Source: Antedon mediterranea
Taxonomy: Eukaryota; Animalia; Echinodermata
Length of the DNA: 64,000 nucleotides
Reading direction: 5' to 3'
Assembly (NCBI RefSeq): GCF_964355755.1
Contig: NC_092678.1
Coordinates: forward strand, 20,167,365 to 20,231,364
Shown: positions 1 to 64,000 of the stretch, in pieces
How positions within the stretch are numbered: position 1 is the stretch's first letter
Layout: every line of letters starts with the position of its first letter
Notes under the pieces: generated by a model
What the model was told of the DNA's origin: nothing
Database searches by the model: none
Seen by the model: only the letters and a program-made list of their open reading frames with translations
Made by a program: the position numbers and the translations under genes

Positions 1-204
1 CCATATTGTCGTTCGTTCTGCTCTTTTTCTACCCAGCCAGTAATTTTATGATCTGTCAAGCTATACCAAGATCAACCCATCCTATATCCAATAGTATGGT
101 TGTTTTCTGTCATGAATACCCACCCTTTTTTTTATTACATTCGTCAGTCTATTAGTATTTTATTGCAATACCAGTAACAATATTGGCTCATTGCACCATA
201 CAGA

Positions 205-525
205 TGCTGGGTGGTTGTTTTCCATTCCCGGAGTGGTTGTTTTCCATTCCCAGGGTTGTTGTTTCACATTCCCAGGGTTGTTGTTTCATATTCCCAGGGG
301 GGTTGTTTCATATTCCCAGGGTGGTTGTTTCATATTCCCAGGGTGGTTGTTTCATATTCCCAGTGTTGCTTGTTCATATTCCCAGTGTTGCTGGTTCCTA
401 TTCCCAGGGTTGCTGGTACATATCCCCAGGGTTGCTGGTGCATATCCCCAGGGTTGCTGGTTCCTATTCCCAGGGTTGCTGGCTCCTATTCCCAGGGTTG
501 CTGGTTCCTATTCCCAGGGTTGTTA
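205..525. repeat. Minisatellite, ~20-21 bp unit (TTCCCAGGGTTG(C/T)TG(G/T)TTC(C/A)TA), ~15 copies
   Basis: Tandem units directly visible; explains the overlapping ORFs 183-636. Confidence 0.9.
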
Positions 526-2730
526 AATTACCTGCACAGAAAATTGAAACACTGCATGGATAGTACAGATTTACTATATTCTTTATGGAATTTCATTGAT
601 ATAGCGGCAGTTTTGTCAAAACCTTCTAATCTCTGAGAAAACAATAGACTCATCACAACCATGTAATACGAATTTGATTTGATTTCAACAACATTTTCTT
701 ATTTCGTTGGTAAGAGGAATGAACAATGAATCATGGAAGATTGTAACGATTGAGATTATTGTGTAAATTGTCGTTTAATTAAGGCTTTTATGCACAAACA
801 TTTTAAGAACTTTGCAGTATTGTATCATCATAATCTTCAAAATTACTGTATAATGCCTTGTCTTGTTTGTTACTGTGTTTTAGAGTATTAAAAGATTTTA
901 TTATTAATTAGAACTAATTATTAATATTGTTTTGTTACGATTTTTCTATATGTTATGCAGTACGATACAACATTGTGGTTAAAATCTTGAGATGTACATA
1001 CAATTATTACGTTTGGGGAAATAGATATATTTAGAAGTTTTTATTTCTAGAAAACTTACTATGAACAGTACTGTAGTTTTGTTTGTACTTAGTAGGATAT
1101 TTATTTCACAGTTTGGCTTTTTCAATTTACTGTAAAGCAAACTAGTTTGATGTGCGCCCAAATATGATTGTAATATGCTCAAATATGGTAGTGCTATGAC
1201 ATCATCATGTCCGTATATGCACATCACATGTTTCTGTCACGTGACGTTTCATAGTGTAGACAGAGCAACTCTCACAAAATGAGAATACACAATTCTTATC
1301 GATATGGTTCTATATTAGATATTATATCGTTTGAAAATTCCATGTGCTCCTGTGCTTGTCTGCTCAAACAAAATTTTGACGTCTGTGTACAGGTTTTATA
1401 TATATATATATTAATGCAACTCACCCGTTCAAGTTTTTATTTCTGGATGTTTGTGGCAGAAATCATAATTCATTTATTCGAAGGTGGCGCTCTTTATGGG
1501 TTTTTTTTTCAGTTTAGTTCCAGGACACAACGAAAGGACGTAAGCGCAACGCAAGCGAGTCGCCTGTGATTGGTTAAATCGCGTTCGGCTTATGTTTTTG
1601 CGTAGTCTGGGTTCCAGACGGAGTTTTGTCTTAATATCAAAAATCGCGGTCGAAATAAAAACAAATACATTAAAAAAAGACAATACAGACTTGGGGCAAG
1701 TCTAGTTTTTGCGTTGCGTCTAGAAGTGGATACGAATAGGGGTTTTCATTTTGTGCGAGTACGACATTTGATTTGTTTAAACTTGCTGCTTGTTTTCTTG
1801 TAAAGTATTGTAAAATAAAATTGTCATAATCGCGATGGTGAAGTTAATATATTATACTATCGTGATGGAAATTATCCGGCAATTTTATTATTTACATGTT
1901 CATATAAATAAATGTTATTTAAAAATAAATGTGACTTAACTATTACGCCGCAAGTGTCGAATTTGTGTGATGTCATACTCATTGTAGGCTAGGCGATAGT
2001 CAATAAATAATCGGTAGCTACTGTATACTGGTTCTTCAAAAAATGGATCCGTTTGAGAGATACGATAACAAAAATCCGTGTAAAGTGATGCAGATTTAAG
2101 AAGGTATAGCTTTGTATGGAAGGCCTTTTGTATTTTATTATATACTTTATTGTAAACTAGGCCTATAGCCTACATTTTTTAAATAGGTAAGTAAATTGAC
2201 AGTACTCATCGGGTAGCATTTTTTGTATTCGAGGATCATATATAATGCGTTCGCGTTTATCATTCTCGCGCAGATAAGAGAGTTACGACATTGGATTATA
2301 GTCACGTGATATGCAGATCAATTTGTGTCAAACTTGTCTCCATTAATGCATGTAAAGAATAGGAGCAAGAAAATACTTTAAACTTTTTCTTATATTTAAA
2401 AAAATGTAATTGCACATTTTACGGTGAAATATCGATGTGTGCACAGCGTAAAGAAGTACTTGCGGCAACGAATATTGCGCGCGCGTGCGCTAGTACATTA
2501 TAAAGTTCGATTGATTGATTTTGGAACGAAACATCCTATAAACCACGTCCTATTATTAATAACAATTATGTAATATTTTCAATTCATAATGAATGCTTTG
2601 CTGACTAAATAAAATAATAAAATGTCGTGGATATATTTGTTAATATATTGAATAGCGTATGAACACTATTAAAATAATAAAGGCAAATTATTACAAATGA
2701 AATGATGAACGAGTCTCTGAAAGTTTGTGT

Positions 2731-3813
2731 CAACAAGGCCATATAGATGGCTGCAGTCGCGTGCTTAGTGTTTATCGACCGACCGACCAACCAACCTACC
2801 AACTGACCGAAATTACTGAACATGTTTAAAAATGTTTAAAAACAGTTATTTTTTTTTAATTTACGCGTGCGTCGCGTAGCCTGTCACTTTTGACGTGCTC
2901 GTATAACGTAATTTCGAGTTGAAAAGTAAGTCAAGAAAACAGAAATCGGGCAAAAAGAGTGCGCAACAACATTTAACGCGCAGTGCGCGCGGAAAAATAT
3001 GCGCACTCATGGCAATTTTGTAAACGCTTAAAGCCTATTTTCCACTAGGCGAATTTGTTCGCGCGAATCGAAAGCGTCATGCTATGCGCATGCGTATTCG
3101 AGTTTCTGTCTGTCATACTCCCTTCTTCGACGAATTCTAGTTCCTTTGATTTTTCGCTTCACGAAATTTACTAGTTCGAATTGTTTCTACTTTTTGCGAA
3201 GCGAAATATTGCGCAACCAATCAGAGCTCAGGAAATGAGCTATGACGCTTTCATGAGCACTCATGCGAATCGAAATGCTCGGCAACCACGCGAGGAACAT
3301 GAACGTCGCAGCTATTCGCTCCTGTAGTGGAAAAATTTTAGGCGATTTTTTTCTCTTCGAAACGTTGGATTCGCGCGAACAAATTCGCCTAGTGGAAAAT
3401 CGGCTTAAAATTGCCTGAAACGTACTCTTATTTCGTCGAAAATAAATTTTGAAAATTTTAAGCGCGCGTACGCATGCGTTACATGCGCTACGCACGTAAT
3501 TGTATTGCCATATGATGATTTATGCCCTGGAATTTATGAGTACCAAATTGTATTTAATTGTGATTCATGGTTGTGAAGATATGATTACAAACGTGATTTC
3601 GTTAAATCGTGCGTAGACCGCGTAATTTTTTTATTGCGCACCGTGAAAACATAACCACATCGATTCCTGGTCATAAGGAATATACTGTGAAAAATTGACT
3701 TAGCTAGATTAAACTGATATCAAGATAAGGTCAGAAAGCGATAAAACGCATAGTGATACCGGACCGACAGACCGACATAGTGAACTATAGAGTCGCTTCC
3801 ACGCGACTAAAAA
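2731..3813 (-). mobile_element. DINE-1/HINE-like non-autonomous element (Helentron-associated), long copy
   Basis: Sub-terminal IR AGTCGCGTG/CACGCGACT, partial IR hairpin, GTCY microsatellite, T-rich ends; near-identical body to 31729-32494 and 59016-59834. Confidence 0.75.
3032..3405. mobile_element. PIF/Harbinger-type MITE nested in the DINE-like element
   Basis: 38-bp TIR AGCC(T/G)ATTTTCCACTAGGCGAATTTGTTCGCGCGAATC; TAA TSD; empty site AAACGCTTAAAATTGCC present in the sister copy at ~59361. Confidence 0.9.
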
Positions 3814-4126
3814 CACACAGAGGGGTGAATGTGTGTGTTTTTTGTATTGGTTCATGCTTTGATGTATCCACTTGCATGTAGGCCCTAGCATTTATTCTTT
3901 TGTTATTATAGACACAATATATATATGTTACCAAATTAATACCATTAATAAAATTAATTAATAAATAAAAACGGAATATAAGCGTTAATTCATAGACAAC
4001 AAAATCTAAAAATAATGCATGAACTACAGGAAAACGCTATACAAAATAGACGCGCGCGCCCTCAGCGTGCGAATTCTTTGACACAAAAATGGCTTCTAAT
4101 TTTCAATGTCGTAACTCTTTATATAT

Positions 4127-7092
4127 TCAATTCAATTCAATTCAATTAACATTTTTTTCACGTCCAAAAGACAAAAGTAACAAACACAAAATGGCAAGTG
4201 ATAAAACAAGAAAATGGACAAAGGCAAATCCCAAAAAGATTACAATCTTGTGACGGGATTGCCTTTATAATATAGGCCTATTTAAATTAAGAGAAGAAAA
4301 AAATATAAATAAAGAAAATAAATTAATTAAACAATAAAGAAATACAAAATATATATAAAACCAGTAGATAAAAGTTGGAATAAAAAGTAAAAAAAGAAGA
4401 ACAGAAAAAAGTACAGCTGCATGGTATATAGCGAATATGATGACAACCAAATGAATAATAAAGGTAGCAAGTCACGGAACATGGAAACAACGACCATATC
4501 AAACAGATCGATCAGTAATGAGACAAAAGGTAATTTTTAATGTTATTATTGAATGAATAGCGGTTAGCAGCACAGGAAATTGAGGGGGGTAAATTGTTAA
4601 ACAATAGAGGTCCAGAATATCTAATGCTATGTTGAAAATAATTGGTGTTATGGTTAGGGATAATAATATATGTTATTTCTTGTTCTAGTGTAATATTTAT
4701 GAACGGTATTATTAGGAGCGAAAAGGTCGTTAAGATGGCAAGGGAGAAGTGAGTAAGTGGCCAAAAAAACAAAGACACCTTGCTGGGATAGGTTAATGTC
4801 CGAGAGTTTGAGAAGATTTAGTTTGGAGAATAAGTGGGAGGAATGTGACAGTGGATGAGCGCCAGATATAGTCCTGATAGCTTTTTTTGTAAGATAGAGA
4901 GTTTAATGATGTTTGTATGGTAAGTGTTGGCCCAGACAATGTTACCATAGCTCAAATAAGGAAGGATGAGTGTGCAATAAAGGGTCCTGAGAATATTAGT
5001 TGGGAGGAAGGAAGAAAGCCTAGAAATGATCCCAAGGTTCTTAGACACTTTGTTCTCAATTTCTTGGATATGGGGTTTCCATGAGAGAGAGTTGTCGATG
5101 ATAATGCCAAGAAATTTATTATACTTTACAGAGGGGATTTCTTGATTATCAATAACGGCTTTAAGTGGGGACACTTCAATACCTCTAGTCAACTGCGGGG
5201 TTCCGAATAGGATGTAACTACATTTATTATGATTGAGGGAGAGTTTGTTGGCAATAAAGTACTGGGACAAGGGGATAACGTTGGTATTAAAGGTGTCAAA
5301 AAGAGTTTGGATATTTTTGTTGGCATGAAAAACTGTAGTGTCATCAGCATATAGAAAAACATTTAGCAGGTTCGGTGGATATCATTAATGTAAAGGGTGA
5401 ACAGAAGAGGGCCAAGTAAGGAGCCCTGGGGAACGCCACAGGTGATAGGGCAAAAATTAGAAATAGAGTTAAAATATTTAGTACATTGGGAGCGGTTAGT
5501 GAGATAGCTTTTGAAAACGTTTAAGGCGGGTCCTCGGATTCCATAGTGAGACAATTTAAAAAGAAGAATATTATGATCAATGGTGTCGAAAGCCTTGGAA
5601 AGGTCGATGAAAAGTCCGATTCCAAATTGACGATTTTCGAATGCATGAATAATTTTGTTAGTGAGGTCGATCAAAGCCATGGAGGTGTTATGTCCTTTTC
5701 TAAAGCCATATTGTCTCTTGAAGAGGATGTTATGTTTGCTGATAAATGAAAATGTTCTATCATAGATAACTCTTTCCAAGGCTTTCGAAAAGATTGACAG
5801 GATGGAGATAGGACGATAGTTAGAAAGGTTGGATTTGGGGCCAGATTTGTAAACAGGGGTAACGCGCGCCAGCTTCAACCTGTTCGGAAAAACACCTTTG
5901 CAGAGGACAAGATTAAAAATGTGACACAAGGGAACGGAGACAAGGTTGATAACATGTTTAATGGCTTTAGTATGGAAATCATCAGTACCAGGAGCTTTAT
6001 TGTTATCGAAGGAGGAGATAATTCTTATGATATCATCTTCTAGGACGGGGGTTGGTTAAGAACATTGATTTCGGATTTGGTTGAGGAAGAAATTCTTTGA
6101 AAGAAACATTGCTGGGAGGGATTTTGTTAGCAAGGGAGGGTCCGATTTCGACAAAAAAATCATTAAATGCTTTAGAAATAATGACGGGTCTTTAGTTGGT
6201 ACTCCGTTACAGTTGACAGGGGTATTGCCTTTGTGTTGGTTTCGGTTTTTATGGTTCAATAAAGAGTTAATTGATTTCCAGGTTGCCTTAATATCATTTT
6301 TTTGCTTGGTGAAAATATCATGAAAGTGGATTCTTTTGGCAATTTTGATAGTGGAGTTAAGTTTATTACGATATCGTTTATATTTGATTTCATTGGCAGG
6401 AGAAGGGCGGTGAAGAAATTTTGCATAGCGTTTATGTTTATACTTTATTGATTTTAGCAGTCCATTGACATCCAAGATTTAATTTTTTTGTTCTTGTTTG
6501 TATTGTTCCTTTTCAGTAACGGGAAGTGTTGGTCATAAAGGGCTTTAAGTGTGTTATCAAAGAGGTCATAAGCAAAGTCAGGATCATTAGAATTAAGGAT
6601 ATCAAACCAAGTTTGATTAGAGACATCATGGTAAAAGTTGTTAAGAGACGTATTGTTAATCTGTCTGAGAGATGGGATCTCTTCATTGTTTGAGCTGTAG
6701 TGGCAAAACTATCAGAGAGGTTTGAAATATTAAAAACAGGGAGATGATCAGAGATATCACTATATAGCAGACCACTTATATGAGAACAATCAAATTGATT
6801 TGTAATAATATTATCTAAATAATGAGGCAGTTCGTCGACTATACTGTTCTAAGTCGTCGATCTTGTCCATCATGGTTCGGTTTTCTGCTACAAGATTTTC
6901 ATTTTCGCGGCGAATTATATCAATGTCGCCCGCAGTTGAGGCGTTGTCCATGGTTACGCTGTTGTAAACAGATTCCGAGACCGCGTCTAAAATATGTTTA
7001 CTAATTGCAGAAATTAACACTTTGTTGGTTGTTATGGCTCTGTCGTGGTTGTTCGCAGAGCGCCATCTATTGTTGTGACGTCACACCGCAGA
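4127..7092 (-). mobile_element. CR1/L2-group LINE, decayed and internally deleted
   Basis: ORF1 relic (KIDDLEQYSRR, 6811-7020), endonuclease end (LDNIITN..SDISDHLPVF), RT motifs [27 protein letters not shown] in frameshifted ORFs; (TTGAA)n 3' tail at 4127-4146. Confidence 0.9.
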
Positions 7093-7665
7093 ACTCTATT
7101 TTTTGATGATCATTCTGGTATATTCTTTGCTCCACGTGTGCCGTGCGGAAGCCGATCACACCGGCGGCCGGCCGCGCTTCACTCTCCGGTCGCCGTATCA
7201 GTTTAGCGCGATGTTATGCACTCCGCCGGCCGCTATTCAATTCGACTTCCTGTGGTGCTAAGTGGCCGTTAGTATGGAGCGCCCATATCTACGTTTTCTA
7301 TACTGTTCAGTGTTATAACAAATTCTTGGTGACCAAAAGAATTAAAAGAAAAAATAATTTAAATGGAACTAGTTGAATATTTATTAGCAACAATTTTACT
7401 TTTTTCATTAACATTCAAAGAAGTTGGAACTGCTTTTGCTTTTTCTTTCAAACTAAACTTAACTTAACTTTTTCCTTTCAAATAATCAAATACCCGTCTA
7501 AAGGGTCTTTCACACCTGTTCCGGTACGGCACCGGAAAATCCAATCGAACGTCGATGTTTCGTTTTCACGCGGCTACTCGCATATCGATTGGCGCATAGC
7601 CTCGTGGATCGTCGTGAAAAAGAAACATTGATGTTCGATTCGCCGGACCGGAACCGTGCCGGAAC

Positions 7666-8594
7666 GCGATTTTTTTTTTCGTACATAAGTTGGGGACCCC
7701 TTCATGAAACGTCACAAAATAAACATGAATAATTCATCAGTTAAATTTGTTGTTCCGTGTGCACCCAAGCGTATAGCAACAAGAAGTGATTACACAACTG
7801 CGATACGATACTTTCTACAGTAGGCCTAGGATTCCAAGTCAATTCACGTGATTGCCTTCGCGCACTCTTCTTCACACAAAATGTGTCGAGTCGAGGCTAA
7901 TCGACAGCTAGGCAAGACATTAAACTAAGTAGTAATTCATTGGACATAGCCCAAAGAAAGCTTAGACCCACAAGAATAAAGAATGTGTATAATTTGTGTA
8001 CTGTATTTTTTTAATTCTGCTATTTTATTATCAAACAATATGCATGTACTCAAAGGAATTTTAAAAATGCGCGTATATGAACACATGGGATGGGAAGATT
8101 TCACCCACGAGAATAAAAAATGTATTTTTGTGTAATGTTTATTGTTTAATTTTGCTGACTTATTACTCGGATTGTGTCATACCAAAGATAGTAAGTGTAA
8201 CTATCTTTGGTCATACCTAACACACACACGTCACACAGCTACTACTACTACTACTAGAATAGACATGGGTTTAGAGACTAATAATTAGGCCTAATAGTAT
8301 TAATAGAAACTATAGTTTTAACACGTAATTCTTTAGTAATAAATTATATTAAAAACACCATAAACTAAAGGCTGATTATTTCGACAATCCACACAAAACG
8401 CCGCTATTCTTCTATGAAATCGCACGCCGCAACAACAGCGGAGATAGGCCTAGAATCGCACTTGTGTAATCACTTCTTGTTGCTATACGCTTGGGTGCAC
8501 ACGGAACAAGAACATTTAACTGATGAATTATTCATGTTTATTTTGTGACGTTTCATGAGGGGGTCCCCAACTTATGTACGAAAAAAAAAATCGC
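7666..8594. mobile_element. Non-autonomous Mutator-like element (MULE)
   Basis: ~135-bp near-perfect TIRs starting GCGATTTTTTTTTT; 9-bp TSD TGCCGGAAC at 7657-7665 and 8595-8603. Confidence 0.88.
8183..8209. mobile_element. 27-bp hairpin with 7-bp TSD, putative P-superfamily excision footprint
   Basis: GTCATAC-CAAAGATAGT..ACTATCTTTG-GTCATAC. Confidence 0.6.
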
Positions 8595-9011
8595 TGCCGG
8601 AACAGGTGTGAAAGACCCTTTATTAAGGCTTGAATAACAATATTTAATTTCTTTCTACAGTATGTACATTTTATAGCTTTACATTAACATTAAAAATTAG
8701 TTAAAAACCTTATTTTTATAACACTTTATCTTGCCAGTACCCATACTTACTAATTATAGTTAATAAAAATATGTAAAATATTAATTAATTTATTTCAAAT
8801 AATCTTAATATCCGTCTAATTAATGTTTATTTTGATTCTCTATAAAAAACGTGTCTCGGTTGTAAAAGACTCATTGGGCGCTCCATAGCTGCGGGCGGAT
8901 TGAATCGCGGCCGGATTTAAGCGCGGCGGCCGGAGTGAAGCGCGGCCGGAGTGATCTGTGTGTGCGACGTGCGTGTATTTTCATTTAATCTTACCTTGTA
9001 CAAGAAATAAA

Positions 9012-12000
9012 ATGGAATTAGACCTATGCCTCCTTCAAATCACTGTTATTATATCAATCGCAGTCATTACAGCAGCTCCGGTTGAAATAAATCATCATGT
9101 GGTGGTAAGTCACAGTCTACTGTCAGTGTCACAGGTGTTGAGTAGTAGGGGTCATGCTAATCTTTGCCGGGTAGGGTTTTATGATATATTGAATGTTATC
9201 AGGTACATGCTAAAGCTACTAGCTAGGCTAGGCTAGGCCAGGCCTAACTTAGTCTAGGCTAGGCCTAACATAATATTTAATGTTTTTTGTGATATTTACT
9301 TAATTTAATTGTACGTTCTATACATTTTTTAATGTAAAACTGTCAAAATGCTGATTGTGTTTTGACCGAAAATGGAGACCGCCCTCGAGCCCAACATATT
9401 AATTAGACTAATTAGACAATCAGGCGCATTATAAAAATTGCAGTGGCTGCATCTATGGCTATTTATTGACCCTACGGCCCTCGTAACCCAAAACAAACAC
9501 ATCCCTCTACTACTAGGAAAATGGTGAGAAAAGATGATGGCCAATAAAGAAGATGATGACTAAAAAAAAAAGAAAAAGATACCAACTGTAACTGCCCTAA
9601 AAATAATGCGAGTGATATTCGTTATTCAAGTCCAACACCCAAGGTGCTCCTGTATTCCTGTTTCTTGAATGTGAACCAGATTACTAAAACAAAACATAAC
9701 AATGACCTATAAATGCATGTCTAGCAATATGTGTGGCTCCTTAACCCTTTCACCTCTATGCGTAATGTATATTTTAATAAATTGCAAAATACTAATTGAG
9801 ATAATTGTGTAATTATTTTTGTGGTGTGTGATGGGCAAAGGGTTAGTCTATTGTTAGGTATAAAAACAAATGTAATTTGCATATTGATGACGTCATGTGA
9901 CGTCATTACAGGTATTTTGGATTTCGTGTTTTTTATCAAATCAATGATAAAAACTATATTTTCTATAAGAAATTCTTATGGAATACGTTTTTCCAACTGG
10001 ATATTGATAAAGATACGTATAACAAATAAAAATATTTAAAAAAATTGAATTATTTTTATTGTTTTATAAAAAGTATGCACAAATCAAAGTTTTGGGGCAA
10101 AATCGTGAAAATAATGACATTTTCCAAAAATTCACTATACGGTAGTACAAAACTAACTATTGTTTCAGATTTTTTTTTTTTGCGTGTTGTGATAAACACA
10201 ATGTTGCCCTATTGGGGCTGGTAAATTTTGGTTACTTTCAAAATGGCCGCCATTACGCTACTCAAAACAACTTTCCAAGATAGAATACTATTATATACAC
10301 TATACTATACATAATATAACTATAGAGGGCGCATGATTTTCAAGACAATAATACAGCTATAGAGGGCCGTTTTTTTTGCTGGAAAAATTTTTTAATGATC
10401 CCAAATGGTCCCAAAATTTTATGGAATGTAATTAAAGTCACTAGCTGTGATCATACATCCTCTCCTCTCTAATGCTAGATACCTCCTCACATGGTCCTAA
10501 AATGACGTCATTTTCTTAATAATGTGTGAATGTTTTTAAATTGGGTATGCTCAAGAGGTGCGAAAGTGCAGTTAACGCAGGCCTAGACCTACAAAATTAT
10601 GTACGACGGTACGTTGTATATGCTAAAAATATATCTAGCAAACGAACACTCGTATCGTTGTTGAACGTGCAGATAATATAGGCCAAAGCACAGGGAAAAG
10701 CGTTTCTGTTGGGGGAGAAATTTATACCATCCCGGCTCAATTATTTATTACCCAACAACACAGAAGCCGGCGACCGGCCTTGCTGTTTATATAGTCCGCA
10801 ATAAATGCACGTGTTTGTTTAGCTAAATCCTCGTTAGACTCTACCATTTCCCGAATGTTATTTTGTTTACTCTACTGACGCACTGCACGCACGAGGAAAC
10901 TTTATTAAGGGTAAAATATGAAACTACATTATTGGAGCCTAAAATGCATAACGCATAAATATTGATTTCGATAAGATCATTCATTGAAGACTATGTTTGT
11001 TTTGAATCTGAAAAGTACACCCCTATCGAAAAATAGACAATCCCGGTAAATAGCCGACAGTCGGCTGTCGAGTCGTCAATCGTTTGTGCAGCGCAACACG
11101 TGATAGTTTGCGTAGACTCCATCATCCATGTGTCGTGTAATGTCTGTCTCTCTGTGCAGTATACCTCCATCATATTGAAATAACAAAGAGACGCCTGGTA
11201 CAACGAAACAAGTTGACGAAAATGGAGCTTGAAGTAAACAACATTATAACGAACAAAATAAATGCTTGAAGATCGACAAATGGACCTTTTAGTTGGACTT
11301 TATGCTTTTTCCAAAATGATTATTTGATTATCTATTTTATCATACCAAAATGGCTAAAGTAGCCGTTTTATTTTTCGCCAATCTGGAAACGTTTTCGCCC
11401 ATGGCGACTTGGCGATCGGCCAGTGCGAGCCCAGGCCATCCGACTGGCTTTACAATGCACCGATATTCATAACATAACATAACACATTAGTATTTTATCA
11501 AAAGCCATAGGGAACTGCTGCGTTGATGTTTTTGAGAAAATTGAAAACTATCAACATGTAAGTGAATAAGAAGCAAATAAACACAAAAACAAAACCATTT
11601 ATTATTTTTAATTTTGTGATGAAAAACTTGATCCAGGCATGCTGATAGAGGCTGTTGTGACTGTTATCGCGACAGGCCGGTGAGGCTGCATTAAATAGGC
11701 CTAACATTTTTGCATGCGGTCATGTTTTTATTTTTGTTGTTGTTTTTGTTTTATTGTTTGCAAATTACAATTTAGATTTTTCATCCAACCTACACATTTA
11801 TTTGATGTATTTACCAAAAAATTTAGCGATTTTAATGGATTTTAGATTTGCAATTTTGCGTTAAAAAAATCAACAATTTTATGTTGTTGTTAGAGGGCTT
11901 TTTGCGCATGTTTTTCCCATTGTCTAAAAAATGCCCAAAAAGTCTTTAAATGATTCGTAACTTTTGAGTGTGTGAATTGACTTCTTTTTTTGCATTGCAT

Positions 12001-15000
12001 AGAATGTAATACAGTATGTATTTTAGTAAGGTTATTTATATTGACAGGTAGGTATTTCTGAAATTCAACATAAAATATTGTTTAAAAATGTTAAAATGTG
12101 AAAAAAATATATATATTGTGTTAATAAACTTTGTGAGTATTGTTAAATATTATTTTTCGTAAGTTTACATTTTTTTTATAATTCTACTATTTAAATTTAT
12201 AATTGTAATCATATATTATTTTAATTGATTTTTGAAGCGCCAAAACTAAAAATTAAGCCTGTGCGTATTATGTGTTCGATTCCATTTCGAGCGCCGGGCC
12301 GGACGTAGACGCGGCTGCGCCTACAAGTTAAGTTACTGTATATAGGCCTAACGCCTAGATTTTTTTCCTTTTTTTTATTCCTGATATTTTATTACAAAAA
12401 ATACATTACCGTAATACAAAATAATAACAAATATGATCCTCCGTCACCAAAGATTGTATAGCGCCCCGGGCGTAAGATAGATAACTGCGCAAGATATTTG
12501 TAATCCCTTGGAGGCCATTCCGGCGGACAACTTTAAACCGGGTACTGTAAGTCGTTGTCAAGGCAATATTGTACTACAATGTTTTGGTCAAAGACGGAGT
12601 TGTCTAATGTCTAGTTGTCAATGTAAAGTAAACAAAGGAAACTTTTATTTTACTTGGTTTACTGTACATAATTTCTTCCCTTTTTTGTGAATCAACCCTC
12701 AAGATGGTTAACTACAGAAACTTCAAGGCGGACCGCAAAATTTGAACCATTTAGATATTACGGTAAATCGAAATAGAAGGTGCTATGTTAAATGCATTAA
12801 AATGTGTCATTTTTGTTAAAACATGTTGAATTGTACAAAATAAAACCTCCAGAAATTAACTTGGGTTGGAACGTCTTCAAGTTGTACCTACTGTACAGTA
12901 GTTTGCTAGATATTATATCAACTGATCTGATTTAAGGCTAGTGTTTATCAAATTAAATTAGTCGAAATGATGACACAGTAGGCTAAAACCTTTACCCAGC
13001 TGCAATTTTGTTTTCTAGAAAAGATCTGTTTGCAAAGATTTTATATGTCCTCCCGGATATGAGTGCTGTGAGGATATAGATTTATGCGGTGGAGCTAATT
13101 GTCAACCATGTATAGGTATGCTATTTATTTAAATAATACGGCGTGGCTAGAGATACCGTACCATATCTTATGTTCTGGCTGCTAAATGTAAGTAAATGGC
13201 TTACGTCATGGCTATCTAATAATAAATGATTAGTTCGTGACTAATGTAATAATAATGTTGCTAGGTTGTCAACATGGCCCTAGGCTAGGTTAATTTAGCC
13301 TAGGCCTGGCCGTAGTATGCAGGGGCGGTCGCAGGACTATTTTAAGGGGGTTGCCCAAGGGTCACCAGAGGGCCGTAGATATTGAGTATTTGAATTTGTC
13401 ATTTAACAAAAATTCGATGGAATTTCTCGCACATAAAATTCATGATAAATAGAAATGAGACTTTGGCTACAGTAGCAAACAGATCGTATCACGCCTGTTT
13501 TTTCCGCTGGGAAAACACAAGCGACAAACAATAGGCATTTTTTTCGTACAATGCGAAATTCAAAGGAGATCCCAGACGAAGGTACTTCCGGTAATGTGAT
13601 AGATTCTAGCAATTAAAATCATTAATACAATTATTATTATTATTAATTAATAATTAAAACAATTTAGAAAAAAAGGTGAAGCTGCATCATTTTTGTCTCA
13701 TTAAAAAGATTCATTCGGTTGGAATTACAAATAAAATGTAATAGTTAATTATATCTCAACCGTAATAGTAAATAACGATTATTTATTTACTTGACGTTTC
13801 GCCCACTATCAGTTGGCTTTCTCAAAGTGTAGTGACACGTATGTCACAGTTGACCTCTAGATGACGGGGTCAACACATTGGTCCACACTTGAATTTGTAC
13901 CCGCCCTCATCTCTATTAAAATTGGGGATCTTCCTGATCCAGATGGATTCCTTAACCCAGCGTCTTAATCTGCACTATGTTTGTGTTGCATGCTGTTTGG
14001 TGGTTTGTTGCACTGAATAATGATGTAAAAAATGAATTGCCATTCCTATTGGATAGCCATGACATACCATTTACCATACAGATAGAAGATAAGCCATATC
14101 TCTAGCCACAGCATAATAAATTAAAATATTATAAAATTATAGACTATAAGAAAGTTAATAGCATTTATGATTGCTGCTCTTGGCAAGCAAATAATTGTTC
14201 AATTTTGTTCAGTCATTGTAGCATTTTGTTAGGAGCTTGGATGCATAGTAACACACTTTTACTTAATTTTCTTATCTCAATAGATGGCACATTCTCTTCT
14301 GGTAGAGAAATCTGCCAAAATTGTAGCAATTGCCTTCAAGGTGAAAAAATGATTGAAGTGTGTACTCGTACAAGTGACACGATTTGTGAATGCCCTGCTG
14401 GCAATTATATAACCAGTTATAGAGTCTGCAAGCCATGTAGCACATGCAGTGAGGGAGAAGACTGTGGAAAGTGTCAACTCACAATAACAATAAGATCAAC
14501 GTTAATAACCGCAAAAACAGCAGTACCTGGTATGTTTCAAATGACCTCTTTTCTTTAGTATTCTTCTTTCTTTCTCACATATCTTTAAAATGTGTAAACA
14601 TACATTTCACAACTTTGTCAAAATATGTATCTTTACATGTTTTGAAATTGCTATCTTTATATGTAGTATCGTCGTTGAAAATTAATTATTATATAATTAT
14701 TTTCTTTTGGCATAATCTTTTTCTATTGTGCAATATTCTAATATGACATGCACGTGGTGTTTGTTCTGCTTCAAAGTGTTCAAAATCGATTTTTTTTTAA
14801 TGTCTTCAATTTTGTTTTGTTGATTTGTCTTCAATTCATTATTTTATTTTGTAACATTTTTTTTACTGCATATCGTTTGATTTATTATTTTTTATTTTAC
14901 AGCAAGTGAGACGTCTATAGCCAAACATGGATCACCTTGTCAGTGCAACTGTAAACAAGATACCATGGTACCATGGTATTATCTGCTTCTAACGGCTGTT

Positions 15001-18000
15001 TGCAGTCCAGGTAATGAACTTACACTGTACTATGATTATAATATTGTATAATAATTCTTTCTGTAGACCAGGGGTCGGATTTATCAAACTTGCTTATCTT
15101 TAATTTGCCTTGAATCCTTGATTTTGCAAAAATGTTTGTGAGGTGCTCAGGTACTTTGTCCGATTATGGCTACGGCCCTGTAGCCAGAGGTTTCTTTAAA
15201 ATTATTGTAAATTTTCAAAAATGTATCAACCCAAGGTGTAATAGACAAGGCAGTAGTAGTAGTAGTACTGTATGACTAAAGTTTATAATAATCAAAAGTG
15301 TTTTTTTCTGTTATTTGTTCAATTAACTATGACTATATTACACAGTCCAGTCCAATGCAATCTGTCCAGGTGCATGTTTTACTTGTGGTTTTATATTTCT
15401 AGTGATTGTACATGCCATCTTGAAATGGGGTAAAAAGATTGTTTGTTGGTGGACTAGGGATTCTAAGCAATATTACGCAGATAACTGTTCATGTTGTCCA
15501 TGTAAGCTATGTTTCCATTGTGTTATTTTAGATTTTTAAAGGAATACAGTTCCTGAAAGATTTATAGTTGGGCAGTAACTGTTTCTACAAGCATTCATAC
15601 TTTTGGGAAAATTTAAAGTGGAGCTCCACCCAGAAAATTACTATTTTTCATACATTTCAACTATTATTTAAAAATATCATCCCTCATACTCCATATTTTT
15701 TTGGAATTTTTTTCAATGAGAACGATTTTCTAGAAAATCACGCCTTTTTGAGTTTTGGGGGGATACCTTGTAATTTCCTATTCATTTACATGCAAAAGGG
15801 GGGTATATTTGAATAATCCTAAAAAATTAATTTCTTCACTAAAAAAAAATTTTAAAAGTATTTTTATGTAATTTTTCCAGATCTTTCTATTTCTGGTATT
15901 TTTATCGCGTATACATTGCGCAATTTTGCGTAAATAGACACTTTCCCCCGTTCGGGTCCAATTTGGGTTTTTTATTTTGCTAGGGAGTCTGATCACGTGA
16001 CATTTTTTCACAATCACACTTACTGCAGCTGGCGATCTGTTATTTTGTCGCGATGTTATTTTTGACGGGCGAAAAGTATATTGAAACATTCTGAATGTGA
16101 CCCTATCATGTTTCAGTGTAATAATGTGATTATGAGACTATTACTAAAATGTCAAATTTAACGAGATTTGAGAAAGACGTGGCTATATATTCAATAAAGC
16201 TAGGCCTAGGCCTACTAGAGTGTAGGTATGTACCGATGCTGCTTGGCCTCTATCTAGCTAGGCTGACAGCAGTGAAGTTTGTTCTGTTGACACCCAACTT
16301 CGGCCTACCCATGGGCCACGATAGGGTGCCTGAAAAGTTGCTATTCAGTCAGGCCTAAGCTTCCACATCGGTCATCGCTTTACTACTCTTGTTCTGTATA
16401 GGATTTTTTGTTTCACAATTCTTGTGAATGTGCGAGAAAACCCAGGAATGATAAATGGGGCGAAATGACCAAGCATTTTCAAACCCATGAATGCCATTAT
16501 AGGCTTAGACAAAAATTCAAGGCTAGCTAGGCTGAGCAGACGGCTTAGCTAGGCCTAGCCCTAGCTTAAAGTTAATAAGCAATCTGATAAGATTATTATG
16601 CTGTTGTTGTACATTGCAAATCATGAGGTTATACATGTAAATTATACTGACATTTTTATCGGAAATATTACTTAGGCCTAAACAAATCGTATTAATTGTG
16701 TGTATAAAATTTATTCCCCATTTTTCGACACATAATTTACCAAAGGGGAGAGAGTTCACCGGCGACTAAAACGCGTCAGTCGCTAAGTGTAACACGTTTC
16801 GCGACGTATTGTAAACTAATAACCCCTAAGTTACTGAAAAAGTGTAATGTATTGTTACGACCACTTTTGGCCTAGGCCGAAATACCTAAATAAATAGCAA
16901 CAACGAGGCTTGGAACAAACAATAGTCGACACTCAGAGTATTATGCAAAGAGCACGAGCTCCATTTATTTCCTTTCACGAAGCACAAAATACATAACAAC
17001 ACAATTATAGATACGTATGATACCAAGTGGTTGGTTTGCCTGGCCATCTGTACACATCACAACCTCCCCATTCTTATTGTCCTGCCTTGCTTCCAGTCTC
17101 AAGCACAGTTCTAACCGCAAGCGTCCTTAGCTGGCCCTCTCCTGAGTGACTTCCTTCTTTGTATCACACACCCAGCACAGCTTTCCAAAATACCGCGCAC
17201 CACCATGCTCCATTCTGATTCGTCCACTTGACCACCGACGACTTGATTCATTTGCATGCGACATGTGACACCTGACTCTCGTCACACGTAACACTCTCCC
17301 CCTTAAAGTTAGTTTTTCGTCAGGAAAACTTTTGGTGCCTCCTCACCAACCACTGGTATTTACAAAAACATCTCTAATTTATTACACAATTTCAATTTCA
17401 CATTACATCATATATTTTCATTTTATTCATCTATTTTTTTTTTTTTTAACACTTCCATTTTTATTACATTTCCTACTTTTCTTTACCTTAGGGCTACATA
17501 TCACTATTTTAACTTGTATTATTTACTATTTTTTTTTTTACACAAGTATACATACATTATTCTTAATTTTACACATCTATATTCATTTGCATTACATTCT
17601 TAATATTTATATTCATTTGCATTACATTCATAATATTTATATTCATTTGCATTACATTCATAATATTTATATTCATTTGCATTACATTCATAATATTGTT
17701 CACACCCCACGAGACAGAGCATCGGCAATCACATTTTCCTTTCCTTTAACATGCTTAATCTCAACATTGTATTCTTGTAAAGTTAGTCCCCACCTCAGCA
17801 ACCGCTGATTTTTATTTCGCATTTTATAAATAAAGGTAAGTGGGTTGTGGTCAGTGAACACAAGTATTGGGTCTACGGTAGTGCTTAGATATACATCAAA
17901 ATGCGTTAACGACTCCAATAGTGCCAGACATTCTTTCTCAATAGTCGAATAATTCATTTGGTGTTTACTTAATTTTCTAGAAAAATAACATACGGGACAT

Positions 18001-21000
18001 TCTATCCCATCAACGTTCTTCTGCATGAGAACGCTACCAATCCCCACATCACAGGCGTCTACATACAAACGGAATTGTTTCTTAAAATCCGGTGCTATAA
18101 GGATTGGTTCACACATTAGCATAGACTTAATTTTCCTAAAGGCACTTTCACATATATCCGACCACTTAAATTTTACATTCTTCTTAAGCAATTCTGTAAG
18201 AGGACCTGCTACGCTAGAAAAATTGGGACAAAACTTCCGATAGTACCCCACCATCCCTAAAAACCTCATCAACGATTTTTTGTTTGTGGGTGCTGGGTAC
18301 CGATAAATACTCTCAACCTTAGCCCTGATGGGTCTAACCCTTCCCTGCCCCACAACATGACCAAGATACGTAACCGTAGCATGACAGAATTCACTCTTAC
18401 TTAAGTTTACAGTTAGGTTTGCTTGTGACAAAGCTTTAAACATTTCATTTAACTGTTGCATGTGTTGCTCCCAAGTTTGACTGTATACAATCAGGTCATC
18501 AACATACGCCTCGCAGCCTTCTACGTTAGCTACAAGTCGATTTACCATTCGTTGAAATGTCGCGGGCGCATTCTTAAGGCCAAACGGCATCACCCTGTAT
18601 TGATAAAGCCCGAACGGGGTACAGAACGCAGAAATTTCCTGGGCGCGCGGCGTTAGTGGCACTTGCCAGTAGCCTTTTAAAAGGTCAAATTTACTAACAA
18701 ATTTTGCGTTCCCCACCTTATCTATTAAATCTTCAATTCTCGGAATTGGATACGAGTCTGTTTTTGAACAACGATTAACTGCTCGCATATCCGCCACGAG
18801 TCTATATGAACCATCAGACTTGGGAACAAGCATGCATGGCGAACTCCAGTCGCTTTTACTAAGCTCAATTATACTATTTTTTAACATATATTCAATTTCC
18901 TTATGGAGATACTTCATTTTAATTGGATTCACCCTGTAAGGATGTTGCTTAATAGGTTGTGTATCCCCAACAATGATATCATGGATTGCAGCATTTGTTA
19001 CACTAGGGGTGTCAGAAAAGATACCGTTCCATTTATTCACAAGTGTACTCAATTGACTCTGTTGTTCTATTGATAAATGAGTTAACTTTTGTTGTAAATT
19101 GTTCATTACATCAGAGTTGCTTAGTTTTAAATCATATTCCTTGCCCTTTTCTTTTAAATCATTGTGAGAGCCACCGTCATTGTTACAAGCTACAGCCGCA
19201 CAATTTGGTTTTACATCGCGAGAAACATGTTCGGCATATTCTTTAAGCATATTAATGTGACATAATTGTCTACTCTTCCGTCTCCCTGGTGTATTTATGA
19301 CATAATTTAGATCATTTATTTTTGAGTCGATTTCGTATGGACCGTGAAATCGCGCTTGCATTGGGCTCCCCTGAATGGGAAACAACGCCAAAACCTTGTC
19401 CCCAGGTTTAAAAACCCTGCTTTTTGCATTTTTATCATACCAAGTTTTCATCTTAGTTTGTGCTTTTACTAAATTTGCTTTAGCAATGACGGTCGCCCTG
19501 TTAAGTTTATGCCTAAAGTCACATACATAATCCAATAAATTTACATTATTTAGTTCTCCTTGGAGCCACTTGTCTTTCAGCAATTTTAATGGTCCCCGCA
19601 CGGAGTGACCGAAGACCAACTGAAATGGGCTGAAACCTAATGTTTCTTGTACAGATTCTCTGGCTGCAAAAAGAACTAAATGTACCCCTTCGTCCCATTC
19701 CCTTTGAAACTCTACACTATATGCCCTTAACATGTTTTTTAACGTTTGGTGAAATCTTTCTATAGCACCTTGAGACTCTGGGTGATACGCACTAGATGTT
19801 GATTGCTCTATGCCCAATTGTAACATAATTTGTTGGAATAACCCTGATTTAAAATTAGTGCCCTGGTCAGATTGAATTGATGTAGGCAAACCAACTAATG
19901 TGAAGAATTTAATTAAAGCTTTGACTACCGTTGCTGCCTTAATATTTCTAAGTGGGACTGCTTCGGGAAAACGCGTAGAGCAGCACATAATAGTAAGGAG
20001 ATATTGATTTCCGGACTTTGTTTTTGGCAATGGACCAACGCAATCTATCATAACTTTGCTGAATGGTTCCCCAAAAGCGGGTATTGGCTTAAGCGGTGCT
20101 ACCGGAATTTTCTTATTTGGCTTTCCCACAACCTGGCATATGTGGCACAAACGGCAATAGCGTGATACTTCCTTTTTAAGAGATGGCCACCAGAAATGTT
20201 GAATAATTTTATCATGTGTTTTTCTAACACCCAAGTGCCCTGACATAGAGTTGTCATGGGCTATGCCTATTACATCGTCGTGATAGACTTTCGGGACTAC
20301 AATTTGATGTACCACAGCCCACACATCATGTACCTGTGCATGACGTGGCCTCCATTTTCTCATAACAACGTTATTTTCTTTATAGAAGCAGACCGGTAGT
20401 TTTGCCGCCTCCTCCTTAGGTAACACCCTAGACCCCAATTTCTGTATAAATGAATCATCTTCTTGTTCCTTGATCAACATTTCTGTACTTAAAGGCTCTC
20501 TTTTTCTACTTTTGGGTTCACCTGACCCTACATTTAAGGAAGTGTCGCACTTTGTCTTTTTGATATCTTCACCTGGGTTATAAAATTCTAGATTTGACAT
20601 GAATGTCCCCTCTAAATCTAATCCATCGTTATCGGACATTCTATCTTCAATTTTCTGTGTCATTGCACGTGTTACAGCGCAGGCGGGGTATTCCCAATCA
20701 TTGTCGGGCGTACCAGTTTCACATAGCACATTAGACTCTTGTAGTGTGCGAGTTAAATTATCGTTAATCATTAATTCAGGTAACACCCTACCGCCAGCCA
20801 AATCATTACCCAAAAGCATATCAATACCCTTTACTGGAAGCTCCGGTACAACACCTATTATCGCTTCCCCTTTAACTAATTCAGAATCAATTATTACTTT
20901 GTGTAACGGGACATTAATAACATTCATCCCCACACCTCGAATTAACGCGGTCATACTCGTAGAACTACTTTTACCGAAAGAAAGAGCTCCTTCCAACATC

Positions 21001-24000
21001 ATAGATTGGGCACAGCATGTATCTCGCATGACCCTAATGCGTTTAAAGCAATCATCACCTTTTAGCGATACCCGTGCCTCTGACATAAATGGTGCAAAAT
21101 TTTCATTAGTTTTATTACATTCAATTTGCTTATTTACTTTTGAAATGTTGTTGGTGTCCCCTTTTAATGTAGCACATCCTACTGGAAGAGAAGATTTGTT
21201 ACTTGAGTTACGTTTGAGAAAATAACATTGAGACATAACATGTCCTGGTTTTTTGCAATGGTAACATGTTAATACCTTAGGATTATCCCAACGCTTACTC
21301 TTAAACGGACTCTGTCTCTTAGTATCAGATACCCGTTTGTAATCACGTGGTTTATCCTCATGGTTAGGATTATTTATGTTTATCGCACTTAATTTATGAG
21401 TCAATGCATAGTCATCGGCATATACTGCTGCGTCTTTCAATGTATCAATTTTACGTTCATCAAGGTGAATTTTAATATCAACATGAATGCACCTTTTAAA
21501 TTCTTCTATTAACATCATTTGCTTTAAATTATCATAATTCAATTCTACATCTTTAGAACTAACCCATCTATCAAACATTTGCTCTTTAACTCTGGCAAAC
21601 TCCACATGCGTTTGTTCACACTGTATCCTCGCATTTCTAAATCTTTGTCGATAAGCTTCTGGCACAAGTTCGTAAGCACTGAGCACTGCTTTCTTCACTA
21701 TTTCATAATCACTACATTCATGAAGGGGTAGAGCCGAATAAATTTCACGTGCTTTCCCTATGAAAACACTCTGTAACAGAAGGGTCCACTTTTCTGTCGG
21801 CCACTTCATACTGTACGCAATTTTTTCAAAGTGTTGAAAATATTCATCAACTTCGGTTTCCTGAAATTTTGGAACAAGCCTAATGTGTTTAGACGCATCG
21901 AAAGCATTAGGCGCACTAGCAACATTTACTTTTCCTTCTCTCTCTCTCTCAATAATGTCTCTTTCAATTTGGTACTGCAATTTCGCAAGCTCTAACTCTA
22001 CATCTGCTTTTTGCTTTGCCCTCTCCATTTCCATTTCCATCATCATTCTCTCTTTATCAATTTCCATCTTAGCCATTTGTAACTCTAATTCTTTTAATTT
22101 TACAGCTTCACTCTCTACTTCCTCAACCACAATCACTTCCTTTAAACATGATTCTTCTAAGTATTCTTCTCTTACAAGGGTTTCAATTAATTTATTTTTA
22201 ACAACTTGTTTTCTCGTAGACTGTTTTAAATGCAGATCAAAATACCTTCCCAACGCCAACAAATCTGGCTTTTTTAACGTATTAAATTTTTCCCAGGAAA
22301 CACACTCTGCAAGGTATTTTTCAGCCTCAAACTCCATTATAAACAAATGGTTAAAAAAAATTACAATAGTGTAGCAGTGATTGTTTGTTCCAAACCCCGA
22401 GTGAGTCCGATAACTCCGGTTTTCCCGGACGAGCCCCCAATTTCTGTTACGACCACTTTTGGCCTAGGCCGAAATACCTAAATAAATAGCAACAACGAGG
22501 CTTGGAACAAACAATAGTCGACACTCAGAGTATTATGCAAAGAGCACGAGCTTCATTTTTTTTCTTTTCACGAAGCACAAAATACATAACAACACAATTA
22601 TAGATACGTATGATACCAAGTGGTTGGTTTGCCTGGCCATCTGTACACATCACAACCTCCCCATTCTTATTGTCCTGCCTTGCTTCCAGTCTCAAGCACA
22701 GTTCTAACCGCAAGCGTCCTTAGCTGGCCCTCTCCTGAGTGACTTCCTTCTTTGTATCACACACCCAGCACAGCTTTCCAAAATACCGCGCACCACCATG
22801 CTCCATTCTGATTCGTCCACTTGACCACCGACGACTTGATTCATTTGCATGCGACATGTGACACCTGACTCTCGTCACACGTAACAGTATTAAAAAACAC
22901 TATTTTCTGACCGATTTATTAGAAATGGGTTTTTGAAAAATATTTCCGTGTTTTCCCTGTTTTTTTTATATAATCACTTTCAATTAAATATACTTAAACA
23001 TATTATAAGCTGAGAAAGTCTGAGTGTAGCTCCACTTTAAGCTTCTACTCAACTAATTACCGTAAAGCTTCTAATAGTAACCCTGTATTGTGTGCTTTTA
23101 GGGTGGATTACTAGTAATGGGTTCTTTACCTTTTTTTTGACACTAATTAAAAATAAATAAAGAACTACATCACAAGTAAACACAATTTGCTGATTTAACT
23201 TTATTAACTAAAGAAAAGAAGAAAGAAAAACATTAAAAAAATTTTGCAAAAATGTAAAAAAATTGGTAAAAAAAAATTTGTACTTGTTAAAAAATATAAT
23301 TAAATAATATCAATCGATATTACTTTATAATAATGATTTCTTCTTCATATGTTGAATCATTTGTTTAAAAACAAGAATTGTTATGTTATTTTGCATTAGT
23401 AAATCAGATTTTATTACATATTTACTTTCGCTTGTGGAATGGTCAACCATTTTTTTACTTTATTATGCTTACAAAATAAATAAAATTACATAATGCAGAA
23501 TGAGGTAAATTCATAGCAAATTTAATCAATTAATTTAAATGCAAATTAATAGCCTTGTTTATGCTGATTTTTAGCAGTTAAGCAAGTAAAAAATGTGTTG
23601 TTTTCTTTATAGCATGCTGCTGTTTTAGAGGTGGCCAGAAAGTGAATCAGCCAAATTCAGGTAAGAAGATTATTTTGTCATATTTGTATTATTTTATCAA
23701 AGAATCATTTGAGACCTTGAGATTGAGAGTGTGCGAGAGATGAAGTATAGGGTACAGGGAATTGTGTGAAGAAAACCATTGTAACATAAACAAAGATAAT
23801 TACTCTTTTGTTGGTGTTGATTGATAAATCATGTTTTAAATTTGTTTAATTGTTTAAATATTGTTTCTAAAGGTCCTAATGGACCAAATGACCCTAATGG
23901 AAGGAATGACTCTGAGGCTAATGAAACAATTGAGCTAGACGAAATGAATGAGCAATATGAAAGAAACGAGCAGAATGAAACAATTCAGCCTAACGAAAGG

Positions 24001-25795
24001 AACGAGCCAAATGAAACAATTGAGCCTAACGAAAGGAACGAGCAGAATGAAATAATTGAGCCCAACGAAAGGAACGAGCCAAATGAAACAATTGAGCCTA
24101 ACGAAAGGAACGAGCAGAATGAAATAATTGAGCCTAGCGAAAGTGGTGGTGGAGAAGAAGAACAACCTACCAAATGTTAATCAGTCACTTTCACTGTCAA
24201 ATGTTGACTTAAATATGAATGGCAGAGAACAAAAGAGAGAAAAGTCAAAAAGACAAACGGTAAAAATACAGTAATACTAACACTATAAAATAAGTAAAAC
24301 AGATTTAAGATAAATAGCTGACCTAAAACTACAATATGATAAAGGTTATTCCCTACTTTCTTTCTCATGCATGCAGTGAAGAAAAGCAAGTATATACAAA
24401 TACTCGATTGTCTCTCGTTTTGAAAGCTTGTGGAAATATAAAATATATTTCCTTAGCGGGATTCTTGTTTAGGTTTACGTTTATTATCAAAGCACTAAAA
24501 TTATAACCCTTCTTAAATTTCAGAAATTGGAAGAGGATGAACTGTTTAAGAAGACGTTGGCCATCTGTAAAGGTATTTATATACTGTAAAATGGTTGAAT
24601 AAGTGCCACAAATGAATAAAAGTTGTTCAATCATACCAGAGAGGTATACCGTTAATTTACACCTCCCTGATCATACTTTTTATTTAATATTGCATTATGA
24701 AGACATACAGTACAGATAATAAATACTGCAACATTTGGACGTGTAGACTACGTTTCGTACGCGTGGCAACTTCGTAGATTTCGCGTGGCATAATCTACGC
24801 AAGCTAACATGCTACGCGTAGTCTACGAAGCGATAGCTTGGAGGGGAAATTCCAATGTTCAGATTATTGTGTACTGTGCTGCATGCACCACCACACGGAA
24901 TTAGTTAACGAATTTGAATACTAGTTTTCATCAAATTTAAAATGCGAGTTAATTACTGTGAAGTAATAATAAATGTATTAATATTCTGTATTAATTACTG
25001 TGTGTTGTGTTAAAATGGGACATTTATTTTTATGAAAGAAGAACAAGTGTACATCTATCGCCGATCGGCCAACGTACGGACGGCGGTCGTTGTCAGTTTG
25101 TGTGAAATGGCCTCCGACTAGGCCAGGCCTAGCTAGCTAGCTAAAAAGGTAGGGTTACCTACCGACAGTTTAATTTAAAAATAAGTGGTATGCCTATATA
25201 GTAGACTACGTTACCTACGCGTGGCAAAAGTTGCAGTAGTTTTTATCTGTACTGTATTTCAAATTCTAGCAAAGTTATTTACTCCCTGACTGTATATGAA
25301 TGATAAAGTAATTGTAATGTAAGCAAAAACTTGCATGATTTTTTAACTCCATTAAATTGTTTTGCTAAAATGAAAACTTTTAAAATATATTATTAACAAA
25401 AAGCAACTGCTCAATATTTTTATTAATATTTCTAATCTTTTTATATTATGATGTTATATTTAATTATTGATTCTGTTAATTTAGAAGAGTTGATAACCAG
25501 CTTTACTCAAGCTATAAAAAGACAAATATGCTATGCCCTAAACCCAGATAAGAGCTCATCGTGTCTACAAAACTGGCGAGAACTGGCTTTACTTCTAGGT
25601 ATTGAAAAACACATCATGGAAAATTTACAGAATAAAATGGAGTCTGTTTTTGACAACTTAGCTGCTACAAATCCTGATGCAACAGTGAAGTGTTTTGTAT
25701 GTAATCTGAAAAAATTGAAAAGGCCAGATGTTATAAAAATTGTGTACAATTATTTATTGGATGATGATGGGTCGCAAAATTGTTTCAGATGCTGA
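9012..25795 (+). CDS. TNF-receptor-like death receptor, gene 1. Exons 9012-9104, 13019-13115, 14284-14529, 14903-15010, 15403-15501, 23613-23660, 23873-24175, 24524-24572(?), 25485-25795
   Basis: Signal peptide MELDLCLLQITVIISIAVITAA; TNFR repeats (CQNCSNC..EVCTRTSDTICECPAGNY..CKPCSTC); TM WYYLLLTAVCSPVIVHAIL; death domain (LNP..NWRELALLLG..ATV..LKKLKRPDVIKIV). Phases join through 24175; junction 24175 to 24524 is not resolved in phase. Confidence 0.8.
13760..14000 (-). mobile_element. Penelope-like element 3' fragment
   Basis: Minus-strand RRWVKESIWIRK..NRDEGGY (GIY-YIG C-terminus) followed by a degenerate hammerhead-like TTGAGAAAGCC..GGCGAAACGTC. Confidence 0.7.
17578..17697. repeat. 30-bp tandem repeat x4 in the Gypsy 3' UTR
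   Basis: TATATTCATTTGCATTACATTCATAATATT units. Confidence 0.85.
17700..22337 (-). CDS. Gag-Pol polyprotein, domain order Gag(CCHC)-PR-INT-RT-RNaseH
   Basis: Single open ORF ~1545 aa; CYHCKKPGHVMSQC; RDTCCAQS; HHCC plus DCVGP/SDQG/ERFH integrase; YVDD; DAC..TDH..ADALSR. Confidence 0.95.
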   Translation of the reverse strand: MEFEAEKYLAECVSWEKFNTLKKPDLLALGRYFDLHLKQSTRKQVVKNKLIETLVREEYLEESCLKEVIVVEEVESEAVKLKELELQMAKMEIDKERMMMEMEMERAKQKADVELELAKLQYQIERDIIEREREGKVNVASAPNAFDASKHIRLVPKFQETEVDEYFQHFEKIAYSMKWPTEKWTLLLQSVFIGKAREIYSALPLHECSDYEIVKKAVLSAYELVPEAYRQRFRNARIQCEQTHVEFARVKEQMFDRWVSSKDVELNYDNLKQMMLIEEFKRCIHVDIKIHLDERKIDTLKDAAVYADDYALTHKLSAININNPNHEDKPRDYKRVSDTKRQSPFKSKRWDNPKVLTCYHCKKPGHVMSQCYFLKRNSSNKSSLPVGCATLKGDTNNISKVNKQIECNKTNENFAPFMSEARVSLKGDDCFKRIRVMRDTCCAQSMMLEGALSFGKSSSTSMTALIRGVGMNVINVPLHKVIIDSELVKGEAIIGVVPELPVKGIDMLLGNDLAGGRVLPELMINDNLTRTLQESNVLCETGTPDNDWEYPACAVTRAMTQKIEDRMSDNDGLDLEGTFMSNLEFYNPGEDIKKTKCDTSLNVGSGEPKSRKREPLSTEMLIKEQEDDSFIQKLGSRVLPKEEAAKLPVCFYKENNVVMRKWRPRHAQVHDVWAVVHQIVVPKVYHDDVIGIAHDNSMSGHLGVRKTHDKIIQHFWWPSLKKEVSRYCRLCHICQVVGKPNKKIPVAPLKPIPAFGEPFSKVMIDCVGPLPKTKSGNQYLLTIMCCSTRFPEAVPLRNIKAATVVKALIKFFTLVGLPTSIQSDQGTNFKSGLFQQIMLQLGIEQSTSSAYHPESQGAIERFHQTLKNMLRAYSVEFQREWDEGVHLVLFAARESVQETLGFSPFQLVFGHSVRGPLKLLKDKWLQGELNNVNLLDYVCDFRHKLNRATVIAKANLVKAQTKMKTWYDKNAKSRVFKPGDKVLALFPIQGSPMQARFHGPYEIDSKINDLNYVINTPGRRKSRQLCHINMLKEYAEHVSRDVKPNCAAVACNNDGGSHNDLKEKGKEYDLKLSNSDVMNNLQQKLTHLSIEQQSQLSTLVNKWNGIFSDTPSVTNAAIHDIIVGDTQPIKQHPYRVNPIKMKYLHKEIEYMLKNSIIELSKSDWSSPCMLVPKSDGSYRLVADMRAVNRCSKTDSYPIPRIEDLIDKVGNAKFVSKFDLLKGYWQVPLTPRAQEISAFCTPFGLYQYRVMPFGLKNAPATFQRMVNRLVANVEGCEAYVDDLIVYSQTWEQHMQQLNEMFKALSQANLTVNLSKSEFCHATVTYLGHVVGQGRVRPIRAKVESIYRYPAPTNKKSLMRFLGMVGYYRKFCPNFSSVAGPLTELLKKNVKFKWSDICESAFRKIKSMLMCEPILIAPDFKKQFRLYVDACDVGIGSVLMQKNVDGIECPVCYFSRKLSKHQMNYSTIEKECLALLESLTHFDVYLSTTVDPILVFTDHNPLTFIYKMRNKNQRLLRWGLTLQEYNVEIKHVKGKENVIADALSRGV
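23920..24140 (+). repeat. Coding 36-bp (12-aa NERNE(Q/P)NE(T/I)IEP) tandem repeat in the gene 1 cytoplasmic tail
   Basis: Visible in ORF 23821-24180, within exon 23873-24175. Confidence 0.85.
24637..24669. mobile_element. 33-bp hairpin with 7-bp TSD, putative P-superfamily excision footprint
   Basis: ATCATAC-CAGAGAGGTATA..TACACCTCCCTG-ATCATAC. Confidence 0.6.
24708..25254. mobile_element. Tc1/mariner-type MITE
   Basis: TA TSD; TIR CAGTACAGATAA..ACTGCAAC / GTTGCAGT..TTATCTGTACTG. Confidence 0.8.
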
Positions 25796-25955
25796 AACTT
25801 TTTATCAATTATAGTACACTGTTCTAAGATTCTCATTTTTGTAGAATCTACAAAACTGTACTTAACATCCTAATTTTGTACCTTTTTAATGTTTTTTTTT
25901 TCCTACCTTTTTAATGTTCTGTCATCAGTGTAACAGGATGAAAATTGATCAGTCT

Positions 25956-26661
25956 TAGGGTCTGATTCTGCTGAAAAAAATAAAAATAATCGATTTTAGT
26001 ACCACAAACCACAGAATTGACCGCGTTGCAACTGAAAATGTTCTCCGGCGTTAATCGGTTATCTGGTAATCGCTTTTTAAAAATCACGTCATCCATACCC
26101 ACAGCGCAGTTCAAGTTATGGAAGGCCGATGAGAGTTGGTTTGTTTACATCCTATCGCTGCCTAAAACTCTCATATGTAGGATTAAAAATTAAAAACTCG
26201 TACGTAAAGCTATATTATTTGTAAAATAAACAGCAGGCCTAAAAAAGGGCATGCAAAACATCGTTAGCCAGGACTGGTGGGATGTAACGGTGTCCTGGAG
26301 TCTCTCGGTATAATTCTCCCCCACAAAATAATAACATTTAACATTTGATTGTTATTATCTCATCATCGGTCCACATCGTTGTTTTGCTGATCGTCGTCGA
26401 TCGCGCAAATAAACAGCATGATTTGTGAACAAGGGTTGCCATACTCTAAAGGTCAAAGTGTGGTCAATAATCGCTATTTGTGTTGCGGCTCAAAACTGCT
26501 CCGCAATAATCGGTTAAAACATGCGACGGATTGAGTGTTTTTGATCGTTTATTTTTTAATCGGTTATTTCATTTTGCACCGTTTCTGCTGCCCAAAAATA
26601 ATCGATTAAAAAAATAAACGGTTAACAATCGATTATTTCTGCTCACCAGAAACCGGCCCTA
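25956..26661. mobile_element. Possible hAT-like MITE
   Basis: TAGGG..CCCTA ends with imperfect TIR and sub-terminal AATCGATT motifs; no clear 8-bp TSD. Confidence 0.4.
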
Positions 26662-27279
26662 AATGCCCCATTTGTATAAAAAAAGTTATTGTATTGTTAG
26701 CCATAATATATGTATAGAAATGAACTTTTTAATACTGATTGTGAATATTACAATGTTTACATTACATTTTTTTAAATATGTAAATATTTGTAAAATTATA
26801 ATTTCATTATATTATTGTCTGAAATTTGTGACTATATTATTTATTTTTATACAAACACATTAACCGCAATTGCCAGATGAAATATTCAGTGTTTGTTTTT
26901 TATGAGCAATTATGGCAGTGACTGTACTCCATACATGATGCAATACACAGTATATTTAAACCAAATTACTGTACTATGTAAATAAAACATATGTATACAA
27001 AACGAGTATGCTATTTTAATTCTTTTTCATAGCTGAGAATTTTAAACATACCGAAACCACATGACAATAGTACTGTGTTATTTAATCCTTCAAAGGAAAT
27101 AAGTAATTTAATGACACAAAGAAATATGACGGTTAATAATTTGCGCCAGGTTTGCAGAGATTTTGAACAGTATGATGTTGTTAGCGTAATTGAAAAATAT
27201 TATCAAGTAGATTCCTAAATATGAAGTGGAACCGCTTACTATTACTGTGCAAAATTAAATTTCCAATATAATTAAAGGA

Positions 27280-28500
27280 ATAAGTGTATTTTTAACGACC
27301 TAGCCAAGAAAATTGCGAGCCTAGCATTGTTAAACACCAGCTGATTGGAAGCATTGCACAAATTGTAACAGATGCGGCAATTGACGCAATACGTTTTCGA
27401 GCTTCACGATATTAAAGATAGTCTCAGCAAAGTCGAACAACATACTTGCAAAATGAGCTAGATGAAGAACAGTATTCAAGAAGGAACTGTTTGATTATTC
27501 ACGGAATAGAAGAGAAACAAGGTGAGATAATAGACAATGGAGTCATAGATTGGGGCCAAAAGTTAAGAAAAACGGAAGAGCAAGAAAAATAATCGTGAAG
27601 TTTAGTTCGTATAATGTTTGAAATGAAGTAGGCCTATATAGAGCAAAGAAAAAACTAAAGGGGAGCCATATCTACACTCGTGAAAACTTACGAGCAAAAG
27701 ATAAAGTTTACTACGTACTGTTAAGCAAAACTATGCATCAGTGATATCTGGACACAAAATGGTCGCATACGTACCATAATCACTAGCAGTAACGAGAAGT
27801 TTTTATTCAGAACTTCCGACCTTCAAAATTGCATAAATGTAAAAGGTAATGTGTAACATAGGGCATTTTAATTTGTAGGGCCTATTGTATTGTAACAACT
27901 CTATTGTTTATCCTGTTTTAGAAACAGTTCCAGACATGCTATGAAAATTATGCGAGATTGATTGTACAAAAGGCTTTATACAGTAATTGGTCACTTAAAT
28001 TAAATGTCAGAAGTCTCTATAATAAGGTAGATCATGTTTGGAATTTACTTTCGGAATTCCGTTTCCATATATTATTAGTGACATCTGGCTAAATATACAT
28101 AATCTTGCAATCCCGGGATACATACTAGTTAGAACAGACAGAAATAGACACGGAGGTGGGGTGGCTATCTATGTAATGAAAATGTTGATTTTGATGTCAT
28201 TATTATTGGTGAAAATACAATTGAACCGGTTAACACTAAACCGTTATAGGTAGGCCTATATGTTTATAGACCACCAAATTCGTGTGCTGAATTTGTTGAT
28301 AATGCATCAAATATCTTTTATCCTGAGATTATTGTTGCTGGTGATTTAAACTGGAATATATTTTTATAAATGGCATTCTCGGAACATGGAGCTATTCTAA
28401 TTTTATAGCTCCATGCTCGGAACATTAAAATTTCCAATTAAACCAGTATAAAACACCCGGACGTGCGTAACGGAAACATAGTAGTTGTATTGATTTAATT
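27280..28500 (+). mobile_element. Degenerate CR1/L2-group LINE 5' part (ORF1 and endonuclease relics)
   Basis: EQYSRRNCLIIHGIEE at ~27465-27515; PGYILVRTDRNRHGGGVAIYV, YRPPNS, GDLN. Confidence 0.75.
28385..28415. mobile_element. 31-bp hairpin with 7-bp TSD, putative P-superfamily excision footprint
   Basis: CTCGGAA-CATGGAGCTAT..ATAGCTCCATG-CTCGGAA. Confidence 0.6.
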
Positions 28501-28630
28501 TTTAGTCGGTAGTCGCATGCAACGCGACTCTACTGCTCACTATGTCGGTCGGTCGTTGGTCGGTTGGTCGGTCGGTCGGTAAACACTAACTTGAGCACGC
28601 GAATGTAGCCATGTATATAGCCTACCTTAT
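28500..28630 (+). mobile_element. Short DINE/HINE-like copy
   Basis: TTTTAGTCG..ACGCGACTCTA, GTCG microsatellite, GAGCACGCGA; inverted sister at 58014-58130. Confidence 0.65.
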
Positions 28631-28892
28631 GAATTAAGAAAACAAAACGATTATGACCGTTTTAAAACACTTGTTAAGATTGATATAATTAAGTCTAAAC
28701 GGCCAGCCTAGTAATATTTATTCAACCTATTTGATTATTATGAAAAAAAACATTTGAAACAACGAAACACCTATGACACTACAGCTGTGATCAAGGGTTA
28801 TGTTGTTGAGGCGACCATGATCTATGATCTGTGGTCTAAAACGTTCAGCTCTGCCGCCTCAAAAATACAGTACAGTACATTAATTTAATAAA

Positions 28893-30328
28893 CTAGATGG
28901 TACGCTCGCTTCGCTCGCGTACCATCTAGGTCGTGCCCACAGATTGTTCTCGAATACATAATAATTTCAGCGTTAAAAATCTGGCGATTTCAAATGTACG
29001 TACAATAATACATGTCGTTTACAGGAACGAATAAATAGACACTGATTTATGTACTCAACGAAAATTAGCACCCTGAGAATTACTTCCGAAAGAGAAACTT
29101 GTCACAAAATGAGACCAATTGTTTTTAAGTCAAATTTAAACAAACTTAATTTGTGTTTTGTATGTAACATTAGGGGTGAGGGATGGGGAAGAGGATTGGT
29201 GCAAAGAGGAACAATTTTGAAATATATTAAAAATATTCTTTATCCATTTAGTAACGAAATATTAATTGTTTTCATGTTTTACAAATAATATACCACTAAC
29301 AAATTGCTATGTAATACTTTGTTGAAACTATCACCGTCCTAGTCGATTGAAATAGTACAGTACATGTAACGATACATCACTACGACGTGTATGTTTATAT
29401 AATGTAAAACAATTTGTGAAAACCACCTCTATTCGCGGAAAATCATAAATTCGATTTAATCGTCAATAAATATTAAATTATCTAACTCAACTTAATTAGT
29501 ATAGGCCTAATGGTTTTCAATTGTTTCTTAGAGCCAATTCATACTTAAGTTGGTTCCTACCCTACCCACCAAAGTTTGTTCTGCGTTTAGGGGATGTGAT
29601 GCACCGTAGGCTTATCCTCTACTGGCTTTACAACGCTACTCATGCCAGTGAGGGAAGGGTGATGATGTGGGTGGTTTAAATGCAATAATAAAGATTTGTA
29701 CATAATATACGGCGACTGAAAAAGCTAGCTCATTATCTGTTTAAAAAAAATTATATCCAACCTCTGCAGCACAGATTGAAAAAAAAATGGATCGAATTTC
29801 TGTTATGAGTATACAGTACTTGCCTTTACGACACCTGAAGGAATAGACACTTGTGGAACAGAGATTGGAATGTTCCATTCATCGCAAATCAATACATTTG
29901 TATAAACGTATATTAAATCTATCAAAATAGTATTTTTTAAAGAAAAGCGGCCTGTCTTCAACATTATGATGCTGTACTCGAGCTGTTCAACCGGTTTTCA
30001 GCCATTAAAAACAATTATCGTAGGAGGAGATAGGAAAATGCGAAGTATCCTCGTATTATTATCTGTGGGTATTTTTCAAGACGGACATCCATTAGACAGT
30101 GTATACCACGATCGAAAAACACCCCTATTTGGGGCAAATGGTTGAACCTAAATTCGTTTTAATTGTCAATAACTAATTATCTAACTCAATTTAATTAGTA
30201 AACAGGGTTACATCAGGTGGTTAAAATCAGTACCGAGGTTCTAACCAACTTTATATACCATCGAGTAAACATTCTAGAAATAACGCGCGATTTACCGAAT
30301 TTTGCCCTTACGTAAATTTATATATAGA
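28893..30328 (-). mobile_element. Non-autonomous Helitron upstream of gene 2
   Basis: Minus strand 5'-TC..CTAG-3' with terminal hairpin CTAGATGGTACGC..GCGTACCATCTAG, no TSD; absent at the paralogous site ~46676. Confidence 0.8.
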
Positions 30329-30364
30329 AGAAACTTCCTTTACATAGAGGGAGACGTAACTCTG

Positions 30365-30372
30365 TGACGTCA
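30365..30372. promoter_or_regulatory. CRE palindrome TGACGTCA ~90 bp upstream of the gene 2 ATG (conserved at 46715-46722 for gene 3)
   Basis: Motif match only; the paralogs are recent duplicates, so conservation is weak evidence. Confidence 0.3.
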
Positions 30373-30456
30373 TGTCACAGTTATTCTTTGTTATAATAAC
30401 TGCTACAATGACGAATAAACTGTGTCCTGACTAGAATATGCATAATAGAAACGTGT

Positions 30457-33400
30457 ATGATGTATTTTTCCAATTTCATTATTCTTGTACTAATATCTTG
30501 GATTATTCAATCTTCACTAATTTTATCGAGTCCAGTTCAATCTAAGGTAGGTAGGGTTCATAAATAAAGTTTAATTAAGTTTATATTTATTATTCAACCT
30601 ATTGATTATTATGTTCTGGTTACAATATATGAAAGTGAGGAAAATTTATTGAAGGAGTGAACCTTTTAAGTTAATGACGTAGAACATTCCTGAAGTGTTC
30701 ACGCTCCGAGAATACAATTCTATTGTTTATATATAAAATGTTTTATTATAAATGTCGCACAACATTGCTACATACCTCACGTATTTTTCACCAACGGTGA
30801 AGCAGAACGGGCATAGTGAAATAAGCCTCCCTTTTAAAAAGTTGTACACGACTTTTTATAAGCAATTTTAAACATTAACATTAACGCAACAAAATGTATT
30901 ATTCATGATCTGTGTCCTGACTAACAATAAGTATATATTTCAGTGTAAGACTAGGTTAAACAGATACTAAATGAATGTACTGGTCTATTTCACTTATTAG
31001 TCTGATGATCTATTAGATGTATAATTAATAGTGAGTAGAAGTTGTGAGGAATCCTTTTTCCCCCGTGAGAATCGCCCACCTTTATTATAATGTATTCTCA
31101 TTATCAATTATGAACGTATTCAATTACAAATCGATTTAATGTATAATATTTATAAAATGTCATTCTTAAAACGATATAGTTGACTACATATTGGCATAAA
31201 GATAAATAGACTCTATAAAGATGAAGCTATAGGCCTCGAAGAACCGTTGATAATAAAATAATTATATATATTTTATATTTAAAATATTACTGTACAATTA
31301 ATAATATTTTATTGAAACAGTTTTATGAAATAAAATCAAGGTAGGTGTTCAAAATTGCTAGTTTTTACATTTTTACATTTTTTTTGTCCGCTTTCATAAA
31401 ATTGTATCCGTATTCATTCATTCATTCATTCACAAATTCCATATCACTTTTTCGTATTTTATAATTTTTCCAGAAAGCATGATTTATAATCATGTGTGAG
31501 AAATTCTTAATTTATAATGGTGTCAGATTGTTATGGTTTCCATACAAATCAACGCCATCTTCCATTCCTAAAAACCGTGTACTTATTGCTCGAAGAATTC
31601 ACCCTCAAAGTCACTAGCATTTTACTTGTTTAGGCTACTGTAGATCTGTTATAATTGCTATCGTGTGTTGGAAGTTTACATAGCTATCTGTTCCTGCTTG
31701 TTATTTTTTGAAAACGTAACTACTCTATTTTTAGTCGCGTGGACGCGACTCTATAGTTCACTATGTCGGTCGGCCTGTCGGTCGGTCTGTCTGTCTGTCG
31801 GTCCGGTATCACTATGCGTGTTATCGCTTTCTGACCTTATCTTGATATCAGTTTAATCTAGCTAAGTCAATTTTTCACAGTATATTGCTTATGGCCAGGA
31901 ATCGATGTGGTTATGTTATCACGGTGCGCAATAGAAAATTACGCGGTCTACGCACGATTTAACGAAATCACGTTTGTAATCATATCTTCACAACCATGAA
32001 TCACAATTAAATAAAATTTGGTACTCATAAATTTCAGGGCATAAATCATCATATGGCAATACAATTACGTGCGTAGTGCATGTAACGCATGCGTACGCGC
32101 GCTTAAAATTTTCAAAATTTATTTTCGATGAAATAAGACTACGTTTCAGGCAATTTTAAGCGTTTACAAAATTGCCATGAGTGCGCAGATTTTTGCGCGA
32201 GCACTGCGCGTTAAATGTTATTGCGCACTCTTTTTGCCCGATTTCTGTTTTCTTGACTTACTTTTCAACTAGAAATTACGTTATACGAGCACGTCAAAAG
32301 TGACAGGCTACGCACGTGTAAATTAAAAAAATATAAATATTTTTAAACATTTCAACATTTTTAAACATGTTCAGTAATTTCAGTCAGTATAGTTCACTAT
32401 GTCGGTCGGTCTGTCGGTCTGTCTGTCGGTCTGTCTGTCGGTCCGGTATCACTATGCATTGTAGCACGCGACTTAATGGCTGTTGGCCTTGTTTAACTAC
32501 ACTTTTACCTGCCAATTGTTTATAATAATTGATTTAACAACATTTTTATGTCTAGTATTTATTTATTTACCAGATGTCTAGAGCGCCATTTTCATGAATA
32601 CTGATGCTCAAAGGCGCTTCACATCATAAAGATGACCAAACAAATTGTAGTAGAAAAATACAAGATTACAAAAAACAACTCTGTCTTCAATTAAAGTATA
32701 AAGTATAACTGCATTTCATTAATACAAATATATTATTTCATTTGTATCGTAAAATAAGGTTATGACATAAATTCGTAAAATCCATGTATGGTTTTTAGAA
32801 TTCGGAAGTAATCCACTACAAATGACACACAGTTTTTATGTTAAAAACGACTGAAAGGGAAGCCAACAACAGTACAAGGATCTCGTCACAGGATCCATTA
32901 AATCACCACAATAGTCGGTTATTTGTGGGCTAGAGCTTAATATGTGTGTTACTTTTTTAAAAGTTGAAATTTAATCAAGTTCAACGTTTTGTATATTATA
33001 TCGTTACATAATTATATTATTGGTCAAAGGTCATATAGATAAATTATAGTTATTTTTTTTATATATAACTAAACTAAACTACATTGAGATAAATCTGATC
33101 CAGAACTAACTTGGTTAGTAAACAGCGACGTTTCACGACATATCCAGTCCAGTGAATTAGATTTTTATACTTACTACTACCTGGATGAATGACAATATAC
33201 ATATGCTGTGTTTGTGTGTTTGATACACGGTATATCTTTGTCAATCAATATATAAACAAGGGTGTACACGACTTGTTTCTGCTGCGAAATAAATTAATGA
33301 TTTAACACTAGTGTGTGAATAAATTACCCCCATCAGAAACAGGACACATTTTCTATTAACCGGTTAAATGGCAGCTAGAAACGGAAACACCCAATCGAAC

Positions 33401-36400
33401 GCCGATGTACAATTTGTATCTTCACATTTGCGAAATAAACTTTTATTTATAAATACGTACGTACGCGCTGCTTGAGTGTGCAAGAAAAGAAAGAAAATAA
33501 ACACTTCACAACTTCCTATAAAGAAAAAAGTCACTATAATATCTATCAAAATGTTTAAAGACTTTTTTCTTTGTCAATTCTTTTTTTTTATCTACAGGCG
33601 AAAAGATCTGATAACTGCGTAGGTGTTCAATGCCTTCCTGGGGAGCAGTGCTGCACGGTTAGAGACGGTTGTGGTGGAAAGTTGTGTGTTGGGTGTGCAG
33701 GTAATGCTATTAAATAATATCCTGTGAATACAATCACTGATGGTAATCTGTAATTAATATAGCCTTCCCTCTGTAACCAAATCAAGAAATTATCGAAATC
33801 TATGCTGCCTCCTGAATCTGGTGTAATTCACGCTGACGAGTGTTTAATAATTATAACATTCTTATTGTAGGCAGATTGTTAAAAAGTAGAAACATTATTC
33901 ACGAGACAAATAATTATATTATGGCCATATATATGGTCGTGTCTAGCTTGATTGTTTCTAGCTTGGTTGTGCCTAGATTGGTTGTTTCTAGCTTGGTCGT
34001 GTCTAGCTGGGTTGTGCCTAGCTTGGTTGTGTTTAGCTTGGTTGTTTCTAGCTTGGTCCTGTCTAGCTTGGTCCTGTCTAGCTTGGTCGTGTCTAGCTTG
34101 GTCCTGTCTAGCTTGGTCGTGTCTAGCTTGGTCGTGTCTAGCTTGGTCGTGTCTAGCTTATAGTCGTGTCTAGCTTATAGTCGTGTCTAGCTTGGTCGTG
34201 TCTAGCTTGGTCGTGTCTAGCTTGGTCGTGTTTAGCTTGGTCGTGTCTAGCTTGGTTGTGTCTAGCTTGGTCGTGTCTAGCTTGGTCGTGTCTAGCTTGA
34301 TCGTGTTTAGCTAGATTGTGTCTAGCTTGTTGCATTAACACATCTAATCAAATTCAACTCAACAGATAAAGAGTTCTCTTCTGGTGAAGTTGGAGTATTT
34401 TGCAGAAATTGTACCAAATGTCAAGATAATGGCATGGTCCAAGTTGAGGAGTGTACGCCCGGAAAAGACGCAGTTTGTGAATCATGTCCACATGGCGAAT
34501 ATATTACTAATGATGACACGTGCCAACCATGTGGTGACATCTGTGAAGGAAAGGAGTGTACAAATTGTAACATAACTCCAACACCAACCCCTTCGGAAAA
34601 GTCCACACCTGGTAAGTTTCAAATTGATAAATTGTCAAGTTGGTAACCAAAATAGTATTTCCCAAGAACGTTTAAACATTTTTTATTTCTTATTCAATCA
34701 TTATATATTATCATTGTATACCTTTTGTTTTATTTCTCCTCTGTATGTTTTCTTTTACAGCTGGTATCACTGGACTATCAACAGCAAGTCAAACGTCAAT
34801 GATAACATTCACATCTCTACCAAACATCGATAAACAAGGTTCATCATGGAAGAGTATATACCTTCTGCCGATAATTGGCGCTCCAGGTAAGGCAAACCTT
34901 TTAACAAATTAGTTCTCTGTCGACTTTTTGGCCATAAAAGTTCAAGTTCAAAATCGTTTATTGCAATCAATTAATTGTAACTGGATATTCATTTTCGACA
35001 AGTTATTAAAAAGAGTAAAACATTAAGACAAACAAGTTACACCAAAACAGTTTTATATATTAATACATTTATGAGTCAATACACAGAAATCAATGAAATG
35101 TTTAAAACATTTGGTAAAAACATGAGTAAAAACATTTTATAAAATGTATACATTTTTGGCCAAACTATTGAGATAGAAGAAGCAAGCTTATATTATATAT
35201 TTGAGAGAAAGTGTGTTTAACAAAACATAATATATGTATATAATTTTTAGAAAGGTAGCCTAATTTATTTATATAACTATTTATATTTCAATGTTTAGGG
35301 GTTGAACTTGATTATATTAAGTTTTATTTATGTTGTAATTTTTACTTTATATGTATAGGTAAATAAATAAAGAAAGAAAAAGGTTTGAAATAAATTGTTC
35401 TACCATTGGTGGAAAATTCAAAAGTGATGAATGTTGTTGCTCTCTCAGTCCTAAGATTATACCAATGGATTGGACAGGAGCATGGTTAAGAGGTAGTTTA
35501 GTCCTAAAATACTTTTTACAGAGATATTTAATAGTAGGCCTTGTCGGTCTTTAAGCGAACGAAATCCAAGAAATAAGAAAGCCTCTTCCTGTGGCAATCC
35601 AGTTCAATATATTTGTTCCGCTTTATCATTCTGACTGGAATATAATATGTATGACCCAGCAATAAATTATAACCACTTCTTTTTTGTGTGTACAGTATTC
35701 AACTCTTGTTTGTTTGGTAAAATAATAGGCCTAACGGTATGCTCCAATTACCTATGGTACCGAGCACATGCTTTCTTTTGGCTTAGTTCTGTTTAGTTTA
35801 GTTAGTATTGCCTTGTTTTCTACTATATTCTGTTTTTAAATATTTTGTTTAGTTTTATTTTAATTCGTTTACTATTAGAAAATGGATGTCTTTTTCTTTT
35901 ACAAAAGGTGAACTTTCTACTTTACAATTTCCTACTTTACAATATTATTACAGATGCTTTATTTATTATGACTTCCAACTAATCCAGACAACTACATCAC
36001 CACAGGTCTAAACTAAGAACAATCAGTTGCTAAGTTGGGGTAGTAAAAAGTATATAATACGGCCTTACCATGTTGAAATACCGGTTCTCGTCAGATCACC
36101 GAAGTTAAGCAACGTTTAGAGCTTTGATGGGAAACCATCTGAAAATACCAGGTGATGTAAAGAGCTGGAGTCCCATTAGGCATTTGAAAATCGCTAACAG
36201 AATTTTTTTTAATGTATTGAATTTCGATTTATATTTACTGTATAGTGTTTGTCATCTTTGTTATTGGCTGTTTGAAAAAGATTTTGTGCTGTTGGACAAA
36301 GGAGTCTCATGACTTTTGGGCAGATCATTTTTCATGTTGCTGTAAAAAATGTAAGTTTCTTATTTTTATTTATTTTATTTATTTATTCATTTCCCAACCA

Positions 36401-39400
36401 ACAGTGAGCTCATGGTTCACCACTTACAGGAGGGAACACAGACAAACACGTACATATACAATAACAAACATTAAACTAAACTACTAACAATGTTACGAAA
36501 CTTACGGAAATTATTACTAAAAATATCTAACTCAGGGTTTCTTAAAGTAAAAGAATTGTAAGTTTGACTAATCTACTAATAAAACCATTTTTTAAAACAT
36601 TTACTCTACTAAAAGGAATATGAAAAGTAGTATTTCTTCTAAGACGACGACTAGGGACTCTAAGATAAAAATTTAAAACAAAAATTGTTTATAAAATATG
36701 ATATTATATTTCGATTTATTACCAGGTATCTTTTTATTCTGAAGGATTTCAGTGATATGTATCATCATCTAGATTATACCATCTTCCCGTTTGTCGACAA
36801 ATACATATTCACAATCGTTGCTGCAATAAACATCTTTGAGAACATCAATTCAAAATCATTGAAAAAACAATTTATACTTTCATCTGTAGTTAGTGTCCTA
36901 ATACATTTTCCAGTGTGTTTTAATAGAACCAAAAATTTGTATAATAATTATCAATATTTTGACTTTAATAAAAGACCTGCTAACTCAATGTATAGCAATC
37001 TATCATGTAAACATGAAACAATTACAATTGTAGATATCATTTAATAATACCATTATCCGTTTATTTAAGTTTAACAAACCATTTTAACTTAACATAAACT
37101 GACCATGGCATTTCCTTTTTTTATATTATGAATATTTTGAAGTGTTTACACATTTCAAATATTGATCATTTCTTTTACAGGTTGTTGCATATTTATACAT
37201 GCACATGACACATCAACGAATAATAATTGTTGTTTTTTTTTTTTTTTTTAAGTAAATTTGTAAAAAGTGGATGTATTATTCCAATTTTTTATTTAATTAT
37301 TACATTTTAATCGAATTCTATTACATTTAGCAAATGGTGATTCTGAACAACAGTCTTTTGTTAATCCTAATGTCAGTTCCAAAAAGCAGGATGATGAGAA
37401 AACAGTGAATTTAGCTGTAAAACAGAAGTCCACAGAAGATCCTATCGGCTGTTCTGATGATCTTATTGTCTCCTATAAACGTAATATAATTTTATAATTT
37501 GAATACTGAATTCATATTAATCAGTTTTCCATTTAAATAGCTATAAATTTACATTAAATCTAACATTTTAATATTTACCCAACTTAGTATTTTATTATTA
37601 TCATTTTAGGTGAAGTTGAAAGAACCCAAATGGGTCACAATCCATCCAGCACAGGTAAAACTGTTTGATTTTTTTGATAAAGTCAAAAAGGTTTAATATA
37701 CCTATATATTTTTAAGTTGATTATTTAAATCAAAATGATTTTTTTTTCAATCAGATCAATTTGGTAAAGATGAATATGACATGCCTGCAAGAAGTAGGTT
37801 GATATTATCAATTTTTTTAAATAGTTTTTAATATTTCTTGTTTTATTTTTAAAAAAAACGAAATAACAAACCTTGATCACAAGAAAAGAAAGGTGTCCTT
37901 ATTTCCACGATGACTACATAAACTGAACAATTGCACAACAAATAAAAAATAAAAATAAAAGCCAAATAAGTTATTTCTTTAAGAATTAAAAAAAAATCAG
38001 TATTTCAGTTACAATTCATTCATTTTAAACTAAATAAAAAATAAATATCAAGATTATTCGTTTTTGAGAATAAGTTGATTTTTTTAATAAAATGTTTATT
38101 ACTGTTTTAGGAACTGAGATTCCTGAGCAAAATGTACTTATGAATCCTAATGGAATCCAACCAACTAATGAAAGTTCAAGTAAGGGTGTAAAAAAGGTTA
38201 TGAGAGGGCGTTCCTCCACCTCCAGCCTTCCTGATGTTTCTGAAGGCACTCCACTATCATGTGATCTTCCTGAATGGTGCAAACGTAAGAATTCAAACAT
38301 TAACAAAATTAAATATCTGTGGATATTTGGACATGATGGTATTTAAGTGTGTGGTTTTTATTATCGACGACTAAACTATGTCATGTTAATTCGTTGTGCG
38401 CATGCGGAAATGTGTCGATGGTCAGTTTAATGGTTTCTGGTTCATTCGACGACCAACGACTTGACTTGACTATAATCTTTTTGTTTGTTGCGTTTGTTAG
38501 TGGAATAATAATATGGTATTTCAAATGGCAAATATATATTTAACATAATTTGTTTTAAAGATTTGGCCACACTCGATCCTCAGTCGTCGCAAATCAAAAA
38601 CTCACTAATTGTGTATACGTTTTCATTTAGTTTACTTTCATATGTTTTTGTAGATGATATTACAATGGTTGGATGTGAAGATATATCAGACATCTCACGA
38701 CACATTGGGAAAGAAGTAACACGGATTGGTGGTATTCTCGGATTAACAACAGGTGAAGTGGAAACCATTAAGCATGACCACAAGTTCGATATATCGAGAC
38801 AGAATTTAGTGGTTTTACAGGAGTGGAAGAGAATGAAAGGTGTACATGCTACGAAAGGTGTTCTTGCACGTGCTCTTGAGAGTATTGGAAAAACAGAAAT
38901 TGCGATAAAATATTTATGGCCGGAGCAAGAATGGGATCAAGGTAGTTTAGTTTTAATGTTCTAAAACAGAGAACATTTTTACACAACAAAAAAGAAATAT
39001 TACGTTGGCAAGCACGTTGGTCAATTTATTCTTGAGACTATCCGAACAAGGCGTAATTTTCTATTTACTGTGAAAAAAAAAATGAGTTTTCCCGCCTCCA
39101 TCTCATGTGTTCCTCCTACTACGATACACAAAGCGGGGTTTTGGGGAACCATGCACTGGTACTGGTACTGGTTCAAATAACCGTCTCACAGAGACATCTG
39201 GTAGCCATTGACTTGAAGTTGGCATTTGGATGTGTTACTTTTAAATGTAGGCCTACAGTATGAGAGTGACTACTACCAAATTACACAGTCACAAAACAAC
39301 TTATAAAACAGTTCATATAACAGTTAAAACATGGCTGGGAATTATAAATTTCTGTTGAAGCAGGCTCTAATGAAGTTGTATCTAGTAAGTTGACTTTGTT

Positions 39401-42287
39401 TACAACTCTATCAAGTACTGATGGTATCTTCCGACCTCTTCGTTTACTTTGCCCTTCTGTAAAATTTCGACTACAAGAAATTTTCTAGCACATCTAACAC
39501 ATCAGCAGTAAAATATACACACACAAAAACAACAAAACATATCTTGATCACAAGGAAAATTTCCACAAACAATTGTATAAAACAATAGTTATTCTAAATG
39601 CCATAGAAATTACATATTAAATTATTTCCTTTAAAATAAAAAAAAACATATTTAGGCCTATAGTTACTTTATTCAAAATAAACTAAAAATTAATAATAAT
39701 AATACCAATAATACTAATAACAATAACAATAATATTAATATTATTATTAATATTAATAATAATAATAATATACATCTGAATTATACTATGTGTAGTAAAC
39801 GTTTATCTCAGTTGATGAGAACAAAACCTGATAAAATTTAATATGAATTTTAAATATTAAAATTGTATTACTGTTATTTTAGGGACTGAGATTCTTGATC
39901 CAACACAGCTTATGAATACTAATGGAAGTTCCATACACCAAACTAATGGAAGTTCAAGTAAGGGTGTGAAAAAGGTTAGGAGACGGCGTTCCTCCACCTC
40001 CAGCCTTCCTGATGTTTCTGAAGACGCTCCACTATCAGGTGATCTGCCTGAATGGTGCAAACGTAAGAATTCAAACATTTAAACAATTTAATATCTGGAT
40101 ATTTGGACATGATGGTATTTATAAGAATGATAGTGTGGTTTTGACTTTCGACTACCGAAGACCAAACTATGTCATGTTAGTTCATTTTGCGCCTGTTGAA
40201 ATATTGGGACGTGTCGAGTGTCAATAGTTGGTTTGATAGTTTCTAGGTCCAATCGACGACCGACGACACGATTGACCTATAAGTCGCTAGTCCTCGGTCG
40301 TCGCAAATAAACGGCTTAATTCACTTGTGTATAAAGATTGTTTTCATTTAGTTTACTTTCATATGTTTTTGTAGATGATAATACAATGGTTAAATGTGAA
40401 GATATATCAGACATCTCACGACACATTGGGAAAGAAGTAACACGGATTGGTGTTATTCTCGGATTAACAACAGGTGAAGTGGAAACCATTGAGCATGACC
40501 ACAAGTTCGATATATCGAGACAGAATTTAGTAGTTTTACAGGAGTGGAAGAGAATGAAAGGTGTACATGCTACGAAAGGTGTTCTTGCACATGCTCTTTA
40601 TAAAATTGGAAGAGGAGAACTTGCAAAGAAGTATTTATGGCCTGAGCAAGAATGGGATCAAGGTAGTTTAGTTTTAATGTTAATGTTCTGAAACAGAGAA
40701 CATTTTTACACAACAAAAAAGAAACCATTGTTTTGTCAGCGAATTCTGGTGGTATTACTTTGACAAGCACGTTGGTCACTTTACACTTAGCCTAACATTA
40801 TCCAAACAAGGCGTAATTTTCTATTTGCTGTGAAAAAAAAAAGTGTTTTCCCGCCTCCATCTCATGTGTTCCTCACAAAGCGGGGTTTTGGGAACCCAAC
40901 CCTTCTACCCATGGTTGTGTTTTAGCTCAAGTTATCTGGGTTATTGGTTATGTTCATATGTTATATGATTTACGTACAGTATAACTTCAATATAGAAAAA
41001 AATTATTTTTAATATAGTTACTTCAGGGAAGATTAAACATATTAATTAAACTTACTCCTCCTTAGTTTATTCTGCCACTATGGCATACTTTGTGTCTCTG
41101 CCTTCTTTATAAATGTCTGCTAGTCCGCATCACCGACGCCGTATCGTTGTTCAACACGGCAATTTGTTTTCCATCATTTTGAATTCTTTTTTTATATTTT
41201 ATTTAGGGATACTAATAACCACTACATTTTGGGGAACAAGAAAAAGTCAGGAGTTGGAAATCAATGATTCTGGTTAGTACTTGAGGCTGATGCAAGCTTT
41301 TCAAATAATTAAATTGATATTAAAAACGTTTTTTTTATTCATTATTTTATTTTTACGCCTAATGATTTATTTCCTGACTGCAAAAAGGGACTTATGATCT
41401 TAAGTATCACTGATATTAAGGGAATACTTTGGGCTTTCCTGTATATAAAGGAGAAGCAGTGCATGTTGTAATACTATAGGGATACCCTATAATTGCACAC
41501 TTTATTGAGTAATCAATTATTTTATTTTATAGGTTATTTTCGTAATAAAGACTGGACAGTGCAAAGAACATGGCAAGGGATCTGGAATATTATGTTAGAA
41601 AACAACTTTGGAAGTTTCAGACAACTAAAATTAGCTTGCGGCACTGTAGAGTTACAACAGCCTCACCTTAAATGTATACAACGATGTCCACTTTTTCAGA
41701 CGTCAATTCATGGTTTGGATCGAAATGCGTTAGGCCTATCCCCGATTTATTATTCATCATTCAAATATCTATTTCCCGTTAGTGTTTCACATGGGGTAAA
41801 CTGTTTATTCTCTGCTGCATCTGTTATCTACTATGGTTCAGAAGATAATTTTCTTGAGTTAAAAATACGAACAGTCGTTGAGTTAGCTTATCATAAAGAT
41901 TACTATTTGAATCAAGAAACACTTATCAATTGTATGGAGGCTGAGTATGCACTGACCAAGTTAGAAGAGAAAGATACATCCTTCAAATCTACAGATATAG
42001 AAGCACGCTTTGAAAATTTAGTCAGAAAAACATTAATTAAACAAAATGTTTTTAGCCTACAGGGAAACTCCATGCATTTGTTCGGCTTAGCGTCAGTTTT
42101 TAACTGTAACATTCAGTCCGTTTACCCTACGATTGGTGCTTCGCAACCAAGTCCTTTAAATGTACTTATCACTCCTCGTAAGAAGATAGAAAATCCAGCA
42201 ACAGTTTTCATTATGTGGTCTAGGCACACACCAAAAGCAGAATATGAACATTTTATTCCTAACCACTTTGTGCCTCTTTTTCCCTGA
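30457..42287 (+). CDS. TNF-receptor-like death receptor, gene 2, with two death domains and a C-terminal vertnin-like OTU domain (~884 aa). Exons 30457-30546, 33598-33700, 34366-34611, 34761-34886, 36246-36350, 37331-37480, 37610-37654, 37755-37793, 38111-38284, 38654-38941, 39883-40062, 40375-40662, 41207-41272, 41533-42287
   Basis: All introns GT-AG, phases 0 then 1 throughout, no internal stop; signal peptide, TNFR Cys repeats, TM IYLLPIIGAPVFVIFVIGCL, two death domains, OTU motifs. Read-through stops at 38964 and 40691 give shorter forms. Confidence 0.78.
31729..32494 (+). mobile_element. DINE-1/HINE-like element in gene 2 intron 1
   Basis: Full structure; inserted in a T-run; empty sites in paralogous sequence at ~45335 and ~48160. 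Confidence 0.8.
33935..34330. repeat. 15-bp minisatellite (TCTAGCTTGGTCGTG)n in gene 2 intron 2
   Basis: ~26 units; degenerate relative at 45070-45170. Confidence 0.92.
36058..36162 (+). pseudogene. 5S rRNA-derived relic (pseudogene or SINE3 head)
   Basis: TACGGCCTTACCATGTTGAAA..CCGGTTCTCGTCAGATCACCGAAGTTAAGCAACG..GATGGG..AATACCAGGTG.TGTA matches the 5S consensus with deletions; absent from the gene 3 intron. Confidence 0.8.
36360..36670 (-). mobile_element. LINE 3' fragment inserted 10 bp into gene 2 intron 5
   Basis: (TAAA)n tail and RT C-terminal relic; absent at the gene 3 site ~57492. Confidence 0.6.
41533..42287 (+). CDS. Vertnin-like OTU cysteine-protease domain exon
   Basis: HGVNCLFSAASV..GSE..LELKIRTVVEL..YYL; HLFGLASV..IQSVYP..N..PR..IMWS..F.PNHFVPL match VRTN-family OTU motifs as I recall them; strong acceptor TTTTATAG. 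Confidence 0.8.
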
Positions 42288-42853
42288 AACAACAATATAC
42301 ATTTCAGATTAGGAAGTCTAAAATCGTAAAACCGTAAATTCTTTTTTTTTCTGGCATTCCAGTTTAAAATATGTTATTTCAAAATTGATTGTGATTTTCG
42401 ATTTGTTGTAATGGTTGAGACTTTTACGCCTTATAATTAGTTAAATAAGCTTATATACTTTTCGATTTCTTTACAACCCATATTACTATTACTAGCCAAG
42501 CATTATATTGTTATTCTATAGTTTAAGTTTTATTATTTACTTTATTTATTTTTCTCTCAGCATTTTAATGATCGGAATTGTACTGTGAAGATTTAAAACT
42601 TTAGGGCGTATATACTTGCTAGTCATCAATGTTTTAAATACTAGAGTGCTAAGTGAACTGTATTTATGTGCAGTTTTCTTAGAATAATATAAAATGAGGC
42701 CTAATCCTTTTAATGTAATATCGTATAACAACAACTTCTTATTACACAATAACAAATACTGTTATGTACAGATGGGTTTCATTTACGTTTGACTTTCACT
42801 TACTTTTTTTGTAAATAAAAAGATTTATTTTTTAGATTGTTTAGTATTATTAA

Positions 42854-43479
42854 AGACCCCTTCCCTGCAATTTTGGACGTTTTTTGGAAAATAATACATA
42901 TATATCATTTTAAAAACATTAAACCATGTCATTCCTTGTCTTAAATGTACGTTTTATGGTAAATTATGATAAAAAGTGAGAAACAATGCACTACCTAAGT
43001 AGCTCGCGGCGATCGACCTCTCGTGGACGGTCTCAGGCCTAGCCTAGCTAGGCTTAGTTTTGTAGGCCTAGCTGGTAAACATCGGTAACGTACGAACATC
43101 GTACGCTAGCTATATACCTAGCCTGACGTTGTATAGTTGCTACATTAATTGTCTTTCTATTTTTGCCAGACTGCGTTGATACAAATTGGGGAAAACCCGG
43201 TATTTTCGCTGAAAAGTTAGGAGTCTTCCATTTGTTTTGGCTTCACGATCGATCGAAAAGTGGGCGAATTACAGGTGAAAAACAACAATATCAATCCGCG
43301 CGCAATGCATTTTGGGATTTATAGCGGGCCGCTATAATTATTAAAATCGATTTATTTTTCACATTTTTAACCGTTTAAAGACGAAAAAAGTTATCGCAAT
43401 AGGACCATATAGTATTATTTTTACATTAAATATAGTTTGTGATCTTAAATTAGATCTAAAAAACGTAGGGAATGGGGCT
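42854..43479. mobile_element. Kolobok-type MITE
   Basis: TTAA flanks; imperfect TIR AGACCCCTTCCCTGC / GTAGGGAATGGGGCT. Confidence 0.6.
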
Positions 43480-44319
43480 TTAATTAATTCATATATCTGG
43501 TCCTATACTAATATCGCAAACACTTTTTGGAAGCGTATTGGTACCACTCCCTAAGGCTAAATTTATTTGAATTTCCCGCTCATAATCTCAAAAATTATAT
43601 CTCGGAAGTATGAATTGATTTCCCCGACTGAAAAGGGTCTTCGCTTCCGGACGAACCCCAAATAAAGGTTAAACGGACTACTTTTTTAAGCCTCTAGGCC
43701 TGATGTTTCCAAAGTATAAGACAATTTTTGGAAACCTGCAGCTCTAGTTCTAAAAATGTTCTTAGCTCAGCCCCAACCATAAAGCTGGTCATATTTCGAA
43801 GTAAAATAAGTGCATTTTCTGGGACCTAACAGCTTTATTTTTCAAAAATGTCTTAGCTCAGTCACATGTATAATTGCAACTTCCGGAGACCTAGCAGCTC
43901 TATTTTTCACAATTTTCTTACAGATCACTCAAGGCACGCATTTACAAGTTTTGCACCCCCAGACAGCAACCAGCCTACGCGTCTGCGATAAACAATATGC
44001 CTACCTCTTGGCTTGTGAGTACGTTTTACGTTCGCGTATGTATATAAATATATAGGCATATTTTTAACTTTTATTTTTTTTAATGAAAAATATGAATTGA
44101 AACAGTCATCGCGCATAGTTTTTTTTTTTTGCATTATAAAAAATGGAAAACGTTGTTTCCGCTCGCATAGCTCCCTCGTTGGGGAATGTAGCCCCCTCGT
44201 CGGGGAATGTATCCCCCACGTCGGAGAGATCCAGGCGCCACCACTGGCCTACTGATGACCCCAGCAAATCACTGAGCCTCCAACCCCTCTATCCTCCGCA
44301 CTCAGTACAATTGCGGTCA

Positions 44320-45180
44320 TACAATCACGCGCTACTTGATCCTGCCCAAGAGTGGGTGGGCAAGGAGAAAATGAAGGCAAAAAAACACTTCACAACTTTT
44401 TAGAAAGAAAAAAGTCACTATTATCTATTTAAATGTTCATGTTTAATGACTTTTTTTCTTTATCTTTTTTTATGTATAGGCGAAAAGATATCTGAGAGAG
44501 TGTAGAATGCCTTCAGAGGCGGCTGTGGAAAGGTGTGTGCCGGGTGTGCAGGTAATGCTATTAATAAAGAATATCCTGTGAATACAATACATTAATTGTA
44601 ATATACGGGTGGTAGTCTGTAATTAATAGGCCTACAGCCTTTCCTCAGTCAACAAATCGAGAAATTTTCGAAATCTAGGCTGCCTCCTGAATCTGGTGTA
44701 ATTCACGCTGGCTGGTGTTTAATAATTATAACATTCTCATTGTAGGCAGATTGTCATTTCCACTTGCTTAAAAAATGCAAAGGTTATTCACGAGACAAAA
44801 ATATTATGGCCATAATGTACAACTTGTAAAACCTGGCCTCTGACAGGATTTTGAACTAGGATCGATAGCCAAACATAATATACAAGAATCTGTAGTAACC
44901 CGGTAGCGTTTGTAAATCATCAATAAAAAACTATTTTAAAAGGCCCCTACATTCATGACGCTCATCATGCGGTTATATTGATTGCTGTTACAACGATTCA
45001 TTTGATAATAAAGATAGACATGTTAAACATTGAGCTACACTAAGTTGGCTAGGGTGCATGTTTTTTCTCTTTCTAGCATGTTGAGGTCTAGCCTGATTGT
45101 GCCTAGCATGAGTGTGTCTAGCTTGGCTGTGTTTAGTTTGGTTGTGTTTAGTTCGGTTGTGCCTAGCTTTTTTGTGTCAT
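44320..45180 (+). pseudogene. Orphan fragment of a fourth receptor copy (degenerate exon 2 at 44480-44551 with flanking intron)
   Basis: AG|GCGAAAAGA..GGGTGTGCAG|GTAATG homologous to 33598-33700 but deleted and frameshifted; intron homology on both sides. Confidence 0.8.
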
Positions 45181-46195
45181 AACATTGTGTTATAAAATGC
45201 AACTTCGATGTAATATGTCCTAGTAAATGTCACGACAGCTGAATACTGTAGATCTGTTATAATTGCTATCGTGTGTTGAAAGTTTACATAGCTATCTGTT
45301 CCTGCTCGTTATTTTTTTTAAAACGTACTACTCTATTTGAACTACACTTTTACCTGCCTGAATTAATAATTGATTTAACAAGATTTTTAAGTCTAGTATT
45401 TATTTATTTACCAGATGTCTAGAGCGCCCTTTTCATGAATACTGATGCTCAAAGGCGCTTCACATCATAAATATGACCAAACAAATTGTAGTAGAAAAAT
45501 ACAAGATTACAAAAAACAACTCTGTCTTCAATTATAACTGCATTTCATTAATACAAATCTATTATTTCATTTGTATCGTAAAATAAGGTCATGACATAAA
45601 TTCGTAAAATCCATGTATGGTTTTTAGAATTCGGAAGTAATCCACTACAAATGACACACAGTTTTTATGTTAAAAACGACTGAAAGGGAAGCCAACAACA
45701 GTACAAGGATCTCGTCACAGGATCCATTAAATCACCACAATAGTCGGTTATTTGTGGGCTAGAGCTTAATATGTGTGTTACTTTTTTTAAAGATTGAAAT
45801 TTAATCAAGTTCAACGTTTTTTATATTATATCGTTACATAATTATGTTATTGGTAAAAGGTCATAATAGATAAATTATAGTTATTTTTTAAAATATATAA
45901 CTAAACTATATAAATTAACTAATCTGAACTAATGTAACATAAATTCGATGTAATATGTCCTAGTAAATGTCACGACAGCCGAATACCAGTCGAATTATAC
46001 TGGCCAAGCTATATGAATAATCTTTGGTTCCCACTTTCGAACGCGACGTGAGTGAGTGGACCAATCACAAACGACAGTTTTGATGATCCGTCGCGTCGTC
46101 GCGATTAGTCACATTTCTTCCGGTGCACTTGCGTATATTACGCCCACGTTTTAGGGTAAAGTAAATTGCGGTCTGTGGATTTTTTTTTTTTTTGG

Positions 46196-46326
46196 CTAAG
46201 TCGCCATATATTGTGATCCGTATTTTTTTTGGCTAAGTCGCCTTAAATTGCGATCCGTAGTGGTTTTTTTTTCGTTAGTCGCCTTAAATTGCGATCCGTA
46301 GTTTTTTTTTTGTTGGTTAAGTCGCC
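46196..46326. repeat. ~35-40 bp tandem repeat (TAAGTCGCCTTAAATTGCGATCCGTA-Tn) x4
   Basis: Direct inspection. Confidence 0.7.
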
Positions 46327-46814
46327 TTTTAAAGCGTGGTTCCCATTTTGACGCAACGCAACGACGCATGCGCAAATAATATGAGTTAGTCAATCAAAAG
46401 CGACAACGATGGTCACCTACGTCGTGATAGGTCATGCTCAGTCGGCCCGGCGAATAATGTTTTTGTTGCGTGTGCGTTTCCTCTTCATTGTATGGTGATA
46501 CGGCCTACATAAAATCAAATATTTCATTTCCACAAACACGTGTACAAAAAAATTTGAAACAAAGAAAGACCTATGACACAGCGGTGAACAAGGGTTATGC
46601 TGTTGACCATGATCGTATGATCTGTGGTTTAAAACTTTCAACTCTGCCACCTCAAATAAAACAGTACATTAATAAAAGAAACTTCCTTTACATATAGAGG
46701 GAGACGTAACTCTGTGACGTCATGTCACAATTATTATTTTAATAACTAGCTGTTACATGACGAATGAACTGTGTCCTGACTAGTAAGGCTGTTAACATAA
46801 TAGAACCGTGTATA

Positions 46815-49800
46815 ATGTGTTTTTCAAATTTCACTATTCTATTTGTACTAATATCTTGGATTATTCAATCTTCACTAATTTTATCGAGTCCAGTTCAATC
46901 TAAGGTAGGTAGGGTTCATAAATAAAGTTTAATTAAGTTTATATTTATTCAACCTATTGATTATTATGTTCTGGTTACAATATATGAAAGTGAGGAGAAT
47001 TTATTGAAGGAGTAACCTTTTAAGTTAATGACGTAGAACATTCCTGAAGTGTTAACGCTCCGAGTATACAAGTCTATTGTTTATATATAAAATGTTTTAT
47101 TATAAATTTCGCACAACATTGCTATATACCTCACGTATTCTTCACCAACGGTGAAGCAGAACGGACATAGTGAAATAAGCCTCCCTTTTAAAGAGTTGTA
47201 CACGACTTTTATAATAATATGAACACCTACCTTGAAGCAATTTTACATATTATGCGATGACATACGTAACAACGTAACAAATGTCACAGTTATTATTGAT
47301 TATCTGTGTCTGACTAACAACGCAACAATAGGTTTCAGTGTATGTGCTCTTTCGAGAAATAACAAGTATATATTTCAGTGTAAGACTAGGTTAAACAGAT
47401 ACTAAATGAATTTACTGGTCTATTTCACGTATTAGTCTGATCTATTAGATGTATAATAGTGAGTAGAAGTTATGAGAAATCCTTTTTTTCCACGTGGGAA
47501 TCGCCCACCTTTATTACAAATGTATTCTCATTTTAAATTATGAACGTATTCAATTACAAATCGATGTATAATATTCATAAAATGTCATTCTTAAAACGAT
47601 ATAGTTGACTACATATTTGGCATAAAGATAAATAGACTCTATGAAGATGAAGCTATAGGCCTCGAAGAACCGTTGATAATAAAATAATTATATATATTTT
47701 ATATTTAAAATGTTACTGTACAATTAATAATATTTTATTGAAACAGTTTTATGAAATAAAATCTAGGTAGGTGTTCAAAAATGCTAGTTTTTACATTTTT
47801 ACATTTTTTTGTCCGCTTTCATAAAATTGCATCCGTATTCATTTTGATTTCAATTCAAATGCAAACAAATTCCATATCATTTTATGTTTTTTTCGTATTT
47901 TATAATTTTTCCAGCATGATTTTATAATCAAGTGTGAGAAATTCTTAATTTATAATGGTGTCAATCAGATTGTTATGGTTTCCAAATCAACGCCATCTTC
48001 CATTCCTAGAAACCGTGTACCTATATAGCTCGAAGAATTCACCCTCAAAGTCACTAGCATTTTACTTGTTTACTGTAGATCTGTTATAATTGCTACTATC
48101 ATGTGTTGAAAGTTTACATAGCTATCTGTTCCTGCTTGTTATTGAAAACGTACTACTCTATTTGAACTAGTACACTTTTACCTGCCAATTGTTTATAATA
48201 ATTGATTTAACAACATTTTTAATTGTTTGTTAGTTCATTTTTATACTGGGTGACCTCTTCAGTCACAGACTGATCTCCCAGAGGGCCCAGTTGGTGATCA
48301 GTGGCTGTGATGTACTAATACACCGGGGTAACCCCCTACTCGTCTCGAAAGATGTACTAGGTTCTTTAAAGTGCACACGAGCTAGTTGTGTACACTGGAC
48401 CTACGGTTTATAGTCCTTATCCGAGAAGACTCGTTCTACCACCAGAACCATGGAGTGAGTGAGCCTCGAACCCTTGCCGATGTTATGGCTACGTAATTAC
48501 GGTTCCACTGTCTTAACCGCTCGGCCACTCACTCACTTAAGTATAGTATTTATTTATTTACCAGATGTCTAGAGCGCCCTTTTCATGAATACTGATGCTC
48601 AAAGGCGCTTCACATCATAAAGAAGACCAAACAAATTGTAGTAGAAAAATACAAGATTACAAAAAACAACTCTGTCTTCAATTATAACTGCATTTCATTA
48701 ATACAAATCTATTATTTCATTTGTATCGTAAAATAAGGTTATGACATAAATTCGTAAAATCCATGTATGGTTTTTAGAATTCGGAAGTAATCCACTACAA
48801 ATGACACAGTTTTTATGTTAAAAACGACTGAAAGGGAAGCCAACAACAGTACAAGGATCTCGTCACAGGATCCATTAAATCACCACAATAGTCGGTTATT
48901 TGTGCGCTAGACCTTATTCTGTGTGTTACTTTTTTTAAAGATTGAAATTTAATCAAGTTCAACGTTTTGTATATTATATCGTTACATAATTATATTATTG
49001 GTCAAAGGTCATAATAGATAAATTATAGTATTTTTTTTATATATAACTAAACTATATAAATTAATAAAATAAAGGCAAAATACTGAAAAATGAAAATGCA
49101 GTGGCTGGATCTCAATGGAGAAAAAAAAGCGAAAAGCTAAATCAACACTATAAAGTAAAACAGCCAGAAAATTTAGCAGAGCTTTCGGACAACACTAGCC
49201 CTTCATCAGTGCAAGTGAAGGTAGGCTACTTGGACAAGATAGATAGATATATAAGGCAAGCGCTGCCTGAGTGGACAGGAAAAAACGAAATAGAACAATT
49301 TAAGAGACATAAGGCTGGTGAATAGAGTAGTCCAGTCCCTAAGGGGAGAAAAAGGGGTGGGATGTTACCAGACTGGATACAATTTTTTCAATATAGCAGT
49401 TTGGTACAGTATAGTGTGGAGATGCCAAAACAAAGTTACTGGAAATCTGATTTGACCTCTGTGACCTCTGACCTCAATTTTTATATTTTTATATTATATA
49501 ACTAAAAATCACCATATCTTGACAACGCAGGGACATTTTACATTTATTTTTTTTTTCAAAATGCTTGGAAGATATATATTTATATTCGCTATAATGAAAA
49601 AAATTGTACGAAAATGGTCGCAACGGCTTTATTTTTCAGTTTGACCTTTGACCTTGATTGCCTAATATCTCAATAACACGCAATCTCAAAGATTTGAGAA
49701 TGGGCTCAAAATGTTAAGAAAATAAATCTAATATTTAGTCTAATAGAAACTTTTTTCAAAAAATTACCATAAATTAAGCTTTTTTGACCCTTGACCTCTA

Positions 49801-52800
49801 ATGTTTGAATATGTCAATATCTCGGTAACTATTTGTCCTAAAAAGTTCAGTTTGGTGTCAAATTGTTTAGAATATACACATTTATATTTGCTTTAACAAA
49901 ATATTTTGTCAGAATTCAATTGGAAATGTCATTTTGAGCTATGACCCATCGTTTTGCATATATTTAGCAATTAATAATCTATAAAAAGAGATCGAGAGAG
50001 GGGAGGGGGTTGGGGTGGATGGAGAGACACATATTTTGGTTACATGTTACACAAATGTTAAACTCTGTCTACACTATAACATTTTTATGCGACAAAAAAT
50101 GTGATGTGCCCATATATGGACACGATGAATGACATATGACTACCATATTTGGGCACATCACACCTTTTTTGTTAAACTAGTTTATAGTGTAGACAAACAT
50201 GTAAAAAATATGTGTCTCTCCATCAACCCAACCACCTCCCCCTCTCTCGCTTTTCCAATGCTACTGCATGCATCTATACACATCAAAATGGCCGGAATTG
50301 TACTGGAAAGTTTTTAGCTACATTTGAAAATAAGTCCCAGAGGAGGGGTGTATTGTAATGTTATCAGAATTATGGCAATTGTTTGTAATGGGAAAGTTTT
50401 AAAACTACATTTGAAATATTTGCTAATAATATCACATGCTATTAAAGATATACTTATTTTCCCCCTGACAAAAGTAATTTTGAAAAATATTTTTGTTGAA
50501 TATGCAATTTTAATGTCACACATAATAGTTTCACCAAAAATTGGATTGAAAAAAACTGATATAGTGCATACCCAGAAAAACTAATTCAAAGCAAAAAATA
50601 GGCTGGAAGTCAATGTGATTTTGGTTAAATTAACTGTTTATTTTGTCTTTAAAGTGATATTTACTCTATTTTTTAGATTAGCTCTTTGATTAAACACCTC
50701 TTTCAATGCAGTGAAGATCGCCTTGTCTTACTAATCTTCCTTAACTTCTCTTTGAACGATCGTAATCAATATTTGTTGAGGTATAATATTTCCTTCTAAT
50801 ATGGTAATGCCTGTTTTATTGAGTCAAATGCTTTCTGATAATCTCTAAATCAAAGATTTGGTGATATTCATTTCCTTTTTATTTTAGTTGATTGACAAAC
50901 TGTATAAGATGGTCCTACTGTATAAAGCCTTATATATTGGTTTATTTACTTCTAGTCGGTCTCTGATTTTGTTTTTTGATTACTTTTGTAAATTATTTGT
51001 GTACATGTGATAATGTTCGTTTGGTCGGTAATGGTTGATGTCAGTTTTGTCATGTTTTTGTGGATTAAAGTATAATTATCATTGCTTCTCTTAATTTCTT
51101 CTGGTTTCAAAGATTTTGTTGTATTGTGTTATGAGCTGGATGTGTTATTGCCTCATCAAGCCAAGATGGTAATTTTGACTGCTCACTGGTTTGTTTTCCT
51201 TTTATATTCCACTACAGTATGTTCTTGAAAAGAAATCAGCTTTGTAATTAATTTGTCTTTGATCCTTTTCAGATTTCTAATATTTTAAACATATGTTTTT
51301 CTTTTCTTCGCTTTTTCCTCACTGTTTCAAACATTTTATTTTTTCAGCATACTTCAAGCAATTAATTGATAATTAGGTCATTGTTTTATGAGTATCAAAT
51401 CGCATTGGTTAATTCTTCTTTTCTTTCTTTAAGATCCTGATTTTCTTTCTTTTTTTTAAATGTTATTTAACTTTAAGTTTATCTAATTTTTTGTTGATAT
51501 TAAGTGTTGCTCTTACGATGTAGGCCTACCATGCGATGGAATTATATATTGAAATTAAATTAAACATTAAGTTTTAAGAAAATTGTAAAAGGCTAAATAG
51601 GATATTGAATATAGTTCTGGTCCATTAAATCTATATTTTAGGTATATTATTATAAGTATGACACACGCACGCTTAACAGTATATCCTGGTCATACCTCAA
51701 ATTGGAATTTCCAGTAAAAATATGATAACATCTTCTATTAGAGCTAATATAAATGTTTACATTTTGAACATTTTGACACCAAGTTGAACTTTTTATGACA
51801 TTTGGTTACAGAGATACAGACATATTTAAACATTAAAGGTCAAAGGTCAGTAAATGACATTTCCTGTGGATTTGGAAGAACATGTTTAATTAGAGTATAT
51901 ATAAATATGTATGCTCTTAACAATTTGAAACAAATTTCAAGAAATTTTGACCAGTAGTTATTGAGATATAGTAAGCCAAGGTCAAAGGTCAAAACATTGA
52001 GAAATTACATTTCCGGTCGTTTTTTTAAAAAAAGTTCTATTAGAGCGAATATAAATATGTACCCTCTGATCTATTTGACACCAATATCATTTCAATTGTC
52101 AAACCCGTTGCGGAGATATGGCTGTTTAAGATACAAATATAAAAATTTAGGTCAGAGGTCACAGAGGTCAAATCAAATTTCCAGTAACTTTGTTTTGGTA
52201 TCTCCATATCATGTTCTATCAACATGCCAAAGGGCACACTTGTATCCACTATGGTAACATCATTTCCCCTTAGGGACTGGACTAGAGGGTGTAGATAGTA
52301 TTGGGTAGATATAAACAATTTTGGAACGACACTACAAAACAGAATATGGTGGTTAATATTGAAACTTAAATTTATGTAGTCAATTACCGATCTGGCAGTA
52401 TGTTCCTAATGTTAAGTTCAAAAGGTTTTGTGGTTTTAAGTTGTATTTCCCAGTGGTTTTCTTTTTCCTTTTGCGAGTTTTGTCTCTCCACTATCCATTG
52501 GTCTAAACTAAACTATATAGAGATAAATCTTATTCAGGACTTCCTCAGTTAGCGACGTTTCACGCCCTATCCCTCAGGGTCCACTGGATTACTAAATTTA
52601 TCTATTTCTAAACTTACTACTACCTGGAAAAATGACAATATATAGGCCTATCCGTAAACTAAACTATAGTTTTAAAATGCTGTATTTGACAGTATAGGTC
52701 TTCGTCAATCAATATAACAAGGGTGTACATGAGCCTAGTTGTTTCTGCTGCGAAATAAATTAATGAATGAATTATATTTCCAGAAACAGAATACATTTTC

Positions 52801-55800
52801 TATTAACCGGTTAAATGGCAGTTTGAAACGGAAACACTCAATCGAACGCCTTTTAACTTGTTACCGATGTTTTCCTACAATTAATTGTATATTCATATAT
52901 ATATAATACGTACGTGCGCGCTACTTGAGCTTGCCCAAGACTAGTGAGTCAAGGAGAAAGAAAGAAAATAAACCTTCACAACTTCTTTGAAAAAAAAAGC
53001 CACTATTGTCTATCTAAATGTTCTTGTTTAATGACTTGTTTTCTTTGTCATTTCTTTTTTTATCTATAGGCGAAAAGATCAGATGAAAAAGTCTGCGCAA
53101 ATCTTACATGCCCTCCTGGGCAGGGGTGCTGCACGGATAGATCATTAGATGTTTGTGACAATTTCGGGCCGTGTATTCCGTGTGGAGGTAATGATATTAA
53201 AGAATATCCTGTGAATTCAATAAAACATTAATTGTAGTATATACGGATGGTAATCTGTAATTTCAAGCTTCCCTCAGTCAACAAATCGAGAAATTATCGA
53301 AATCTATAGGCTGCCTCCTTCTGAATTTGGTGTAATTCACGCTGACGGTTGTTTAATAATTATAATATTCTCATTGTAGGCAGATTGCCCTTCGCTGCAT
53401 GGCTTAAAAAAGTGGATAAATTATTCACGAGACAATATATTATGGCCATAATATACAAATTGTTATGACAAAAACCCGGCCTCTGACAGGATTTTGAACC
53501 CGGAACAACCTAGGATCGTTAGCCTAGCATATAAATATGCCTATAGTTACAAAGCATCTCTAGTTACCTGGTAGCGTTTTAAATCATTAGAGGCCCGTGT
53601 GCATGACGTTCTGCATTTGCGAAAATGCTGTTGTAGGCCTATAGATTGTTGTTGCAACGGTTTGTTATGTTTGTTTCTTTATTAAATTTCCCACACACAT
53701 CAAATAATACAGTTGTACATTCTAATTAAACATAATTATACATTAGATTAAAAGAAAAATGTATGTGGATAGAGGTCAAATAACTTTAAGGCTGACCCCA
53801 TTTCAAATATTATTATACATATTATATTATTAATATTATAATATTATGTGATAAATAAAGATAAAAAAGAAGTAGAGAAAAGGATGAGTTAAAAGCCAAA
53901 ATAAATAAATAAGTAAACAGAGTAGTATTCGGATAGATATAGGCCCATGGGATAAAAAGCAAATATGCATATGGCAATATGTAAAATCAATAAAAATAAA
54001 AATATAATGAAAATATAATGGATAATACTAAATAGAAAGTTTTGAAAATGTTCTACTACGACTAAATGTTATCTCAAGAGTTACTGTGTCAGCATGTACT
54101 GTTCAACCTTATGGTGTAGGTATAATAAGAGCACTCTGAGATCACTGAAAGTATGTTATAACGTTTGCTGCTGAAGAAATTGTCAAGTCAAGAAATTGTA
54201 GTGCAAGCATGATGTTTGTCTTAAATGACGTCCCATCCTTTGATGAGTTCATTAGGAAGTTTTAAAAATCGCGTGAACGCAAGCAAGTAGTAATTAATTC
54301 TTTGATCATGGCCATTAATCGTTCTTAATGTGTCAAGAATGCACATACAATGGAATGCCTTGTTGCATTGACTTTATATATTTATACATTTTTGTTTTTG
54401 TTCTATATGAGCTCTTAGATTAAGATTTTTTCTTTTTTTTTCTCTATTTTGCGATGAATATATTATTTCACCATGATATTCGGAAATAAAAAGATGAATG
54501 AATGAATACATTATTTGAGATAAGGAAATACATAGGCAAAATAAATCAGATGGTGCATGTTAGGCAATTACTCACCATATGTATGAGGTTTCTTGATGTT
54601 ATCTATAATTTATATAAATTATGGTTAATACTGACATAGGCGAGCACAATGGAAAAACTTCGGTACAAATCTCCGCCTTGGATACCTACCTTGTCTATCT
54701 CCGATGTACCGCGAAACGTAGATTGGATAACATTAGTTTCCACTATTACGATATTGTTCCATATTTCTATCTTAGGAAGATATTATAAAGGGTTTTATAA
54801 CAACATTTTTGATTTCATCAGTATATTTTCAATTCAATTTCAATTGTACGCGGGGGTCGAAGTAATTTCCGGGTTCACGATAATATTTAAAATTAGCAAT
54901 GGATGGTTTGTTTTTCAATTCAATCGAAAGAGAATTCCAAAGTCTGGGACCAGCGAAACAGAATTACGTCTAATGGTTTGTTGTAAAAGCTTCGGTAACA
55001 TAATTATCAGCATGTCTAATATATGCTTGTCATATGATTTAACATATGAGGTGAAATAATTAAATTGGGAATATGATACATGAACAGAGCCGTTTTGGTG
55101 TTTATTAATATCGTAGATGTTCAAAACATTAAACTTAAAGAATTAAGGTTTGGTATGAGATGGAAATGATGAGCCATCACATATTCTCAAGGCTCTCTTT
55201 TGTAATTTGAACAGATTGTGCGGAGTGTATAAATTGTAACATAACTACAGCAATGCCAACATCAACACCAACACCATCGGAAATGTCCACAACGCCTGGT
55301 AAGTGTTTCAAACTGAGAAATTAATTGTCAAGTTGGTAACCAAAATAGCATTTCCCAAGAACGTTTAAACATTATTTCTTACTCAATCCTTATATATTAT
55401 CACTGTATAATTTTGGTTTAATTTTTTTTGTTTCTATGTTTTTTAACTACAGCAACGCCAACACCAACAACTTCGGGAAAGTCCCCAACGCCTGGTAAGT
55501 TTCAAATTAGGAAATTAATTGTCAAGTTGGTAATCATTAATTTCTAATATTTTGTTTCCCAAATATCAGCCATATCTCAAATATAATTTAAGGAATCCAC
55601 GCACAATTCATGTTCCATTTACCAAACTTACTAAGATTCAATTATTTATAAGTGTTGCTGGTTCTAAACTATGGAATGAGCTTGATGCAAACTTATTTAT
55701 ACAGTTTATAGAAATATTCTACTTTTTAAAAAGCATGTTAAACGTCACGTTTTATCTAAATAGAATTAATATTATTGGGTTTATAGTTTTTGCGCAAACA

Positions 55801-58800
55801 ATTCGTTTTATTAAATCTTCTTTTATTCATTCGCTGAATTGGTCAAACTTTTGAACTTCAAATTATTATTATATCATATTGTATCCGTCCCTGGGTCATT
55901 TTGAGACAAGGTCATTGAACTTCTAATTATGATCAAGACCGATAAGAACATTTCATTGTATCCAAATGTATTTGTTAACTTGAATTATTATTTATGTTGT
56001 TTTTATTATTGACAAATATATTTTTTTTTCCATTATATTATCTTCAAATTATTATTATCATTAATATTATGTTTATTATTGTTCAAATAAAGGTTACCCA
56101 ACAAAAATAACCAAAATAGCATTTCCCAAGAACGTTTAAAACATCATTTCTTACTCAATCATTATATTATCACTGTATAGCCTAATTTTGGTTTTATTGT
56201 TTTATTTCTATGTTTTCTTTTACAGCTGGTACCACTGGACTGTCAACAGCAAGTCAAACGTCAATGATAACATCCACATCTGTACCAAACATCGATAAAC
56301 AAAAGGAAGGTTCTTTATGGAAGAGTATATACCTTCTGCCGATAATTGGCGTCCCATGTAAGGCTATCTCTTTAACAAATTGTTCCCTGCCGTACAAGTT
56401 CAAGTTTAAAATCGTTTTTTTTGCAATCAATTAATTAACTGGATATTAATTTACGATCTATAGAAAAGTTATTAAAACATTAAGATAAACAAGTTACACC
56501 AAAACAGTTTTATAAATGAATACATTGTTGAGTCAATTTGGATATAATATATACAATATATAGAAATCAATAAAAAGTTTAAAACATTGGGTACAAAATG
56601 AGTAAAAACATGTTATAAAATGTATACATTTTTTGCCAAACCATTGAAATAGAAGAAGCAAGCTTTGAAATAAATTGTTCTATCATTGGTGGAAAACTCC
56701 AAAGTGGGTTTTGAATGTTGTTGCTCTCTCAGTCGTAACTTTCAGTGTGCCTTCATGTCCTGAGATTATACCAATGGACAGGGGCAGGGGTTAAGAGGTA
56801 GTTTAGTCCTAAAATACCTTTTACAGAGATATTTAATAGTAGGCCTAGTCGGTCTTTAAGCGAAGCGAAATCCAAGAGATAGGAGAGCCTCTTCATCAAT
56901 CCAGTTAAGAATTGTTCGCTTTATAATTCTTACTGTAATATGTATGAACCAGCAATAAATTATAACAACTGCCTTTCTTGCGTACAGTATTCAGCTCATG
57001 TTTGTTTGGTAAAATAATAGGCCTACGGTACCGAGCACAAGCTTTCTTTTGGCTTTGTTCTGTTGCCGTTGTATTGCATTGTTTTCTACTCTGTTCTGTT
57101 TTTAAATATTTTTGTAATATTTTATTTTAATTCATTCACAATTATAAAACTACCGATTACATGTACCTCCTTGGCGGAGGTAAATGAATGTCTTTTTCTT
57201 TTACAAAAGGTGAACTTTCTACTGTAAAATATGAATACAAATGCTTTATTTATTATGACTTCTAACTAATCCGGACAACTACATCATCACAGGTCTAAAA
57301 TAAGAAGTCAGTTTTAAAGTTGGTAAACAGTACAACAGTATTCGTTAATGTATTGAATTTTGATTTCTTTTTAAAGTGTTTGTCATCTTTGTTATTGGCT
57401 GTTTGAAAAAGATTTTGTGTTGTTGGACGAAGGAGTCACATGACTTTTGGGCGGATCATTTTCCATGTTGCTGTAAAAAATGTAAGTTTCTTATAGATTT
57501 AAAACAAAAATTGTTTATGAAATATGATATTTTATTTCGATTTATTATCAGGTATCTTTTAATCGTGAAGGATGGGAGGTAGTTATACAGATAACTAAAG
57601 TTATTAAGTATTTTAGATAAACATCTACATCATCTTCGACAGTCTTCCTTTCGTTGACCAATACATATTCACAATCGTTGCTGCAATAGACAGTTTTGAG
57701 AACATCAATTCAAAATCAATATAGAAAAAAAACATGTATACATTCATCTGTAGTTTGTCTGTGTGTTTTGATAGAACCAAAAAGTTGTATAATAATTATC
57801 AATATTTTGACTTTAGGCCAAAACCCCGAAAGTGAAGATGGAAATAAGGGTAATAAAAGACCTGCCAACTCAATGCTTAGCAATCTATCAGGTAATAGTA
57901 AAACAATTAAAATTGTAGATATCCTTTTATAAGTACCATTATCTGTGTATTGAAGTTTAACAAACCATTTTAACATAACACAAACTGACCATGGCATTTC
58001 CTCTGTGTAATGTAACAAGGCCATATACATATCTGCAGTCGCGTGCTCAAGTTAGTATTTGCCGACCGACCGACCAACCGACCCACCGTCATAGTGAACT
58101 GTAGAGTCGCGTTGTGTACGCGACTAAAAATATGCATTGGTAGTAACATAATGCTTTTATATATGATTCTTTTTTACACAGCTTAAATATTTGGTAATTT
58201 CTTTTACCGGTTGTTGCATATTTGTACATGCAAATGACGCATCAATGAATGGTAAAATAAGTATTTTTAAAATTAACTTGTAAAAAGTGCATGTATTGTT
58301 AAAAAAGTTGTATAATGATTAAAATGTAATCTTTTAAATTTCTAATTCTCTTACATTTAGCAAATGGTGATTCCGAACAACAATCTCTTGTAAATCCTAA
58401 TGTCAAAAAGCAGGATGATGGCAAATCAGTGAATTTAGCTGTAAAACAGGAGTCCGCAGAAGGTCCCATCGGCTGTTCTGATGATCTTACTGTCTCCTAT
58501 AAACGTAATATAATTTTTATAATATGAATACTGAATTTATATTAATCAATTTTCCATTTAAAATAGCTAAAAATGAATTGCAATTATATATTTACAATAA
58601 ATCAAATCTTTAACAAACATAAATTTAAATATCTACTCAACTTATTAATTGTAATATAAAAATGTATTATAATTTTAGGTGAAGATGAAAGAGCCCAAAT
58701 GGGTCAATATCCATCCAACACAGGTAAAACAGTTTGATTTTTAAAATAAAGTAAACAGGTTCATAAGGCCTATATATATATAATTGGCAAATTAGTGCTT

Positions 58801-61246
58801 GCTTTTGGATGTGCATGGAAACAAATTATTGAAATCAAAATGATTTTTTTTTTCAATATCAGATCAATTTATTCAAGATGGGAATGATAGGCCTGCAGCA
58901 AGTAAGTTGATATTATCTTGAATTTTTATTTGCAATAGTTTTTCATATTTCTTATTTTATTTTAAACCAGAACCATTTACAAATTCGAATACACATCAAC
59001 AGTAAAAATTAAAAAAAACAAGGCCAACAGCCATTAAGTCGCGTGCTACAATGCATAGTGATACCGGACCGACAGACAAACAGACCGACAGACAGACAGA
59101 CCGACAGACAGACGGACCGTCCGACATAGTGAACTATACTGACCGAAATTACTGAACATGTTTAAAAATGTTGAAATGTTTAAAAACATTTATATTTTTT
59201 TAATTTACACGTGCGTAGCCTGTCACTTTTGACGTGCTCGTATAACGTAATTTCGAGTTGAAAAGTAAGTCAAGAAAACAGAAATCGGGTAAAAAGAGTG
59301 CGCAATAACATTTAACGCGCAGTGCGTGCGCAAAAATCTGCGCACTCATGGCAATTTTGTAAACGCTTAAAATTGCCTGAAACGTACTCTTATTTCATCG
59401 AAAATAAATTTTGAAAATTTTAAGCGCGCGTACGCATGCGTTACATGCGCTACGCACGTAATTGTATTGCCATATGATGATTTATGCCCTGAAATTTATG
59501 AGTACCAAATTTTATTTAATTGTGATTCATGGTTGTTAAGATATGATTACAAACGTGATTTCGTTAAATCGTGCGTAGACCGCGTAATTTTTTATTGCGC
59601 ACCGTGAAAACATAACCACATCGATTCCTGGCCATAAGGAATATTCTGTGAAAAATTTACTTAGCTAGATTAAACTGATATCAAGATAAGGTCATAAAGC
59701 GATAAAACGCATAGTGATACCGGACCGACAGACAGACAGACAGACCGACAGACAGACCGACAGACCGACAGACAGACAGACAGACCGACCGACCGACATA
59801 GTGAACTATAGAGTCGCTTCCACGCGACTAAAAACGAAATAACAAACCTTGATCACAAGGAAAGAAAAGTGTTCTTATTTCCACCGTGACAAACTGAAAA
59901 ATTGCACACAAGAAAATAGTTTTTCTCTAAAAGTCATAACAATTACACATAAGTTATTTCTTTAAGAATAAAAAATATATATTTTAGTTACAATTCATTC
60001 ATTATGTACTAAAATAAAAAATAAATAAATAAACGAACATCTGAATTACATTCATAATAAACTTTTATCAAGTTTATTATTGATTGAGAATAAGTTTAGT
60101 AAAAATTGAATTTATTTTTTATAAAATGTTATTACTGTTTTAGGGACTGAGATTCCTGAGCAAAATGTACTTATGAATCCTAATGGAAATTCCATACAAC
60201 AAACTAATGGACGTTCACATAAGGGTGTAAAAAAGGTTATGAGACGACGTTCCTCCACCTCCAGCCTTCCTGATGTTTCCGAAGACGCTCCACTATCAGG
60301 TGATCTGCCTGAATGGTGTAAACGTAAGAATTCAAACGTTTAAAAAATGTAATATTTGGATATTTGGACATGTATTTATAAGAATAATAGTGTGGTTTTG
60401 ACTTTCGACGACCGAAGACCAAACTGCGTCATGTTAGTTCAATGAATGGTGCAAACGTAAGAATTCAAACATTAACAAAATTAAATATCTGTGGATATTT
60501 GGACATGATGGTATTTAAGTGTGTGGTTTTTATTATCGACGACTAAACTATGTCATGTTAATTCGTTGTGCGCATGCGTGAATGTGTCGATGGTCGGTTT
60601 GATGGTTTCTGGTTCATTCGTCGACCAACAACACACATCGATTATCCTGACCTCTAGTGATGTCGTCGATCAAAGTAACCAAATCTGGAATAGTTATGCT
60701 TTCTGGCCTAATTTTGACCAATCTGTAATCTAGCATCTTTTTGCTTGTTGCGTTTGTAAGTGGAATAATAATGGTATGTCAAATGGCAAATATGGCGCCA
60801 CCAAGCGATCTAGCATCCAAAGTATTTTTGTTAATTTACGTTCTGCATTTGTTAAAAGCTTTGGCCACACACTGTCGTCGATCTTCGGTGGTCGCAAGTC
60901 GAAAGCTCACTTTTGTATAGGATTGTTTTCATTTTGTTTACTTGTTTTCATAGATGATAATACAATGGTTAAATGTGAAGATATATTAGACATCTCACGA
61001 CACATTGGGAAAGAAGTAGCAAGGATTGGTGTTATTCTCGGATTAACAACAGGTGAAGTGGAGACCATTGAGCATGACCACAAGTTCGATCTATCAAGAC
61101 AGAATTTAGTGGTTTTACAGGAGTGGAAGGGACAGAAAGGTGTTCATGCTACTAAAGGTGTTCTTGCACATGCTCTTCATAAAATCGGAAGAGGAGAACT
61201 TGCAAAGAAGTATTTATGGCCTGAGCAAGAATGGAAACAAAGTTAA
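46815..61246 (+). CDS. TNF-receptor-like death receptor, gene 3, truncated ectodomain (~448 aa). Exons 46815-46904, 53070-53187, 55215-55298, 55453-55494, 56226-56357, 57377-57481, 57817-57891, 58361-58504, 58679-58723, 58863-58901, 60144-60323, 60954-61246
   Basis: Exon-by-exon paralog of gene 2; GT-AG, frame open; single death domain; could be a decaying copy. Confidence 0.7.
48213..48536 (-). mobile_element. tRNA-derived SINE with Nin/Deu-like core
   Basis: A box TGGCCGAGCGG, B box GGTTCGAGGC, core GGATAAGGACTATAAACCG..TAAAGAACC..GAGTAGGGG; possible TTAA TSD; empty sites at ~32548 and ~45390. Confidence 0.85.
49993..50250. repeat. ~260-bp fold-back palindrome (MITE-like) inside the Academ
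   Basis: GAGAGAGGGG..GATGGAGAGACACATATTTT..GTGATGTGCCCA / TGGGCACATCAC..AAAATATGTGTCTCTCCATC..CCCCTCTCTC. Confidence 0.75.
50560..51400 (-). mobile_element. Old LINE RT relic inside the Academ
   Basis: Minus-strand DYQKAFDSI at ~50815-50845; boundaries approximate. Confidence 0.55.
53990..54507 (+). mobile_element. LINE 3' fragment with (TGAA)n tail
   Basis: SASMMFVLNDVPSFDEFIRK relic; AATAAA followed by TGAATGAATGAAT. Confidence 0.55.
54510..55220 (-). mobile_element. LINE-derived sequence abutting gene 3 exon 3
   Basis: Minus-strand HNLFKLQKRALRIC..SHTKPL..VLNIYDINK, typical CR1/L2 RT C-terminus; probably composite. Confidence 0.7.
55535..56095 (+). mobile_element. CR1/L2 3' fragment
   Basis: YNLRNPRTIHVP..ISVAGSKLWNEL; interrupts intron sequence GGTAA|CCAAAATAG. 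Confidence 0.7.
58014..58130 (-). mobile_element. Short DINE/HINE-like copy
   Basis: AACAAGGCC..AGTCGCGTGC..(CCGA)n..GAGTCGCG..CGCGACTAAAAA. Confidence 0.7.
59016..59834 (-). mobile_element. DINE-1/HINE-like element in gene 3 intron
   Basis: Full structure; empty site at ~37855 in gene 2. Confidence 0.8.
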
Positions 61247-62069
61247 ATGAGATGACGTTAAATCACATCGTTGAGGGTAAGATTTTGACCTCTATCAATT
61301 TATAAAGGTAAAAATCTTACCCTCCGAAAGTTCGCACATACTTGTTCCTGTTTGATTGGCACACACACCAATACCAAGCCTGAAGAAGGACATTCGTTCC
61401 TAAACAGCACTCAGTTTGTCCCTGGTACTTTTTCCTAAACCAACAATATAGGCCTAACATTAGTTCTGATTACTGTAGGAGATATATAGATTTTTTCAAT
61501 CTAATTAATAGTCTACAAGTTCGTCATTCTTTGACATTCTCAAAGAACATTTCGTAAAAATTGACTAAAGTTTCAAGATTCTGTATAATTGGTTCCTATC
61601 TTAAAATCCGACATCCCATTTGCAATTATACATGTACCGTAATGGTAGAAAAACTATAAAACAAACAAAAACACAGCAAATTTGAAAAGTGATAAAGTTA
61701 TCATTATGATATCATTGAGGAAAAACAGAAAACAATAAAGACATTTTTTAATGAAACATTGAACATAGTGGTATTGAACCAAACTGTTTATACAATAATA
61801 ATATTATACAATAATATAATATGCATTAAACGTGTACAGGTTAAGATGTATACATTAATATTTGTAATGCAATATTTAATATTTAAGATATAGGCCTAGG
61901 TGATTTACCTGCAAATTATAATATTGACTTGTGTATGTTACTGTGTTACAGTGATCAAGTTATTGTAATACTTTCATATTATATATACATATACATATGT
62001 TACTATACTACATCCTCTATTCACCAGCCCTTATGCCTCTTTTGTTTTATTTCTCCTTTGTATCTTGTC

Positions 62070-62250
62070 CAAATACATTCACTTGCACTGATGAAGGGCT
62101 AGTGTTGCCCGAAAGCTCTGCTAACTTTTCTGGCTGTTTTACTTTATCGTTTTGATTTAGCTTTTCGCTTTTTTTTTTGTATCTTCATTGAGATCCAGCC
62201 ACTGATACCAACAGCATTGTCATTTTTCAGTATTTTGCCTTTGGATTTAT
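62070..62250 (+). mobile_element. Penelope-like terminal repeat with minimal hammerhead ribozyme (62083-62124)
   Basis: TTGCA-CTGATGA-AGGGC-TAGTGTT-GCCC-GAAA-GC-TC-TGC. Confidence 0.7.
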
Positions 62251-62764
62251 ACATATGCTAGTAATATATAAATTGTTTAAAATATTATATGAAACATGAG
62301 TGATCTATAAATGTATAAATTGAAAAATTAAAAAAACTTTTAATTAAAAAAGAATTTTTAACTTTTACACAATCAGATTGTTCAGATAGCAATTGCATTT
62401 TTATTACACTTTTGTTAACATTTTATTATACCATATTTTTCTATGTATTTTTCTAAATTTGTTAAATGTCGGTTTTTGTATCGTTCAAGTTGACAGGGGC
62501 TGGTCAAGCACATCACAAGATGACAGTTTTATACTTTTGCTTTTCCGCTACTCCCCTGTTATATGTTTGGTTTTTTTTGCTATGTAGAAAGATTGAAAAT
62601 AAATAAATAAATAAATAGATATGTTATCATGAATTAGTATAAGGTGTATGTATAGATGTATGTTATATTGGTAAATACCGGTCGTTTTCTACATTCCTAC
62701 CGCATGCAAATAGTTTAGTTTTACCAAATACTGTAATTAGGATTGATTAGATTAGATGTATGAA

Positions 62765-63075
62765 AGTAAAAATGATGATGATGATGATTACTGCCTTTCC
62801 GCTGAAAAGTCTGCCGACATTTCCGCTTGGGCTGCTCCGTAAATCTCTTTTACCAGTTTCTTCCAGTCTGATCTTTCATTGGCTAGTTCTTCTAGTTGTT
62901 CGATGTCTTTCTTGGTTTTCAATTTACTCAGGATACTTGATATTTGTGTTCTGCTTATAAAGGTTGAGTAGGTCGTTGCTGAGAGTTATTGGTAGGGTGG
63001 TTCTCGGTCTTTTTCGAAATTTTTTATTGGTAGTGTTGCTGAAATAATAGCTTATTGCTGTGTTGGCTGGTGTAA
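62765..63075 (-). mobile_element. RTE-type LINE 3' end
   Basis: TPANTAI..KRPRTTLPITLSNDL relic and (ATC)n tail. Confidence 0.65.
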
Positions 63076-64000
63076 AAATCATAATAATAATAATATCCTG
63101 GATTTATATAGCGCCTAATGTAATGAAACAATGTTAATGATGATGAAATAAAAGTGGGAAACCCACAAAAGACAAAAAAAAATACCTTATAACCAAAAGG
63201 ATGAACTGGTCTATTGGGTCCTTTCGTTATTTGGACTTTGCTATTAAAAGTAAGAAATTTCGTAAAGCTTTTTCTATCTTTTTATAATCCTTTTTCTAGA
63301 CTAAATGTTCTCAAAAACGGATTTACTTGTAGATGATTTAATTCATATACATTTGACTCCACTATTGATATTTTCTGTAATTGTTTATCTTTATTTAAAT
63401 CCAAAATTATGAAATGTTTGTAATTGGTCCTTGTGGACCTTGAAGATGTTCTTTTTTTTTTAAACTTACATGGGTTCATCCCACTTTTATTTCCATACAT
63501 ATGTTCTCTTTACTTAATATTTTTCTCTAAACTTTTTCATTTCAATACACTATGCATTATTATAACAACAATGTTTGTATTCACCATCTGTTTACATACA
63601 CCTTTTTTAAAGAGTTTTGTTCATTTGTTTACATATTATCACATTGATTTTTGTTGTTATCTTTTCCCTTCATAGTTTCCTCTTTTTATACATATTATCT
63701 ATTATCTATAGGCCTAATACATTTTTATTAGCAAGCTTATTTTTTTTTTACATAGCCAATTTTTTTCATCTCCATGCATAGTTAATTCATACAAATATAA
63801 TATATTTTATGTTTAATAAATTCATGTAATTTAACATCTCATATGGATTGTTTATTTTATTTGTTTTTGGATTTATCTATGCAAACATATTTTCATTTAA
63901 CAATGCATATTCTTTCTTATACTAACTATTTACTGTAAAAATAATATGTATAAGATGTTCTTATTTTGGGTTTATGTATAATGTAAATGGCGGTTTCTCC

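Follow-up and report, generated by a model that had tools for sequence, protein, structure and literature searches.

A predicted TNFR-family death receptor with a vertnin-like OTU tail in the feather star Antedon mediterranea

A gene on the forward strand of Antedon mediterranea (30457..42287 in the window, by which we mean the whole stretch of 64,000 nucleotides that was analysed) is predicted to encode a TNFR-family death receptor whose tail is a vertnin-like OTU domain. We assign a probability of roughly 0.52 to the reading that this tail likely removes ubiquitin chains from the receptor's own signalling complex. The fusion of receptor, death domain, and OTU domain is itself very probably real, and the odds that the predicted domain is catalytically active are about even; that the receptor edits or binds ubiquitin is what we infer from its predicted domains and their relatives. 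Among the best 150 of 1586 profile relatives examined, the fusion appears to be restricted to feather stars.

Gene model and receptor half

The 14 exons of the gene, with AG and GT borders throughout, have a spliced length of 2655 nt, corresponding to 884 amino acids and a stop codon, and encode in order a signal peptide, a TNFR cysteine-rich region, a membrane helix, two death domains, and a C-terminal OTU-fold domain. Intron 1 is in phase 0 and introns 2-13 are in phase 1. An earlier sequence-only reading of this DNA had proposed 14 GT-AG exons that join without a stop; a donor after the second death domain (CAAG/GTAGTT, 40662) leading to a 66-nt exon (41207-41272) and then to a 755-nt terminal exon, all in phase 1; the motifs NCLF and NHFVPL in that last exon; and the lack of an obvious start of its own. 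At the level of the sequence, all of this is borne out: the 884 amino acids are free of internal stops, coordinates and phase are unchanged, the Cys codon is TGT at 41802 (amino acid 724, in GVNCLF) and the His codon is CAC at 42264 (amino acid 878), and the first in-frame ATG of the terminal exon (41592) lies 3' of the conserved residues DW and TW. Because the DW and TW residues upstream of this ATG are kept in 6 of 6 crinoid genes, splicing is most likely the entry into the terminal frame. That frame is open for 264 codons from stop to stop, compared with a maximum of 167 codons for any open run when 28-46 kb was shuffled 200 times.

Exon 1 (30457..30546, on the forward strand like all exons of this gene) provides the start codon and a signal-peptide-like hydrophobic stretch (amino acids 1-30; hydropathy 2.15 at amino acids 7-25), and a near-identical exon is found in a paralog at 46815. 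The basic site KAKR and a first cysteine-rich segment are encoded by exon 2 (33598..33700), a homologous segment of which is present in XP_071961070/69. The KAKR site occupies amino acids 30-33 (30541-33606 junction), after the signal-like stretch, and is a possible furin-type propeptide site; its counterpart in XP_071961070/69 is KVKR and that in the Anneissia receptor is RKMR, and the XP_071961266 model has none. The TNFR cysteine-rich region follows in exon 3 (34366..34611; Pfam TNFR_c6, E 3.3e-08, 34.2 bits against a cut-off of 29.4). A Ser/Thr-rich stalk and the first half of the membrane helix are encoded by exon 4 (34761..34886), and the second half, together with a Cys-rich juxtamembrane segment, by exon 5 (36246..36350), which has a 91% nucleotide match to the corresponding exon region of the paralog. 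By hydropathy only, the protein contains two hydrophobic stretches, one signal-like (amino acids 7-25) and one membrane-like (amino acids 179-197; 2.49), the latter depending on exon 5.

On the cytoplasmic side, exons 6-9 (37331-37480, 37610-37654, 37755-37793, and 38111-38284) encode a low-complexity linker ending in RSSTSSLP that is identical in RefSeq XP_071959969.1. Death domain 1 lies in exon 10 (38654..38941; Pfam Death, E 6.2e-08) and death domain 2 in exon 12 (40375..40662; E 3.5e-09), which ends at the CAAG/GTAGTT donor; both matches, like that to TNFR_c6, are above the Pfam cut-off. Exon 11 (39883..40062) is a duplicate of exon 9, and exons 11-12 as a pair are a recent duplicate of exons 9-10; the donor that follows the death domain must therefore already be used once within this gene. 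As predicted, the protein is a death receptor in its structure, with TNFR_c6, a signal peptide and a single membrane helix, and cytoplasmic Death domains. No TRAF site is conserved across all 4 complete crinoid receptors. The 66-nt linker exon 13 (41207..41272; TFWGTRKS, with a conserved FWxxRxS) leads to exon 14 (41533..42287), an intronless vertnin-like OTU domain with its stop at 42285-42287. The probable 3' UTR (42288..42819) extends to the AATAAA at 42814, as suggested by that signal and by contigs of a sequencing run (X1).

Crinoid relatives and the OTU fold

The RefSeq model of the gene, XP_071959969.1, has an end 100% identical to the terminal exon and joins exons 12, 13, and 14 in the same way. 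It is without exons 1-2 and the membrane exon (36246-36350) and contains no membrane-like stretch, and the database protein thus looks soluble. Since the model probably rests on the same assembly, it is not treated as independent sequence evidence. Two further Antedon genes (XP_071961070/69 and XP_071961266) encode a cysteine-rich region, a hydrophobic helix, one death domain, and an OTU domain at 69-70% identity. Two annotated isoforms of one paralog (P0002 and P0004) differ only in their N-terminal ~65 residues, a pattern that would fit alternative use of duplicated first exons to vary the tip of the ectodomain.

A profile search over 1.84 billion representatives yielded 1586 matches at E<=0.001, and the best 150 of these 1586 were examined. 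Apart from the protein used in the query, the best matches outside Antedon were three genes of Anneissia japonica. Of these, LOC117122087 encodes a complete receptor (signal, TNFR_c6, hydrophobic stretch, Death, and OTU), while LOC117122082 and LOC117122090 are partial models with a Death-OTU order. Anneissia belongs to the Comatulidae and Antedon to the Antedonidae. A Pfam scan of the best 150 of the 1586 matches detected Death in 6 (5 crinoid and 1 coral) and TNFR_c6 in 2, each of them from a crinoid. When the Anneissia death-OTU region was used in a word-indexed search, nothing beyond the two crinoids and a single Helitron-like protein was retrieved. The FWxxRxS of the exon 13 linker is conserved in 5 of the 6 crinoid genes, with an identity over this exon of 55-68% to the Antedon paralogs, 36-41% to two Anneissia genes, and 14% to the third.

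The crinoid OTU domains form one clade with an UFBoot of 100 in a 40-row subset that included 5 crinoid rows, and the same clade was recovered by FastTree with a support of 0.999 (145 of 152 rows, after removal of seven that were short or duplicates). The OTU core is invariant at 81 of 174 columns in the four complete proteins, compared with 30 of 93 for the death domain, and identity to Anneissia is likewise higher for the OTU domain (53%) than for the death domain (44%). The fusion likely arose once, before the split of Antedonidae and Comatulidae; it would have come about when a vertnin-like domain encoded by a single exon was captured at a phase-1 donor.

The same sequence-only reading had assigned the last exon to a vertnin-like OTU domain and had suggested structure prediction as a check; sequence, language-model features, profile, and fold now agree on this assignment. 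Exon 14 is 36% identical over 154 amino acids to a gecko protein from a vertnin-named cluster (pairwise E 4e-21), and vertnin is among the profile matches (E 5.1e-19 for P0088 and 7.1e-22 for P0039), with the crinoid clade grouping as sister to vertnin only weakly (UFBoot 77). In the Atlas, based on language-model features, an OTU-like cluster ranked first (0.94; 201 of 256 features), 44% of the members of which carry PF02338. Exon 14 alone is below detection for Pfam OTU, phmmer against the PDB with exon 14 returned OTUD1 only (E 0.57), and a 4-sequence profile matched nothing in the PDB, whereas a 95-sequence profile did match OTUs. Similarly, a 4-sequence alignment gave an unusable fold (pLDDT 36), while with a 95-sequence alignment the last exon was predicted to adopt an OTU fold with a pLDDT of 90.6 and a pTM of 0.90. 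Foldseek with this model gave 42 matches at E<=0.001 with Cezanne and A20 at the top, the neighbours also including VCPIP1, TRABID, and OTUD domains; all 26 structural neighbours among the Foldseek matches listed are OTU deubiquitinases or viral OTUs. In VIA-align, the model aligned with VCPIP1 at a Z of 13.7 (rmsd 3.7, 189 residues aligned) and with A20 at a Z of 11.9 (rmsd 3.6, 185 residues aligned; model residues 8-250). The structural match is near full length (8-250), and the whole of exon 14 is therefore one OTU-fold domain.

Many relatives of the domain are found in transposon-like proteins. Among the best 150 of the 1586 matches, 33 of 144 non-crinoid sequences carry transposase-like motifs, and this fraction is 27 of 40 among long relatives, whose motifs we take to be those of DDE transposases; Pfam identified one Helitron and one protein with DDE_1 in the same set. 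Many of them (P0010, P0014, P0017, P0019, P0021, and others) are transposase-like frames whose final part is a vertnin-like OTU in which DGNC and NHF are intact, and most of these frames have no Pfam label. A transposon source of the crinoid OTU domain is thus plausible. The crinoid OTU clade is not nested among the transposase-linked OTUs, no terminal repeats were found flanking exon 14, and no relatives of exon 14 were found in phage records and viral contigs. In the available part of PMC9741609, the activity of transposon OTUs is given as untested.

Alternative readings of the join and of the catalytic residues

The join could be an artefact of the gene model or a minor isoform, with receptors that stop after the death domain and an OTU exon that belongs to a separate downstream transcript. 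Several observations are consistent with this. Reading through the donor at 40662 gives a short tail with a clean stop (GSLVLMLMF*), in the neighbouring paralog the death-domain exon is indeed the last, and the RefSeq model is in error or incomplete at another place of this gene, where it has no membrane exon. Further, no contig across 40662/41207 or 41272/41533 was seen in run X1, which is presumed to be RNA and holds a GT-AG joint. Contigs of X1 cover 41622-42778, with 1-2 differences each, and end 36 bases before the AATAAA at 42814, and they do not cover 41207-41272, 41533-41621, or introns 12-13; these holes prove nothing either way, and DNA contigs also break near 41622-41648. Against an artefact, the same join is present in 6 gene models from two independently assembled genomes, both families conserve the peptide of the 66-nt linker exon as well as the residues that precede the first Met, use of the same donor is already required after death domain 1, and no free-standing crinoid copy of the OTU domain was seen by score among the best 150 of the 1586 relatives. 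We consequently regard a false or minor join as improbable.

If the fusion is real, the question becomes what the OTU domain does, and the residues around its predicted active site can be read in more than one way. Cys724 and His878 fall on alignment positions at which 131 and 134 of 137 family members, respectively, have the same residue; all 6 crinoid genes have the Cys, and the His is present in all 4 models that reach that far. Since 47% of core columns are invariant, the chance of keeping both residues is ~0.2, and their retention is only weak evidence for catalysis. As for a third catalytic residue, the position at His+2 is Val, as in 110 of 137 relatives, and FVPL comes after the His, as it does in A20. 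Of 48 positions conserved in the family, 34 are retained in the focal protein. The Cys loop, which is part of the proximal-ubiquitin site according to the available text of PMC3705208, reads GVNC in all 3 Antedon genes instead of the canonical DGNC: Gly and Val replace Asp(-3) and Gly(-2), which 123 and 132 of the 137 other family members retain, a deviation on which the sequence-only reading did not remark. Because of this departure we do not class the protein as a deubiquitinase, but only as one that likely works like one. A genuine fusion whose tail is a pseudo-deubiquitinase, serving as a scaffold or as a cap that binds chains and catalysing little or nothing, as with vertnin or OTULINL, would account for the altered loop, for its variation among the three Anneissia genes (NG, DG, and DD at -3/-2), for the replacement in 5 of 5 crinoid domains of two conserved aromatics that precede an LxxL helix (the residue aligned with the Trp of WAG in OTUD1 and a family Trp), and for the weak sister grouping with vertnin, which is classed as an inactive OTU homolog in the part of PMC10318531 available. 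However, both Cys and His have been lost in 3 of 3 vertnin-clade sequences and are kept in crinoids wherever they can be read, one Anneissia gene retains DGNC, and A20 and Cezanne are active enzymes according to the available text of PMC3705208 although they are without the WxG aromatic, an absence displayed for Cezanne in the profile alignment. A20 is also slow to react with ubiquitin probes (PMC3705208). On balance, a tail with little or no activity seems rather unlikely, and the odds of activity are probably higher for the Anneissia domains than for that of this Antedon gene. Alternatively, the tail may be a papain-fold protease that is active on something else (a ubiquitin-like modifier, an adaptor, or the linker of the receptor itself), or it may serve as an integrated decoy for microbial effectors directed at host deubiquitinases. 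A dyad that is kept next to changed residues near the substrate channel would fit these options, as would the fast turnover of the locus, where exons have been duplicated, one exon has an orphan copy, and there are paralogs without OTU. We hold both to be improbable: the listed structural neighbours were OTU deubiquitinases or viral OTUs without exception, and the OTU domain is more conserved than the death domain, unlike what would be expected of a fast-evolving decoy.

Proposed signalling, known systems, and neighbouring genes

Ubiquitin chains determine whether a death receptor signals for survival, for inflammation, or for death, and the enzymes that write or erase these chains are normally recruited. 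At TNFR1, death domains recruit adaptors, and ubiquitin chains on those adaptors decide between NF-kB and caspase signalling; A20, Cezanne, OTULIN, and CYLD remove such chains as separate, recruited proteins. The first three are described as NF-kB regulators in the available text of PMC3705208. In the reading that we prefer, namely a receptor that likely trims chains in its own complex, ligand would cluster the crinoid receptor, and its death domains would recruit adaptors that are then polyubiquitinated, as at vertebrate TNFR1. The OTU domain, tethered ~25 residues behind the death domain, would be at the chains whenever the receptor clusters and would cut or mask them, so that NF-kB output would be damped or the complex tipped towards caspase activation. 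The outcome would be a self-limiting or death-biased receptor. A weak enzyme might suffice when tethered in this way, which could explain the relaxed Cys loop. In addition, OTU-less paralogs with nearly the same death domain could act as unedited partners in a paired system. Taken as a whole, a class of crinoid receptor deubiquitinases that combines a catalytically active OTU, a switch by ligand clustering, and pairing with OTU-less sister receptors is a tentative proposal, to which we give somewhat less than even odds.

The crinoid gene shares with TNFR death receptors (TNFR1, Fas, p75NTR, EDAR, and invertebrate CRD-TM-DD proteins) a signal peptide, TNFR_c6, one membrane helix, and a cytoplasmic death domain, but differs from them by the 250-aa OTU-fold domain after the death domain and, in this Antedon copy, by two death domains; its ectodomain is short, with one Pfam TNFR_c6 match and flanking Cys-rich segments. 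Membrane-anchored deubiquitinases such as USP19 and USP30 exist, but these are not ligand receptors. TNFRs are described as non-enzymatic in the part of bioRxiv 10.1101/2021.12.26.474206 available. Compared with vertnin (VRTN) and invertebrate vertnin-like OTUs, the crinoid domain has the motifs MWS and NHF[V] in common, but in vertnin the domain is N-terminal, precedes helix-turn-helix repeats, and is without the Cys and His, whereas in crinoids it forms a receptor tail and keeps the dyad. In most long vertnin-like relatives, the OTU domain is at the end of transposase-like or Helitron proteins rather than at the tail of a surface receptor. The A20-like OTUs (A20, Cezanne/OTUD7B, TRABID, and VCPIP1) give the best structural matches, which span almost the entire domain with its N-terminal helices, and A20 shares HFVPL after the His with the Antedon domain; yet identity is 12-20%, these enzymes are cytosolic proteins that have to be recruited, their loop reads DGNC against GVNC in Antedon, and the receptor described here has no zinc fingers. 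In the coral Montipora foliosa (XP_068700046.1/XP_068700045.1; P0052/P0163), a vertnin-like OTU and death domains are combined in one chain as in crinoids, but the OTU comes first, there is no TNFR_c6 match, and the Cys loop is the canonical DGNC. The coral OTU falls in a different clade, and the fusion is therefore likely independent, which suggests that the pairing of OTU and death domains is useful and may have arisen twice.

The sequence-only reading knew of no such architecture in the literature, and no description of a TNFR-death-OTU protein was found in the literature searched, which consisted largely of papers outside subscription and included the available parts of PMC4979521, PMC8195603, PMC10362595, PMC13673367, and bioRxiv 10.1101/2024.07.27.603686; database records of the crinoid fusion proteins are named 'uncharacterized protein'. 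This is thus apparently an undescribed and conserved fusion of receptor and enzyme domain. A hard-wired OTU that has been kept in two families and expanded is a natural experiment on tethered chain editing and an example of domain gain by echinoderm immune receptors. It also offers an entry into the vertnin-like OTU family, which comprises >1500 clusters and for which no biochemistry was found in the literature searched. If the tentative proposal of crinoid receptor deubiquitinases is true, these proteins would be a receptor-enzyme class that parallels receptor kinases and phosphatases but acts on ubiquitin, and theirs would be the first demonstrated activity for the vertnin-like OTU family; if the domain is inactive, they would still be a conserved new receptor architecture.

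A candidate for an unedited partner receptor is present in the same window. This tandem paralog without OTU (46815..61246, forward strand) has 11 exons that encode 423 amino acids with one death domain and ends in EWKQS*. Its ectodomain is short, most of the cysteine-rich region being missing, while its membrane region is near-identical to that of the 30457-42287 gene. The death domain of the paralog is 93% identical to death domain 2, and a stop is found where the 30457-42287 gene splices on; similarity between the two genes ends at that stop, and the paralog locus could continue past the end of the window. A spliced X1 contig was considered as a product of the OTU-bearing gene and rejected, as 24 of the 26 exonic differences checked are the paralog's letters (the 26 were taken from 40 rows, and 26 further rows lay outside the check); the paralog is thus probably transcribed. 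Between the two genes, at 44481-44551 on the forward strand, exon 2 has a degenerate orphan copy that is interrupted by an in-frame stop.

The window holds a third TNFR gene, more distant and without OTU (9014-25795, forward strand), with a weak death-domain match (Pfam E 0.0056); one of its cytoplasmic exons, near 23852-24158, is rich in repeats. An intron of this gene holds an LTR retrotransposon on the reverse strand (16853-22886) with 442-nt LTRs that are 99% identical. The element has one frame of 1587 amino acids with SCAN, integrase, and then reverse transcriptase and RNase H, and we take this order of integrase before reverse transcriptase, together with SCAN, to be like that of Gmr1-like gypsy elements. 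Broken frames on the reverse strand at 4512-6848 resemble, by eye, the reverse transcriptase of non-LTR retrotransposons.

Follow-up and report, generated by a model that had tools for sequence, protein, structure and literature searches.

The locus analyzed here raises the question of what, if anything, is made from a death-domain receptor gene that has lost most of the exon encoding its TNFR repeats and carries a transposon fragment in the place of the lost sequence. The window, that is, the whole stretch of 64 000 nucleotides under study, comes from Antedon mediterranea, a feather star (crinoid). It has a GC content of ∼33% and contains three related genes on the + strand, with exon models starting at 9012 (gene 1), 30457 (gene 2) and 46815 (gene 3).

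Anatomy of gene 3 and the partial loss of exon 3

The gene 3 model consists of 12 exons, all open and all with GT-AG ends, which together encode 448 amino acids and put a signal peptide, the TM and a death domain in one open genomic frame. Two RefSeq predictions for Antedon mediterranea coincide with gene 3 letter for letter, XP_071961225.1 (P0006) and, from residue 8, XP_071959970.1 (P0002), and another RefSeq prediction for this species, P0001, corresponds to gene 2; the RefSeq models of genes 2 and 3 might derive from the same assembly as the window. The gene cluster itself has been subject to turnover, as indicated by a frameshifted spare exon 2 at 44480. The exons of gene 3 and the intact exons used for reference are the following:

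46815..46904, + strand: gene 3 exon 1, signal-peptide-like, phase 0 (exon model; identical to the start of P0006)
53070..53187, + strand: gene 3 exon 2, phase 0-1, encoding the N-terminal module with 7 Cys, which diverges rapidly from that of gene 2 (exon model, comparison with gene 2)
55215..55298, + strand: gene 3 exon 3, 84 nt, chimeric, with seven junction bases (55215-55221, including the Cys codon) followed by the old exon-3 tail from 55222 (exon model, contig-cover arithmetic)
55453..55494, + strand: gene 3 exon 3b, 42 nt, phase 1-1, a Thr/Pro stalk exon that repeats the exon-3 tail in tandem (exon model, similarity, RefSeq)
56226..56357, + strand: gene 3 exon 4, stalk and first half of the TM (exon model)
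57377..57481, + strand: gene 3 exon 5, remainder of the TM and Cys-rich juxtamembrane part (exon model)
57817..60323, + strand: five small cytoplasmic linker exons of gene 3, phase 1-1 (exon model; same exons in P0002)
60954..61246, + strand: gene 3 death-domain exon, ending in TAA where the paralogs have a splice donor to the OTU-like exons (Pfam, comparison)
14284..14529, + strand: reference exon 3 of gene 1, intact at 246 nt and matching TNFR_c6 (exon model, Pfam)
34366..34611, + strand: reference exon 3 of gene 2, intact at 246 nt and matching TNFR_c6 (exon model, Pfam)

Exon 3 of genes 1 and 2 spans 246 nt, has phase 1-1 and matches the Pfam TNFR_c6 profile (E-values 3.4e-10 and 2e-8, respectively). 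An earlier note on this DNA, made from the sequence alone, stated that only the 3' end of this exon survives in gene 3, and the exon models agree, with the similarity to gene 2 exon 3 beginning only at 55222. The missing 5' part, which the same note could not locate upstream, was not found anywhere in 35000-64000 (best E-values 0.72 in blastn and 0.74 in tblastn). What is left of the exon is bounded by the AG at 55213-55214 and the GT at 55299, and forms the 84-nt phase 1-1 exon that had been proposed: it reads DCAECINCN when joined to exon 2, belongs to the open 448-aa model and has the same acceptor in the RefSeq prediction. The reported loss of the TNFR repeats is borne out as well, as no TNFR_c6 match was detected in the spliced gene 3 product P0006 at E-values up to 10 and none was found by Pfam in gene 3 exon 2 or in the 84-nt exon. 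Exon 3 of gene 3 thus lacks its 5' two thirds, and the remnant is joined to an antisense LINE; our confidence in this anatomy as a whole is high. An assembly artifact at gene 3 can be rejected given that the same LINE copy and the exon are present in a second sample.

A splice acceptor within an antisense LINE fragment

Two LINE-like fragments and the acceptor are located as follows:

54885..55221, - strand: antisense LINE ORF2 tail, 5'-truncated and decayed; ends approximate, the upper end lying between 55216 and 55221 (similarity)
55190..55214, + strand: pyrimidine stretch and AG acceptor within the LINE (splice-site matrix; same acceptor in XP_071961225.1)
55537..56090, + strand: second LINE-like fragment, sense, in intron 3b; ends approximate, weak match with a score of 47 that 8 of 300 shuffles reach (similarity)

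A LINE antisense to gene 3 had been proposed from the peptide HNLFKLQKRA on the opposite strand, and the minus strand from 55220 downward indeed reads so. The fragment, which we take to be L2/CR1-like, aligns to the ORF2 tail of another element of the window (4515-6848) with a score of 80 that none of 300 shuffles reached (mean 40). This partner element carries an RVT_1 domain (E-value 2.8e-26); the 42-aa LINE fragment itself yielded no match in Pfam. No match to the antisense fragment was obtained for another LINE-like piece, at 54500-54660 (140 of 300 shuffles reached the score). Dispersed copies of the LINE are apparent in DNA run X1, with up to six variant contigs per site.

The similarity to the LINE ORF2 spans the AG at 55213-55214, which places the splice acceptor of the 84-nt exon in transposon sequence. 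One contig of run X7, with the letter variant seen in other LINE copies, computes as matching through 55216. The new Cys codon (55217-55219) is likely to be LINE-derived too, the exact end of the LINE falling within 55216-55221. This codon could also be shared by microhomology because the native exon-3 acceptor of gene 2 and the LINE acceptor have the same last seven bases and the breakpoint is directly preceded in gene 2 by a similar TGTG. Run X5 contains a 162-nt contig identical to the gene 3 LINE copy, which speaks against an assembly error.

With a splice-site matrix built from the window's own genes, the LINE acceptor is weak, at 1.7 bits the third weakest of the 30 modeled acceptors, and ranks 11th of the 102 AGs scored in 53260-55297; the native exon-3 acceptor of gene 2 scores below it, at -2.8 bits. 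Only two of the 19 AGs in 54900-55295 yield an in-frame, stop-free exon, namely, those at 55215 and 55251, of which the alternative one at 55251 scores 5.1 bits. The RefSeq prediction XP_071961225.1 uses the LINE acceptor at 55213-55214 along with the 42-nt exon 3b.

Read contigs placed on 54640-55400 were available from four of the 14 listed runs (X1, X5, X7 and X9), and parts without cover were not counted (55108-55211 in X5, about 55217-55262 in X7, and from about 54978 on in X9). Run X5, which comes from another sample and another study and is RNA by guess only, has bin means that fit, by arithmetic on the contig cover of this one study, a single contig block of depth 42.7 extending from 55213 to 55298. 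Among the 23 starts and 12 ends tried, no others fit, the end being conditional on a second contig, of depth 4.3, over 24 places. Exons 1 and 2 both end in AG, so that a transcript spliced from either would match from 55213, and a splice from exon 1 to exon 3 would be out of frame. The start of the X5 cover at 55213, not at 55215, fits the exon 2 splice because exon 2 ends in AG. Gene 2 mRNA is rejected as the source of this cover, which would then start at 55222 and give 26, not 41. The X5 cover is a weak hint of the spliced 84-nt exon; altogether, we consider it likely that the LINE acceptor is used in vivo.

Reading frame, cysteine parity and the remaining ectodomain

The claim that the LINE supplies an acceptor that keeps gene 3 in frame splits into two parts that fare differently: the acceptor is likely to be supplied, but the frame does not depend on it. 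The junctions around the 84-nt exon, at the end of exon 2 and at the starts of exons 3b and 4, are all in phase 1. For this reason, skipping of the 84-nt exon also leaves an open frame (420-aa product), so that the LINE is not needed for the frame and its role as the keeper of the frame is rejected.

The LINE acceptor rescues the even number of Cys, not the frame. The intact ectodomains contain 18 Cys in all five cases examined (genes 1 and 2, P0003, P0005 and P0007, with P0001 and P0004 omitted from the count as models without the N-terminus). The gene 3 ectodomain has 10 Cys with the LINE acceptor, in accord with the additional Cys that had been noticed in this exon, and 7 with exon skipping or with the AG at 55251. 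This parity is a post hoc pattern from one event. The gene 3 ectodomain ends in C-x2-C-x2-C-x2-C-x2-C, which aligns with the last module of the receptor family. In the canonical TNFR repeat, as described in a passage of PMC4979521, C1 pairs with C2; the last Cys of gene 3 exon 2 lost its canonical C1-C2 partner to the deletion and is now within the C-x2-C run. All ten Cys of gene 3 would pair in a compact one-module ectodomain. The AlphaFold model of P0006 is too poor to use (pLDDT 47.7), the Atlas yielded no usable match for the gene 3 ectodomain, and P0006 had no match among the PDB sequences.

Exon 2 of gene 3 retains all seven Cys although it is only 50% identical to that of gene 2. Its pN, at 0.32, exceeds the values for the neighboring intron (0.089; p = 4e-6) and the remaining exons (0.067), but is not significantly above its own pS (p = 0.2). 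The isoforms P0003 and P0005 of one paralog differ in just the N-terminal module. By these sequence features, the 7-Cys N-terminal module looks like a variable contact surface, in keeping with continued binding of some partner. The description of the gene 3 product as a ligand-blind receptor is accurate in that the TNFR_c6 repeats are lost but overlooks this fast-diverging 7-Cys module, which is kept; ‘ligand-blind' would apply only to whatever the lost repeats bound. The TNFR superfamily is characterized by at least one extracellular six-Cys TNFR repeat (a passage in PMC4979521), and by this feature, the gene 3 product is a derivative of the superfamily, not a member.

The 3' end of the gene 3 transcript

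Whether the TM and death domain of gene 3 are intact, as had been asserted, depends on how the transcript ends. The death domain encoded by exon 60954-61246 is recognized as PF00531 (E-value 8e-11, above the cut-off), the protein encoded by exon 5 is 97% identical to that of gene 2, and the open genomic frame runs through both the TM and the death domain. RefSeq, however, splits the gene, ending the 5' transcript in intron 4 (180 aa, without the death domain) and presenting the TM-death domain half as a separate 299-aa model, and the tail present in the closest paralogs, discussed below, is absent.

The main product could accordingly be the 180-aa form, made of exons 1-2-3-3b-4 with read-through into intron 4, that is, a secreted or loosely anchored one-module decoy without the death domain. 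This form is XP_071961225.1 letter for letter; the exon-4 donor has T at position -1 where gene 2 has G, read-through of this donor reaches a TAA at 56432, poly(A) hexamers are present downstream (56471, 56569, 56669 and 56954), and the highest window hydropathy, 2.6 for the 448-aa model, is 1.4 for the RefSeq form. Nevertheless, the donor still scores 9.4 bits, in the middle of the range among 30, exons 5-12 are open and conserved, with a dN/dS of 0.05 in the TM exon, and the RefSeq models of this region are fragmentary, that of gene 2 being devoid of exons 1, 2 and 5. We consider the predominance of the 180-aa form unlikely. Splicing of gene 3 on to the TM and death-domain exons, yielding the full-length form, appears moderately probable because the donor is still of 9.4 bits and the RefSeq model of gene 2 also misses three exons.

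The OTU-like tail of the receptor family and its loss in gene 3

The paralogs extend beyond the death domain, as best seen in gene 2, with the following features:

38654..40662, + strand: two tandem death-domain exons of gene 2 (38654-38941 and 40375-40662) and a linker exon, all in frame (exon model)
41207..42287, + strand: terminal exons of gene 2 (41207-41272 and 41533-42287), encoding the OTU-like domain that is absent from gene 3 (exon model, Pfam, Atlas)

The gene 2 frame encodes 884 amino acids and runs through the second death domain into these terminal exons. The segment 39855-40688, considered as a candidate stray duplicate, is the second death domain of gene 2. The OTU-like domain of gene 2 also terminates P0003, P0004 and P0007 (70, 71 and 49% identity, respectively), of which P0007 is a protein of a second crinoid, Anneissia japonica; the TNFR-death domain-OTU layout is, then, found in two crinoids, Antedon and Anneissia. 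The motifs NCLFS (Cys) and, late in the domain, NHFVPL (His), in the OTU order, are invariant in all four aligned sequences (gene 2, P0003, P0004 and P0007). In the Atlas, the tail adjoins OTU clusters with a score of 0.94, and 44% of the members of that cluster carry PF02338. The Pfam OTU profile (PF02338) matches P0003 and P0005 with an E-value of 0.045 and 14.7 bits, below the cut-off of 23.3, and gives no match in P0001, P0004 and P0007. The only PDB match of the tail is OTUD1 (E-value 0.57), with the Cys motif aligned. The AlphaFold model of the OTU-like exon has a pLDDT of 38.5, and with that poor model, Foldseek returned no match at an E-value of 0.001. Judging by the motifs and the Atlas neighborhood, the family tail is OTU-like and likely a deubiquitinase.

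Sequence similarity between gene 3 and gene 2 stops at 61243. The donor that follows the gene 3 death domain has decayed to -0.1 bits, with the stop directly after it, and no OTU-like exons were found in 61244-64000, to the end of the window. Gene 3 is truncated at both ends, having lost the TNFR repeats and, as judged within the window, the OTU-like tail. Among the titles listed in the literature searches, none matched a TNFR-death domain-OTU fusion, and the term ‘OTU' is absent from the main text of PMC4979521 and of bioRxiv 10.1101/2021.12.26.474206; the layout might nevertheless appear in domain tables accompanying crinoid genome papers.

Selection and the age of the deletion

The comparison of gene 3 with gene 2 shows unequal constraint: dN/dS is 0.05 for the TM exon; for the death domain, it is 0.34, or 0.66 when the first death domain of gene 2 serves as the reference; and some linker exons are near or above neutrality (0.75, 0.97 and one exon with five nonsynonymous and no synonymous changes). 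For the nine exon pairs other than exon 2, pN is 0.067 and pS is 0.136. With two end gaps dropped, there are 10 internal coding gaps; eight have lengths divisible by three, and the remaining pair (7 and 4) lie side by side with a net effect of 3. In six intron blocks, the corresponding fraction is 7 of 48. This selection signal sums up both lineages since the duplication and shows a functional past, not function after the deletion.

Gene 3 might be a young, tolerated deletion allele that is transcribed from an intact promoter, uses the nearest usable AG, has no function and is becoming a pseudogene. The frame is kept however exon 3 is spliced, so that the open frame needs no selection. The depth arithmetic of DNA run X1 fits, weakly and with depth being no measure of copy number, a second copy resembling gene 3, which departs from the window sequence around 55220-55222, and the spare exon 2 at 44480 is frameshifted. 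Against the young allele, a second sample, taken in a different study, contains the gene 3 LINE copy and the exon, none of the 12 exons has a stop or frameshift, and the Cys parity is restored; we regard a functionless allele as doubtful. Should the second gene-3-like copy exist, the deletion would be young or heterozygous, which is only a lead.

Possible functions of the gene 3 product

We tentatively favor, at less than even confidence, the reading that gene 3 is a likely expressed, doubly truncated modulator of the TNFR-death domain-OTU receptors. Under this scenario, the antisense LINE fragment would supply the acceptor and the Cys for the 84-nt remnant of exon 3, and the product would be a short one-module membrane receptor that does not bind the ligand of its siblings. 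Contacts with the paralogs could be made by the N-terminal module that it keeps and by its TM, which is nearly identical to theirs. The complex would then gain a death domain but no deubiquitinase and would shift towards lasting ubiquitin signaling. A broader proposition is that feather-star death receptors carry a built-in deubiquitinase and that gene 3, expressed and perhaps still segregating in the population, has lost the repeats and the brake. The LINE-borne acceptor and Cys would have made its ectodomain foldable, so that it co-assembles with its siblings and dilutes their OTU, as a natural gain knob on a receptor-enzyme fusion. Taken as a whole, this proposition seems unlikely.

Alternatively, the N-terminal module of the gene 3 product could recognize a ligand of its own or a microbial product, which would make the protein a mini-receptor whose death domain signals with no OTU-like tail behind it. 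The retention of all seven Cys in exon 2 at 50% identity and the difference between the P0003 and P0005 isoforms in the N-terminal module are compatible with such a role, and a TNFR with one CRD and a ligand exists, namely, Fn14 (a passage in PMC9846315). However, the N-terminal module gives no TNFR_c6 match, dN does not significantly exceed dS within exon 2 and the divergence could have arisen before the deletion, which makes an independent mini-receptor rather improbable. Finally, a constitutively active death receptor, freed of ectodomain autoinhibition and of the deubiquitinase brake, is highly improbable: gene 3 did lose the membrane-proximal repeats together with the OTU-like tail, and the DR5 ectodomain, CRD3 in particular, is autoinhibitory (as stated in part of PMC8720280), but the mechanisms vary among TNFRs (a passage in PMC9846315), the N-terminal module and a longer stalk remain, and an always-on death receptor would probably be costly.

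Comparison with known systems

Transposon-made truncated immune receptors and a TNFR isoform without the ligand site are already known in mammals. The former include IFNAR2-S (Alu), IL18R1-Short (L2) and sPD-L1 (LINE-2A), and antisense Alu copies are the usual source of cryptic splice sites (both in passages of PMC13709765). As in these cases, as far as described there, a transposon in an immune-receptor gene of the feather star would give an RNA-processing signal and a shortened receptor. Those forms, according to the same passages, are alternative isoforms that exist beside an intact gene and mostly lose the signaling end, whereas the DNA of gene 3 no longer contains the native acceptor or the TNFR repeats, and the LINE site would stand in for the former. 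Also unlike the mammalian cases, gene 3 belongs to an invertebrate, its loss is extracellular and the mRNA would include only seven junction bases. Gene 3 would represent a clean invertebrate case of a transposon fragment replacing a deleted splice acceptor in an immune-receptor gene, and the event is possibly young enough for a comparison with an intact allele.

With respect to the product, gene 3 resembles s-p75NTR and NRH2, the latter not known to have CRDs: like these two, which are thought to modulate partner receptors, the gene 3 model has a TM and a death domain without the main ligand-binding repeats. The s-p75NTR form is a mammalian short TNFR isoform without the exon-3 neurotrophin-binding site (as described in part of PMC4444824), and NRH2/NRADD is a paralog named in PMC2772990. 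In contrast to gene 3, with its deletion and transposon acceptor, s-p75NTR arises by exon skipping, and the crinoid family has the OTU-like tail.

The crinoid family as such resembles TNFR1, DR4/DR5 and p75NTR in its predicted signal peptide, Cys-rich ectodomain, one TM and death domain, and the family profile matches the ectodomains of TNFR1, DR5 and p75NTR and the RIPK1-type death domains. Unlike these receptors, the parents of gene 3 end in an OTU-like domain at the C-terminus, the death domain of gene 2 is present twice, and gene 3 is devoid of any TNFR_c6 repeat. The OTU deubiquitinases A20 and OTULIN act on the mammalian TNFR complexes by recruitment. The family tail resembles OTU deubiquitinases (PF02338, OTUD1) in its Cys motif NCLFS, His motif NHFVPL and Atlas OTU neighbors; unlike the recruited enzymes, the OTU-like domain, scoring below the Pfam cut-off, appears to be fused to the receptor's own tail. 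More striking than gene 3 itself is this receptor family, apparently with its own OTU-like deubiquitinase, that is conserved between Antedon and Anneissia, and genes 2 and 3 present a natural pair, with and without the ligand repeats and the enzyme, for assessing the effect of a receptor-tethered deubiquitinase on death-domain signaling.

An OTU-like domain behind the death domain

What stands out most in this window is probably the presence of TNF receptor (TNFR)-like proteins with a C-terminal OTU-like domain, a putative deubiquitinase that falls below the Pfam OTU cut-off.

38654-42287, + strand: death-domain and OTU-like region of gene 2

The OTU-like domain follows the death domain in gene 2, which has two death domains, in its relatives P0003 and P0004, and in the Anneissia japonica protein P0007; the TNFR-like/death domain/OTU-like layout is present in two crinoid genera. 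In the literature searched, no description of a TNFR-like receptor with an OTU-like domain behind the death domain was found. The differences between P0003 and P0005, isoforms of one paralogue, are confined to the signal peptide and the first Cys module, as would happen if this variable module were exchanged through alternative pairs of first exons.

Mosaic structure and exon turnover

46672-49054 and 52503-53455: gene 3 blocks, compared with gene 2 blocks 30324-33076 and 33069-33933, respectively
44328-45918: partial gene copy lying between genes 2 and 3
54640-54880: very high-copy repeat adjoining the LINE fragment, from depth in the DNA sequencing run X1
55220-55384: stretch matched by a possible second gene-3-like copy in X1, from contig depth and letter differences

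On sequence comparison, gene 3 is a mosaic: its intron 1 block differs from that of gene 2 by 1.9%, compared with 8-15% for the introns flanking exons 2-8, which suggests unequal exchange or conversion. Small phase 1-1 exons are gained and lost freely in this gene family, and the counterpart in gene 2 (about 36965-37010) of the 75-nt linker exon of gene 3 (57817-57891) has lost its acceptor. The fragment between genes 2 and 3 consists, in this order, of a 72-nt copy of exon 2 (44480-44551) that no longer keeps the Cys frame, intron 2 as far as its tandem repeat, and a copy of intron-1 sequence, and stops short directly ahead of the expected start of exon 3.

The summed X1 depth over the repeat reaches up to 200,000, compared with about 40 for locus-unique contigs. 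The possible second gene-3-like copy in this run (depth 29) has 5 differing letters and 4 gap letters across 55246-55384. At the LINE breakpoint its sequence seems to depart from that of the window; it may stem from the other haplotype, in which exon 3 would be different and perhaps intact.

The tail of gene 1 and its retrotransposon

16853-22886: LTR retrotransposon in an intron of gene 1, open frame on the minus strand
23873-25795, + strand: distinct tail of gene 1, with an exon of acidic repeats plus a divergent death domain

The exons for the ectodomain and TM are common to all three genes, but the tail of gene 1 is a different one. Its death domain (Pfam E 0.0056) is not matched by those of the paralogues in tblastn and is followed by a stop; no OTU-like frame was seen at this end of the gene. 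The two LTRs of the intronic element are 99.1% identical, and its single open frame of 1587 amino acids encodes, in order, SCAN, zinc knuckle, integrase, RT and RNase H domains. With SCAN present and the integrase ahead of the RT, the element is reminiscent of Gmr1-like elements.
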